NCBI GenBank assembly: GCA_047921055.1
Contig: JBLRWW010000010.1
Coordinates: 1 to 36,089, forward strand
DNA from: Acholeplasmataceae bacterium
GTDB taxonomy: Bacteria > Bacillota_I > Bacilli_A > Acholeplasmatales > Acholeplasmataceae
DNA: 36,089 bases
Direction: 5' to 3'
Shown here: positions 1 through 36,089 of the stretch, one piece after another
How the letters are laid out: each line of letters opens with the position of its first letter
How positions within the stretch are numbered: position 1 is the stretch's first letter
Position numbers and translations under genes: made by a program
The notes under the pieces: generated by a model
Databases searched by the model: none
The model's input: only the letters and a program-made list of their open reading frames with translations
What the model was told of the DNA's origin: nothing

Positions 1-49
1 AAAATGCTTGTTTTAGGCAGTTTTACAAATAAACTCCGTATTTAAATCA

Positions 50-123
50 TGGAGGCCTCGAACGGATTTGAACCGATGATCTGGCAGTTGCAGTGCCGTG
101 CCTTACCACTTGGCTACGAGGCC
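50..123 (-). tRNA. tRNA-Cys (anticodon GCA), CCA encoded
   Basis: Reverse complement folds as a cloverleaf with 7-bp acceptor stem GGCCTCG/CGAGGCC and D-arm AGCCAAGTGGTAAGGCA. Anticodon loop is CTGCAAC (U33, GCA, A37). T-loop is GGTTCAAATCC, followed by discriminator T and CCA. One T.T pair in the T-stem and one C.A pair at the top of the anticodon stem. Confidence 0.9.
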
Positions 124-188
124 ACCTAATCGTGCCTCATTATTATAACTTGATTAGCCTTCTAAAGTCAACAGAAAACAAGCGCTTT

Positions 189-662
189 TTAGTGGCGACC
201 AAAGTGTCTGACTTTGAGATAATCCATTAAGTCTCTTAAACCCTTATCAAGGAGTTTATAGGTCAACTCAAAATTGCCCGTATAATAGGGATCCGGAATA
301 ATCATATCGTGATGTTTTGGATTGACGCCTAACAACAAATCCACTTTATAATCTTCTTCTTTGGCATGCTCTTTGAGAAACTTAACATTTTCGTGGTCCA
401 TACCAATAATATAGTCAAATGTTTTATAATCTGAATCTTGAATTAAGGTCGAAACCATACCTTCTGATGAAATGCCATAACGATTTAAGATCTTTATGGT
501 TCCTGGATGTGGTGGATTGCCAAGTTCAAACGTACTTGTCGCACGCGACTCTACGTGAAGCTTGCCTTCAAGCCCCTCATCTTTAATCATTTTTCTAAAT
601 AATCCTTCTGCCATTGGCGAACGGCAAATATTGCCCAAACACACAAATAGTACTTTAATCAT
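189..662 (-). CDS. low-molecular-weight protein-tyrosine phosphatase (LMW-PTP / arsenate-reductase fold)
   Basis: P-loop motif CLGNICRSP near the N-terminus (VLFVCLGNICRSPMAEG) and a conserved DPYY motif near the C-terminus. Start reset to ATG at 662 (MIKVLFV), preceded by GGAGGTG. The track start at 671 is a GTG lying inside the SD. Confidence 0.85.
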   Translation of the reverse strand: MIKVLFVCLGNICRSPMAEGLFRKMIKDEGLEGKLHVESRATSTFELGNPPHPGTIKILNRYGISSEGMVSTLIQDSDYKTFDYIIGMDHENVKFLKEHAKEEDYKVDLLLGVNPKHHDMIIPDPYYTGNFELTYKLLDKGLRDLMDYLKVRHFGRH

Positions 663-733
663 GTATAGCACCTCCCTTTTGTTAATTTATTATATCATAT
701 TTTTTTAATTTGCATATCATATAACTACAATGC

Positions 734-762
734 TTGACACAAAATTAAAAGTATTTTATAAT
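734..762 (+). promoter_or_regulatory. sigma-A-type promoter of clpB (TTGACA-17-TATAAT)
   Basis: TTGACA at 734-739 and TATAAT at 757-762, with an exact 17-bp spacer. It lies 44 bp upstream of the clpB ATG. Confidence 0.6.
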
Positions 763-766
763 GTTA

Positions 767-793
767 TTGGCAGACTTAACTATAGAGTGCCAA
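767..793 (+). promoter_or_regulatory. CIRCE-like inverted repeat (putative HrcA operator) in the clpB leader
   Basis: TTGGCAGAC-N9-GAGTGCCAA compared with the CIRCE consensus TTAGCACTC-N9-GAGTGCTAA: 14/18 matches with the canonical 9-nt spacer. It sits between the -10 and the SD (AAGGAGTG 793-800). Confidence 0.5.
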
Positions 794-805
794 AGGAGTG
801 AAACT

Positions 806-2932
806 ATGAATTTCCAACACATGGATGATGTTACAAATGATCCAAAAATATTAGATAAATTTGGTCGCAACATTGTTGAGGAGGTTAAAAAAGGTAAGAT
901 TGATCCTGTCATTGGTCGTGAAGATGAAATTCGTCGAGTGATCAAGATTTTATCCCGTAAAACTAAAAACAACCCAGTCTTAATTGGTGAGCCTGGTGTT
1001 GGTAAAACAGCCATTATTGAAGGTCTTGCCAGACGTATTGTTGATAAAGATGTGCCTCTTGGTTTACAAAATAAAATTATTTATGAGCTAGACCTATCAG
1101 CCATTGTTGCTGGTGCGAAGTTTCGTGGAGAGTTTGAAGAACGCCTAAAAGCTGTTTTAAATAAGATTAAAGCCTCTCAAGGTGACATTATATTATTTAT
1201 CGATGAAATCCACACCATTATTGGTGCAGGACGTGTTGATGGTGCGCTAGATGCATCCAACATGCTCAAACCGATGCTTGCACGTGGTGAACTTCATTGT
1301 GTTGGCGCAACCACTTTAAATGAATATCAAAAATACATTGAAAAAGACCGTGCGTTAGAACGTAGGTTCCAAAAAGTCTTAATTGAAGAACCCACTGTCT
1401 CTGATACCATCAGTATTTTAAGAGGCTTAAAAGATCGTTTTGAAGCCCATCATGGCGTCCATATTTCAGACCCTGCGATTATTGCTGCTGCGAGTCTATC
1501 CAATCGTTATATTACAGACCGTTTCTTACCCGATAAGGCCATTGATTTAATCGATGAGTCTTGTGCCTCAATACGAATGGAAATTGATTCCATGCCCGTT
1601 GAACTAGATACGATCACCAGAAAACTCATGCAACTTGAAATTGAAAAGACCGCTTTAGCAAAAGAATCCGATCAAGTCTCAAAAGAAAGACTTGATGTCA
1701 TTAAAAAAGACATTCAAACGTTTAAAACTGAAGAAAAACACTTGAGAGCACAATGGCTTAAGGAAAAAGAGCATCTCAATCTTATTAAAAAGAAAAAAGA
1801 ATCCTTAGAGCTTTTAAAAAATGATTTACAAAATGCCTTTAACGATAACGATTACTCAAAAGCCGCTGAGCTTCAATACAGTAAAATACCTGGATTAGAA
1901 AAAGAGATAGAAGACATGACAAAAGAAGGCCAACAAGAGGGTCGTCTTTTAACCGAAATCGTCACTGAAGAAAGTATCGCTGATGTGGTCTCTAAGTGGA
2001 CCCATATTCCTGTGACCAAACTTATGTCTGGCGATAAGGAAAAACTTCTAAGTTTAGAAACAAAACTTAAAGAACGTGTGATCGGTCAAGATCATGCCAT
2101 TAAGTTAATATCAGATGCTATTATCCGTCAACGTGCGGGAATTAAAGATGAAAACAGACCCATTGGTTCATTCTTCTTCTTGGGTCCAACAGGTGTTGGT
2201 AAAACCGAGGTGGCACGTGCACTGGCTGAAAACTTATTTGATAGCGAACATCATATGATTAGAATTGATATGAGCGAATATATGGAGTCTCATAGCGTCT
2301 CAAGACTGATTGGTTCTCCTCCAGGGTATGTTGGATATGATGAGGGTGGTCAACTCACTGAAGCTGTTAGACGTAAACCTTATTCAATAGTATTGTTTGA
2401 TGAAATTGAAAAAGCGCACCCTGAAGTATTTAATATTTTACTTCAAATACTCGATGACGGTCGCTTAACAGACAATCAGGGACGTGTTGTAGATTTTAAA
2501 AATACAGTCATTATTTTAACATCAAATGTCGGTAGTGAGTTTTTATTAAGTAGTGATGAAGAAGCACTCAGTAAAGTGATGAAACTCATTAAAACGACAT
2601 TCAAACCAGAGTTTTTAAACCGTATTGATGAACTCATCATCTTTAACGCCTTAAACTTTAAGGTTCAAGTATTGATTGCTGAAAAAATGCTTCGTGATTT
2701 AGAAAAACGTTTAAATGACAAACATATTCATTTAAGCATTTCAGAAGATATCCAAAAATATGTGATTAAACATGGCTATCAAGAAGAGTATGGTGCTAGA
2801 CCATTAAAACGCTTCATCCAAAGACACATTGAAACATTGATTGCTGAACATATCATACGTGGTGAAATCAAACCACATGAACACTATCAACTCAATGTCA
2901 TTGATGACCAGTTATCCATTGAACAGGTATAA
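806..2932 (+). CDS. clpB: ATP-dependent chaperone ClpB, N-domain-less form (two AAA+ modules plus coiled-coil M-domain)
   Basis: Walker A motifs GEPGVGKT (NBD1) and GPTGVGKT (NBD2), a long coiled-coil middle domain, and a C-terminal D2-small domain. Protein begins MNFQHMDD, directly at the NBD1-proximal region. Start at ATG 806 after AAGGAGTG. The track start at 761 is upstream of the SD. Confidence 0.9.
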
Positions 2933-2965
2933 AAAAATAAGTCTGCGCTTGCAGACTTATTTTCA
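2931..2965. terminator. bidirectional rho-independent terminator (clpB / chrA convergent)
   Basis: Hairpin AAGTCTGC-gctt-GCAGACTT at 2939-2958, flanked by an A-run (2931-2938) and a T-run (2960-2963). Confidence 0.6.
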
Positions 2966-4051
2966 TAACATGACTGTCAATAATCCAACCAAAGCCCCAA
3001 TCAGTATTAAGTAGGTTGCATTGACTTTGAATCTAATTAATAGAAAACCACTTGCTAAAAATATACCCAAACCCAAAAGTGTTGTCAAAGATGTCAAACC
3101 AAGTTGAATTGTTACACTGAGCATCAAGGCAATCGCCGCAGCATTTAACCCATCTAGAACATATGACACGTGTCTAGAGGCACGCATTTTTTCGATAAAA
3201 CCATGGAAAAAGAAAATAATTAAAAATGCCGGTAAGAATATACCTATGGTTGCAACAATCGCGCCTGGTATGCCATAAATCAAATACCCAATAAACGTAG
3301 CTGTCGTAAAGACTGGTCCTGGCGTGAACTGTCCAATGGCGACCGCATCAACCAATTGTTGACTGGTGATTAACCCTAATCCTTGAACCAATTCAGTATT
3401 TAAAAACGCAATCAATACATAACCACTACCATATAAAATCGCGCCTATCTTTAGAAAAATAAGAAATAAGGAAAATAAGGATATCGGATCAATGACACGC
3501 GTCTTTTTTTCTGCAATCACTTTTTTATAAAAAAAAATCGCAATCACAGCAATCATTAAAAGCAGAATTTCTGTCATGCCCAAAAGCGAAAGCGTTAGGA
3601 TCACTGCCGTCACAATCACTGCTTCAATAGTCTTTAATACTGTTTTAGCCAATCGATAGACTGCTTGTAAAATAATGGCCAAGATAACTGGTAAAATCCC
3701 TTGGAAAACACCAGAGACTTCTGGTATATTGCCAAACGTTTGATAGACATAAGCAAAAGCAAGCACAATGAGTGCTGCAGGCAAAATAAAACTAAATCCT
3801 GCAAGAAAAAGCCCTTTTTTACCGCCTCTGGCATGTCCAAGTAAAATGGCCATCTCCGTTGAATTAGGTCCTGGTATTAAACTAGTAAACCCCAACATAT
3901 CAATAAATGCTTCTTTTGTTATCCATTGTCTTTTTTCAACGATTTCAGATTCCATCATGGCAACGTGTGCTGCTGGACCACCAAAAGCAAAAATGCCTAG
4001 TTTTAAAAACACTGCCATAATTTCTTTATAGACACCTTTTTTTTCAGTCAT
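2963..4051 (-). CDS. chrA: chromate-ion transporter family protein (CHR, fused two-domain ChrA)
   Basis: N-terminal FAFGGPAAHVAMME signature, 362 aa, about 10 predicted TM helices with a duplicated CHR domain. ATG at 4051. Confidence 0.8.
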   Translation of the reverse strand: MTEKKGVYKEIMAVFLKLGIFAFGGPAAHVAMMESEIVEKRQWITKEAFIDMLGFTSLIPGPNSTEMAILLGHARGGKKGLFLAGFSFILPAALIVLAFAYVYQTFGNIPEVSGVFQGILPVILAIILQAVYRLAKTVLKTIEAVIVTAVILTLSLLGMTEILLLMIAVIAIFFYKKVIAEKKTRVIDPISLFSLFLIFLKIGAILYGSGYVLIAFLNTELVQGLGLITSQQLVDAVAIGQFTPGPVFTTATFIGYLIYGIPGAIVATIGIFLPAFLIIFFFHGFIEKMRASRHVSYVLDGLNAAAIALMLSVTIQLGLTSLTTLLGLGIFLASGFLLIRFKVNATYLILIGALVGLLTVML

Positions 4052-4060
4052 ATGGATTGA

Positions 4061-4408
4061 TTACTTGTGCTTGCCTAATGGCCACACACCATCAACAGGC
4101 ACTGCAAACATAAACCCAAAGCCTGGTCCTTTGATATCAGCAAACATTAAATGAATCCGACTGACGACACGTTCTAATAACTGATCATTATCAATCACCG
4201 TAAAAATGGTTTTATTAAAAGGTTGTGCTGTTTCAAATGCATTTTTAAGTGCACCAAAAAAAGAGACGCGTTTTTCAACTTGAATCATGGCGCCAGCCAT
4301 GCCCTTGCTATCAACGATTGTGCCACCTTTAACGCCAAGCTCAACAAACGCCAACAAGATGTCTTCTAGGTATGATTCTTGATTTAATACAATAAATAAC
4401 GCCTTCAT
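4061..4408 (-). CDS. small P-II-like (GlnB-superfamily fold) protein of unknown function, co-operonic with chrA
   Basis: 115 aa. MKALFIVLNQESYLEDILLAFVELGVKGGTIVDSKGMAG aligns to the beta-alpha-beta start of P-II proteins (MKKIEAII...GVTVTEVKGFG). Stop is 9 bp before the chrA ATG. SD GAGGG. Family assignment is from memory of the fold pattern, not a search. Confidence 0.55.
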   Translation of the reverse strand: MKALFIVLNQESYLEDILLAFVELGVKGGTIVDSKGMAGAMIQVEKRVSFFGALKNAFETAQPFNKTIFTVIDNDQLLERVVSRIHLMFADIKGPGFGFMFAVPVDGVWPLGKHK

Positions 4409-4500
4409 AAGATACCCTCATTTTCCTGAAATAATAACTGTTTTATTAGTTATTTTAGCATTGATGTGCATCGTTTTTTGTGCATTTGCTTAAATTTACA

Positions 4501-4530
4501 AAAAAAACACATACACGCAAGGTGATGTGT
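4501..4530 (-). terminator. rho-independent terminator downstream of the DedA-family gene
   Basis: Hairpin ACACAT-N12-ATGTGT at 4507-4530 with an A7 run at 4501-4507 (U-tract on the minus strand). Confidence 0.5.
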
Positions 4531-4541
4531 CTCATGATTGA

Positions 4542-5243
4542 TTATGAACCGAAAATAACTTGGAGTAAATTTCTACCTAGTTCTACCAAATTAATATCAA
4601 ACAATCTTAAAAACAAAGCAAACGCAGTATATTTTACTGTACGACCTGCTGCAACAGCAAGGATGAACCATTTTCTTTTTAAGCGAATCGCACCAGCAGT
4701 ATAAATGGCCAATGTAAAAGGCAGTGGCGTACAAGAAAAAATAAACATGCCCCAATTCCCATACTTTTGCAGTTTCACATTGGATCGTTCAACATCCGCT
4801 TTATTGGCTTTATTAGCAAATATCTTTCTTAATGTCTTTGCAAACTTATAACCAATAAATGCAAACAATGTATCTGAAAACACTGCAAATGCAATGATAA
4901 ATATCACATATAACGTATCATAGGTATCGGTTAAAGAGAAAATACGCAATAACTCAATATCTAGAACAGATACAGGTAAAATCAGCAATGTAGCAACTGC
5001 TGATAGACTTAAAATGCCAACGAGTCTTCTTAAAAACGACATAATTGAAGGAATCATTGTATCAAAAATGGATGTTGGGAATAAAACAACCATCGCCGCT
5101 AAAAAGATTAAAAACATAATCAAAAGTGGTTTATATAAAGAATACTCTTTTAAGACAATGTTGCGCTCACGCGCATCAGATGTTGTCTTTACATAGTTAT
5201 ATCTTTTAGGTCGTTTTCCTAATTTAGTATGTGTTCTTTTCAT
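4542..5243 (-). CDS. DedA / TVP38-TMEM64 family membrane protein
   Basis: Polytopic protein with a YGNWGMFIFSCTPLPFTLAIYTAGAIRLK-type motif typical of the DedA/SNARE-associated family. ATG at 5243 with AAGGAAG SD. Confidence 0.7.
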   Translation of the reverse strand: MKRTHTKLGKRPKRYNYVKTTSDARERNIVLKEYSLYKPLLIMFLIFLAAMVVLFPTSIFDTMIPSIMSFLRRLVGILSLSAVATLLILPVSVLDIELLRIFSLTDTYDTLYVIFIIAFAVFSDTLFAFIGYKFAKTLRKIFANKANKADVERSNVKLQKYGNWGMFIFSCTPLPFTLAIYTAGAIRLKRKWFILAVAAGRTVKYTAFALFLRLFDINLVELGRNLLQVIFGS

Positions 5244-5271
5244 AATTCTTCCTTTTTTCTAAAAACAAAAC

Positions 5272-5685
5272 TTAAACCAATAAGAGTGTGTTTTTGTCTA
5301 AATATATTAAAATTGAAGCCAGGTATAAAAAGGTAACACTTAGTCCTGCTATAATGTTTAACCAAACACCAAAGATAGGTATATTAAAGTAAACCATAAA
5401 AACAACCACGACAGTCATCGCCTCAACCGAAATAATGAGTATCTTGTTGATGATGTGAAGATTTTCAATCATTGTTTCGTTGGTTAAACTATCCCTATGG
5501 TGTACAAATACCTTGTAGAAAAATAAAATCACTGCACCCAAAATATAGAGTGTGATGACTTGACGGATCCATGAAGGTTCGATGACCCCCATGACAATGA
5601 GAATAAAGAAGGCATACGCCGTTGGGTAAAAAAACAGTTCGTAAAGGACTGAGAAAAAACGGATCATTTTTTTGTTTATATGCAT
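5272..5685 (-). CDS. hypothetical small integral membrane protein (4 predicted TM)
   Basis: 137-aa hydrophobic ORF with ATG at 5685 and AAGGGGTG SD, 28 bp upstream of the DedA gene. No recognisable motif. Confidence 0.5.
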   Translation of the reverse strand: MHINKKMIRFFSVLYELFFYPTAYAFFILIVMGVIEPSWIRQVITLYILGAVILFFYKVFVHHRDSLTNETMIENLHIINKILIISVEAMTVVVVFMVYFNIPIFGVWLNIIAGLSVTFLYLASILIYLDKNTLLLV

Positions 5686-5724
5686 GTTTTAACACCCCTT
5701 TGTATTTTACTATCATTATAACAT

Positions 5725-5760
5725 AAAAAGCAAGCCAAAACGGCTTGCTTTATCTTATTT
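5725..5760 (-). terminator. rho-independent terminator after the APC permease gene
   Basis: Hairpin AAAGCAAGCC-aaaac-GGCTTGCTTT at 5727-5751 with flanking A/T runs. Confidence 0.6.
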
Positions 5761-5768
5761 TTTGTAAT

Positions 5769-7097
5769 TTATTTTGTTGTTTCTTTTTTAATGATAAAGG
5801 TAATCACATAGCCGATAACCAAAACACCCACACCAATCAGTGATGGTACCAAACTTTCAATTAAAGTTGAGATTAATAGCATAACCATACCTGCTATGGC
5901 TAAAATAGGTACAGCTGGATAGCCCCAAACTTTATATGCTCTTGGGTATGTTTCTATTGGCATACGTTTTCTGAATAAGAATACCGAGATAAAAATAAGT
6001 GTGTTAAAAATCAGTCCTGCAAACACAATGAATGTTAAAAGTGCATTAATATCAAACTGCAATGCAATCAAAAAGATTGACATCACACCTGAAATGATCA
6101 ATGCCAATGTCGGTGTTTTATAGGTTGGATGACTTTTCGCAAACGGTTTGAAAAACAAGCCATCTTCAGCCATTTTTTGATAGACGCGTGGGAAAACGAG
6201 AATGCTACCATTAAGTGCACCAAACACTGAGATTGCGACAGATATCATCACAACTAATGCCCCAGAATTGCCAAATAAAACAGCTGCCGCATTAAAGATA
6301 AACCATCCGTTACCTGCTGTAATTAAATCGCCATAAGCAACCAAGCGATATAGTGAAAAGATAAATAAGACATAAATCAGCGTGACACCCAAGATGGCAG
6401 CAATCAATGATTTTGGTAAATCTTTTTTCGGGTTTTTCATCTCACCTGCCACAGAGTTTAGGTTCGTCCATCCCTCATAGGCCCAAAGTGTACCCACAAC
6501 AGCAAATGAAAATGCAATTAAAATATCGAAGAAACTACGGTCAGCAAGTGTATTGGTAGATAAATCTAATGTTTGATTACCCAATACCAAGCCTAAAATA
6601 ATAATCGCAACAATTGGGACAAGCTTCGCAACCATAAAAATGATTTGTGTGATGGTGCCAACTTTAACCCCTAAGTAATTGATCACTGTCAATATGATGA
6701 TTGAAACAATCGCTACCAACCAAATCACATTCGCAAGTGATGGAAAAATATTAGATAAGACTTGACCAAATAATATCGCTAATAGTGCGATACTACCACT
6801 TGAAGATAACACTAGATTCATTATCCCTGCAATAAATGCAACATTTCTACCATAAGCTTTTTTTAAATATACATAATATCCACCATTTTCAGGAAATAGC
6901 GTGCCCAACTCAGCGTATGTCAGCCCTGAAAATAATGTAATCAATCCACCAACAAGCCAAGCCAATAATGATAACGGCAATGAATTGCCGATACGTGATA
7001 AGATTTGACCGCCTAAAAAGAAAATCCCTGAACCGATCATGATACCCGCTAGTATGGAGATACCGCCCCATATGCTAATCTCTTTTTTTAATTCCAT
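5769..7097 (-). CDS. APC-superfamily amino-acid / polyamine permease
   Basis: 12-TM protein with the GSGIF motif (GIMIGSGIFFLGG). Start reset to MELKKEIS at 7097 with AAGGGAGTG SD. The track start at 7316 would overlap the upstream gene by 128 nt. Confidence 0.85.
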   Translation of the reverse strand: MELKKEISIWGGISILAGIMIGSGIFFLGGQILSRIGNSLPLSLLAWLVGGLITLFSGLTYAELGTLFPENGGYYVYLKKAYGRNVAFIAGIMNLVLSSSGSIALLAILFGQVLSNIFPSLANVIWLVAIVSIIILTVINYLGVKVGTITQIIFMVAKLVPIVAIIILGLVLGNQTLDLSTNTLADRSFFDILIAFSFAVVGTLWAYEGWTNLNSVAGEMKNPKKDLPKSLIAAILGVTLIYVLFIFSLYRLVAYGDLITAGNGWFIFNAAAVLFGNSGALVVMISVAISVFGALNGSILVFPRVYQKMAEDGLFFKPFAKSHPTYKTPTLALIISGVMSIFLIALQFDINALLTFIVFAGLIFNTLIFISVFLFRKRMPIETYPRAYKVWGYPAVPILAIAGMVMLLISTLIESLVPSLIGVGVLVIGYVITFIIKKETTK

Positions 7098-7188
7098 TGT
7101 TTCACTCCCTTTATGGTTTTTCGAATGTATAGTATCATATTTTAATTTGAACTTAAAGATATTTGTTTCTATAAAATAAAAAAGCGCT

Positions 7189-8193
7189 CTATAGAGCGCC
7201 AATAGATCTAAAAACAACAATCGTAAAAAAGAGTGTCGCAATCGATAATATGGTTGACCAAACGACCAATTGGTTGGCAAACTTATAATCTTGACCCATC
7301 TCATATGCCATAACAACCGATGAGATGGCGACAGGTGATGCGAAAAGCGCGATTAACGCAGGGTATGCTGATGACATGTTGGGGTAATAACTATTAATTT
7401 CAAGTGCAAGGCCTAACAAAATGACAGGAATCAACACATTTCTTAATATGACACCAATCGTAATTTCTTTAAACGCCGCTTTACCACCTAAAAACTCAAA
7501 TTGTCCCCCCAAAGCAATCAAGGCTAAAGGTGATGCTGTTTGACTAATCCAAATAAGTGGTTGATAGAAAAAACTTAATTGGTTTTTAATACTAAAGACA
7601 AGTTCACCATTTTCAACAGGTATAAACGATCTTAAAAATAAGACGATAAGTCCAAAATAAACACCCATAATCAAAGGATTTTTTATAACTTTAATGAGCA
7701 GCGTCGATATTTTGATATGACCTCCGGTATCATCTTTTTGATAAATGATTAAGGCAATAATACCCAATATATTCATCACCGGTATAACAAAGGCCGCAAC
7801 CAAAGCAACCACAGAAAGTGCATTAGGACCACCAATGGCACCAGCCAGTGGAATACCTAATATAGCAAAATTTGATCGAAATAAGCTTTGAAGCAGAACG
7901 CCTTTTTGTAAATCTTGTTTGGTAATCAAAGGTACGATGAATAGTCCTATGATAAAGATCGCAACAATACCAGACACAGCATATCCGATAATTAACCAAT
8001 CAATCTCAGAAAAATTATCAATGCTATAGATGTTATAAAACAATAAGGCTGGTAAGCCAATTCTAAATATATATTTGTTTAATCCACTGAAAAAATAATC
8101 GTCGAAAAAACGAATTCTTTTTAAAAAGTAGCCAAACGCGATAACCAAAATAATGGGTGTGATTGCGTTAAATGCAAAAACAAATGTGTTCAT
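7189..8193 (-). CDS. AEC (auxin-efflux-carrier / malate-permease-like) family transporter
   Basis: 334 aa, about 10 TM, N-terminus MNTFVFAFNAITPIILVIAFGY typical of the AEC family. AAGGAAG SD. Confidence 0.8.
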   Translation of the reverse strand: MNTFVFAFNAITPIILVIAFGYFLKRIRFFDDYFFSGLNKYIFRIGLPALLFYNIYSIDNFSEIDWLIIGYAVSGIVAIFIIGLFIVPLITKQDLQKGVLLQSLFRSNFAILGIPLAGAIGGPNALSVVALVAAFVIPVMNILGIIALIIYQKDDTGGHIKISTLLIKVIKNPLIMGVYFGLIVLFLRSFIPVENGELVFSIKNQLSFFYQPLIWISQTASPLALIALGGQFEFLGGKAAFKEITIGVILRNVLIPVILLGLALEINSYYPNMSSAYPALIALFASPVAISSVVMAYEMGQDYKFANQLVVWSTILSIATLFFTIVVFRSIGAL

Positions 8194-8206
8194 AGGTTTC
8201 TTCCTT

Positions 8207-9607
8207 TTATTGGTCTTTCCATGCCTGTTCTAGTCTGTGAATTAATCGCGGGAAATCTCCAATTGATATGTGTGCATATCCCATAACAAGGCCATCTTCG
8301 AATCCTTTAATCGGCACTTGTAAATGTTCATAAAGCGTCTTGATTTCAATGCCATTTTTTTTTGCACGAAGCGATAAATCATGTGCAGCTAGATCATGAT
8401 GCTTCAAAATAAAATGTAGGCCAGCATCAGCATTGATTATATCAATTTTATGGCCGAATGTCGATGACTTTAATTGTTTAATTAACTCATCTCTTTTTTG
8501 TTTATACTTCACCTTCATACGATTTAAATGTTTATAAAACACGCCATCTTTCATAAAATATGACAATGTATATTGTGTTAAATTTGAAATGGTTTGACGA
8601 TACCCTTTCATTTTTTCTTGATAGATCTTTAGTAAATGGGTAGGCAACACCATGTAACTGAGACGCATGGTTGGTCCTAAACTTTTCGAAAACGAATTGA
8701 TATAAATGACTTTTTGATGACGATCAAGTGCATAAAGTGCTTCAATCGGTTGACCAACAAATCTAAACTCACTATCGTAATCATCTTCTATGATATATCT
8801 TTCTGTGATTTGATTTGCCCATGTCAAACAAGCCAGGCGACGTTGAATGGGCATGACAATACCGCTTGGAAATTGATGAGAAGGCGTGATATGAATCACA
8901 TCAAGAGACTCTGAATTTTTATGGTCAATCATCATACCATCTTTATCAAGGGGTATTGGTATGACATGATGTTTGTTTCTTAAAATGTGATTGATCTTAT
9001 GATACCCTGGGTTTTCAACACCAATCTTTTTTTGATGCCCAATCAGATCAGAAATGAGTGATAACAACACTTCACTACCTGCCCCCATAATGATTTGATC
9101 GGGTGACACATCCATGCCGCGATATTGTTTTAAGTATGACTTGATTTCATAACGCAATTCAAAAATACCTTGTGAATCGCTTTGATTGATTAAAATTTCG
9201 GCATTTTCATCAATCATCTTCTTACTTGCTTTTAGCCATTGCTCCAACGGAAATCGGTGTGCATCTACCAAATTGGTTTTAAAGTGATCAGCAAATGGTT
9301 TTTGTTGACCACTTGGCTTTATCACTTCTTTTTTTGGTAATGGTATGAGTGGTGTTAATTGGCTATGATCATAATGCACAAAATAACCTTTTTTTTCAAT
9401 GGCATAAATATATCCTTCAGCCAAAAGCTGTTGATATGCCAATTCAATGGTTGATAAACTGACTTTCAAATGGTTGGCTAACGCTCTTTTTGAAGGCATT
9501 TTTTCATATTGTTTAATCTCTTCTTTGACAATGCTTTGTTTTAGTTGTTCATAAAGTTGTTCATAAAGCGGCTGCGTGTGGTCACGCACGAGATAATATG
9601 TTAACAT
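8207..9607 (-). CDS. pdxR: MocR/GabR-type regulator: GntR wHTH fused to fold-type-I aminotransferase domain (PdxR)
   Basis: N-terminal GntR HTH (PSKRALANHLKVSLSTIELAYQQLLAEGYI) followed by a roughly 350-aa aminotransferase-like domain. Divergent from pdxST. Confidence 0.85.
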   Translation of the reverse strand: MLTYYLVRDHTQPLYEQLYEQLKQSIVKEEIKQYEKMPSKRALANHLKVSLSTIELAYQQLLAEGYIYAIEKKGYFVHYDHSQLTPLIPLPKKEVIKPSGQQKPFADHFKTNLVDAHRFPLEQWLKASKKMIDENAEILINQSDSQGIFELRYEIKSYLKQYRGMDVSPDQIIMGAGSEVLLSLISDLIGHQKKIGVENPGYHKINHILRNKHHVIPIPLDKDGMMIDHKNSESLDVIHITPSHQFPSGIVMPIQRRLACLTWANQITERYIIEDDYDSEFRFVGQPIEALYALDRHQKVIYINSFSKSLGPTMRLSYMVLPTHLLKIYQEKMKGYRQTISNLTQYTLSYFMKDGVFYKHLNRMKVKYKQKRDELIKQLKSSTFGHKIDIINADAGLHFILKHHDLAAHDLSLRAKKNGIEIKTLYEHLQVPIKGFEDGLVMGYAHISIGDFPRLIHRLEQAWKDQ

Positions 9608-9617
9608 AAAACCCTCA

Positions 9618-9677
9618 TCTGGTATGGTTAAATTATATGAAACTGAATATTTACAACATACCAGAATACGGTATAAT
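9618..9677. promoter_or_regulatory. pdxR-pdxS intergenic control region: pdxS promoter plus 10-bp inverted repeat (putative PdxR operator)
   Basis: -35 TTTACA at 9650-9655 and -10 TATAAT at 9672-9677 with a 16-bp spacer. Inverted repeat TCTGGTATGG (9618-9627) ... ACATACCAGA (9656-9665), 9/10 complementary, with the right arm in the promoter spacer. Confidence 0.5.
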
Positions 9678-9709
9678 TATACTATAAAGAACTGTAGGAG
9701 GAAAGTTAT

Positions 9710-10585
9710 ATGGATAAAAAACAATACGAATTAAATAAAAACTTAGCACAAATGCTTAAAGGTGGCGTTATTATGGACGTGACCAACGCTGAACAAGCAC
9801 GCATTGCTGAAGAAGCTGGTGCATGTGCGGTGATGGCGTTAGAACGCATTCCTGCTGATATAAGAGCTGCTGGTGGTGTCTCACGCATGAGTGATCCTCA
9901 AATGATTAAGGACATTCAAAAAGCCGTATCCATTCCTGTGATGGCAAAGGTACGCATTGGTCACTTTGTTGAAGCACAAATATTAGAAGCTGTTGAAATT
10001 GATTATATTGATGAATCAGAAGTGTTATCACCCGCTGATGACATTTATCATATCGATAAACACGCCTTTAAAGTGCCTTTCGTCTGTGGCGCAAAAGATT
10101 TAGGTGAAGCCTTGCGTCGTATCAACGAAGGTGCAGCAATGATTAGAACCAAAGGCGAACCGGGTACCGGTGATGTGATTCAAGCCGTCAAACATATGCG
10201 CATGATTCAAAAAGACATCAAGCGTATCGCTCATATGCGTCATGATGAATTATATCAAGTTGCTAAAGAATTAATGGTCCCTTATGATTTGGTATTGTAT
10301 GTCAAAGAACATGAAAAGTTACCTGTGGTGAATTTCGCAGCAGGTGGTGTTGCGACTCCAGCAGATGCAGCGTTGATGATGCAACTAGGTGCTGATGGTG
10401 TTTTTGTCGGCTCTGGTATTTTTAAATCAGGTGATGCAGCCAAACGCGCAAAAGCCATCGTTATGGCAGTAACCAACTATAATAAGCCTGATATTTTACT
10501 AGAGGTTTCTACTGACCTAGGCGAAGCCATGGTTGGTATTAATGAACAAGAAATTGAACTTTTAATGTCTGAAAGAGGAAAATAG
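9710..10585 (+). CDS. pdxS: pyridoxal 5'-phosphate synthase, lyase subunit PdxS
   Basis: 291 aa, full-length PdxS/SNZ signature ([28 protein letters not shown]). AGGAGG SD. Confidence 0.95.
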
Positions 10586-10586
10586 A

Positions 10587-11156
10587 ATGACCATTGGCAT
10601 ATTGGCTTTGCAAGGCGCTTTTATAGAACATCAACATATGCTTAACCAACTGAATATTGATTCCTTTCTGATCCGTAACGCAAAAGATTTAAGTCAACCT
10701 ATGGATGGCATTATCTTACCTGGTGGTGAATCAACAACCATGCGTCGTCTTCTGGATTCACTAAACCTTTATCAGCCCTTAAATAATATGATAAAAAAAG
10801 GACTCCCTACTTTAGGCACATGTGCTGGTATGATTTTGCTTGCAGATCATATTGAAAACGATCAAACAGATCACTTTAGATTATTACCTGTCACAGTTAA
10901 AAGAAATGCTTATGGTAGACAGTTGGGTAGTTTTTATACAGAGGATTCATTTAATGGAAAACACATCCCAATGGTCTTTATTAGAGCGCCTTATGTTATA
11001 AAGGCCTCACCTGATGTCAACATTTTAAGTGAGGTTGATGGTCATATCGTGGCTGTTTCTTATCAAAACATTTTGGCAACTGCTTTTCATCCTGAGTTAT
11101 CAGATGATTTGACTGTTTTAAAGCATTTCATTGATATGATTCATAATCAAGCATAA
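10587..11156 (+). CDS. pdxT: pyridoxal 5'-phosphate synthase, glutaminase subunit PdxT
   Basis: 189 aa class-I glutamine amidotransferase (GTCAGMIL catalytic Cys; HPE at the C-terminus). Starts 1 nt after the pdxS stop. Confidence 0.95.
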   Translation: MTIGILALQGAFIEHQHMLNQLNIDSFLIRNAKDLSQPMDGIILPGGESTTMRRLLDSLNLYQPLNNMIKKGLPTLGTCAGMILLADHIENDQTDHFRLLPVTVKRNAYGRQLGSFYTEDSFNGKHIPMVFIRAPYVIKASPDVNILSEVDGHIVAVSYQNILATAFHPELSDDLTVLKHFIDMIHNQA

Positions 11157-11160
11157 AAAA

Positions 11161-11192
11161 AGAATCTTTCAGATGAAAGATTCTTTTTCTTT
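11161..11192. terminator. bidirectional rho-independent terminator
   Basis: AGAATCTTTC-agat-GAAAGATTCT followed by TTTTTCTTT, with an A-run upstream. Confidence 0.7.
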
Positions 11193-11193
11193 A

Positions 11194-11685
11194 CTAGTAA
11201 TTTTGTTTACGGATGGTGCCATCTAATTTGTGGACAACAACAGACGAATTGTTGCTTTCAGCTAGGTCTTCTGCAAAAGCAATAGCCTCTTTTTGCGTAT
11301 CAAAATACTTGATGGTTTTTTGCGAACCTTCTTTTCTTACACGCCATTTGCGATAAGCATCACTTTTTGCATCCTTGTTTTGTGAAACATGATACTTCGA
11401 TGGTTTCGCTGCTTTCGCCTTTTCATCTTCAGCTGATGGTTTTGGATCAACTTTTGCTTTTTCTTGTGTCTTAGGCTTAGCTTTTGCTGCTGGTTTTTCA
11501 ACAGGAACCACAACCGGTTTTTGTTCGTTTATACTTGTTGACTGAGCGCTGATGATATTTGGTTCAATCGTTGGTGAGTCATTAACTGCAATACCTGGTT
11601 CAACCTCATTGACAGATCTAACTTCTTTAACTTCTTGAACTTCTTTTCTGGGTTTCTTTTTTTTAAGAAAACTGAATAATCCCAT
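11194..11685 (-). CDS. DUF2188-domain protein with Lys/Pro-rich disordered N-terminal half
   Basis: C-terminal roughly 60 aa (YRKWRVRKEGSQKTIKYFDTQKEAIAFAEDLA...VVVHKLDGTIRKQ) matches the DUF2188 pattern. Start reset to MGLFSF at 11685 with AAAGGAGTG SD. Confidence 0.6.
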   Translation of the reverse strand: MGLFSFLKKKKPRKEVQEVKEVRSVNEVEPGIAVNDSPTIEPNIISAQSTSINEQKPVVVPVEKPAAKAKPKTQEKAKVDPKPSAEDEKAKAAKPSKYHVSQNKDAKSDAYRKWRVRKEGSQKTIKYFDTQKEAIAFAEDLAESNNSSVVVHKLDGTIRKQNY

Positions 11686-11776
11686 AATTTTCACTCCTTT
11701 ACTCTTTGAGTTCATTATATGACAATAAAGCCCAAATGTCAAAAAATGAACACGTTATTGACTCTTTTTTTATAAA

Positions 11777-12244
11777 TCAAGCATCCTTTTTATCATTAGC
11801 ATCTGCTTCGTAAGCATTTATAAGATTTATAATCACACTTTGGCGTTTTTTCGAAGTCCAATTAACTGATGTCATTTGATTGACGACACCATTTTTTTCA
11901 AGAATCAAACGCTTCATTTGTCTTAATGTTCGATTGCCCCCAAGCCAAGCAAATGGAAAATGGTGCGTAATGAATAAATCAATTGTTTTACCTGTTAAAT
12001 CACCTACTTGAGATAAGTATGATTTCATGATCGCGGGTATTGAAAATCCATGTACCGGTCCCGCAAATATCAATCGTTCATAGGCATCTGTTTTAGGTGC
12101 GCTTGTCAGTTTCACATCTTTTTGCATTGGATCATCAGAGGTTGCTGTGATTTTGTGCAAATCAAAGTGATGCTTTTCTGCAATCTCTTTGGCTATACCT
12201 TCTGTGTTTCCTGTTTTTGAATAGTAGATAACTGCTGTTTTCAT
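11777..12244 (-). CDS. flavodoxin-family protein
   Basis: VIYYSKTGNTEGIAKEIA FMN-phosphate-binding loop. 155 aa. Confidence 0.7.
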   Translation of the reverse strand: MKTAVIYYSKTGNTEGIAKEIAEKHHFDLHKITATSDDPMQKDVKLTSAPKTDAYERLIFAGPVHGFSIPAIMKSYLSQVGDLTGKTIDLFITHHFPFAWLGGNRTLRQMKRLILEKNGVVNQMTSVNWTSKKRQSVIINLINAYEADANDKKDA

Positions 12245-12264
12245 AATGATTCTCCTTCGTTATT

Positions 12265-12298
12265 ATAAAAATACCCCTTACCAATGAGATAAGGGGTA
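12265..12298 (-). terminator. rho-independent terminator after flotillin gene
   Basis: TACCCCTT-N10-AAGGGGTA with an A-run at 12265-12271 (U-tract on the minus strand). Confidence 0.6.
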
Positions 12299-12302
12299 TA
12301 TG

Positions 12303-13763
12303 TTATTTTTTAGCTTTGTCTTTTTTTTCTTCTGAAACGACATCTTGTTCAACTTCTGCTTTGACTTCAGCAACCTTTGCATCAGCACTTTGAATGGCTT
12401 CACCTAAATATTTAGGTAAATCCATGCCTGCCATTTCAAATAATTCTCTCATAGGTGGAATTGATTTGAATAAGTTAGACGCGAAATTAGCAGTTGAAGA
12501 ACTTCCATCTTTCGACCCACTATCCCAAACAGTAATTTTATCAAATTTAAGATTTTTAATGGCTTCAACTTGAATACCAACAAGTGTTTCTAATTTATCA
12601 GCAATTAATAACTTAATGGCTGCATCTGGACTATTGCCTGCTGCTTTAACAACTTGCATAAACCCTTGTGCTTGCTTGGATAGAATTTCAAGCATACCAC
12701 GACCTTCGGCTTCCATTTTCGCATATAAACCATCAGCTTCACCTTGTGCTTTTCTTCTGGTTTCTTCTGCGATTGCTTCTGCTTCAATCACTTTCTTTTG
12801 CTTATCGATTTCTGATTTAACGATAACATCTGCTTCAAGTGATGCTTTTTCACGACTTGCACGTGCCAATTCGGCTTTCTTTTCTGCCACATAAGCTTCT
12901 TCTAAAGCTTTTGCTTCTGCAGTCTTTTCAGCTGCTGTCGCGCGTCTTAGTGCTTCAGCTTCGATTTCACGACGACTTGCGTCTGACTTAGAAATATCTC
13001 CTAATGACGTATTTTCACCTTCAATAGCTGTCGCGTTTGCGGTCGCTACTTGAATTCTTTGATCTCTATGTGCATTGGCTTCACCAATAGAACCATCTCT
13101 ATTTTTTTCTGCCACAGATTTTTTAGCATCATTGATCGCTTTTGCTGCTGCTTCTTTACCAAGCGCTTCAATATAGCCTGATTCATCATTAATATCGGTG
13201 ACGTTAACGTTGATCAATCTTAAACCAATTTTCTTAAGTTCGGTTTCAACGTTATCTGAAACAGCTTCTAAAAACTTATCACGATTGGTATTGATTTCTT
13301 CAATATCCATCGTTGCAATAACCAAACGTAATTGACCAAAGATAATGTCTTGTGTTAACTCTTGGATTTCTGCAAGTTTTAATCCTAAAAGACGTTCAGC
13401 GGCATTTTGCATAATACCTGATTCGGTTGAAATACCCACTGTAAATCTTGAAGGTACATCAATACGAATATTTTGTCTTGATAAAGCTTTTCTTAAATCA
13501 ACACTAATTGATAGTGGTGTTAAGTCTAAGAATTGGTACGCTTGAATGAATGGATAAATAAACTTAGCGCCACCATGAATACACTGTGAAGATCGTGATG
13601 ACCCATCAGCGTTTTTGCCAATCTTACCATAGATGACCATGATTTTATCTGAAGGGCATTTACGAATTCTTGTAACTATAAATACCAAAATAGATAAAAC
13701 AATGATGACCAATGTAAAAATTAAACCGATAAAATTTCCTGTTGAACTCAATACATTAAACAT
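12303..13763 (-). CDS. floT: flotillin-like SPFH/band-7 protein (FloT/YuaG type)
   Basis: N-terminal TM helix, SPFH domain, then a long Ala/Glu-rich coiled-coil (EA-repeat) region. 486 aa. Confidence 0.9.
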   Translation of the reverse strand: MFNVLSSTGNFIGLIFTLVIIVLSILVFIVTRIRKCPSDKIMVIYGKIGKNADGSSRSSQCIHGGAKFIYPFIQAYQFLDLTPLSISVDLRKALSRQNIRIDVPSRFTVGISTESGIMQNAAERLLGLKLAEIQELTQDIIFGQLRLVIATMDIEEINTNRDKFLEAVSDNVETELKKIGLRLINVNVTDINDESGYIEALGKEAAAKAINDAKKSVAEKNRDGSIGEANAHRDQRIQVATANATAIEGENTSLGDISKSDASRREIEAEALRRATAAEKTAEAKALEEAYVAEKKAELARASREKASLEADVIVKSEIDKQKKVIEAEAIAEETRRKAQGEADGLYAKMEAEGRGMLEILSKQAQGFMQVVKAAGNSPDAAIKLLIADKLETLVGIQVEAIKNLKFDKITVWDSGSKDGSSSTANFASNLFKSIPPMRELFEMAGMDLPKYLGEAIQSADAKVAEVKAEVEQDVVSEEKKDKAKK

Positions 13764-13776
13764 ATGTTATCTCCTT

Positions 13777-14370
13777 TTATTTTTTTATGCTTACAACTAC
13801 CGTTGTATCATTTTCTAAGCCAATAATCTCAACCATCGTTTTAGATAACAAATCTGTCTTTTCGTCTGTAATCGCATCAACTTCAATAAATCGATCTTCC
13901 AAACTTAAAACAACTTTGCCTCTACCTGTTCTTTCCATCGGAATACGAATATACACAGTGGCCATTTTTCCAATAGTTCTGTTATAGTCGAGGTTTCCTG
14001 AAGATTCTAAATTCATTGCAGCCTTAAAGGCAAGCGCCTGTAAGTAACTTGCAAGTACACCTGTTAAAACCCCTATCAGTAAAACCAAAAGGACATGCAT
14101 CACGGGTGCGAATATATACACAACCCAGCCCCCAACACTTAAAAAAGCGAGTGCGCCACGAATCGTAAATATCTTTAGACCTGTAATTGCAGATAGCGGT
14201 TCATCTGAAAGAAATTCAAGATCAGCATCTTGAAATCCGCCATCATATGTTGCATCGTCCATGCCAAACATCATTAAAATCAAAAAAATAAGCATAATGA
14301 TTGTCGCAGTCACTGCAAGAATAAATGCAATTTGCTGCAACGCCATTAAATTTGACCACCAAAGTGCCAT
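13777..14370 (-). CDS. NfeD-family membrane protein (flotillin partner)
   Basis: Polytopic N-terminal region plus a C-terminal soluble beta-rich domain. Located immediately upstream of flotillin. Start set at MALWW (14370) with GGGGA SD. The alternative start at 14388 lacks an SD. Confidence 0.75.
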   Translation of the reverse strand: MALWWSNLMALQQIAFILAVTATIIMLIFLILMMFGMDDATYDGGFQDADLEFLSDEPLSAITGLKIFTIRGALAFLSVGGWVVYIFAPVMHVLLVLLIGVLTGVLASYLQALAFKAAMNLESSGNLDYNRTIGKMATVYIRIPMERTGRGKVVLSLEDRFIEVDAITDEKTDLLSKTMVEIIGLENDTTVVVSIKK

Positions 14371-14467
14371 ATCATATTCCCCTTTCATACGATGATTACT
14401 TACCTATAATTATATCATAATTATAGTATATTTTTACATAAAGATTATAAAAAAAGGATGATGATTA

Positions 14468-16120
14468 TCACCCTTTTTGAATATGCTTAACCAAATCATC
14501 TGCAGACATCGGTCGACCCAAATAATATCCTTGCGCATAATCACAATCCAATGACTTCAACAATTGAAGTTGATGTTCATTTTCAATGCCTTCTGCAACA
14601 ACTTTCATGTTTAAATGGTGTGCTAGATCAATAATGTATTTAAGTGTTTCTTTATCGTTGTTGGTCTCAATACAATTGGTAATAAACTGACGATCAATTT
14701 TAATGGTATGTATCGATAAATTTTTCAAATAAGTCAAAGAAGAATATCCTGTGCCAAAATCATCTAAAGCAACCTCAAAGCCCATGCGACTTAAATCCTT
14801 AAGGACTTTTTCGGTGTATGCCAAGTCTTCAATCATCGCTGTCTCTGTGATTTCTAATGTGATTTGTTTGCAATCAACACCGAGTACATCACACATCTCG
14901 TGTAACGATTCAATAAAAACAGGATTAATTAATGATTTGGCAGATAGATTAATAGACATCTTAACTGCACCCAAATCATGTACTTTCCATGACAAATGCT
15001 TTTTAAATGCATTTGTAAAAACCCAGTCATTGATTTTGTGAATAAGGCCAGTAATTTCAGCGACCGGTATAAAATCAAGTGGTGGAATAAATCCTTTTGA
15101 TACGTGTGGCCAACGAATCAATGCTTCAACGTTTGCAACTTTTTGCGTTTTTAAATCATAAATGGGTTGGAAATATAACATAAAATCATTATTTTTTATG
15201 GCTTGATGTAAATTTTGGATAAGCTCAATTCTATCTGTACGTGCTTCTGCCATATCTTTTTGGAATGCAACAACACGATCTTTACCAAGTGACTTGGCAT
15301 GAATCAGTGCCGTATCTGCACTGCGCATAAGGTCATTAAATACTTTACCGTCTTTAGGATAAAAGGCAATCCCCGCACTGACAGACACAGCATAATCTTC
15401 TTCGCCAATGCGGTAAGATTTACTGAGTTTTTCAATTAATGATTGCACATCATCGATACTTGCATTTTCATCACCTTGACATTCTAGAATTGCAACAAAG
15501 CGATCCTCACCTAATCTTGATAAAAGATTCGGTGCTTTTACTAGGCTAGATAACAGTCGGCTCATATCGACTAAGACTTGATCACCGGCTTGATAACCAT
15601 ACATTTCATTGATATGTCTAAAGTCATCCACATCAAAATAAACAACAGCAAACGTTTGTCCTTCTTGTCCGTGGTTTTTAGACATCTGCTTGATATGCTT
15701 CATCACATATGCTTTATTAGGTAACTGTGTTAATTCATCATAATAGGCTGTTTGATGTAACTGGCGCTCAAATGATAATAATTCTTGATGTGCTTTTTCT
15801 AGTTCAATATATGCCAAATCAAGGACATCAATTTTTTCAACATACTTTTTCATTTGATTGAATATAATCATATAAAAAATGGCAGCTGAAGCGACGACAT
15901 AAAACCAGCCTTTATAGAGTTGTAATCGTTGAAAAACGATTGGGTCATCAACGGCGATAATCAATAGTTCATCAGATAAAAAAATCCATAGAAACCCAAT
16001 AATCATATAAATCAATATGATTCTTAATGATGCAATGACTGGATTTAAATTTTTCTCTTTTTTTAGATAATTTAAATGTTTTTCTTGATTGGTCATATAT
16101 GTTTCTTCCTTGTTTTTCAT
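14468..16120 (-). CDS. membrane-anchored GGDEF-EAL protein; GGDEF site degenerate (RLGEDRF), EAL catalytic motifs intact
   Basis: Two N-terminal TM helices. The GGDEF-domain alignment gives SRLGEDRFVAIL in place of RxGGDEF. The EAL domain carries QPIYDL, VEALIRW, DDFGTGYSSL, AEGIE and QGYYLGRP. An alternative start at 16096 has an AAGGAAG SD. Confidence 0.85.
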   Translation of the reverse strand: MKNKEETYMTNQEKHLNYLKKEKNLNPVIASLRIILIYMIIGFLWIFLSDELLIIAVDDPIVFQRLQLYKGWFYVVASAAIFYMIIFNQMKKYVEKIDVLDLAYIELEKAHQELLSFERQLHQTAYYDELTQLPNKAYVMKHIKQMSKNHGQEGQTFAVVYFDVDDFRHINEMYGYQAGDQVLVDMSRLLSSLVKAPNLLSRLGEDRFVAILECQGDENASIDDVQSLIEKLSKSYRIGEEDYAVSVSAGIAFYPKDGKVFNDLMRSADTALIHAKSLGKDRVVAFQKDMAEARTDRIELIQNLHQAIKNNDFMLYFQPIYDLKTQKVANVEALIRWPHVSKGFIPPLDFIPVAEITGLIHKINDWVFTNAFKKHLSWKVHDLGAVKMSINLSAKSLINPVFIESLHEMCDVLGVDCKQITLEITETAMIEDLAYTEKVLKDLSRMGFEVALDDFGTGYSSLTYLKNLSIHTIKIDRQFITNCIETNNDKETLKYIIDLAHHLNMKVVAEGIENEHQLQLLKSLDCDYAQGYYLGRPMSADDLVKHIQKG

Positions 16121-16213
16121 TTGTTCGCCCCCCGATTCAAATGAATTGATATATTAATTATATATGAAAAACGTATTAAAACTACATTAAAAGCATAATT
16201 CAATCTTATATCC

Positions 16214-16243
16214 AAAAAAAAACACAGCCTTAATGACTGTGTT
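16214..16243 (-). terminator. rho-independent terminator after aminopeptidase gene
   Basis: AACACAG-N9-CTGTGTT with an A7 run at 16214-16220. Confidence 0.6.
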
Positions 16244-16256
16244 TAATGACCTCAAT

Positions 16257-17495
16257 TTATATAACGAAATTACCGTTTTCAAAAACCAAAACTTCTTTGC
16301 CATCATGTGTTTGTCCAACAATGGTCATATCGGCACTACCAAACATGAAATCACAATGAACCATTGATTGATTGTATCCAACTTTTTCTAATTCTTTAAT
16401 GGGTGTATGAATACCATTTTTGATGTTCATCGGGTAAGCACGACCAAGTGCCATATGGCATGATGCATTTTCATCAAAGAGTGTGTTTAAAAACAATAAA
16501 TTGGTATTTGATATTGGTGAATCGTGTGAAATCAAAGCAATCTCACCGATATATCCACTGTTTTCATCAAATTCAATAATATTTTTAAGTGTTTCTTTTT
16601 CATGAAGCGCATCAAATTCAACCACTTTGCCATCTTTAAAAACCATCCAGAAATCCTTAATGATTTTACCTTGGTAATTAAGCGGCTTACTTGCAACAAC
16701 CTTACCTTCGGTACCCCATTTATAAGGCATTGTAAATGTTTCTTCTGTCGGAATGTTTGGATTAAAGTAAACCCCTTTGGTTGTCTTTTCTCCACCGCCT
16801 GCCCAAACATGGTTTTCAACCAGTTGAACTGTTAAATCTGTGCCTAAACTATTTTTGAATTTTAAGGTTTTAAAATTATAGTTATTTAAAATCTGATTGT
16901 GTTTTTCTAAGACGTGATTGTGTGCTTCCCATGCTTCAATTGGGTCATTGCCTTCTGTGACGCGGCATGCATCAAAAATAGCTTTCCATAACGCATCAAC
17001 AGCCGCATCGCCTTTTAAGTTAGGAAATATCGCTTCTGCCCAAATGGGGTTAGAACTTGCAACAATCGTCCACTGTGCATTATTGCCCATCAAATGTTGC
17101 TGGAAAAATGAAAGTTTCGTTTGCATTGCCATCGCTGATGTACGCATTTTTGTAGGGTCAACATCTTTGTTTAAACCTGGAATAGGTGATACAACTGAAA
17201 TAAACGCTGCGCCTTGATCAACAAAATACTGTGTTTGATCAATCAAATATTGTGGCACTTCCTCAAGTGTCTCAAGACTCATGTAATCATAACCAATTTT
17301 GCTTACATAGTCATCACTCCATTGAACAGTGACTTTTTTTGCGCCTTGTAAATAGGCATGCTCACTAATTTTTCTTACCAATGCACTCGATTCAGTTGAT
17401 GAGCGAATGACCACCATTTGATCTTTTTGAACATTGGCACCAACACAGACAGCGAGTCTAGCGTATTGGTCAAATAATAAATTAAAATTTTTCAT
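16257..17495 (-). CDS. M29-family aminopeptidase (AmpS/PepS-like)
   Basis: 412 aa. N-terminus MKNFNLLFDQYARLAVCVGANVQKDQ and overall length are typical of the thermophilic-metalloprotease M29 family. Confidence 0.8.
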   Translation of the reverse strand: MKNFNLLFDQYARLAVCVGANVQKDQMVVIRSSTESSALVRKISEHAYLQGAKKVTVQWSDDYVSKIGYDYMSLETLEEVPQYLIDQTQYFVDQGAAFISVVSPIPGLNKDVDPTKMRTSAMAMQTKLSFFQQHLMGNNAQWTIVASSNPIWAEAIFPNLKGDAAVDALWKAIFDACRVTEGNDPIEAWEAHNHVLEKHNQILNNYNFKTLKFKNSLGTDLTVQLVENHVWAGGGEKTTKGVYFNPNIPTEETFTMPYKWGTEGKVVASKPLNYQGKIIKDFWMVFKDGKVVEFDALHEKETLKNIIEFDENSGYIGEIALISHDSPISNTNLLFLNTLFDENASCHMALGRAYPMNIKNGIHTPIKELEKVGYNQSMVHCDFMFGSADMTIVGQTHDGKEVLVFENGNFVI

Positions 17496-17548
17496 TGTTT
17501 TCTCCTTTGATATATTAACTCTATTATACTAAAAATTCTTTGTTTCTG

Positions 17549-18925
17549 CTAGCCCAGTTCAACCAAATCATCATTAACGGCTAGGTTTCTCACCCAATAT
17601 TCTTTTTTAAATCGGGCAAGGGCGAATAATGACTTTGGTACTTCAAGTGACTGGATGATTAAAAACATCAGGGTGATGGGTAACGTTGTAAAATATGCCA
17701 AGCTTAAAGCAATTGGTACGGATATAAGCCACATGTATCCTGAATCCATCATGAGTGTAGAACGCATGTCACCACCTGACCTTAACGTGAAATACATTGC
17801 CACATTAAATGAATACACAGGAATGAAAATGGCATTGATACGAATGTTAAACCCCGCCCATGATTTTGTGAGCGGACTCACATCATAAATATCGACAATG
17901 AAGAAACTTAATCCAAAGAGTATCATGCCCATAAAGATTGCAAAAACAACAGAGGTAAAAATAAGTTTTTTAGCATTGTCCTTGGCCAAATCAAGTTTGT
18001 TTTCTCCAAGCGTATTACCAACCATTACAGCTATCCCTGTGGCTAATGCACCAAAAGTGACAAAAACAAGTTGAGAGACTGAATTGGTAATTTGCATGGC
18101 TGATAAGGCAAAATCGCCACGTTCTGAGTATGCTTTAACAAATGTTGTCTGACCGAATGACCAGAAAAACTCATTTAAAGTCAGTGGTGTTGCCATGGCA
18201 ATAATACCCACCAATACTTTAGGGTTGATGTGAAAGATCTGTTTAAGTTTTGTACTAAAGACACTACCCTTTCTTATAAGGAAAATTAGCATCAATAAAA
18301 ACTCAACACCACGGGCAATCACTGTCGCAATGGCGGCACCTTGTGTACCCATTGCTTCAAATCCTAAGTGACCGAATATTAAAACATAATTTAATCCTGT
18401 ATTCACCAATATGGCGACCAAAGATATATATAATAATGGCTTTACAATACCAATTTCACGAAACGTGTTGGCTATTGCTATTGCCAACACCCAAGGAAAT
18501 ACACTGTATTTAATAATCCGCATATACCCAAGACTTAAGCCAATGGTTTCTTCTGTTTTCGTAAAAGCGCCAATCAGTAAGCGATCTAAAAATGTAAACA
18601 CCAAAAACGCGATGAGTGCAACAAACAGTCCTGCTAGGATTTTAAACCGAAAGGTTTGTCTGAGTTTTTCAAAATCTTTTGATCCATAATACTGAGCTGA
18701 GTAAACACCAGCACCAGACATCACACCAAATGTTAATAAAATAAAGATAAAATAGAGTTGATTAACAACAAAGACACCACCGGTTGCGAAATCACCAAGT
18801 TGACCAACCATAATGTTGTCAACCAGCTGCACAGATGATGTGATGAGTTGTTGAACAATCAATGGCAATGTAATGGCCATTAATTTTTTATAAAAGTTTT
18901 TATCGCCTATAAAGTTTCTTATCAT
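17549..18925 (-). CDS. MATE-family multidrug/sodium efflux transporter
   Basis: 458 aa, 12 TM, N-terminus KKLMAITLPLIVQQLITSSVQLVDNIMVGQLG typical of MATE (NorM/DinF). AAGGAAG SD. Confidence 0.85.
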   Translation of the reverse strand: MIRNFIGDKNFYKKLMAITLPLIVQQLITSSVQLVDNIMVGQLGDFATGGVFVVNQLYFIFILLTFGVMSGAGVYSAQYYGSKDFEKLRQTFRFKILAGLFVALIAFLVFTFLDRLLIGAFTKTEETIGLSLGYMRIIKYSVFPWVLAIAIANTFREIGIVKPLLYISLVAILVNTGLNYVLIFGHLGFEAMGTQGAAIATVIARGVEFLLMLIFLIRKGSVFSTKLKQIFHINPKVLVGIIAMATPLTLNEFFWSFGQTTFVKAYSERGDFALSAMQITNSVSQLVFVTFGALATGIAVMVGNTLGENKLDLAKDNAKKLIFTSVVFAIFMGMILFGLSFFIVDIYDVSPLTKSWAGFNIRINAIFIPVYSFNVAMYFTLRSGGDMRSTLMMDSGYMWLISVPIALSLAYFTTLPITLMFLIIQSLEVPKSLFALARFKKEYWVRNLAVNDDLVELG

Positions 18926-18973
18926 GATGTTCTTCCTTCGAGGTTTTCATATATATTTTATCATTTTTATGAA

Positions 18974-19006
18974 CAAAAAAAGCGATAAAATTAAATTTCA
19001 TCGCTT
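18974..19006 (-). terminator. rho-independent terminator after pyruvate kinase
   Basis: AAGCGAT-N13-ATCGCTT with an A6 run at 18975-18980. Confidence 0.6.
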
Positions 19007-19016
19007 AATGATATCT

Positions 19017-20435
19017 TTAGGGAATTTCGATGATGCGCATCGTATTGGTTGACCCATGTTTTTGGGCCCAACCTGATGTCATAATGATGGTTGTTCCTGA
19101 GGTAAAACCATAATCTCTGGCAACTTCAATGGCCACTTGATCATAAAGTGCGTAATCTTTAACATTATCTCTCAGTGCTGAATGCACACCCCAATAATAG
19201 GTAAGTTTTTGACACGTCTCAATATCATCGGTAATCGCGATAATCGGCACTGATGGTCTGTATTTACAAATCCGCTTGGCTGTACCACCAGTTTCTGTAA
19301 AGGCGATAATAACTTCTGCTTTAGGTAGTGCTTGTGCAGTTTGACTCACAGCAATCCCAATGGCATCATTAATGGTTTGACCGCTCGTACTGATGAGTTT
19401 TCTTAACCGTTCTTCATAAGGAATACTATCTTCAATGGCTTTGGCGATGGTATCCATCACTAAAACCGCTTCAATTGGATAATCGCCTGCAGCAGTTTCA
19501 CCTGAAAGCATAATCGCATCAGAACCGTCTAATATGGCGTTTGCGACATCGGATGCTTCAGCACGCGTTGGGCGAGGTGAAGCCATCATGGATTCTAACA
19601 TGTGTGTTGCTGTAATGACAGGTTTACCACTTAAGTTTGCTAAAGCAATGATGCGTTTTTGATAAAGTGGTACCAGTGATGTTGATACCTCAACACCTAA
19701 GTCACCACGTGCGACCATCACGCCATCTGAAACTTTTAAAATAGATTCTAAATTGTCAACGCCTTCTTGATTTTCGATTTTAGCAATCAATTCAATGTTG
19801 GTATTGCCAGCTTTTTTTAAAATCTCTTTAACTTCTAAGACGTCTTCTTTTCTTCTCACAAAAGATAGTGCGATCATATCAACATTTTCTTTTGCAGCAA
19901 ACATAATGTCATCATAATCTTTTTTTGAAATAAATGGCATCGATAGTTTAACATTAGGGACATTGACGCCCTTTTTGCTTTTGATGACACCCGGATTATT
20001 GACGCGACATGTTAACACATCTTTTGTCGCTTCAATAACTGTCAGTTTCATTTTTCCATCATCAATGAGAATGAATTCACCTTCGTTAATATCTTCAAAT
20101 AATTCTGGACATTGAATGTGAAATCTTTCATGATTCCCCAAAACTTCTTTTTTCCACAATTCAACGATATCACCTGTTTTAAAGGTTGCTTTGCCGTTTT
20201 CAAAATCGCCCGTCCGAATCTCAGGACCTTTCGTATCTGCCATAATGCCTATAAAACGATCTTTATCTTTAGCAACTGCTCTAACGATATCTATTCTTTT
20301 TTTGTGTTCATTATGATCAGCATGAGAAAAATTAAGTCTTGCGACATTCATCCCAGCATCGATTAATTTACCAATCATTTCTACTGACTCGCTAACCGGG
20401 CCAAGTGTACATACTATTTTTGTCTTTCTTTTCAT
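19017..20435 (-). CDS. pyk: pyruvate kinase
   Basis: 472 aa. KIVCTLGP N-terminus and the MVARGDLGVE active-site motif. AAGGAGG SD. Confidence 0.95.
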   Translation of the reverse strand: MKRKTKIVCTLGPVSESVEMIGKLIDAGMNVARLNFSHADHNEHKKRIDIVRAVAKDKDRFIGIMADTKGPEIRTGDFENGKATFKTGDIVELWKKEVLGNHERFHIQCPELFEDINEGEFILIDDGKMKLTVIEATKDVLTCRVNNPGVIKSKKGVNVPNVKLSMPFISKKDYDDIMFAAKENVDMIALSFVRRKEDVLEVKEILKKAGNTNIELIAKIENQEGVDNLESILKVSDGVMVARGDLGVEVSTSLVPLYQKRIIALANLSGKPVITATHMLESMMASPRPTRAEASDVANAILDGSDAIMLSGETAAGDYPIEAVLVMDTIAKAIEDSIPYEERLRKLISTSGQTINDAIGIAVSQTAQALPKAEVIIAFTETGGTAKRICKYRPSVPIIAITDDIETCQKLTYYWGVHSALRDNVKDYALYDQVAIEVARDYGFTSGTTIIMTSGWAQKHGSTNTMRIIEIP

Positions 20436-20535
20436 GAGGTTCCTCCTTGAAACTTTTCATCTCTATTATATATCATTTTGGACTAATAATCTAATTTTTT
20501 TTAGTTCAATTGTGTGATAACGTTTTAATTACAGC

Positions 20536-20991
20536 TTATTTACGTTTTAAGGATTCAATCATGTCAAGGTATGTCTTTAAATCCACTTTTTCTAGTAATG
20601 TTTCGATGAGATCGGTAGATAATTGATCTGGTGTTTTAAATCTTAAACACGATTTACCTAAATCAGGTTTTTTCCCAAACATCGCTTTATACTGATCAAC
20701 AAACCATGTTCTGACATCATGACGATAAAAGCCCATATAGTATAAGGCAACATGGTGCTTTTGATATCCCAGATGCATCAATGGAAATGGCTCTTTTGGG
20801 TTGGCATGATATCCACTTGGATACGTTTCAAACGGTATAACATAGCCAATCATGCCATACTGAAAAGTTTCTTCGAAGCCCTCAGGACAAGCTTTTAAAA
20901 TGGTCGTTCTCATGTCAGTTAAAATTGGTTCGAGTGCTTTAGGGCACGCTTTGATGTATGCTGTTATTTCAAGTGTTTTTGATTGTTTCAT
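20536..20991 (-). CDS. DUF1801 (YdhG-like) domain protein
   Basis: 151 aa. Pattern ...ETFQYGMIGYV...LGYQKHHVALYYMGFY... is typical of DUF1801. Confidence 0.6.
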   Translation of the reverse strand: MKQSKTLEITAYIKACPKALEPILTDMRTTILKACPEGFEETFQYGMIGYVIPFETYPSGYHANPKEPFPLMHLGYQKHHVALYYMGFYRHDVRTWFVDQYKAMFGKKPDLGKSCLRFKTPDQLSTDLIETLLEKVDLKTYLDMIESLKRK

Positions 20992-21012
20992 ATGTATATC
21001 CTCGCTTTTAAA

Positions 21013-21076
21013 AGTAAAAACTGCACCTTAAGGTTAGTTTAACATAGTTATCTATGTCAGACCTTGCTGGTGCAGT
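21013..21076 (-). terminator. possible imperfect terminator hairpin after gdhA
   Basis: CTGCACC...GGTGCAG outer stem with inner AAGGT/ACCTT pairing, and an A-run at 21016-21020. Long loop, weak. Confidence 0.3.
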
Positions 21077-21098
21077 TAAAATGACGATTTAAATGCTA

Positions 21099-22448
21099 TT
21101 AAATAATACCTTCAGATACCATAGCGCTATACACTTTTAAGAAACCTGCAATGTTCGCCCCTAAGACAAGATTGGTTTCATCAGCATACTTAATCGCTGT
21201 TTCATGGCATTTTTTGAAAATGTTTTTCATAATATGCTTAAGTTTCGCATCCACTTCTTCATAGGTAAAGTAAGAGTGCATGGCATTTTGAGTCATTTCA
21301 ATACCTGAAACAGAGACCCCGCCGGCATTGGCTGCTTTACCTGGTCCAAACAAAATCTTGTGATCCAATAAATATCGTGTTGCATCTAAGGTTGTTGGCA
21401 TGTTTGCGCCTTCAGCAATCAAATAGCAGCCACCTTCAACCAACGCTTTAGCGTGTTCGATATAAATTTCATTTTGTGTCGCACAAGGTAAGGCGATGTC
21501 GCATGGTGTGTACCACATCATTGATGGATCTGAGTTGAATTTTGCTTTAGGGTATTTTTTTAAATATTGCATGGTGTATTCGCCACGTTCTTCTGATAAC
21601 TCATCTACTAATGGCATGTCTAAGCCGTTTTCATCATAGATAAAACCATTAATGTCTGACATAGCAACCACAATACCACCAAGTTCAGTCGCCTTCATGG
21701 CTGCATGCTTACCAACTTTACCAGAACCTGAAATGATGATGCGTTTACCTTTAAACGTTTCATTGCGATATGTTCTAAGCATTTCTTCAACAAAATAACA
21801 TAACCCATATCCGGTTGCTTCTTTACGACCTAGTGACCCACCAAAGGTAATACCTTTACCTGTTAAAACGCCTGTAAAATCATCTTGCAGTTTTTTATAC
21901 ATGCCAAACAAGTATCCAATTTCAAGTGCGCCAACGCCTAAATCACCTGCAGGGACATCCGTATTTGGACCAATATGACGATATAGTTCTTGCATAAATG
22001 CTTGACAAAAACGCATAATCTCGCCTTCTGATTTACCACGAGGATCAAAATCAGCGCCACCTTTTCCGCCACCCATAGGTAAGCCAGTCAAACTGTTTTT
22101 AAAGGTTTGTTCAAACCCTAAGAATTTTAAAATTGATTGATTCACAGATGGATGGAACCGTAAACCACCTTTGTAAGGTCCAATGGCTGAGTTAAACTGT
22201 ACACGATATCCGTTATTGACTTGAATTTTGCCACAATCATCGACCCACGTCACGCGAAAGGCAATGACGCGTTCAGGTACAGTGATCCGCTCCATAATTG
22301 CATATTTCTCGATATTTGGATCATGCTCAATCATCACATCGATAGACTCGAAAAATTCTTCAACCGCTTGCATAAACTCAGGCTGCATAAAATAGCGGTT
22401 CTCAAGGGTTTTGAAAACTTCATTAAGGTACTGACTTTTATATTGCAT
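21099..22448 (-). CDS. gdhA: NAD(P)-specific glutamate dehydrogenase
   Basis: GGGKGG catalytic-lysine motif (LPMGGGKGGADFDP) and Rossmann motif GSGKVG. Start reset to ATG 22448 (MQYKSQYL) after AAAGTGAGG. The track start at 22460 is GTG. Confidence 0.95.
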   Translation of the reverse strand: MQYKSQYLNEVFKTLENRYFMQPEFMQAVEEFFESIDVMIEHDPNIEKYAIMERITVPERVIAFRVTWVDDCGKIQVNNGYRVQFNSAIGPYKGGLRFHPSVNQSILKFLGFEQTFKNSLTGLPMGGGKGGADFDPRGKSEGEIMRFCQAFMQELYRHIGPNTDVPAGDLGVGALEIGYLFGMYKKLQDDFTGVLTGKGITFGGSLGRKEATGYGLCYFVEEMLRTYRNETFKGKRIIISGSGKVGKHAAMKATELGGIVVAMSDINGFIYDENGLDMPLVDELSEERGEYTMQYLKKYPKAKFNSDPSMMWYTPCDIALPCATQNEIYIEHAKALVEGGCYLIAEGANMPTTLDATRYLLDHKILFGPGKAANAGGVSVSGIEMTQNAMHSYFTYEEVDAKLKHIMKNIFKKCHETAIKYADETNLVLGANIAGFLKVYSAMVSEGII

Positions 22449-22595
22449 AGTACGCCTCACTTTGATTTATTTTTACGACTAAGTCGTTTGTATTTACCCA
22501 TAAAAAAATGGAATGCTTTTTCCCATAACCATTATATAATGAAAGCGCTTTATTTTCAATGGTTATTTTGCTTTTTTTAGGAATGTCTTCTAACA

Positions 22596-22639
22596 ACGAA
22601 AAAAACAAGCGATTGCCAATATATGGTCATCGCTTGTTT
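22596..22639 (-). terminator. rho-independent terminator after ppdK
   Basis: AACAAGCGAT-N15-ATCGCTTGTT with an A7 run at 22596-22602 (U-tract on the minus strand). Confidence 0.6.
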
Positions 22640-22651
22640 GATTGATATCAT

Positions 22652-25279
22652 TTATTTTCTTGGATTTTTAATGTTTGCGTGTGCTGCTGCTAAACGTGCA
22701 ATTGGCACTCTAAATGGCGAACAAGAAACATAGTTTAATCCGATTTTATGGCAGAATTCAACTGATAGTGGATCCCCACCATGTTCACCACAAATACCAA
22801 GTTTAATATCTTTTCTTGTTTTTTGACCACCTTGAACAGCAAGTTCCATTAATTTACCAACACCGTTAATATCGATATGGGCAAATGGATCATTAGCGAA
22901 AATCTTTTTCGTGTAGTAATCGCTTAAGAATTTACCAGCATCATCGCGGCTAAAACCAAAGGTCATTTGCGTTAAGTCATTGGTTCCAAAGCTGAAGAAT
23001 TCAGCTTCTTTTGCCACTTCGTCAGCTAAAATCGCTGCACGTGGAATTTCAATCATCGTACCCACTAAATACTTAAGTTCAACACCAGCGGCCTTAATGA
23101 TTTCATCAGCTGTCTTAACGACAACATCTTTCACATACTTCAATTCTTTAACTTCACCAACCAAAGGAATCATAATTTCAGGGACGACATTGCCGCCTTC
23201 TTTATTCACTTGAATCGCAGCTTCGATAACCGCACGTGTTTGCATGACTGCAATTTCTGGATACGTAATACTTAAACGTACACCACGGTGTCCTAACATT
23301 GGATTGGTTTCGTGTAACTCGTTAATAGTACCACTTAATTCTTCAAATGAAAGACCCATTTCTTTCGCAAGTGATCTAATATCTGATTCTGCAGTCGGTA
23401 AAAATTCATGAAGTGGTGGATCCAAATAACGAACAGTCACTGGGTAACCTTTCATTTCTTTATATAGACCAATAAAGTCTTCTCTTTGCATTGGTAATAA
23501 TTTAGCCAGTGCGCGTTCTCTTTCTTGAAGTGTCTTAGCGACAATCATTTCACGAACAGCTGGAATACGGTCTGCTTCAAAGAACATATGTTCAGTACGG
23601 CATAAACCGATACCTTCAGCACCAAACTCATACGCTACTTTCGCATCTCTAGGGTTATCAGCATTGGTTCTAACTTGTAGTGCGCGATGCTTATCTGCCC
23701 ATGACATTAAGGTTGCAAAATCGCCTGATACGGTTGCATCAACAGTAGGCACTTTACCACCATAAACAATACCTGTTGAGCCATCAATTGAAATCCAGTC
23801 GCCTTCAACAAATTTGTTGCCGCCGACAGTGAAGTATCCTTCTTTTTCATTAACATGTACTGATCCAGCACCTGCAACACAGCATGTACCCATGCCACGT
23901 GCAACAACTGCCGCATGTGATGTCATACCACCGCGTGATGTTAAGATACCAGAAGCAACAATCATACCTTCAATATCTTCAGGAGATGTTTCTTGTCTAA
24001 CTAAAACCACAGGTAAGCCATCTTTAGCTTTCAATTGTTTTGCGCGTTCTGAATTAAATGTGACACGACCGGTTGCTGCACCAGGAGATGCATTAAGCCC
24101 ATTGGCAATGACAGTCGCATTTCTTAATTCTGTTTGGTCAAATTGTGGGTGTAACAATGAATCTAATTGTGAAGGTTCAACTTTTAATAAAGCTTCTTTT
24201 TCAGTTAAAATGCCTTCTTGAACAAAATCGATTGCTAATTTAACAGCTGCTTGTGCAGTCCGTTTACCATTACGTGTTTGAAGCATGTAAAGTTTACCTT
24301 TTTCAATGGTAAATTCCATGTCTTGCATATCACGATAATGTGCTTCTAACTTTTTAGAAATGGCTGCAAATTCATTATATAATGCTTCGTTATCGTTTTT
24401 AAGTTCAGCTATTGGTTTTGGTGTACGAATACCTGCAACAACGTCTTCACCTTGTGCATTAAATAAGTATTCACCATATAATTCATCAGTACCATCAGAT
24501 GGATTTCTTGAAAAGGCAACACCTGTGCCAGAATCTTCGCCCATATTACCAAATACCATGGCTTGTACGTTAACTGCTGTACCCCATTCGTAAGGAATAT
24601 GATTTAAACGACGATATGTGTTTGCGCGTGGGTTATCCCATGATCTAAAGACTGCAGTGACTGCGCCAATGAGTTGTTCTTTTGGATCTTGAGGAAATTC
24701 TTCGCCTTTAAGTTCTAAATATTTAGCCTTAAATTGAGCAACCAATACTTTAAGGTCATTCGCATCCAAATCAGTGTCTAATTCAACACCTTTTTTCTCT
24801 TTCATTTGTTCAAGTAAATGTTCGAAATTTTCTTTGCTAATGTCCATAACAACATCAGCGAACATTTGCATAAAACGACGATAAGAGTCATATGCGAAAC
24901 GTGGATTTTGGGTCAAATCTGCTAATCCTTCAACAACTTCATCGTTTAAACCTAAGTTTAAGATGGTGTCCATCATACCTGGCATTGACGCACGGGCACC
25001 TGAACGTACTGAAACAAGTAATGGATTATTGACATCGCCAAATTTCTTACCGGTTTCAACCTCTGTGTTTTCTAATGCTGTAAAAATTTGGCTGATGATT
25101 ACTGGGTCAATGATTTTACCCTTATTATAATAATCAATACATGCCTCTGTTGTTACTGTGAAGCCTTGTGGTACTGCAATACCCAAACTTGTCATTTCTG
25201 ATAAGTTGGCGCCTTTACCACCAAGAAGGTTTTTCATTGAAACGTCGCCTTCTTTAAACAAGTATACATACTTTGTCAT
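22652..25279 (-). CDS. ppdK: pyruvate, phosphate dikinase
   Basis: 875 aa. Phosphohistidine motif GGMTSHAAVVARGMG, an N-terminal ATP-grasp region and a C-terminal PEP-utilising TIM-barrel (GICGEHGGDP). AAAGGAAAT SD. Confidence 0.95.
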   Translation of the reverse strand: MTKYVYLFKEGDVSMKNLLGGKGANLSEMTSLGIAVPQGFTVTTEACIDYYNKGKIIDPVIISQIFTALENTEVETGKKFGDVNNPLLVSVRSGARASMPGMMDTILNLGLNDEVVEGLADLTQNPRFAYDSYRRFMQMFADVVMDISKENFEHLLEQMKEKKGVELDTDLDANDLKVLVAQFKAKYLELKGEEFPQDPKEQLIGAVTAVFRSWDNPRANTYRRLNHIPYEWGTAVNVQAMVFGNMGEDSGTGVAFSRNPSDGTDELYGEYLFNAQGEDVVAGIRTPKPIAELKNDNEALYNEFAAISKKLEAHYRDMQDMEFTIEKGKLYMLQTRNGKRTAQAAVKLAIDFVQEGILTEKEALLKVEPSQLDSLLHPQFDQTELRNATVIANGLNASPGAATGRVTFNSERAKQLKAKDGLPVVLVRQETSPEDIEGMIVASGILTSRGGMTSHAAVVARGMGTCCVAGAGSVHVNEKEGYFTVGGNKFVEGDWISIDGSTGIVYGGKVPTVDATVSGDFATLMSWADKHRALQVRTNADNPRDAKVAYEFGAEGIGLCRTEHMFFEADRIPAVREMIVAKTLQERERALAKLLPMQREDFIGLYKEMKGYPVTVRYLDPPLHEFLPTAESDIRSLAKEMGLSFEELSGTINELHETNPMLGHRGVRLSITYPEIAVMQTRAVIEAAIQVNKEGGNVVPEIMIPLVGEVKELKYVKDVVVKTADEIIKAAGVELKYLVGTMIEIPRAAILADEVAKEAEFFSFGTNDLTQMTFGFSRDDAGKFLSDYYTKKIFANDPFAHIDINGVGKLMELAVQGGQKTRKDIKLGICGEHGGDPLSVEFCHKIGLNYVSCSPFRVPIARLAAAHANIKNPRK

Positions 25280-25329
25280 ATTTATTTCCTTTCTTTTTTT
25301 CGTTTTATATTAAAATCTCTTTATTGAAA

Positions 25330-26280
25330 TTATGAGATCTTCTTAACCAATTTATAAAGTTCATTCTTAGGTCTTTGTTGATCAATCACATTAACAAATG
25401 GTAAGTGAATCATGCGCGAATCTCTGACACCCACACAAACACCAAAGATACCATCATTAATTAAATCAATCGCATAAGCACCCATACGTGATCCTAAAAT
25501 ACGATCATCAGGACATGGCGAACCACCACGTTGAATGTAGCCAAGTACTGTTGCTCTAGATGTGAATCCTGATTTTTCAGTAATCTCTTTAGCAAGTTCA
25601 TGTGGATCAATAATTTTTTCTGTGATTACAACAATCGCGTGTCTTCTACCCGCTTTTGAATGTTGATTTAAACGTTTAATCATTTCTTCTTTACGCATAG
25701 GATTTTCTGGAGTAATGATGAATTCTGCACCACCACAAATACCTGCGAAAAGTGCCAAGTCACCACTGTGACGTCCCATCACTTCGATGATTGAACATCG
25801 TCTGTGTGCATTAGATGTATCTCTTAATTTATCAATGGCATCGACGATGGTTTCAACGGCCGTATGAAAGCCAATCGTAAAATCGGTACCAGCGATATCA
25901 TTATCGATGGTTCCGGGTAGTCCGATGCATTGAATGCCCATTTTGGTTAGTGCCATTGCACCTTTATATGTGCCGTCGCCACCAATCACAATTAGTGCTT
26001 CAATACCTCTTTTTTTTAAGTTATCAACGCCAATTTGACGTACCTCTTCTTTAAGAAATTCAGGCACTCTAGCTGTACCGAGTTCGGTACCACCTTTGGT
26101 TAACATCCCTGAAACAGTTTCGTGTGTCATTAAGATCATATTGTCGTTTATAAGTCCTTCGTAGCCGTCTTTGATGCCAAAAATCTCATGTCCATACGAA
26201 ATACCCGTACGCACAACAGCCCGAATGGCGGCGTTCATGCCAGGCGCATCGCCACCTGATGTTAGTACTCCAATTTTCAT
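25330..26280 (-). CDS. pfkA: ATP-dependent 6-phosphofructokinase
   Basis: 316 aa. GGDGT and PGTIDND motifs with Gly at both ATP/PPi-discriminating positions. AGGGAG SD. Confidence 0.95.
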   Translation of the reverse strand: MKIGVLTSGGDAPGMNAAIRAVVRTGISYGHEIFGIKDGYEGLINDNMILMTHETVSGMLTKGGTELGTARVPEFLKEEVRQIGVDNLKKRGIEALIVIGGDGTYKGAMALTKMGIQCIGLPGTIDNDIAGTDFTIGFHTAVETIVDAIDKLRDTSNAHRRCSIIEVMGRHSGDLALFAGICGGAEFIITPENPMRKEEMIKRLNQHSKAGRRHAIVVITEKIIDPHELAKEITEKSGFTSRATVLGYIQRGGSPCPDDRILGSRMGAYAIDLINDGIFGVCVGVRDSRMIHLPFVNVIDQQRPKNELYKLVKKIS

Positions 26281-26411
26281 CTGATTTAACTCCCTACTAT
26301 TGTATGCAAATATATTATAACATAATAATTTAGAAAGTGTAGTGACACACCGATATCTTCAATTTATGAAAACGATTTACTTTGTTTTTACCCTATTTTT
26401 TTCCTATTTTG

Positions 26412-26420
26412 TGTTAAAAT
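26412..26420 (+). promoter_or_regulatory. extended -10 element (TGnTAAAAT) for the PPi-PFK gene
   Basis: TGTTAAAAT at 26412-26420, about 30 bp upstream of the ATG, within the 167-bp pfkA/pfp divergent region. Confidence 0.4.
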
Positions 26421-26453
26421 AGAAGAAAATCAATAAGAAAATGGTGAATGTAT

Positions 26454-27701
26454 ATGAAAAATTTAAAAGGCGCTGCATTGCTTGGTCAATCAGGTGGTCC
26501 AACCAGTGTGATCAACGCGAGTGCTGCAGGCGTTTTTATTGAGGCTTTAGCCCAAGAAAACATTACAGAAGTTTATGGTGCCGTTCATGGTATTAAAGGC
26601 ATCTTAAATGAAGAGTTTTATGACATTGGAAAAGAAGATATTGAAGAATTAAAGCGTTTGAAAAACACACCTTCTTCAGCCATTGGTAGTGTCCGTTATA
26701 AAATGAAAAATCCAAAGGTCGATGATAGTGAATATCAACGTCTTTTAGAGGTTTTTAGAAAATATAATATCCGTTACTTCTTTTATAATGGTGGTAACGA
26801 CTCGATGGATACATGTAATAAAATCAGCAAGTATTTTAAAAATGCTGGCTTTGATTGTAACGTTATGGGTGTCCCTAAAACCATTGATAACGACTTAAAT
26901 GTGACCGATCACTCTCCAGGATATGCCAGTGCAGCAAAATATGTTGCAACGACATTTATGGAACTTTATCATGATGCTGTGGTTTATGACATTGAACAAG
27001 TCACGATTGTTGAAGTGATGGGTAGAAATGCTGGGTGGCTCACTGCAGCTTCTGCTTTAGCACAAGCCAAAGGTCAAGGGCCAGATTTAATTTATCTACC
27101 AGAAGTTCCTTTTGACATTGAGACGTTTTTCGCACAAGTTGATGAAGTCTTAAAAGCACGTGGCAATGTGATTGTTGCGGTTTCTGAAGGTATTAAGACC
27201 AAAGAAGGTAAATATATTCCCGAACTTTATCAAGAAAACATTAAAAAAGACGCATTTGGTCATGCTCAATTAGGCGGTACAGCACAAGTATTGGCTCAAG
27301 AGTTGTCTCAAAGACGTCAAGTGAAGGTCCGTGCGATTGAATTTAGTTTACTTCAAAGATGTGCGGCACACTTAGCATCTAAAGTTGATGTGACTGAAGC
27401 ATATAATGCTGGTCGCCGTGCGGTTAAAGCTGCGGTTAAAGGATCAACAGATAAAATGGTTGGCTTTAAGCGTGTATCATCAAATCCTTATAAGATTAAA
27501 TATGTTTTAATCCCATTAAAACAAGCTGCCAATACAGAACAAAAAGTCCCACTTGATTGGATCTTGCCAGATGGTAAGGGCATGTCACAAGCGTTTATCG
27601 ATTATGCACTGCCTTTAATCCAAGGTGACGAAAAAGCAAAATTAGTAGACGGCTTACCTCATTTTGCAGCATTAAAGAAAATACGTGTTCAAAAGAAATA
27701 A
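26454..27701 (+). CDS. pfp: pyrophosphate-dependent 6-phosphofructokinase (PPi-PFK, Pfp)
   Basis: PFK fold with GGNDS in place of GGDGS (Asp at the G104-equivalent) and PKTIDND in place of PGTIDND (Lys at the G124-equivalent). This is the PPi-PFK signature. Start at 26454 (MKNLKG) after GGTGA. An alternative ATG lies at 26448. Confidence 0.88.
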   Translation: MKNLKGAALLGQSGGPTSVINASAAGVFIEALAQENITEVYGAVHGIKGILNEEFYDIGKEDIEELKRLKNTPSSAIGSVRYKMKNPKVDDSEYQRLLEVFRKYNIRYFFYNGGNDSMDTCNKISKYFKNAGFDCNVMGVPKTIDNDLNVTDHSPGYASAAKYVATTFMELYHDAVVYDIEQVTIVEVMGRNAGWLTAASALAQAKGQGPDLIYLPEVPFDIETFFAQVDEVLKARGNVIVAVSEGIKTKEGKYIPELYQENIKKDAFGHAQLGGTAQVLAQELSQRRQVKVRAIEFSLLQRCAAHLASKVDVTEAYNAGRRAVKAAVKGSTDKMVGFKRVSSNPYKIKYVLIPLKQAANTEQKVPLDWILPDGKGMSQAFIDYALPLIQGDEKAKLVDGLPHFAALKKIRVQKK

Positions 27702-27705
27702 TTTA

Positions 27706-27730
27706 AAGGCGATTTCGCCTTTTTTTTATA
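27706..27730 (+). terminator. rho-independent terminator after pfp
   Basis: AGGCGA-tt-TCGCCT followed by T8. Confidence 0.7.
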
Positions 27731-27735
27731 GATGT

Positions 27736-27764
27736 TTGTTAAATGGTTAATTTTTATATATAAT
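27736..27764 (+). promoter_or_regulatory. promoter of membrane-protein / M20 peptidase operon (TTGTTA-17-TATAAT)
   Basis: TTGTTA at 27736-27741 and TATAAT at 27759-27764. GAGGTGA SD precedes the ATG at 27795. Confidence 0.5.
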
Positions 27765-27794
27765 GTTATCATAACAAACATTTGAGGTGATGAA

Positions 27795-28550
27795 ATGATC
27801 ATATTCACAAGTAGTTCTGCCTTTTTAAATCAATGGTGGATTACCCTATTGATTGGTATTATTTTCATATATGTTTTTGCGCAATCCACTTATTTTTTAA
27901 TACGTGCTTATAAACGTGCACGCACCTTAGGAATAACAGTTGCTGATTTGCGTAAAACCATTGTTTCATCTGCTGTTTTCAGTATTGCACCATCGATTGC
28001 TATTTTAATTGGTTTGGTATTATTAACACCTGTCTTTGGCTCTTTAATTGCCGGGATGCGTTTGGCGACTTTAGGTGCATATACGTATGAGATTCCTGCA
28101 GCTACCAATGTTATTAAAGGTGTTTTTGGCCAAGAGTTTGGTGACTTCTTATCACAAGAGGTTGTGGTGACTGCCATATGGGTCATGACGCTTGGTGTGA
28201 TTCCACCACTTTTGATCGTCCCACTTTTTTTAAAGAGAATAAGTTCTGGTCTAAATGCTTTAAAACAAAAAGACACCACATGGAATCAAATCATGATGGA
28301 TGCTTTATTTATCGGGATGATTTCGGCGTTTGTTGGGTTTGTCTTGGCACCACGTACCGTCAATGGCTCAGACCCCTTTATTTCAATACTAGCTATTTTG
28401 GTTTTACTCACATCTGCTGTATTAATTATCGTCTTTGGTGTGATCATGAAAAAATACAAATGGGTTTGGCTAAAAAACTATGCCTTACCTTTATCAATGA
28501 TTCTATCGATGGCACTTGCCATCGCATATGCAAGTTTGGGGGTCATTTAA
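27795..28550 (+). CDS. uncharacterised polytopic membrane protein (about 6 TM), first gene of three-gene operon
   Basis: 251 aa, hydrophobic throughout. No motif I can name with confidence. Confidence 0.6.
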   Translation: MIIFTSSSAFLNQWWITLLIGIIFIYVFAQSTYFLIRAYKRARTLGITVADLRKTIVSSAVFSIAPSIAILIGLVLLTPVFGSLIAGMRLATLGAYTYEIPAATNVIKGVFGQEFGDFLSQEVVVTAIWVMTLGVIPPLLIVPLFLKRISSGLNALKQKDTTWNQIMMDALFIGMISAFVGFVLAPRTVNGSDPFISILAILVLLTSAVLIIVFGVIMKKYKWVWLKNYALPLSMILSMALAIAYASLGVI

Positions 28551-28551
28551 C

Positions 28552-29211
28552 ATGAAAAAAACTTATTATGATCAACTCCATGTTGAAGGACGACTTTGGA
28601 TGGTTGGTGCTTTATTATTCTTTTTAAGTGTCCCTTTCGTAATTAGTATCGGGACAGGCGTTTGGCCATCAATTGATATGTTTTTCCCCGGTTTTCTTGC
28701 GACTGCAGTTATCTTTTGGCCAGTCACAACCATTGAAGTCTTTACGTTTTCACCAATGATTGGACCAGGTGGCAGTTATTTGGCATTTGTGACTGGTAAC
28801 TTAACAAGTCTTAAAGTGCCAGCTGCTCTTAATGCTCAAGATGCGCTATCGATTGAAAAGGGCAGTGAAAAAGGTGATGTGATTGCAACCATTGCCATCG
28901 CATCCAGTTCGATTACTACAACATTGATTGTCCTTTTAGGCGCGTTACTTATTATTCCTTTATCGCCTATATTGGCATCTGAAACATTAAAACCAGCCTT
29001 TGATAATATAGTGCCTGCACTCTTTGGCGCACTTGGTGTCGTCTATTTATCTAAACGGTTATTGATTGCAGCAATCCCTCTCGTTTTTATGGCGCTATTC
29101 TTCTTATTTGTGCCAGGCAGTGGCGGCTTGGTTGGTGTGATGGTACCTGTTGGTGTTTTACTATCTTTAGGTAGTGCACGCTTCTTTTATAAGAAAGGAA
29201 TGATTGAATAA
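28552..29211 (+). CDS. uncharacterised polytopic membrane protein (about 6 TM), second gene of operon
   Basis: Start reset to ATG 28552 (MKKTYYDQ) after GGGGG, 1 nt after the upstream stop. The track start at 28516 is a non-ATG start inside the previous gene. 219 aa. Confidence 0.6.
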   Translation: MKKTYYDQLHVEGRLWMVGALLFFLSVPFVISIGTGVWPSIDMFFPGFLATAVIFWPVTTIEVFTFSPMIGPGGSYLAFVTGNLTSLKVPAALNAQDALSIEKGSEKGDVIATIAIASSSITTTLIVLLGALLIIPLSPILASETLKPAFDNIVPALFGALGVVYLSKRLLIAAIPLVFMALFFLFVPGSGGLVGVMVPVGVLLSLGSARFFYKKGMIE

Positions 29212-30644
29212 TGGAACCTTGGTTGATTGTTTTAATTGTTATCCTGTCATTACTACTCATTCTCGTTATGATTAGAACACTGAGATTTCAATCGTCTGTG
29301 ATACCGGAAATGAAAAAAAGACATGCCATTGATGAAGAACGTATTTATGAATCTTTATCACAAATGATTCAGTTTGATACGGTGAGTTATCGTGATACCG
29401 CACTCATAAAGAAAAAACCGTTTGATGATTTTAGAAGTTATTTGAAATCACGTTATCCCAATATTTATCAAGTAGCAGATTATAGTTTGCATGATGGTGC
29501 TATTTTACTTAAAATCAAAGGTGAAAACCACCTAGAACCGGTTGTATTAATGGCCCATTTTGATGTGGTGCCTGTTGACGGCACCTGGACACATCCGCCT
29601 TTTTCTGGTCATATCGATGAGACACATATTCATGGGCGTGGCACACTAGATACGAAAAACAGTTTGTGTGCCATCATGGAATCAGTCGAATTTTTAGTGT
29701 CTCACAAAAAAACATTTAAACGTGATCTATACTTAGCCTTTGGTTGTGATGAAGAAACACACGGACAAACCGCACTTAAGATTGTTAATCATTTAAAAGA
29801 AAAAGGCATTAAGCCTTACTTCGTCCTTGATGAAGGTGGTGCTGTTGTTTCTAAAGCATTTCCAGGTGTTAAAGAAAAAGCTGCGGTAATTGGTATTGCC
29901 GAAAAAGGATTTTTAAATGTTCGCTTGGTCGGCAGATCTCAAGGGGGGCATGCATCAACACCTCCCAAAGATCAAGTGATGACCAATTTGGCAAAAGTTG
30001 TGACTATACTACACCGTAAAGATCCTTTTAGATTAAAATTAACCCCAGCAGCCCATGAACTTTTTAATCATATTGCCCCTTATTCAAGAAGCTTTGTTAT
30101 TCGGATGTTTTTTGCAAATCTATGGTTATTTTTACCTTTAGTCAAAGTGATTGCTAAAAAGAGTGGTGGTAGTTTCTTAGCTTCATTTAAGACCACACAA
30201 GCATTTACCACCGCACAGGGTGCACAAGCAACCAACATTTTACCACCCATGGCATATATTGGGATTAACTACCGCTTAAGACCTTCTGAACATTCAACTG
30301 ATGTGATTAAAAGAATATCTAAGATTGCGTCAAAATATGATTGCGATGTGGAACTGGTTGATGCCAGTGAAGCCACTAAAACTTCTTTGGTAGATGATAC
30401 ATTTAAAGTACTTCAAAAAGCAATTTTAGAAACATTTACTGATGCGATACCTACACCATATTTGATGGTAGCAACCACCGATTCAAGACATTATCACGAC
30501 ATATCGGAACATGTCTATAAGTTTTCTCCAATGGATGTTTCAAATGCTGATTTGGCGTTGATTCATAGCATTGATGAGCGCATCACTAAGGCAAACATGT
30601 TAGATGCTGTGTATTTTTACATCAATTTATTAGAACAGTTTTAA
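29211..30644 (+). CDS. M20-family metallopeptidase/deacylase with N-terminal membrane anchor
   Basis: N-terminal TM helix (EPWLIVLIVILSLLLILVMI), then M20 catalytic motifs (MAHFDVVPV, GRGTLDTK, DEETHG-like region). Its ATG overlaps the upstream stop (TAATGG). Confidence 0.8.
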   Translation: MEPWLIVLIVILSLLLILVMIRTLRFQSSVIPEMKKRHAIDEERIYESLSQMIQFDTVSYRDTALIKKKPFDDFRSYLKSRYPNIYQVADYSLHDGAILLKIKGENHLEPVVLMAHFDVVPVDGTWTHPPFSGHIDETHIHGRGTLDTKNSLCAIMESVEFLVSHKKTFKRDLYLAFGCDEETHGQTALKIVNHLKEKGIKPYFVLDEGGAVVSKAFPGVKEKAAVIGIAEKGFLNVRLVGRSQGGHASTPPKDQVMTNLAKVVTILHRKDPFRLKLTPAAHELFNHIAPYSRSFVIRMFFANLWLFLPLVKVIAKKSGGSFLASFKTTQAFTTAQGAQATNILPPMAYIGINYRLRPSEHSTDVIKRISKIASKYDCDVELVDASEATKTSLVDDTFKVLQKAILETFTDAIPTPYLMVATTDSRHYHDISEHVYKFSPMDVSNADLALIHSIDERITKANMLDAVYFYINLLEQF

Positions 30645-30655
30645 TTGAAGCAAAG

Positions 30656-30690
30656 TAAAAGCCCGATGGATGACATCGGGCTTTTTTTTA
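30656..30690. terminator. bidirectional rho-independent terminator (M20 peptidase / giant gene convergent)
   Basis: AAAAGCCCGATG-gatga-CATCGGGCTTTT followed by T8. Confidence 0.75.
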
Positions 30691-33600
30691 TGCGTTATTA
30701 TTTTTCAATAGTGAAATCAAAGATGCACGCTTAATTCTAAATGGTGCGAAATCCTCATAATCAGATGGTGCGAGCTGTGCCATTAATAATGGTTGATCTT
30801 GAATGATATCATCAATAATGTAATAAATAATAGTGTTTTCATTATCTAAGATAATATCAACTTCTTCATCTGTTAAATCAAGTATTGCTGTAATATTGAT
30901 GCTCGTTAGATCGTTGATGGTATTTACTCCTAATAAAGGCATTGATTCTGCAAGGCCTTCCATCTCAGCAATCTTAATGTCAAACACCTCTGGTACACCT
31001 GGTAGACCTGGGTCATAGTTATCAGCGGTTGTATCCGATACATGTGATTCAATTGTATCGATCTCAGAATCATTTATACCAATGGAAATCAATCGATAGA
31101 CAATTAATGATTCTTCATTAATAAGTGCTTGCAACATTGATGGTCCAAAACCTTGAGGGTCAATGGATACATCAGCAAGTGATGTGGTCTCTGGATCTGC
31201 TTGACCTGGATTTTCACCAACATCGCCAATAGTCTTAAGTGCACTGATTAATTTAACTATTTCATCATATTCTAAATCAAAGGTGTTTCTATACGCTGTT
31301 GTTGGGATACCATAATCATGTCCGCTTCTTACATCTGTTACTGACGCGACCATTGGAGTCGATAAGATATGTGCAACAAGTGGTGAGAATCCTAATGGAT
31401 AATTGACTAGATCTGTCGTTCCAATTGCAACAACTTGATCAATCTTAGCAAACGTGATTTGTGCTGGTGTAATGTTTGATGCACCATTTGTTTCTAAACC
31501 TAGAATTTCAAGCGCTTCTAAAACTGCATCAATTTCTGCACGTTTGATATCTTTCTTAAAGACGAGTTCAGTATAACTTTCATCAGGAATCTTGCCTTCA
31601 TCAAGTGGGTCTAGCGCGTCAATTAACGCGGTTGAAATCATTCTGTTTAAGATGATTGAATCATCTGGGAATTGTTTTAATGTTTCTACAGTGAGGCTAG
31701 CTTCATCAATTGTAATACTTGAAACAACAACATCATCTGCAACTTGTGGAGGTATTGGATCTGCTAATATTTCAAGAACACCGATCATAGCACTAACTTC
31801 AGAAGGTCTTAAATTATTGTTCTTATCATCATCAATATGCGCTGTGTCTGGAATTCTTTCTGCACCTAGCATATCTATAATGGTATCTGAAATCAATTGT
31901 GTGATGATTAAGGATGGTGACGCCTCAAGTTGTTTAACTTGTCCAATGGTGACATCGGTACCAACTTCTGAAACTAAGTCACCTTCATCGCCTAAAATTG
32001 CTAAGGCGTCAATCATATCTTCAATTTCATCATCAGTTAAGCGGTTATTGCTATCGTCACCAATATAAGCATCATCAGGTATATTATCTGCACCAATCAT
32101 GGTAACAATTGAATCTGTGATGATTTGCTTAATAATGACTGAATCTGATGTCTTTAACTGTTGTGCTTGGCCAACGGTGACATTTGGTGTTATGCTGCTA
32201 ACTAATATATGGTCTCGATCGCCTGGGGTTTCAGAACCCGCAAGAATTTCAAGAACGCCAATCATTGCAGTGACTTCAGCTGCTTTTAAGTTATTGCCTG
32301 GTGTATCTAATTGATATGCATCGTCTGGAACACTGCCAACACCAACTGCTGTAATGATTTGATCTGAGATCAATTTTTCAATAATTAGAGATGGTGATGC
32401 GTTTAACTCTTTGAGTTGTCCAATGTTAATATCGGTTTCAACTTCTGTGACTAAGTCTTCATCATCACCCAATACCGAAATCGCATCAATCATGTTTTCA
32501 ATTTCACTATCAGTTAATCTGTTTCCTGGCGTTGAATCAACATAAGCATCATCAGGAATATTTGCAACACCGATCATTTCAATGATTGAATCAGAGATAA
32601 TCTTCTTCATGATCAATGACTCTGTTGTCTTAAGATCTTGCGTTTGTCCAACAGTGACATCGGTTGAAATGCTTGATAATAAGACATCATCAGTAACTTG
32701 TGGTGCCACAGGCACTGCCAATGTTTCTAGCACTGCAATCATTGCAGTGATTTCATCTTCAGTTAAATTATTGTTTGAATCGCCGTCGATGTATGCCTCA
32801 TTAGGTACATTAGCAACACCAACTGCATCAATAATGGAATCAGAAATCAATCGTGCCATAATGACTGAAGGAGACGCATTTAATAGCTTAAGTTGGCCAA
32901 TATTAATGTCTGTTGAAACATCAGAAACCAAGAGTGTATCATCTCCGTTAGCTAAAATATCAATGGCATCAATCATCGCATTGATTTCATCGTCTGTTAA
33001 ACGGTTTGATGGATCGCTATCAATGTGTGCATCATCTGGAATTGTATTATCAACACTCAAACTATCGACGATTGAATCAGAGACCAATTGACGAATAATA
33101 ATCGAATTGTTAAGCTTAAGATCTTTTAATTGACCGACATTGACATCTGTTGAGACGTCTGAAACCAAGAGTGTGTCATCATCATTTGATAATATTACGA
33201 TCGCATCGATCATTTCATTGATTTCATCATCAGTTAAGCGATTGGCTGGATCATTATCAATATGTGCTTCATTTGGAATTGTATTATCAACACTTAATGT
33301 ATCAACAATCGAATCAGAAACCAATTGACGAATAATAATCGAACCATTAAGTTTGAGATCCTTTAATTGGCCAACAGTCACATCAGTTGACACATCAGCA
33401 ACTAAAAGAGAATCATCATCATTTGATAATATCACGATTGCATCGATCATTTCATTGATTTCATCATCAGTTAAGCGATTGGCTGGATCGTTATCAATGT
33501 GTGCTTCGTTTGGAATAGTATTATCAACACTCAATGTATCAACAATCGAGTCAGAGACCAATTGCTTAATAATTAATGAGTTGTTGGTTTTAAATGCCTT

Positions 33601-36089
33601 TAATTGTCCGACATTGACATCTGTTGAGACATCAGCGACTAAAAGATCGTCATCATCATTTGATAAAATCACAATCGCATCGATCATTTCACTAATTTCA
33701 TTGTCAGTTAATCTACCTGTTGGATCACTATTCTCATAGGCATCCATTGGAATTTTACCTAAACCATCTGGATCAATCGCATCAACAATCGCTTCTGTTA
33801 AGACTTGTTTGATGGTTAATGATGTGTTCGTTTTCAATTGTTTGACTTGACCAACATTGACATCAGTTGAAACATCAGCAACTAAAAGCGTATCGTCTTG
33901 ATTTGCTAATATGTCAAGCGCTTCAACCATCGCAGTGATTTCATCATCAGTTAAGCGTCCGGACGTATCACCATCGATAAAGGCATCGGCAGGAATCTTA
34001 TCTTCACCAATCACATCTTTTATTGAATTGGTGACAAGTTGTTTAATCACTACGGAAGGTAATACACTGAGTTGTTTCGTTTGACCAACATTAACATCGG
34101 TTGAAATCTCAGTTGCTAATAATGTACGATCGCCATTAGCTAATATCACAATCGCATCAATCATGGCATCTAACTCATCATCGGTAAGACGATTGGTTGG
34201 TCCACCTTCTAAGTTAAAGTTTCCTAATAAAACGTTGTTATGTTGTGTATGTCCTAAAACAAAGGCTTCTGGTGGTATATTGTCAAGGCCAATGATATCA
34301 ACAATCGCATCTGAAACCAATTGTTTGATTACAAATGACTCATTGCCTTTTAAGTCTTCAATGTTTCCAACATTAATATTTTCTGTATCGATATCTGTAA
34401 TGGCTTGTGTCTCATCACCATTTGCAAGAATCGTTAATGCCGCCATCAGTGACTCTAATTCTAAATCAGATAACACACCTTGTTCACGGTTGCCATCTAA
34501 AAATGCTTCATCGGGTATTTTATCTTCTCCGAGCGCTTGAATAATCGCATCTGATAAGAGATATTTCACAACAAAAGAATCGGTTTCCGATAAAACCTCG
34601 TTGACTTGAGCAATGGTGATGGTTTCAGGCGAAACGTTAGTGAAATCATTAATCTCTAAAATGTTAAGTGTCTTAAAGACATCTTTGATTTCTGTCTTTT
34701 TAATCATGCCTAAAAACTCACCAGCATCTTCAAATGCGCCATCTGGTAAGGATAATGTTTCTTCTGTTTTAATGGTTAAATCAATCACTGTATATAAATA
34801 ACTGGATTGTAATAATTTGTCAAGTTCAGCATCTGTTAAACTAATAATCGATGCAACATCAATATCAATATTGTTGAAATCTTCAATACCTATTTGTTTT
34901 AATCCTGCAAATAAGCTGTGAATCTCTTCTTGGGTTAAGCGTTCTTTTTCATCAATGGTGACAGTCGCTGAAACTGGTAAAACAAACTCAGAGGCTTCAT
35001 AACGATCATTGGCTATAAGATTGACAATACCATCAGAAAGTAAGAGTTGAGAAATCTTATCCCACATATATTTAGATTCTAAGAATAAATTAAAGTCATC
35101 GGTTTCCCCGGGTAACGCCTCATCATCAATTAAACCTAAGACAGTCTCAATACCAATGCCTTCTAAAGACCCTTCAGGACTTAAGAGTTTAAAGGAGACG
35201 AAAAGTTGTCGAACTTCAACGCGGCTTAATAACCCTTCTTCTACACCTTCAGTACCCACTGCATCATTTGGTGGTAACATATCTAAATCATCAAATCCAC
35301 CACCTAAAGCGCTGCCTAGTGTTTCACCTAAGAAGGAGCCTAGTGCCTCCATTGAAAACAGACGTGCAATAATAACATATAAGTAATCTGATTCTAAAAA
35401 GACACTAAAGTCATCATTAGGATCATTGACATCAATCATATTGGTAATCAGTTGAGCACCAAGTGCAGAGACATCATCTGGATTTGTTACACCTAAAACT
35501 TTAATGGAAGAAAAAATCTTTTTAACTTCTTGTTTGGTGATACGTCCAACTTCGATATCTTCATCAACACTATCCACACCTATAACGGTTGCTGGTGCTG
35601 ATAAATCGATGGTCGCATCCGGTCCTAAAACACCAGAGAGTGCACCACTTGCAATACCTGTTAGCAAGTCACCTTGTAGGAGTTCTGCGATCGAAACATA
35701 AATGATTTTTGAGTCTAAGAAACGATCAAAATCATCTTTTCCTGTAACACCATCAACATTATTATCGATAAGACCTAAAAATGCTGTCAAACCAGAATCA
35801 ATAAGACCTGATGTGTTTCCAGATGCTTCAGTAATCCCTCGCACTGATAATGTGACATCGCCCGTATCAGACACAGATACCATCAAATTAAGAATCGTAT
35901 CTAAGAAACTATTGATTTCTATTTCCCAAAGTTCATCTTCAACGCTAGCACTTAAGAGTTCATCCGGTATGGTCAAATAGGCTTCTAGTCCTAATCCACC
36001 CAAACCTTGTTTAACATTGTGTGCAATATTTAAAAACAACAAGTTTGAATGTTGATTGTCTGGCGTGCTTAAAAGGAGTTCTCTAAAAT
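30688..36089 (-). CDS. giant acidic tandem-repeat protein, probably surface/secreted; 5' end outside the window (at least 1800 aa)
   Basis: Single ORF open to the window edge. The track M at 36042 is a TTG, and the in-frame codons 36043-36087 contain no stop. Composition is Asp/Glu/Ile/Leu/Ser-rich. About 13 tandem repeats with consensus RLTDDEI.xMIDAIxIL.NxDDxLLVxDVSTDVNVGQLK.L..N.S.IIKQLVSDSIVD..G.DNIPDEAYID.D. No TM segment or anchor is present in the C-terminal 300 aa. Confidence 0.8.
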   Translation of the reverse strand, partial: FRELLLSTPDNQHSNLLFLNIAHNVKQGLGGLGLEAYLTIPDELLSASVEDELWEIEINSFLDTILNLMVSVSDTGDVTLSVRGITEASGNTSGLIDSGLTAFLGLIDNNVDGVTGKDDFDRFLDSKIIYVSIAELLQGDLLTGIASGALSGVLGPDATIDLSAPATVIGVDSVDEDIEVGRITKQEVKKIFSSIKVLGVTNPDDVSALGAQLITNMIDVNDPNDDFSVFLESDYLYVIIARLFSMEALGSFLGETLGSALGGGFDDLDMLPPNDAVGTEGVEEGLLSRVEVRQLFVSFKLLSPEGSLEGIGIETVLGLIDDEALPGETDDFNLFLESKYMWDKISQLLLSDGIVNLIANDRYEASEFVLPVSATVTIDEKERLTQEEIHSLFAGLKQIGIEDFNNIDIDVASIISLTDAELDKLLQSSYLYTVIDLTIKTEETLSLPDGAFEDAGEFLGMIKKTEIKDVFKTLNILEINDFTNVSPETITIAQVNEVLSETDSFVVKYLLSDAIIQALGEDKIPDEAFLDGNREQGVLSDLELESLMAALTILANGDETQAITDIDTENINVGNIEDLKGNESFVIKQLVSDAIVDIIGLDNIPPEAFVLGHTQHNNVLLGNFNLEGGPTNRLTDDELDAMIDAIVILANGDRTLLATEISTDVNVGQTKQLSVLPSVVIKQLVTNSIKDVIGEDKIPADAFIDGDTSGRLTDDEITAMVEALDILANQDDTLLVADVSTDVNVGQVKQLKTNTSLTIKQVLTEAIVDAIDPDGLGKIPMDAYENSDPTGRLTDNEISEMIDAIVILSNDDDDLLVADVSTDVNVGQLKAFKTNNSLIIKQLVSDSIVDTLSVDNTIPNEAHIDNDPANRLTDDEINEMIDAIVILSNDDDSLLVADVSTDVTVGQLKDLKLNGSIIIRQLVSDSIVDTLSVDNTIPNEAHIDNDPANRLTDDEINEMIDAIVILSNDDDTLLVSDVSTDVNVGQLKDLKLNNSIIIRQLVSDSIVDSLSVDNTIPDDAHIDSDPSNRLTDDEINAMIDAIDILANGDDTLLVSDVSTDINIGQLKLLNASPSVIMARLISDSIIDAVGVANVPNEAYIDGDSNNNLTEDEITAMIAVLETLAVPVAPQVTDDVLLSSISTDVTVGQTQDLKTTESLIMKKIISDSIIEMIGVANIPDDAYVDSTPGNRLTDSEIENMIDAISVLGDDEDLVTEVETDINIGQLKELNASPSLIIEKLISDQIITAVGVGSVPDDAYQLDTPGNNLKAAEVTAMIGVLEILAGSETPGDRDHILVSSITPNVTVGQAQQLKTSDSVIIKQIITDSIVTMIGADNIPDDAYIGDDSNNRLTDDEIEDMIDALAILGDEGDLVSEVGTDVTIGQVKQLEASPSLIITQLISDTIIDMLGAERIPDTAHIDDDKNNNLRPSEVSAMIGVLEILADPIPPQVADDVVVSSITIDEASLTVETLKQFPDDSIILNRMISTALIDALDPLDEGKIPDESYTELVFKKDIKRAEIDAVLEALEILGLETNGASNITPAQITFAKIDQVVAIGTTDLVNYPLGFSPLVAHILSTPMVASVTDVRSGHDYGIPTTAYRNTFDLEYDEIVKLISALKTIGDVGENPGQADPETTSLADVSIDPQGFGPSMLQALINEESLIVYRLISIGINDSEIDTIESHVSDTTADNYDPGLPGVPEVFDIKIAEMEGLAESMPLLGVNTINDLTSINITAILDLTDEEVDIILDNENTIIYYIIDDIIQDQPLLMAQLAPSDYEDFAPFRIKRASLISLLKNNNA
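31551..34479 (-). repeat. in-frame tandem coding repeat array inside the giant gene, 13 units of 228-288 bp
   Basis: Repeat unit 5' ends (first R/N codon) at 34191, 33957, 33714, 33477, 33240, 33003, 32769, 32520, 32293, 32043 and 31815. Units beginning at 33714, 33477 and 33240 are exactly 237 bp apart. They share identical stretches such as CATCGATCATTTCATTGATTTCATCATCAGTTAAGCGATTGGCTGGATC. Confidence 0.85.

Follow-up and report, generated by a model that had tools for sequence, protein, structure and literature searches.

A PII-like protein encoded beside a CHR-family transporter belongs to a family whose conserved partner is a cation:proton antiporter

Introduction

PII-type proteins are a general means of gating transporters, and systems for the transport of ammonium, bicarbonate, nitrate and polyamines, as well as for metal efflux, are among those that they control. 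In the 36,089-nucleotide stretch of DNA that we analysed here (contig JBLRWW010000010.1 of an Acholeplasmataceae bacterium, assembly GCA_047921055.1; hereafter the window), a gene for a 115-aa PII-like protein lies directly upstream of chrA, a gene for a CHR-family transporter, and the original prediction made for this locus was that the small protein exerts ligand-dependent control over the transporter. Neither the pairing of a PII-like protein with a chromate transporter nor its pairing with a CPA antiporter is described in the open-access literature that we searched. The question that the locus raises is whether ChrA is the partner of the PII-like protein or a gene that has come to lie next to it.

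Results

The PII-like gene and chrA form a terminator-bounded unit

The organization of the locus (Table 1) is as had been predicted in its outlines. The stop codon of the PII-like gene (TAA, 4063–4061) is followed by a spacer, TCAATCCAT (4060–4052), and then by the ATG of chrA at 4051, so that the small ORF does end 9 bp before chrA. Whereas a GAGGG motif lies 6 nt ahead of the ATG of the PII-like gene, no Shine-Dalgarno-like sequence is present in TCAATCCAT, and the 9-nt spacing together with this missing element suggests that translation of chrA may be coupled to that of the PII-like gene. Terminators had been proposed on both sides of the pair, and both fold. The hairpin 3′ of chrA (ΔG −17.5 kcal/mol, z −6.3) is followed by U7, and the one directly after the VTT/DedA gene, which is the weaker of the two (ΔG −11.5, z −2.6), is followed by U8 and insulates the PII-like/chrA pair from upstream transcription; neither was listed by a simple consensus scan. 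The consensus scan likewise gave no call for the candidate promoter element TGCTAAAAT, which is identical in two relatives of this locus (L093 and L081) and present as variants in two others (L082 and L086).

Table 1 Features of the PII-like/chrA locus in the window.
Feature	Position	Strand	Basis
PII-like signalling protein gene, 115 aa	4061..4408	-	ORF, family, fold, purifying selection
chrA, 362-aa CHR-family transporter of the long-chain type with two Chromate_transp domains	2963..4051	-	ORF and domain matches
9-nt stop-to-start spacer, no Shine-Dalgarno sequence, derived junction	4052..4060	-	Comparison with L093, L082 and L081
Shine-Dalgarno sequence GAGGG of PII-like gene	4415..4419	-	Direct sequence reading
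Candidate extended -10 promoter element TGCTAAAAT	4452..4460	-	Inferred from conservation
Terminator-like hairpin and U8 closing the upstream VTT/DedA gene	4500..4533	-	Folding
Bidirectional terminator hairpin, common to chrA and convergent clpB	2931..2964	.	Folding
VTT/DedA-family membrane protein gene, upstream anchor of syntenic frame	4542..5243	-	All close relatives
clpB, convergent, conserved downstream anchor of syntenic frame	761..2932	+	ORF list and relatives

The assignment of the downstream gene to the CHR family is borne out as well. Its product, which carries the NCBI name 'chromate transporter', matches PF02417 (Chromate_transp) in two stretches with an E-value of 5e-80. It also scores 288 bits on TIGR00937, for which the cut-off is 171.7, and these matches place it in the CHR transporter family (TC 2.A.51). 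The GC content across chrA is flat (0.33–0.39), and composition thus gives no sign of recent transfer.

The 115-aa protein has a PII fold and belongs to a distinct family

At E ≤ 1, the only Pfam family matched by the 115-aa protein is PF00543 (P-II), to which it aligns over its whole length with a score of 21.3 bits against a gathering score of 25 (E 3.6e-4); it matches none of the NCBIfam models. Eighteen of 19 family members match PF00543 at E ≤ 0.01 (best 8.9e-6), and a profile search of the PDB with the family returned PII chains at E 0.0065–0.03. The window protein, the structure of which was modelled as a monomer, has the double β-α-β ferredoxin-like fold with a loop between β2 and β3 that marks the PII superfamily, the members of which assemble as homotrimers with their ligand sites in the clefts between subunits. 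The fold agrees with the description of the protein as PII-like, and we conclude that it is a real PII-fold signalling protein.

Canonical GlnB and GlnK are distinguished by the Y51 region of the T-loop, by a B-loop of the form T-G-x-x-G-D-G-K-I-F and by the C-terminal arginines R101 and R103, which bind ATP. In the PII-like protein, the T-loop (the β2–β3 loop) is about 30 residues long and is without the Y51 motif, the B-loop reads G-x-G-F-M-F in place of the canonical G-D-G-K-I-F (the family consensus at this position being pGvGfMFtvP, with a Phe in place of K90), and the C-terminal RxR is absent. Moreover, no amtB, glnA, nif or other nitrogen-assimilation gene is present in the window or in the related loci. 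We therefore reject an identity as canonical GlnB or GlnK, and the idea that a nitrogen-status PII protein lies by chance near chrA is scarcely credible. The name 'nitrogen regulatory protein PII' that JGI gives to some homologues, and the weak PF00543 match, would favour this idea; against it stand a PF00543 score below the gathering score, the lack of an NCBIfam match, the unconserved B-loop, T-loop and C-terminal arginine motifs, and a window that holds no nitrogen genes.

Two other assignments were also set aside. Membership of the DarA/PstA family (Pfam DUF970) was rejected because PF00543 is the sole Pfam family matched at E ≤ 1. The genomic context is not that of the PII-NG clade, which is proteobacterial and has its genes in operons with those for czcABC-type RND pumps, whereas the window comes from an Acholeplasmataceae bacterium and has no RND genes. 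The 115-aa protein is instead a member of a separate family that occurs in Bacillota and Acholeplasmatales.

The conserved partner of the family is a cation:proton antiporter

With a profile of 19 homologues, we recovered 80 loci on 80 contigs of bacterial genomes, the PII-like proteins of which are 39–52% identical and reach E 1e-27 to 1e-35 over residues 1–115. These loci span Clostridia, Tissierellia, Bacilli, Erysipelothrix, Limnochordia and Halanaerobiales. Not one of the 80 has chrA within 5 kb, even at a tblastn threshold of E ≤ 10. Rather, at nearly every locus an ORF for a protein of about 400 aa lies immediately upstream of the PII-like gene on the same strand. PF00999 (Na_H_Exchanger) is matched by 66 of 76 upstream ORFs, with member 1 matching nothing else. 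By tblastn, an adjacent PF00999 antiporter gene on the same strand is present at 74 of 78 informative loci, upstream of the PII-like gene at 70 and downstream at 4 (the antiporter gene is missing from six of the 80 loci, two of which have the PII-like gene at a contig edge and were left out). The stop-to-start gap between the two genes has a median of about 24 bp. By contrast with this upstream constancy, the immediate downstream neighbours of the PII-like genes are heterogeneous, with 112 Pfam families in all, of which the 25 that were listed do not include PF02417.

The antiporters are CPA2-like, scoring far below the TIGR00932 cut-off, and in those that we scanned no RCK domain was detected, the PF00999 membrane domain being present alone. 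A reciprocal test from the antiporter side gave the same association: all three antiporter homologues, one of which comes from the complete genome of Paracholeplasma brassicae, have a gene for a protein of 114–116 aa located 6–14 bp downstream, and two of these small genes were confirmed to encode homologues of the window protein (54% identity at L089 and 49% at L090). Taken together, these findings indicate that the conserved partner of the family is a CPA2-like cation:proton antiporter of about 400 aa, encoded by an adjoining gene in one operon. The window itself holds no CPA homologue or PF00999 gene in all of its 36 kb.

A c-di-AMP riboswitch precedes many of the antiporter genes

The c-di-AMP riboswitch RF00379 is present 10–280 bp ahead of the antiporter gene, in the same orientation and with scores of 77–93 bits against a gathering score of 38, at 23 of the 80 genome loci and at L084, L087, L089 and L090. 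These 27 antiporter-linked loci amount to about a third, and the riboswitch is thus a frequent, not a universal, feature of the antiporter-linked PII-like family. In B. subtilis, transcription ends at the c-di-AMP riboswitch upon binding of c-di-AMP, the genes so controlled being those for K+ uptake, and the RCK_C domains of CpaA and KhtT, which are exporters of the CPA2 type, likewise serve as binding sites for c-di-AMP (PMC10636490). The position of RF00379 ahead of the antiporter gene therefore suggests that in many lineages the antiporter/PII-like cassette is part of a c-di-AMP cation/osmotic regulon, and in the riboswitch-bearing lineages the RCK module has apparently been replaced by the PII-like protein. 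No RF00379 element is present in the window, and a search for riboswitch remnants in its 133-bp intergenic region, which covered positions 4350–4650, returned noise only.

Close relatives indicate that the junction with chrA is derived

Six lineages with PII-like proteins that are 68–99% identical share a frame that consists of a VTT/DedA gene, the PII-like gene and a convergent clpB. In L084/L085, the order is VTT gene, riboswitch, antiporter gene, PII-like gene and clpB, with no chrA. In L086, the frame holds the VTT gene, the PII-like gene and clpB, with neither an antiporter gene nor chrA adjacent, and a hairpin similar to that at 2931–2964 lies directly 3′ of the PII-like gene. In the window, L093, L081 and L082/L083, the order is VTT gene, PII-like gene, chrA and clpB. 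We rejected the possibility that the antiporter gene of L084 is a pseudogene because L085, which is of the identical lineage, carries the gene intact; this intact copy, and the fact that clpB is also broken in L084, identify the frameshifts in L084 as assembly errors.

The spacing between the PII-like gene and chrA is 9 nt in the window and 6 nt in L093, versus 95–128 nt in L082 and L081. In the latter two lineages, a terminator hairpin follows the PII-like gene (ΔG −16.3 and z −5.0 in L081; ΔG −12.5 and z −3.5 in L082) and a promoter-like site precedes chrA, which in L082 has a Shine-Dalgarno sequence as well. The collapsed junction of 6–9 nt without a Shine-Dalgarno sequence is found only in the window and its nearest relative, L093; that of L094, the contig of which begins 21 nt ahead of chrA, may also be collapsed. 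The presence of a terminator and a promoter-like site between the two genes in L081 and L082 argues that the tight junction is a late, derived feature.

The PII-like and VTT distances give no order for the loss of the antiporter gene and the gain of chrA. By PII-like sequence L084 is closest to L082 (87%), the VTT distances look star-like, and L084 is not clearly an outgroup; the antiporter has been lost on more than one occasion, or else the internal branches are so short that they cannot be read. Adjacency of the PII-like gene and chrA has been kept in at least four lineages while ChrA diverged to 64–69% identity.

The one neighbour common to all of the close relatives seen is the VTT gene upstream, and a reading in which the VTT/DedA-family membrane protein encoded there is the target of the PII-like protein in this clade would account for its constancy. 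A terminator, though, separates the VTT gene from the PII-like gene, the riboswitch and the antiporter gene intervene between them in L084, and the families that were reported for the genes next to the PII-like gene at the 80 distant loci do not include PF09335; we consider this target very unlikely.

ChrA orthologues occur without a PII-like neighbour

In L092, L095 and L096, ChrA orthologues that are 64–68% identical to that of the window, and hence as close to it as those of L081 and L082, are encoded between a tocopherol-cyclase-like gene and a cupin gene, and a 60% identical ChrA homologue is found in a PadR-MFS-ChrA context. In both contexts (Tocopherol_cycl-ChrA-Cupin and PadR-MFS-ChrA), no PII-like gene lies beside that for ChrA. 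A metagenome scan with ChrA returned a single locus.

A possible precedent, that Chr-family candidate inorganic-carbon transporters of sulfur oxidisers come with a PII-like gene, was not confirmed: PMC12628692 contains no mention of PII. The substrates of CHR homologues vary, and the Chr homologue that was tested for inorganic-carbon transport in PMC12628692 was negative.

From the arrangements in the relatives, the terminator and promoter-like site in L081 and L082, and the ChrA orthologues without a PII-like neighbour, we conclude that the chrA operon is most likely a secondary fusion; the pairing with chrA appears to be a chance product of recent gene loss and deletion. The original prediction of a PII-type regulator dedicated to a CHR permease accordingly did not hold up against the family-wide counts for chrA and the PF00999 antiporter and against these PII-less orthologues. 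Co-occurrence with chrA across genomes, which had been proposed as a test, revealed no conserved CHR synteny outside a narrow clade. In the window lineage, the PII-like protein and ChrA may still be functionally linked.

The PII-like protein is under strong purifying selection

Between the window and L093, the PII-like proteins share 114 of 115 residues at a dS of about 1.3, which corresponds to an ω of about 0.008; for the same pair of loci, ω is 0.079 for ChrA and 0.029 for VTT. The exceptional constraint on the PII-like protein thus falls in the very sub-lineage in which its gene is fused to chrA, a point that weighs against a merely fortuitous neighbourhood. Within the clade, pairwise dN/dS of the PII-like gene is 0.04–0.17, with dS saturated, and in L086 the gene is under purifying selection with neither partner adjacent. 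Since the PII-like protein has outlived its partner under extreme constraint, another target must exist.

These values bear on the idea that the small gene is decaying and persists solely for the sake of chrA, which would need its promoter and the coupling of translation to it. The antiporter and the riboswitch are indeed gone, chrA has no Shine-Dalgarno sequence of its own, and L093 carries G98V at an invariant glycine. However, selection for read-through would not conserve amino acids, as the ω values both against L093 and across the clade show to have happened, and conservation of the gene extends to L086, L081 and L082, in which chrA is either missing or expressed on its own. We regard decay as highly improbable.

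We used as reference the 27 positions at which conservation among the 80 distant relatives is 95% or higher; 66 of these 80 relatives show no deviation at any of the positions. The antiporter-linked L084 also shows none, as against three deviations in the window (A29G, Q35K and Y64F), four in L093, two in L081, one in L082 and three in L086, counts that come from a small sample of lineages that are not independent. The antiporter-less orthologues (window, L093, L081, L082 and L086) carry changes of the types A29G, Q35K/R and Y64F/N. This pattern suggests that constraint on the surface near the base of the T-loop changed after loss of the antiporter, and the substitutions in the antiporter-less lineages could mark a change of partner.

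One such change would be a re-targeting to ChrA, in which the cognate antiporter was lost and the PII-like protein then took on the ligand-dependent gating of ChrA in the lineage of the window and L093, with the shrinkage of the spacer to 6–9 nt reflecting selection for stoichiometric co-expression. The tight junction without a Shine-Dalgarno sequence in both members of this lineage, and the adjacency maintained in at least four lineages, are what such a recruitment would predict; near-invariant positions changed only in antiporter-less orthologues and were then almost frozen (ω 0.008); and PII-type proteins gate secondary transporters and have several targets (10.1101/2023.08.10.552651; PMC10636490). 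However, Y64F is also present in L086, which has no chrA, in L081 and L082 the two genes are still parted by a terminator and a promoter-like site, equally diverged ChrA orthologues manage without a PII-like neighbour, none of the 80 other family loci shows the pair, and the open-access literature searched holds no pairing of a PII-like protein with a chromate transporter. Given the strong purifying selection, we judge re-targeting to ChrA conceivable but unlikely.

Discussion

Our findings point to the locus as a degenerate, orphaned form of an antiporter/PII-like module, and the interpretation of the locus as a PII-CHR regulatory unit is largely unsupported. In the reading that we consider probable, the 115-aa protein is an orphaned subunit of an antiporter/PII-like system, chrA is a later neighbour that was fused into its transcript by deletion, and the protein works on an unlinked target. 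As read from the relatives, the riboswitch and the antiporter gene would first have been lost from the locus, chrA would then have arrived downstream as a separate transcription unit, and later deletion of the intervening terminator and promoter would have produced the junction of 6–9 nt. As a consequence, chrA would now use the promoter of the PII-like gene and, because it has no Shine-Dalgarno sequence of its own, probably also borrows the ribosomes of that gene. The PII-like protein would still be functional and most likely acts in trans, for example on an antiporter encoded elsewhere in the genome; such an unlinked antiporter is an assumption, the genome being known here from 36 kb. Even a closely spaced pair of genes bounded by terminators can have arisen recently and by chance, and the PII-ChrA pair should therefore not be annotated as a regulatory module.

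By analogy with GlnK-AmtB, SbtB-SbtA, PotN-PotABCD and PII-NG-CzcABC, the PII-like protein most likely works as a protein that is encoded with, and presumably gates, a transporter. Where the antiporter is present, the PII-like protein most likely responds to a small ligand that it binds, and gates cation/H+ exchange by docking on the antiporter from the cytoplasmic side. It would thereby stand in for the RCK/KTN domain by which other CPA2 transporters are regulated; that the ligand is an adenine nucleotide or c-di-AMP is a guess.

GlnK-AmtB is the paradigm of a PII trimer that plugs a transporter encoded by an adjacent gene, and PF00543 is the only Pfam match here; the window protein differs in being without the canonical ATP and 2-oxoglutarate residues and T-loop motif, in its longer T-loop and in the lack of an amtB gene. 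SbtB is the cyanobacterial PII-like regulator of the Na+/bicarbonate symporter SbtA. Its sequence identity to the window protein is only about 15%, the C-terminus of the window protein is without cysteines, so that an SbtB-style redox loop is absent, and the family is paired with a PF00999 antiporter in place of SbtA, with ChrA as the neighbour in the window. PotN, like the window protein, is a PII-like protein of Firmicutes (lactobacilli) encoded with a transporter, and its structure (PDB 7o4x) is the second-best Foldseek match; its partner, unlike that of our family, is an ABC polyamine importer, and identity is about 19%.

DarA and PstA are PII-superfamily signal proteins of Firmicutes tied, as the present family appears to be, to c-di-AMP signalling, but neither is among the top structural matches of the window protein, and DarA is not known to be linked to a transporter. 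The RCK/KTN regulators (KhtT-KhtU, CpaA and KefC) offer a functional parallel, since they too belong to the c-di-AMP network and place an antiporter of the CPA2 type under the control of a soluble module that binds a ligand. The folds are nevertheless unrelated (PII here, not Rossmann-like RCK), and c-di-AMP control of the present family is seen at the RNA level only and is absent in the window. PII-NG, a PII clade of proteobacteria that is associated with RND metal/proton antiporters (Sant'Anna 2009, cited in PMC7726332), provides a further case in which the gene for a PII-family protein shares an operon with those for cation efflux coupled to protons. PII-NG proteins score as bona fide PF00543 members, are proteobacterial and pair with tripartite RND pumps; the family described here differs in its score below the PF00543 threshold, its distribution in Bacillota/Acholeplasmatales and its single-gene CPA2-like antiporter.

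If PII-like proteins do act on RCK-less antiporters, monovalent-cation and pH homeostasis would be added to the range of PII-gated transport, and the PII superfamily would gain a connection with the c-di-AMP potassium/osmotic regulon that does not run through DarA/PstA. A combined proposal, that these proteins are undescribed gating subunits of RCK-less CPA2-type antiporters in the c-di-AMP regulon and that one of them has been re-wired here to gate a CHR transporter, strikes us as distinctly unlikely; were ChrA indeed the new partner, the small protein would be the first regulator of the PII type for a CHR permease, and a switch of transporter partners by a PII protein would thereby be documented.

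The antiporter-linked PII-like family, which is unnamed and is defined here, is apparently undescribed. It is a sizeable one, since a deep library-wide profile search returned 451 clusters (50% identity) at E ≤ 1e-10. Two apparent fusions among the sequences in the deep search were uninformative: P0035, which joins a PrmC-like to a PII-like protein, is probably the product of gene-call read-through, and P0030, which consists of a C-terminal antiporter fragment in frame with a PII-like protein, is possibly chimeric.

A conserved riboswitch-antiporter-PII cassette

The c-di-AMP riboswitch RF00379 was found immediately 5' of a gene for an RCK-less CPA2-like antiporter, itself followed by the PII-like gene, in 23 of the 80 bacterial loci with PII-like homologues (L001-L080) as well as in L084 and L090. 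Riboswitch, antiporter gene and PII-like gene form a conserved cassette of three parts, of which we found no description in the literature searched. Nine of 75 loci, all from a single sub-clade (L001, L002, L006, L012 and others), have a gene for a Crp-family cNMP-binding regulator 3' of the cassette, at a distance of ~430-1200 bp from the PII-like gene.

At L087, a further locus with riboswitch and antiporter gene, the annotated antiporter start is probably too far upstream, because the ORF as called begins within the riboswitch. In P0030 (182 aa), a C-terminal antiporter fragment continues in the same reading frame into a PII-like protein, with a 'VG' motif common to both at the junction; the join arose either naturally, as a fusion by deletion, or through chimeric assembly.

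Features of the PII-like gene

The ATGCACA direct repeat upstream of the window's PII-like gene is not conserved in L093, the nearest relative, and on this comparison is probably a chance occurrence. The PII-like proteins of the window and L093 differ at one residue: glycine 98, invariant across the whole family, is valine in L093 (G98V). The change may stem from a sequencing error, or it may be a genuine lesion.

Coordinates of features in the window and related loci
Feature	Location	Strand	Remarks
c-di-AMP riboswitch RF00379	L084:2369-2494		5' of antiporter gene
c-di-AMP riboswitch RF00379	L090:3777-3910		5' of antiporter gene
c-di-AMP riboswitch RF00379	L015:3535-3665		example among the 23
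c-di-AMP riboswitch	L087:504-624
Antiporter ORF as called	L087:500-1864		454 aa
PII-like gene	L093:3370-3717
Direct repeat ATGCACA x2	window:4465-4485	-	14 bp apart; just 5' of PII-like gene's candidate extended -10
GntR/aminotransferase (PdxR-like) gene and two ORFs	window:8207-11156		gene divergent from the ORFs
SPFH/Band-7 protein gene	window:12303-13763
GGDEF-EAL (c-di-GMP turnover) protein gene	window:14468-16120	-
Glycolytic cluster	window:19017-27701		pyruvate kinase, pyruvate phosphate dikinase, two phosphofructokinase paralogues
Divergent phosphofructokinase paralogues	window:25330-26280 and 26448-27701	opposite
1784-aa ORF	window:30688-36042	-	TTG start; end of contig

Other genes in the window

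Gene order in the PdxR-like region is kept across close relatives. Two of these, L082 and L086, carry SOR_SNZ and SNO (pdxS/pdxT-type) genes at the position matching the window's two ORFs, a correspondence drawn by position. The 1784-aa ORF, whose product would be a very large, uncharacterised protein, had no Pfam match at E<=1e-5. A GGDEF-EAL gene is present in this Acholeplasmataceae genome, adjoining the SPFH/Band-7 protein gene.

Follow-up and report, generated by a model that had tools for sequence, protein, structure and literature searches.

Does the GGDEF-EAL protein encoded by an Acholeplasmataceae bacterium still make c-di-GMP, does it only degrade it, or is its gene on the way out of the genome, and has it anything to do with the flotillin-like gene lying close by? 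These questions arise from the window, namely the whole stretch of 36,089 nucleotides that was analyzed (positions 1 to 36,089 of contig JBLRWW010000010.1, assembly GCA_047921055.1), in which an earlier reading of the letters, hereafter called the original prediction, had recognized a phosphodiesterase with an inactivated cyclase site. The evidence reported below makes it likely that the product is a phosphodiesterase specific for c-di-GMP, anchored in the membrane and no longer capable of synthesizing this messenger.

Domain architecture and membrane hairpin

The open reading frame at 14468..16120 on the minus strand is complete, beginning with ATG and running uninterrupted over 550 codons (550 aa); translation could alternatively start at codon 9, another ATG in the same frame, which follows the sequence AAGGAAG. 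The two domains attributed to its product match their Pfam profiles above the curated cut-offs (E values of 1.3e-36 for GGDEF and 1.5e-73 for EAL), so that this part of the original prediction holds. NCBI gives the protein the name 'putative bifunctional diguanylate cyclase/phosphodiesterase', an exact-sequence look-up of the 550-aa protein returned no record, and searches of genome and metagenome contigs with it retrieved distant relatives only (32-38% identity). The gene is an already annotated and ordinary representative of membrane-anchored, predicted c-di-GMP phosphodiesterases.

Its AlphaFold model (mean pLDDT 86) begins with a helical hairpin formed by residues 27-56 and 60-126. This corresponds to an N-terminal two-helix membrane hairpin (15845..16042, minus strand; residues ~27-92) with the motif GFLWIFLSD ... 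KGWFYV, followed by a signalling helix (15749..15844, minus strand; residues ~93-124) that prolongs the second membrane helix without a break. Residues 28-46 form a strong hydrophobic segment (Kyte-Doolittle 2.41), and a second segment at residues 72-90 reaches ~1.5, under the threshold of 1.6; the former segment and the modelled hairpin agree with the membrane anchoring proposed earlier. No Pfam or NCBIfam model matches the hairpin, which many signalling proteins carry at their N-terminus (2823 hits). It constitutes an uncatalogued module common to thousands of PAS, GAF, histidine-kinase, GGDEF, EAL and HD-GYP proteins and merits a family definition of its own.

The EAL domain is complete

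The EAL domain (14510..15217, minus strand; residues 302-537) scores 247.5 bits against PF00563, for which the cut-off is 31.3, and covers profile positions 2-236 of 236. Each of the motifs listed in the original prediction is present, namely EALxR (EALIR at 332-336), DDFGTGYSSL (453-462) and EGIE (510-513), whose positions were verified by script, together with QPI and GYYLGRP; loop 6, of the form DFG(T/A)GYSS, is intact within DDFGTGYSSL. The catalytic set is also complete (E332, R336, N391, E423, E426, D453, D454, K474, D476, E510, E513 and Q530), and all 12 of these columns are invariant across 34 family members. The EAL half carries the full complement of metal-binding, substrate-binding and general-base residues (Glu and Arg of EALxR, the Asn, ExxE, DD, KxD, EGxE and QG), and hydrolysis is predicted.

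The GGDEF domain is folded but degenerate

The GGDEF domain (15278..15748, minus strand; residues 125-281) scores 126 bits against PF00990 and is predicted to retain its fold, with pLDDT values of 82-93 as means of 10-residue blocks. Its signature is degenerate. The script-verified stretch RLGEDRF at residues 202-208 places GEDRF (15497..15511, minus strand; G204 E205 D206 R207 F208) where GG(D/E)EF is expected, and the alignment bears out the earlier reading that the second Gly and the metal-binding Glu are replaced, the former by Glu and the latter, at the fourth position, by Arg. An RxxD I-site was not found five residues upstream of the signature, where the protein reads K195-A-P-N198; this inhibitory site is an optional feature of many cyclases, and an xPNM-type sequence occupies its position throughout the whole homologue family. 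Both the GEDRF signature and the KAPN stretch in place of RxxD are in line with the predicted loss of cyclase activity.

Other parts of the domain have been maintained. Among 34 sequences, D163, D165, N171 and D180 do not vary, and D163, R168, N171, D180 and R202 are kept in all five members of the clade described below, but position 4 of the signature is Arg in the window protein and a His is replaced by Tyr throughout the clade, which reads GY..GD where canonical relatives have GHxxGD. The residues contacting GTP are assigned here by their correspondence to the numbering of PleD, in which R168 is a Lys. Given R207 in place of the metal-binding Glu, binding of GTP.Mg may be weaker or lost in the window protein; two clade members, of xEDEF type, retain this Glu.

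Degeneracy is confined to one sub-clade

The four closest orthologues, of 56-71% identity, bear the signatures GEDRF, SEDEF, GEDKF and SEDEF, whereas the inspected homologues of at most 45% identity (P0006-P0040) all have GGDEF, unaltered or with a conservative change. Degeneracy of the signature is clade-specific, competence for cyclase activity having apparently been lost in one sub-clade, and by its position the gene is the orthologue of a conserved GGDEF-EAL gene of Acholeplasmataceae. Mean identity within the clade is 47% for the GGDEF domain, 65% for the EAL domain and 77% for the linker, that is, the signalling helix, which is the best-conserved segment; among canonical relatives the corresponding means are 64% for GGDEF and 70% for EAL.

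Since dS is saturated in most pairs (pS ~0.7), the usable measures are dN ratios and a local dS proxy of ~0.9 taken from the neighbouring M29 aminopeptidase gene. In comparison with L005, the closest orthologous locus, dN is 0.33 for the GGDEF domain and 0.15 for the EAL domain. Because a dN of 0.33 stands against an M29-derived dS of ~0.9, the GGDEF domain is under relaxed selection without being neutral. It is the fastest-evolving part of the phosphodiesterase, itself the fastest-evolving gene of a well-conserved block.

Transcriptional context and the neighbouring flotillin gene

A hairpin resembling an intrinsic terminator (16220..16244, minus strand) ends the upstream M29 aminopeptidase gene and delimits the phosphodiesterase transcription unit on its 5' side. 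At the other end, a terminator-like hairpin followed by a U-run (14449..14478, minus strand; -13 kcal/mol, z -5.35) overlaps the phosphodiesterase stop codon; it was missed by the default terminator scan and found by direct folding, and the related locus L010 has a hairpin of different sequence at the equivalent position. Beyond it, the spacer contains promoter-like TATAAT boxes. Next on the same strand come a small polytopic membrane protein, NfeD-like by position (13777..14388), just upstream of the flotillin gene, then a flotillin-like SPFH/Band_7 protein of 486 aa (12303..13763) and a further terminator-like hairpin after the latter (12271..12299). Hence, a separate transcript is predicted for the phosphodiesterase, and the NfeD-like/flotillin pair does not appear to be part of its unit.

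The original prediction had placed the gene directly upstream of an nfeD-floT pair. The adjacency stands, with the same strand and a gap of 79 nt, whereas the NfeD label finds no support in profiles. The protein of 13777..14388 (annotated by NCBI as the 197-aa 'hypothetical protein ACNA7K_02675', implying a start at 14370) has no match at all in Pfam, even at E <=5, no NfeD support from NCBIfam and no match in a PDB sequence search; precomputed Pfam domains are likewise absent from all 91 of its homologues, and the NfeD name is given by the source on two of them only. The flotillin-like protein matches PF01145 with 95.8 bits and reaches 131 bits with the FloT equivalog model, against a cut-off of 700.

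The association of these genes varies among related loci. In L005 the order M29 - phosphodiesterase - NfeD-like is the same and the locus ends before floT, while in L006 a partial downstream ORF matched none of the window neighbours used as queries. Two of the four closest orthologous loci have the phosphodiesterase without floT, namely L003, where the NfeD-like gene survives in truncated form, and L004, which has neither neighbour. The NfeD-like/flotillin pair is also near the phosphodiesterase in the more distant loci L008 and L009, but with three genes in between. A functional link to nfeD-floT, as the original prediction implied, is accordingly weak, considering the terminator-like hairpin at the stop codon and the loss of floT in L003 and L004.

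A pseudogene in the closest collinear relative

Loci L010 and L011 are fully collinear with the window, with flanking genes of 95-97% identity, but what remains there of the phosphodiesterase gene is codons 1-54, with a frameshift, and codons 491-550, with in-frame stops, ~1.3 kb being missing. L010 nonetheless retains the NfeD-like gene (87% identity) and the flotillin gene (96.5%). That the closest relative has deleted the gene shows the phosphodiesterase to be dispensable; given the pseudogene of this sister lineage (ENA assembly ERZ23498389, scaffold_34), its function is non-essential and may be impaired already. As for the filler of ~130 nt that replaces the deleted segment in L010, its identification as the C-terminus of an aminotransferase was rejected, as it has no Pfam match and no source in the window.

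c-di-GMP signalling in the window and in the taxon

No other GGDEF, EAL, HD-GYP or PilZ protein was found among the non-overlapping ORFs of at least 100 aa in the window (shadow ORFs within longer genes being excluded), a profile scan which agrees with the earlier statement that these 36 kb hold no intact GGDEF protein. Nor does the window contain a c-di-GMP riboswitch or another regulatory RNA, the only Rfam match being a tRNA. It had also been suggested that a membrane-anchored enzyme of PDE-only type is unexpected in a relative of wall-less Firmicutes, yet among mollicutes Acholeplasmataceae is the very lineage for which use of c-di-GMP is known: 14 GGDEF/EAL proteins are encoded by A. laidlawii (PMC2408644), the only mollicute known to use this messenger (PMC11535214). 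Homologues with the same architecture (~545 aa) occur in Acholeplasmataceae, Izemoplasmatales, Mariniplasma, Peloplasma and "Tenericutes MO-XQ", and a related contig carries two more GGDEF-domain genes, one coding for a stand-alone GGDEF protein beside the orthologue and the other, upstream, for a GGDEF-HD-GYP protein. Hybrids with an active EAL and a degenerate GGDEF domain are a frequent, textbook class; a census reported 2556 proteins having the EAL active-site motif only, a figure in which EAL-only proteins and hybrids are counted together (PMC2952852).

Proposed mechanism and its alternatives

In the mechanism that we favour, the two-helix membrane hairpin would continue into the long signalling helix, which is likely to pair into a coiled coil within a dimer and would position the GGDEF domain. 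The active-site half of this domain is presumably dead (GEDRF), its fold and the guanine/phosphate contacts D163, R168, N171, D180 and R202 being kept, and the EAL domain would hydrolyse c-di-GMP to pGpG. The degenerate GGDEF domain would then most likely be a regulatory adaptor, perhaps, by analogy with PdeA (CC3396), a GTP sensor activating the EAL domain, and would in addition pass on any signal perceived by the membrane hairpin.

The product name given by NCBI implies instead a protein that both makes and degrades c-di-GMP, and the intact fold of the GGDEF domain, its strong Pfam score and the canonical GGDEF signature of homologues at <=45% identity, which may be bifunctional, would fit that name. 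Yet a signature with Glu for the second Gly and Arg for the fourth-position Glu argues against it, and CC3396, whose GEDEF is the closest precedent for the Gly-to-Glu change, lacks cyclase activity. Only GG(D/E)EF and a few variants at the first position (A/SGDEF) are known to be active, and we regard bifunctionality as extremely improbable. A gene decaying as a relic under little or no selection, and heading for the loss seen in the sister lineage, we consider unlikely. Its 550-codon frame is unbroken and, despite 30-45% divergence, the 12 EAL catalytic residues and loop 6 are intact in 5/5 clade members; moreover, dN is well under the local dS proxy, and canonical relatives conserve the linker and the membrane hairpin less well than the clade does. 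Decay would nevertheless account for the deletion in L010 and L011 amid collinear neighbours that are 95-97% identical, for the lower identity of the phosphodiesterase (56-71%, vs 80-91% for M29 and ~90% for glutamate dehydrogenase), for its higher dN in comparison with L005 (0.21, vs 0.057 for M29) and for a cyclase function that would have been lost before the deletion.

It is also conceivable that a functional coupling to the NfeD-like/flotillin pair makes the protein a trigger enzyme or a receptor, sitting in membrane microdomains, being regulated by them or controlling them through the level of c-di-GMP. All three products are predicted membrane proteins, the genes are adjacent on the same strand with a gap of 79 nt, the order M29 - phosphodiesterase - NfeD-like recurs in L005, and the pair is found in the same neighbourhood in L008 and L009; but in the latter loci three genes intervene, L003 and L004 have the phosphodiesterase without flotillin, L010 keeps the pair after losing the phosphodiesterase, and in the window itself a terminator-like hairpin lies on the stop codon with TATAAT boxes in the spacer. 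At the level of titles and abstracts, no paper tying flotillin to c-di-GMP turnover was found. We therefore hold such coupling to be very unlikely. Equally little probability attaches to its most specific form, in which the hairpin, in a bacterium without a cell wall, might read the state of the membrane or enter flotillin microdomains built by the neighbouring pair, flotillin scaffolding gating the local degradation of c-di-GMP. In milder terms, the locus may record a stepwise erosion of c-di-GMP signalling in one mollicute lineage, from canonical GGDEF-EAL to phosphodiesterase only and then to pseudogene.

The phosphodiesterase gene matters little in itself, the hybrid class being familiar and c-di-GMP genes of Acholeplasma being already known. 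Of modest interest is the one syntenic locus that is found in three states (canonical, phosphodiesterase only and deleted), a compact example of the possible loss of c-di-GMP signalling in mollicutes.

Comparison with known systems

The neighbours of the gene, and only these, resemble the YuaF(NfeD2)-FloT pair of Bacillus subtilis in having a small membrane protein, a gap of 13 nt, a SPFH/flotillin gene of ~480-500 aa and a terminator. The likeness is limited, for the upstream protein of the window has no NfeD profile or structure match and its flotillin scores 131 vs 700 bits; the YuaF-FloT operon of Bacillus is not known to contain a c-di-GMP gene.

Much closer is the ~545-aa family of two-TM-GGDEF-EAL proteins of Acholeplasmataceae and Izemoplasmatales (for example P0006, P0012, P0057 of Peloplasma and P0093 of Mariniplasma), which shares with the window protein its length, hairpin motif, linker and EAL motifs. 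These genes are positional orthologues because they have the same genomic neighbourhood, namely pyruvate kinase - MatE - [gene] - M29 peptidase, albeit with the order relative to M29 swapped with respect to the window. The proteins differ in having GGDEF or GGDEY together with GH..GD, whereas the window clade has [G/S]ED[R/E/K]F together with GY..GD; in addition, L008 and L009 possess an adjoining gene for an extra stand-alone GGDEF protein (AGDEF), which the window lacks.

Among proteins of known structure, MorA of P. aeruginosa is the best sequence match in the PDB (E 4e-90, residues 122-542), and RmcA (PA0575) with GTP superposes on the GGDEF-EAL unit of the model with a TM score of 0.83 (target-normalized) at 3.7 A; structures of MorA, RbdA (PA0861) and DosP also superpose on this unit. 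MorA, RmcA and RbdA, which are the best matches in both sequence and structure, resemble the window protein in domain order, in a helical linker that leads into GGDEF and in the active site of EAL, although identity to them is only 28-34%. In the alignment the signature of MorA is canonical, unlike the GEDRF of the window. The signatures of RmcA and RbdA are canonical too, and all three proteins have much larger, sensory N-termini (PAS and others).

The most instructive comparison is with PdeA (CC3396) of Caulobacter crescentus, which like the window protein combines tandem GGDEF and EAL domains with an EAL of active type and no cyclase-competent motif. Its GEDEF domain is devoid of cyclase activity (PMC4823724; bioRxiv 10.1101/2025.08.14.670421); it binds GTP and stimulates the EAL domain (PMC4823724; bioRxiv 10.1101/2025.08.14.670421; PMC2952852). 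PdeA GEDEF and the window GEDRF share the change of the second Gly to Glu and Asp at position 3, orthologues of the latter having SEDEF and GEDKF; the residues predicted to contact guanine and phosphate are likewise retained in the window protein, and EAL structures of PdeA superpose on its model with a TM score of ~0.9 (target-normalized) at ~32% identity. The signatures diverge at position 4, where PdeA keeps the metal-binding Glu and the window protein has Arg, and PdeA, from an α-proteobacterium, is soluble and of PAS-GGDEF-EAL architecture, whereas the window protein lacks a PAS domain and carries a two-helix membrane hairpin. PdeA is not orthologous, the degeneracy having arisen independently inside Acholeplasmataceae from canonical GGDEF ancestors. 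A signature [G/S]ED[x]F that is conserved in a clade, independently of the GEDEF of PdeA, hints that cyclases have turned into regulatory domains more than once by the change of the second Gly to Glu.

Domain Architecture and Catalytic Residues

The 550-residue product of the phosphodiesterase ORF (14468..16120, - strand) contains a GGDEF domain at residues 125-281 (Pfam, E 1.3e-36), followed by an EAL domain at residues 302-537 (E 1.5e-73). The motifs quoted in the original prediction are all present at the positions checked, namely EALIR (332-336), QPI, DDFGTGYSSL (453-462), EGIE (510-513), GYYLGRP and RLGEDRF (202-208). The catalytic columns of the EAL domain are invariant in a family alignment of 34 members, and the window protein retains every one of them (E332, R336, N391, E423, E426, D453, D454, K474, D476, E510, E513 and Q530). 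The cyclase signature is degenerate, as had been proposed, since it reads G204-E205-D206-R207-F208, and K195-A-P-N198 occupies the position of the RxxD motif of many cyclases. We consider it likely that the protein is a phosphodiesterase only; an active cyclase was rejected upon failure of the GGDEF signature test, and the public annotation of the product as "bifunctional" is probably mistaken for the degenerate clade. There are two candidate start codons in the region 16096-16120 (- strand), the ATG at 16120 with GGGGGG 8 nt upstream and an ATG at codon 9 preceded by AAGGAAG; the length of the N-terminus differs among the orthologues.

Membrane anchoring, also part of the original prediction, is supported by a strongly hydrophobic stretch at residues 28-46 and a weaker one at 72-90 (hand-computed Kyte-Doolittle value of ~1.5). 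In the AlphaFold model (mean pLDDT 86) both segments form a helical hairpin (H27-56 and H60-126), the second helix of which runs unbroken into a signalling helix of ~30 residues ending at the GGDEF domain. This N-terminal two-helix hairpin (residues 22-100; 15821-16057, - strand) has no Pfam or NCBIfam model, and a search with it matched 2823 representative proteins at E <= 0.001. Among the 150 matches listed, the match begins within approximately the first 50 residues, and in ten sampled proteins the outputs joined to it are PAS, GAF, HisKA-HATPase(-REC), GGDEF, EAL or HD-GYP. The hairpin seems to be a promiscuous, so far uncatalogued module for membrane input or anchoring. Its motif reads LNP..S.KII..Y..iGfLWI..SD, then a loop of ~18 residues and Q..KG.FYV..TA..FY.II.

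Evolution of the Degenerate GGDEF Domain

The GGDEF signatures were counted over all 120 listed homologues. The window protein (GEDRF) shares the additional marker GY..GD with its four closest orthologues (P0002-P0005; 56-71% identity), which carry GEDRF, SEDEF, GEDKF and SEDEF, respectively. The following homologues (P0006-P0040, all inspected) show at most 45% identity and have the marker GH..GD together with GGDEF or a conservative variant of it (GGDEY, SGDEF, NGDEF and, in one case, SGDGF). These sequences indicate that the degeneracy is clade-specific and conserved. The degenerate-clade loci L003, L004 and L005 are collinear in the order glutamate dehydrogenase, pyruvate kinase, MatE, M29 peptidase, the phosphodiesterase and, further on, DUF2188 and SNO/SNZ; in the loci with canonical motifs (L007, L008 and L009) the gene lies on the opposite side of the M29 peptidase. 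The window phosphodiesterase and the compared relatives are positional orthologues.

Mean identity in the degenerate clade versus the canonical relatives is 67% versus 47% for the N-terminal hairpin, 77% versus 56% for the linker, 47% versus 64% for the GGDEF domain and 65% versus 70% for the EAL domain. In the comparison with L005, dN is 0.33 for the GGDEF domain, 0.15 for the EAL domain and 0.08 for the linker, with dS saturated inside the gene; the neighbouring M29 gene has a dN of 0.057 and a dS of ~0.9. The pattern of identity and dN thus places the GGDEF domain under relaxed, not absent, constraint, as expected for a domain without catalysis but with a structural or regulatory role. Residues D163, R168, N171, D180 and R202 are kept in all five members of the degenerate clade; by our own mapping, we take them to correspond to PleD D327, K332, N335, D344 and R366, the GTP contacts in active cyclases.

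The closest collinear relatives have lost the gene. L010 (a 142-kb scaffold, ENA ERZ23498389) and L011 (a Logan contig, run SRR16631311) share the gene order of the window over 20 kb at ~86% nucleotide identity, most of the neighbouring proteins being 95-97% identical. Only remnants of the phosphodiesterase persist between their M29 and NfeD-like genes, forming a pseudogene (L010 9306-10000; L011 1560-2254) orthologous to window 14389-16256. Codons 1-54 are retained with a frameshift near codon 33 and codons 491-550 with two in-frame stops, and ~1.3 kb (approximately 14650..15956 of the window) is swapped for ~130 nt of unrelated sequence; the lesion is the same in both samples, which are possibly not independent. 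The gene is dispensable in this lineage, and among its known relatives the locus is found as a canonical GGDEF-EAL gene, as a phosphodiesterase-only gene or as a pseudogene. The existence of these three states makes it more probable that the copy in the window is a relic too, but we regard that as unlikely; its uninterrupted frame and perfect EAL site argue that it still works.

c-di-GMP Signalling in the Acholeplasma Lineage

The phosphodiesterase had been considered unexpected in this taxon, a premise that is true of mycoplasmas but does not apply to the Acholeplasma family. A. laidlawii has 14 GGDEF- and/or EAL-domain proteins, a type absent from other mollicutes (Galperin genome column, PMC2408644), and is the only mollicute known to use c-di-GMP according to a 2024 paper (PMC11535214). 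In the homologue search the exception reaches well beyond A. laidlawii: many proteins of ~545 residues match the window protein from the N-terminal hairpin through the linker to the GGDEF and EAL domains, and the named ones among them belong to Acholeplasmataceae, Candidatus Izemoplasmatales, Mariniplasma anaerobium, Peloplasma aerotolerans and "Tenericutes bacterium MO-XQ". The related 128-kb contig L008 has three such genes inside 8 kb: the GGDEF-EAL orthologue, a stand-alone membrane GGDEF protein (AGDEF) and a 5TMR-LYT-GGDEF-HD-GYP protein with its own signature, GGGEF. The gene is therefore expected in this lineage. The polytopic AGDEF gene (L008 11779-12798; L009 2926-4068) directly follows the orthologous GGDEF-EAL gene, and the HD-GYP gene (L008 4912-6930) lies a few kb upstream of it. 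The window lacks both of these genes seen in more distant Acholeplasmataceae-like contigs, and the phosphodiesterase is the sole c-di-GMP signalling gene among its non-overlapping ORFs of at least 100 residues, all of which were scanned; an Rfam scan of the window returned one tRNA and nothing else.

Genomic Neighbourhood

The phosphodiesterase is indeed adjacent to the proposed nfeD-floT pair, but three lines of evidence oppose functional coupling: separate transcription, loss of the neighbours and loss of the phosphodiesterase. A hairpin followed by a U-run (14478..14449; -13 kcal/mol, z -5.35) overlaps the stop codon of the phosphodiesterase and equals the terminator of the M29 gene in strength; L010 has a hairpin of different sequence at the equivalent position, and several TATAAT boxes lie within the 79-nt spacer. 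These elements argue for a phosphodiesterase transcribed apart from the pair. L004 keeps the phosphodiesterase and lacks both neighbours, and L003 keeps it along with a truncated NfeD-like gene, flotillin being absent; conversely, the NfeD-like gene (87%) and flotillin (96.5%) are still present in L010 and L011, where the phosphodiesterase has been lost. In L008 and L009 the pair is three genes distant. Both genes of the pair are nonetheless part of one old syntenic neighbourhood with the phosphodiesterase, and local gene loss and rearrangement seem to have brought them next to it in the window.

The flotillin gene (12303..13763, - strand) encodes a 486-residue SPFH/flotillin-like protein (Band_7, 4.2e-27) that scores far under the cut-off of the FloT equivalog model. 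The 203-residue polytopic membrane protein encoded between it and the phosphodiesterase (13777-14388, - strand) occupies an NfeD-type position directly upstream of flotillin, but the label NfeD is not sustained by any profile or solved-structure match. Its 91 homologues, most of them Acholeplasmatales-like, all lack Pfam domains, and NfeD is hinted at solely by two source-given names. NCBI annotates a hypothetical protein of 197 residues starting at 14370, with AAAGGGGAA before the ATG.

Elsewhere in the window, pyruvate phosphate dikinase (22652-25279) adjoins two divergently transcribed phosphofructokinase paralogues (25330-26280, - strand; 26448-27701, + strand; cluster 22652-27701), with pyruvate kinase (19017-20435) close by; the cluster may represent PPi-linked glycolysis. 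The amino-acid permease ORF (5769-7316, - strand; 515 residues from a mechanical TTG start) overlaps the upstream Mem_trans gene (7189-8193, - strand) by 128 nt; its orthologues in L010 and L004 have 442-445 residues, so the true start is probably ~70 codons downstream. The strongly acidic ORF at 30688-36042 (- strand; at least 1784 residues, 217 Asp), which probably runs past the window end, has no significant Pfam domain and about ten tandem repeats of ~95-100 residues each (RLTDDEI..MIDAI.IL.N.DD.LLV.DVSTDVNVGQLK...IKQLVSDSIVD); the TTG start assigned to it mechanically is probably not the true one.

Proposed Mechanism and Known Systems

The phosphodiesterase would be a homodimeric membrane enzyme. 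Its hairpin and signalling helix would relay a membrane-proximal signal, its degenerate GGDEF domain would serve as an adaptor that may sense GTP, and its EAL domain would hydrolyse c-di-GMP. The GTP-sensing step is proposed tentatively, because R207 replaces the metal-binding Glu that PdeA keeps.

Caulobacter PdeA (CC3396) is the nearest functional precedent, its GGDEF domain (GEDEF) having no cyclase activity but binding GTP and activating the adjoining EAL domain (PMC4823724; bioRxiv 10.1101/2025.08.14.670421; PMC2952852). As in PdeA, the Acholeplasmataceae clade has Gly2 changed to Glu and Asp at position 3, acquired independently; unlike PdeA, the window protein has R207 at the position of the metal-binding Glu. 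It was rejected as an orthologue of PdeA and is a member of an Acholeplasmatales two-TM-GGDEF-EAL family. The GGDEF-EAL unit of the model superposes best on GTP-bound P. aeruginosa RmcA/PA0575 (TM 0.83 normalised to the target, 3.7 A), and also on MorA, RbdA and DosP. One census found the EAL active-site motif alone retained in 2556 proteins, EAL-only proteins being counted along with hybrids (PMC2952852). By analogy, the window phosphodiesterase may work like PdeA-type enzymes and, more broadly, like EAL-active, GGDEF-degenerate hybrids, a common and already known class.

Follow-up and report, generated by a model that had tools for sequence, protein, structure and literature searches.

In-frame tandem modules that are gained or lost by recombination or slippage are already well known from the surface proteins of mollicutes. 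Size-variable tandem-repeat surface proteins include Vlp, Vsa and Lmp of mycoplasmas, and alpha C, Rib, Esp and SasG/Aap of Gram-positive cocci. In proteins of the Vlp/Rib type the repeat units are typically identical or nearly so in DNA, and within strains new length variants appear often enough to be observed. In Spiroplasma citri, the adhesion-related proteins (ScARPs) are plasmid-encoded. Their repeats measure 38–40 aa (PMC7135369). In the phytoplasma proteins VmpA and VmpB, the repeated domains are 78 aa long (228–234 bp) and their number differs between strains; duplications and deletions of whole domains have been attributed to slippage or recombination, and recent duplications are apparent in some clusters (PMC7135369). 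The Vmps possess an N-terminal signal sequence, one to five repeats and a C-terminal membrane segment (PMC4392738, PMC7135369).

The window analysed here is an entire contig of 36,089 bp from a metagenome-assembled Acholeplasmataceae genome with a G+C content of ~36%. The frame of a giant gene enters the minus strand at the contig end, position 36089, and terminates at the stop at 30688. Its product of 1799 aa is identical to the NCBI entry ‘hypothetical protein ACNA7K_02740, partial [Acholeplasmataceae bacterium]’, which lies on a contig of 36089 bp. Alignment with orthologues places the contig break in the non-repeat N-terminal half of the protein, outside the repeat array, and suggests that the contig lacks ~830 codons at the 5' end of the gene, among them those for the membrane segments known in orthologues. 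Downstream of the gene, a hairpin sits between the stop (30688) and a convergent M20 peptidase gene ending at 30644; it is likely to be a bidirectional terminator, the terminator scan having returned 2 sites where 0.2 were expected. In the relatives whose flanking regions were compared, the locus is syntenic: the giant gene is followed by the M20 peptidase, a protein of ~230 aa of unknown function and then DUF5058. The main features are as follows.

30688–36089, minus strand: 3' part of the giant gene, 1799 codons and stop, open up to 36089 with no stop
30657–30685, no strand assigned: hairpin with a 12-bp stem and T runs on both strands (terminator scan)
31564–34707, minus strand: tandem array of 13 units of ~79 aa (228–285 bp), delimited with an HMM made from the units
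31567–32769, minus strand: distal part of the array, alternating 249-bp and 228-bp units (repeat search and unit table)
32909–33711, no strand assigned: DNA-level tandem repeat of period 237, 3.4 copies, 83% matches (Tandem Repeats Finder)
33478–33714, minus strand: unit A, 237 bp, beginning RLTDNEIS, with 81.9% DNA identity to B and 79.7% to C
33241–33477, minus strand: unit B, 237 bp, beginning RLTDDEIN, mosaic, with 46 informative sites
33004–33240, minus strand: unit C, 237 bp, beginning RLTDDEIN, with 84.4% DNA identity to B

The HMM matches the window protein (P0001) 13 times between residues 461 and 1508, and all 13 units are in frame with zero stop codons. A unit spans 76–83 aa (228–249 bp), most often 78–79 aa, with one unit of 285 bp. 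Upstream of A, B and C the units measure 285, 234 and 243 bp, and downstream 234, 249, 228, 249, 228 and 249 bp. The initial annotation had described the units starting at 33714, 33477 and 33240 as spaced by exactly 237 bp, and each does measure 237 bp. Its further statement that the flanking units are more diverged, with other lengths and variant motifs, was also borne out: they open with NLTEDE, NLKAAE or NLRPSE, and DNA identity is 53–70% outside the A–B–C group. In the distal part, the 249-bp units have an NL..E start and a longer first loop and the 228-bp units start with RLTD. This alternation creates a higher-order period of 477 bp, visible as two repeat families spaced by 477, and is also seen in orthologues.

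Within this array, A, B and C form a real block, far beyond chance. A and B are identical at 81.9% of DNA and 87.3% of protein positions, B and C at 84.4% and 88.6%, and A and C at 79.7% and 82.3%; the remaining unit pairs of the array reach 53–70% in DNA and 21–63% in protein. The only array that Tandem Repeats Finder reports in the gene, 32909–33711, has no indels and a score of 1021, and the identity profile at a shift of 237 agrees with it. Its count of 3.4 copies arises because the unit at 33003 keeps the 237-bp register for its first ~95 nt only. Of the ‘three to four’ related units claimed earlier, three hold and a full fourth does not, since the neighbours at 33957 and 33003 are just 66–70% identical to A, B and C. 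The description of these units as nearly identical, at ~90% overall, must be lowered to a DNA identity of 80–84%, a protein-level figure having been transferred to DNA.

The ‘long identical runs’ were likewise overstated. An exact-word scan showed that the longest exact repeat of the whole 36-kb contig is 50 nt, lying across unit junctions, and that the other runs common to A, B and C do not exceed 24 nt.

33440–33489, no strand assigned: 50-nt exact repeat, copy 1, across the A/B junction (exact-word scan)
33203–33252, no strand assigned: 50-nt exact repeat, copy 2, across the B/C junction (exact-word scan)

A run of 50 nt was reached in 0.9% of codon-column shuffles, and the junctions are surrounded by a stretch of ~130 nt at 93–100% identity. 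Together these tracts point to recombination (P ~0.01). A run of 38 nt shared by B and C inside the unit borders (P = 0.04, three pairs tested) was set aside as evidence of conversion, being marginal alone; stronger evidence comes from the 50-nt run, found without regard to register, and from the mosaic test. The latter used the 46 sites at which A and C differ and B matches one of the two. Unit B is C-like at positions 1–48 and 119–165 and A-like at 69–117 and 168–237. The best single breakpoint, at nt 165, accounts for 35 of the 46 sites (label shuffle, P = 0.004). As the mosaic consists of four blocks and not two, one crossover alone is insufficient to explain it. The pattern would nevertheless fit unequal crossover or gene conversion between neighbours.

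The age of the expansion can be judged from silent sites. According to Nei–Gojobori estimates, which are noisy because each pair has only ~50 synonymous sites, the A/B/C pairs show pS of 0.51–0.55, Ks of 0.86–0.98, pN of 0.06–0.11 and Ka/Ks of 0.07–0.12. Mean pS among the remaining 42 unit pairs is 0.64 (range 0.46–0.76), an effectively saturated background, although ‘nearly saturated’ is approximate here, as strong codon bias in a genome of 36% G+C lowers the saturation level. At silent sites A, B and C have diverged almost as far as unrelated units. With Ka/Ks this low and silent sites near background, most of their likeness in DNA stems from conserved amino acids. Even when B is paired segment by segment with its matching donor, Ks is 0.80 in the 5' part and 0.43 in the 3' part; over both parts it is 0.67, whereas pairing B with the non-donor gives 1.16. 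Two orthologue pairs of the family served as calibrators, with Ks of 0.59 for the pair that is 88% identical in DNA and 1.24 for the pair that is 82% identical. The Ks values among A, B and C are comparable to these, and the expansion would therefore be about as old as the splits between different species of the family. The ‘recent unequal crossover or gene conversion’ of the initial annotation is thus supported by the mosaic as to mechanism (P ~0.004) and contradicted as to recency by Ks of 0.86–0.98. An alignment of protein repeats had overstated the DNA identity, and the synonymous-site test points to an old expansion maintained by selection. A Mariniplasma locus (L035) exemplifies a truly recent event within the family: there, units of 243–246 nt are 100% identical in DNA inside repeats of 80–86% identity. 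The window has nothing similar.

We consider it likely, on the whole, that A, B and C represent an old lineage-specific expansion within the array of a giant, probably surface-exposed protein. The region would be the middle of a 13-unit array in the giant gene of an uncultured Acholeplasmataceae bacterium, whose full protein would open with four or five membrane segments and display at least 2500 acidic, Cys-free residues outside the cell as a fibre. In the simplest view, an in-register unequal crossover would have turned two units into three (3.4 copies in DNA): an A-like unit exchanging with a C-like one would give rise to a new middle unit that has its 5' portion from one parent and its 3' portion from the other, and to which later conversion patches may have been added, giving unit B. 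The event would be old, with silent sites almost randomised since and the amino acids held by purifying selection. More generally, in-register recombination over short homologies, or slippage during replication, may add and remove whole units at conserved motifs.

Relatives of the gene provide a broader view of such changes. We compared 14 homologous proteins of 2500–3090 aa (full-length range 2500–3200 aa) and 34 species-level loci, all of the same architecture and originating from Acholeplasmataceae, Mariniplasma, Peloplasma and unnamed ‘Tenericutes’ or Bacillota MAGs. Locus L032 belongs to Peloplasma aerotolerans, a relative that can be cultured. The nearest relatives of the window gene in the collections are 47–51% identical. 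Strong units number 9–14 per protein in the 14 proteins and 8–20 in the 34 loci. No counterpart of A, B or C above 62% identity was found in either set, and for none of the three do the relatives offer a nearer match than its two partners in the block. Other lineages have expansions of their own, usually of a double unit of 480–495 bp. Contig ends truncate about 10 of the 34 loci, and the gene is generally hard to assemble. Pairwise alignment of orthologues revealed the following in-frame indels.

P0026 and P0025, 93.0% protein identity: one indel of 165 aa
P0009 and P0011, 85.5% protein identity: indels of 87 aa and 161 aa
P0011 and P0012, 90.6% protein identity: one indel of 91 aa
P0005 and P0006, 87.9% protein identity: one indel of 78 aa
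P0005 and P0010, 92.5% protein identity: indels of 156 aa and 79 aa
P0006 and P0010, 88.0% protein identity: indels of 78 aa and 79 aa

Unit-sized indels are found mainly below ~93% protein identity, and the documented changes are all between species-level relatives. The P0026 and P0025 orthologues are 82% identical in DNA. Membership of the same 90%-identity protein cluster was rejected as a sign of strain-level relatedness, as one such pair has Ks of 1.24. Over the time in which species diverge, the array appears to gain and lose whole units.

One event, a deletion, left a readable trace. P0010 contains a chimeric unit whose first 93 nt match unit 11 of P0005 (91–95%) and whose remainder matches unit 12 (94%), with the switch point inside the conserved motif ISTDxTxGQ. 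Units 11 and 12 of P0005 share just 53% DNA identity, so whole-unit deletion does not need near-identical neighbours. This event suggests that short homology at a conserved motif is enough, through slippage or short-homology recombination. To judge from these sequences, near-identity would not be what makes the array changeable; in this family whole 79-aa modules come and go even where the units match poorly.

These observations bear on the reading proposed initially, in which the block results from recent homogenisation and marks an active hotspot, with the number of units varying among strains or subclones and a possible miscount from short reads. We regard this as unlikely. A, B and C do differ clearly from the remaining units, and the exact 50-nt tract and the ~130 nt of 93–100% identity at the junctions are what recent exchange could leave, but over their length the units are just 80–84% identical in DNA, and Ks between them is 0.86–0.98, or 0.43–0.80 even when donors are matched. 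The mosaic of unit B also speaks for such exchange. Differences in unit number within the family and the DNA-identical units of the Mariniplasma locus lend this reading some weight, yet no difference in unit number was detected in four orthologue pairs at 93–96% protein identity. That ~10 of 34 related loci stop at contig ends, the gene being often hard to assemble, also speaks for it, whereas the break at 36089 in the window falls in the non-repeat N-terminal half and not in the array. Nor is there any exact repeat longer than 50 nt, which leaves the de Bruijn graph unambiguous at k of at least 51.

The same absence of longer exact repeats makes collapse or miscounting of the units as assembled, a risk raised by the initial annotation, unlikely. 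Since no exact repeat exceeds 50 nt, k of at least 51 or reads of 100–150 nt should resolve the array uniquely, and the assembled copy number is very likely correct for the units present; this argument covers the assembled units, and truly identical copies merged by the assembler would escape it. We see no grounds for doubting the copy number as assembled, and rapid length switching is not expected at A–B–C.

A further possibility is that there was no expansion at all and that A, B and C are alike through convergence or shared amino-acid constraint. Synonymous divergence near background and low Ka/Ks are in keeping with this, but pS of 0.51–0.55 still lies under the background mean of 0.64, the three lengths are exactly equal, and the 237-bp register crosses from unit to unit and on into a partial copy of 0.4. 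Both the mosaic and the 50-nt tract are signals at the level of DNA, and the relatives have no orthologous units of the A/B/C type. We therefore think it very improbable. That a metagenome assembler strung variants of one unit from co-existing strains in tandem is scarcely credible, for although the genome was assembled from a metagenome and the contig breaks off within the giant gene, the units differ by 16–20%, far above strain variants, the frame is intact over all junctions, and like expansions occur in many independent assemblies from different assemblers. Thus, the old lineage-specific expansion remains our preferred reading: the block is real but was over-described, it is not a demonstrated hotspot, and an assembly problem is unlikely.

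What kind of protein carries this array can be approached from its composition and predicted fold. An AlphaFold2 model of four units (pLDDT 86, pTM 0.79) has three helices per unit, and each unit of ~79 aa is accordingly predicted to be a three-helix module. Scans of the window protein and three full-length orthologues gave no above-threshold match in Pfam, where the best signal was sub-threshold (RHH_9, 21.8 bits against a cutoff of 23.4), and no match in NCBIfam. Neither a PDB sequence search nor Foldseek against the PDB gave a significant match (best E = 0.58 in both). The proteins of the family are very acidic, with a pI of ~4, 16–19% Asp+Glu against ~5% Lys+Arg and zero Cys. At their N-termini the orthologues have four or five hydrophobic segments, the last of them preceded by a loop rich in Lys/Arg; a hydrophobic C-terminal segment is absent from the window protein and the orthologues. 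By the positive-inside rule in the orthologues, the long acidic part would probably lie outside the cell, a placement that is weaker if the hydrophobic stretch 81–125 forms two helices. As a working model, these features suggest an extended, membrane-anchored acidic fibre on a wall-less cell, with a length set by the number of modules. Such a fibre may act as a spacer or an adhesin, and one may reasonably propose the protein as the chief surface fibre or adhesin of such wall-less Bacilli.

Two short fragments were all that a word-indexed search with a profile of the units retrieved; an exhaustive unit-profile search retrieved only 132 cluster representatives among 1.84 billion proteins. The ~25 representatives inspected are all acidic, and the named ones come from Acholeplasmataceae, Izemoplasmatales and Bacillota MAGs. 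The distant named matches, from Izemoplasmatales and Bacillota MAGs, are all annotated as hypothetical. No description of this giant repeat-protein family was found in the literature and supplements searched. We are dealing with an undescribed family of giant acidic proteins, widespread in free-living wall-less Bacilli and without a curated domain model or structural relative.

Among known systems, proteins of the Vlp/Rib type resemble the giant protein in having in-frame tandem units whose number determines how long the protein is and is altered by recombination within the gene or by slippage. They differ in that the closest units here are 80–84% identical with Ks of ~0.9. Near-identical units, taken as ~95% DNA identity or more, are absent from the array (best pair 84.4%, longest exact tract 50 nt), and the window therefore lacks a defining feature of rapidly size-variable proteins. 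The ScARPs, too, are mollicute proteins with repeated domains, located at the surface and involved in adhesion (PMC7135369); compared by description, their repeats of 38–40 aa are unlike the ~79-aa units found here.

The Vmps (the adhesins VmpA, VmpB and Vmp1 of ‘Candidatus Phytoplasma’) belong to the same family, Acholeplasmataceae, and are also carried by a wall-less cell. Their repeat of 78 aa matches the 76–83 aa (228–249 bp) of the units described here. The Vmps are surface proteins, and the giant protein may, given its predicted topology, be one as well. Its anchor, unlike that of the Vmps, would be the multi-segment N-terminal region known from orthologues, with no hydrophobic C-terminal segment, and, compared by description, it is very acidic, has 13 units and is about five times longer. 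No phytoplasma genomes occur among the 34 related loci or the profile matches inspected. These likenesses allow the speculation, which we consider improbable, that the three-helix unit of ~79 aa is the free-living counterpart of the 78-aa Vmp domain and that the giant family of Acholeplasmataceae and Izemoplasmatales is ancestral. If this were true, the Vmp repeat would gain a fold and an evolutionary origin, and the short, fast-evolving adhesins of phytoplasmas would derive from the giant family.

In-frame loss of one repeat unit is documented by a chimeric unit at the unit 11/12 junction when the giant genes of two related loci, L001 and L002 (proteins P0010 and P0005, respectively), are compared. 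The recombined units 11 and 12 share only 53% DNA identity, and the crossover falls inside ISTDxTxGQ, the conserved motif of the unit. A different pattern is found in the Mariniplasma MAG locus L035 (CAZMIG010000008.1), where the DNA of two unit pairs, at protein residues 1325/1485 and 2284/2444, matches at 100% across 243-246 nt within repeats that otherwise share 80-86% identity. Such a mosaic is typical of recent gene conversion. The identical pairs could possibly reflect an assembly effect in this MAG.

The element amplified in several orthologues is a double unit rather than a single one, with periods of 480-495 bp in L003, L005, L008, L015 and L035. The corresponding arrangement in the window is seen in the distal half of the array:

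31567-32769: distal array half, with a 477-bp higher-order period in which 249-bp and 228-bp unit types alternate

This alternation is kept in the orthologues.

The giant gene runs off the contig, the break lying in non-repeat sequence and perhaps caused by coverage or strain variation, and its neighbours follow on the other side:

36043-36089 (contig end), minus strand: open end of the giant gene, the frame being open up to the final contig base
27795-30644: neighbours of the giant gene, running from it through M20 peptidase and a ~230-aa protein to a DUF5058 protein

Alignment with orthologues indicates that ~830 N-terminal residues are absent, membrane segments among them. The gene order is common to the window and two relatives (L001 and L002), and the ~230-aa protein between the peptidase and the DUF5058 protein could not be assigned to any family. 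A third clade (L003/L004) carries an AF_0692-family gene downstream of the giant gene instead; upstream, a cation-efflux gene is present in the relatives. The P0014 cluster (JGI) is a diverged member of the giant repeat family; all eight of its eight members are named 'transposase' in the source, a name for which the sequence gives no support.

The remaining features of the window are as follows:

50-123, minus strand: tRNA-Cys (GCA) at the contig start, the sole Rfam match in the window
761-2932, plus strand: ClpB homologue
5769-7316 and 7189-8193, minus strand: two listed ORFs overlapping by 128 bp
14468-16120, minus strand: GGDEF-EAL protein, 550 aa (c-di-GMP turnover)
19017-27701: glycolytic and pyrophosphate-linked cluster (pyruvate kinase, glutamate dehydrogenase, pyruvate phosphate dikinase, two phosphofructokinases)

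The ClpB homologue lacks the usual N-terminal domain, since its family-model match starts only at position 151. The amino-acid permease match of the 515-aa ORF of the overlapping pair begins at residue 81, and its TTG start has therefore probably been placed too far upstream. The two phosphofructokinase paralogues (316 and 417 aa) are divergently oriented. The Acholeplasmataceae bacterium that carries the GGDEF-EAL gene is wall-less, and cyclic-di-GMP signalling is not usually associated with mollicutes.
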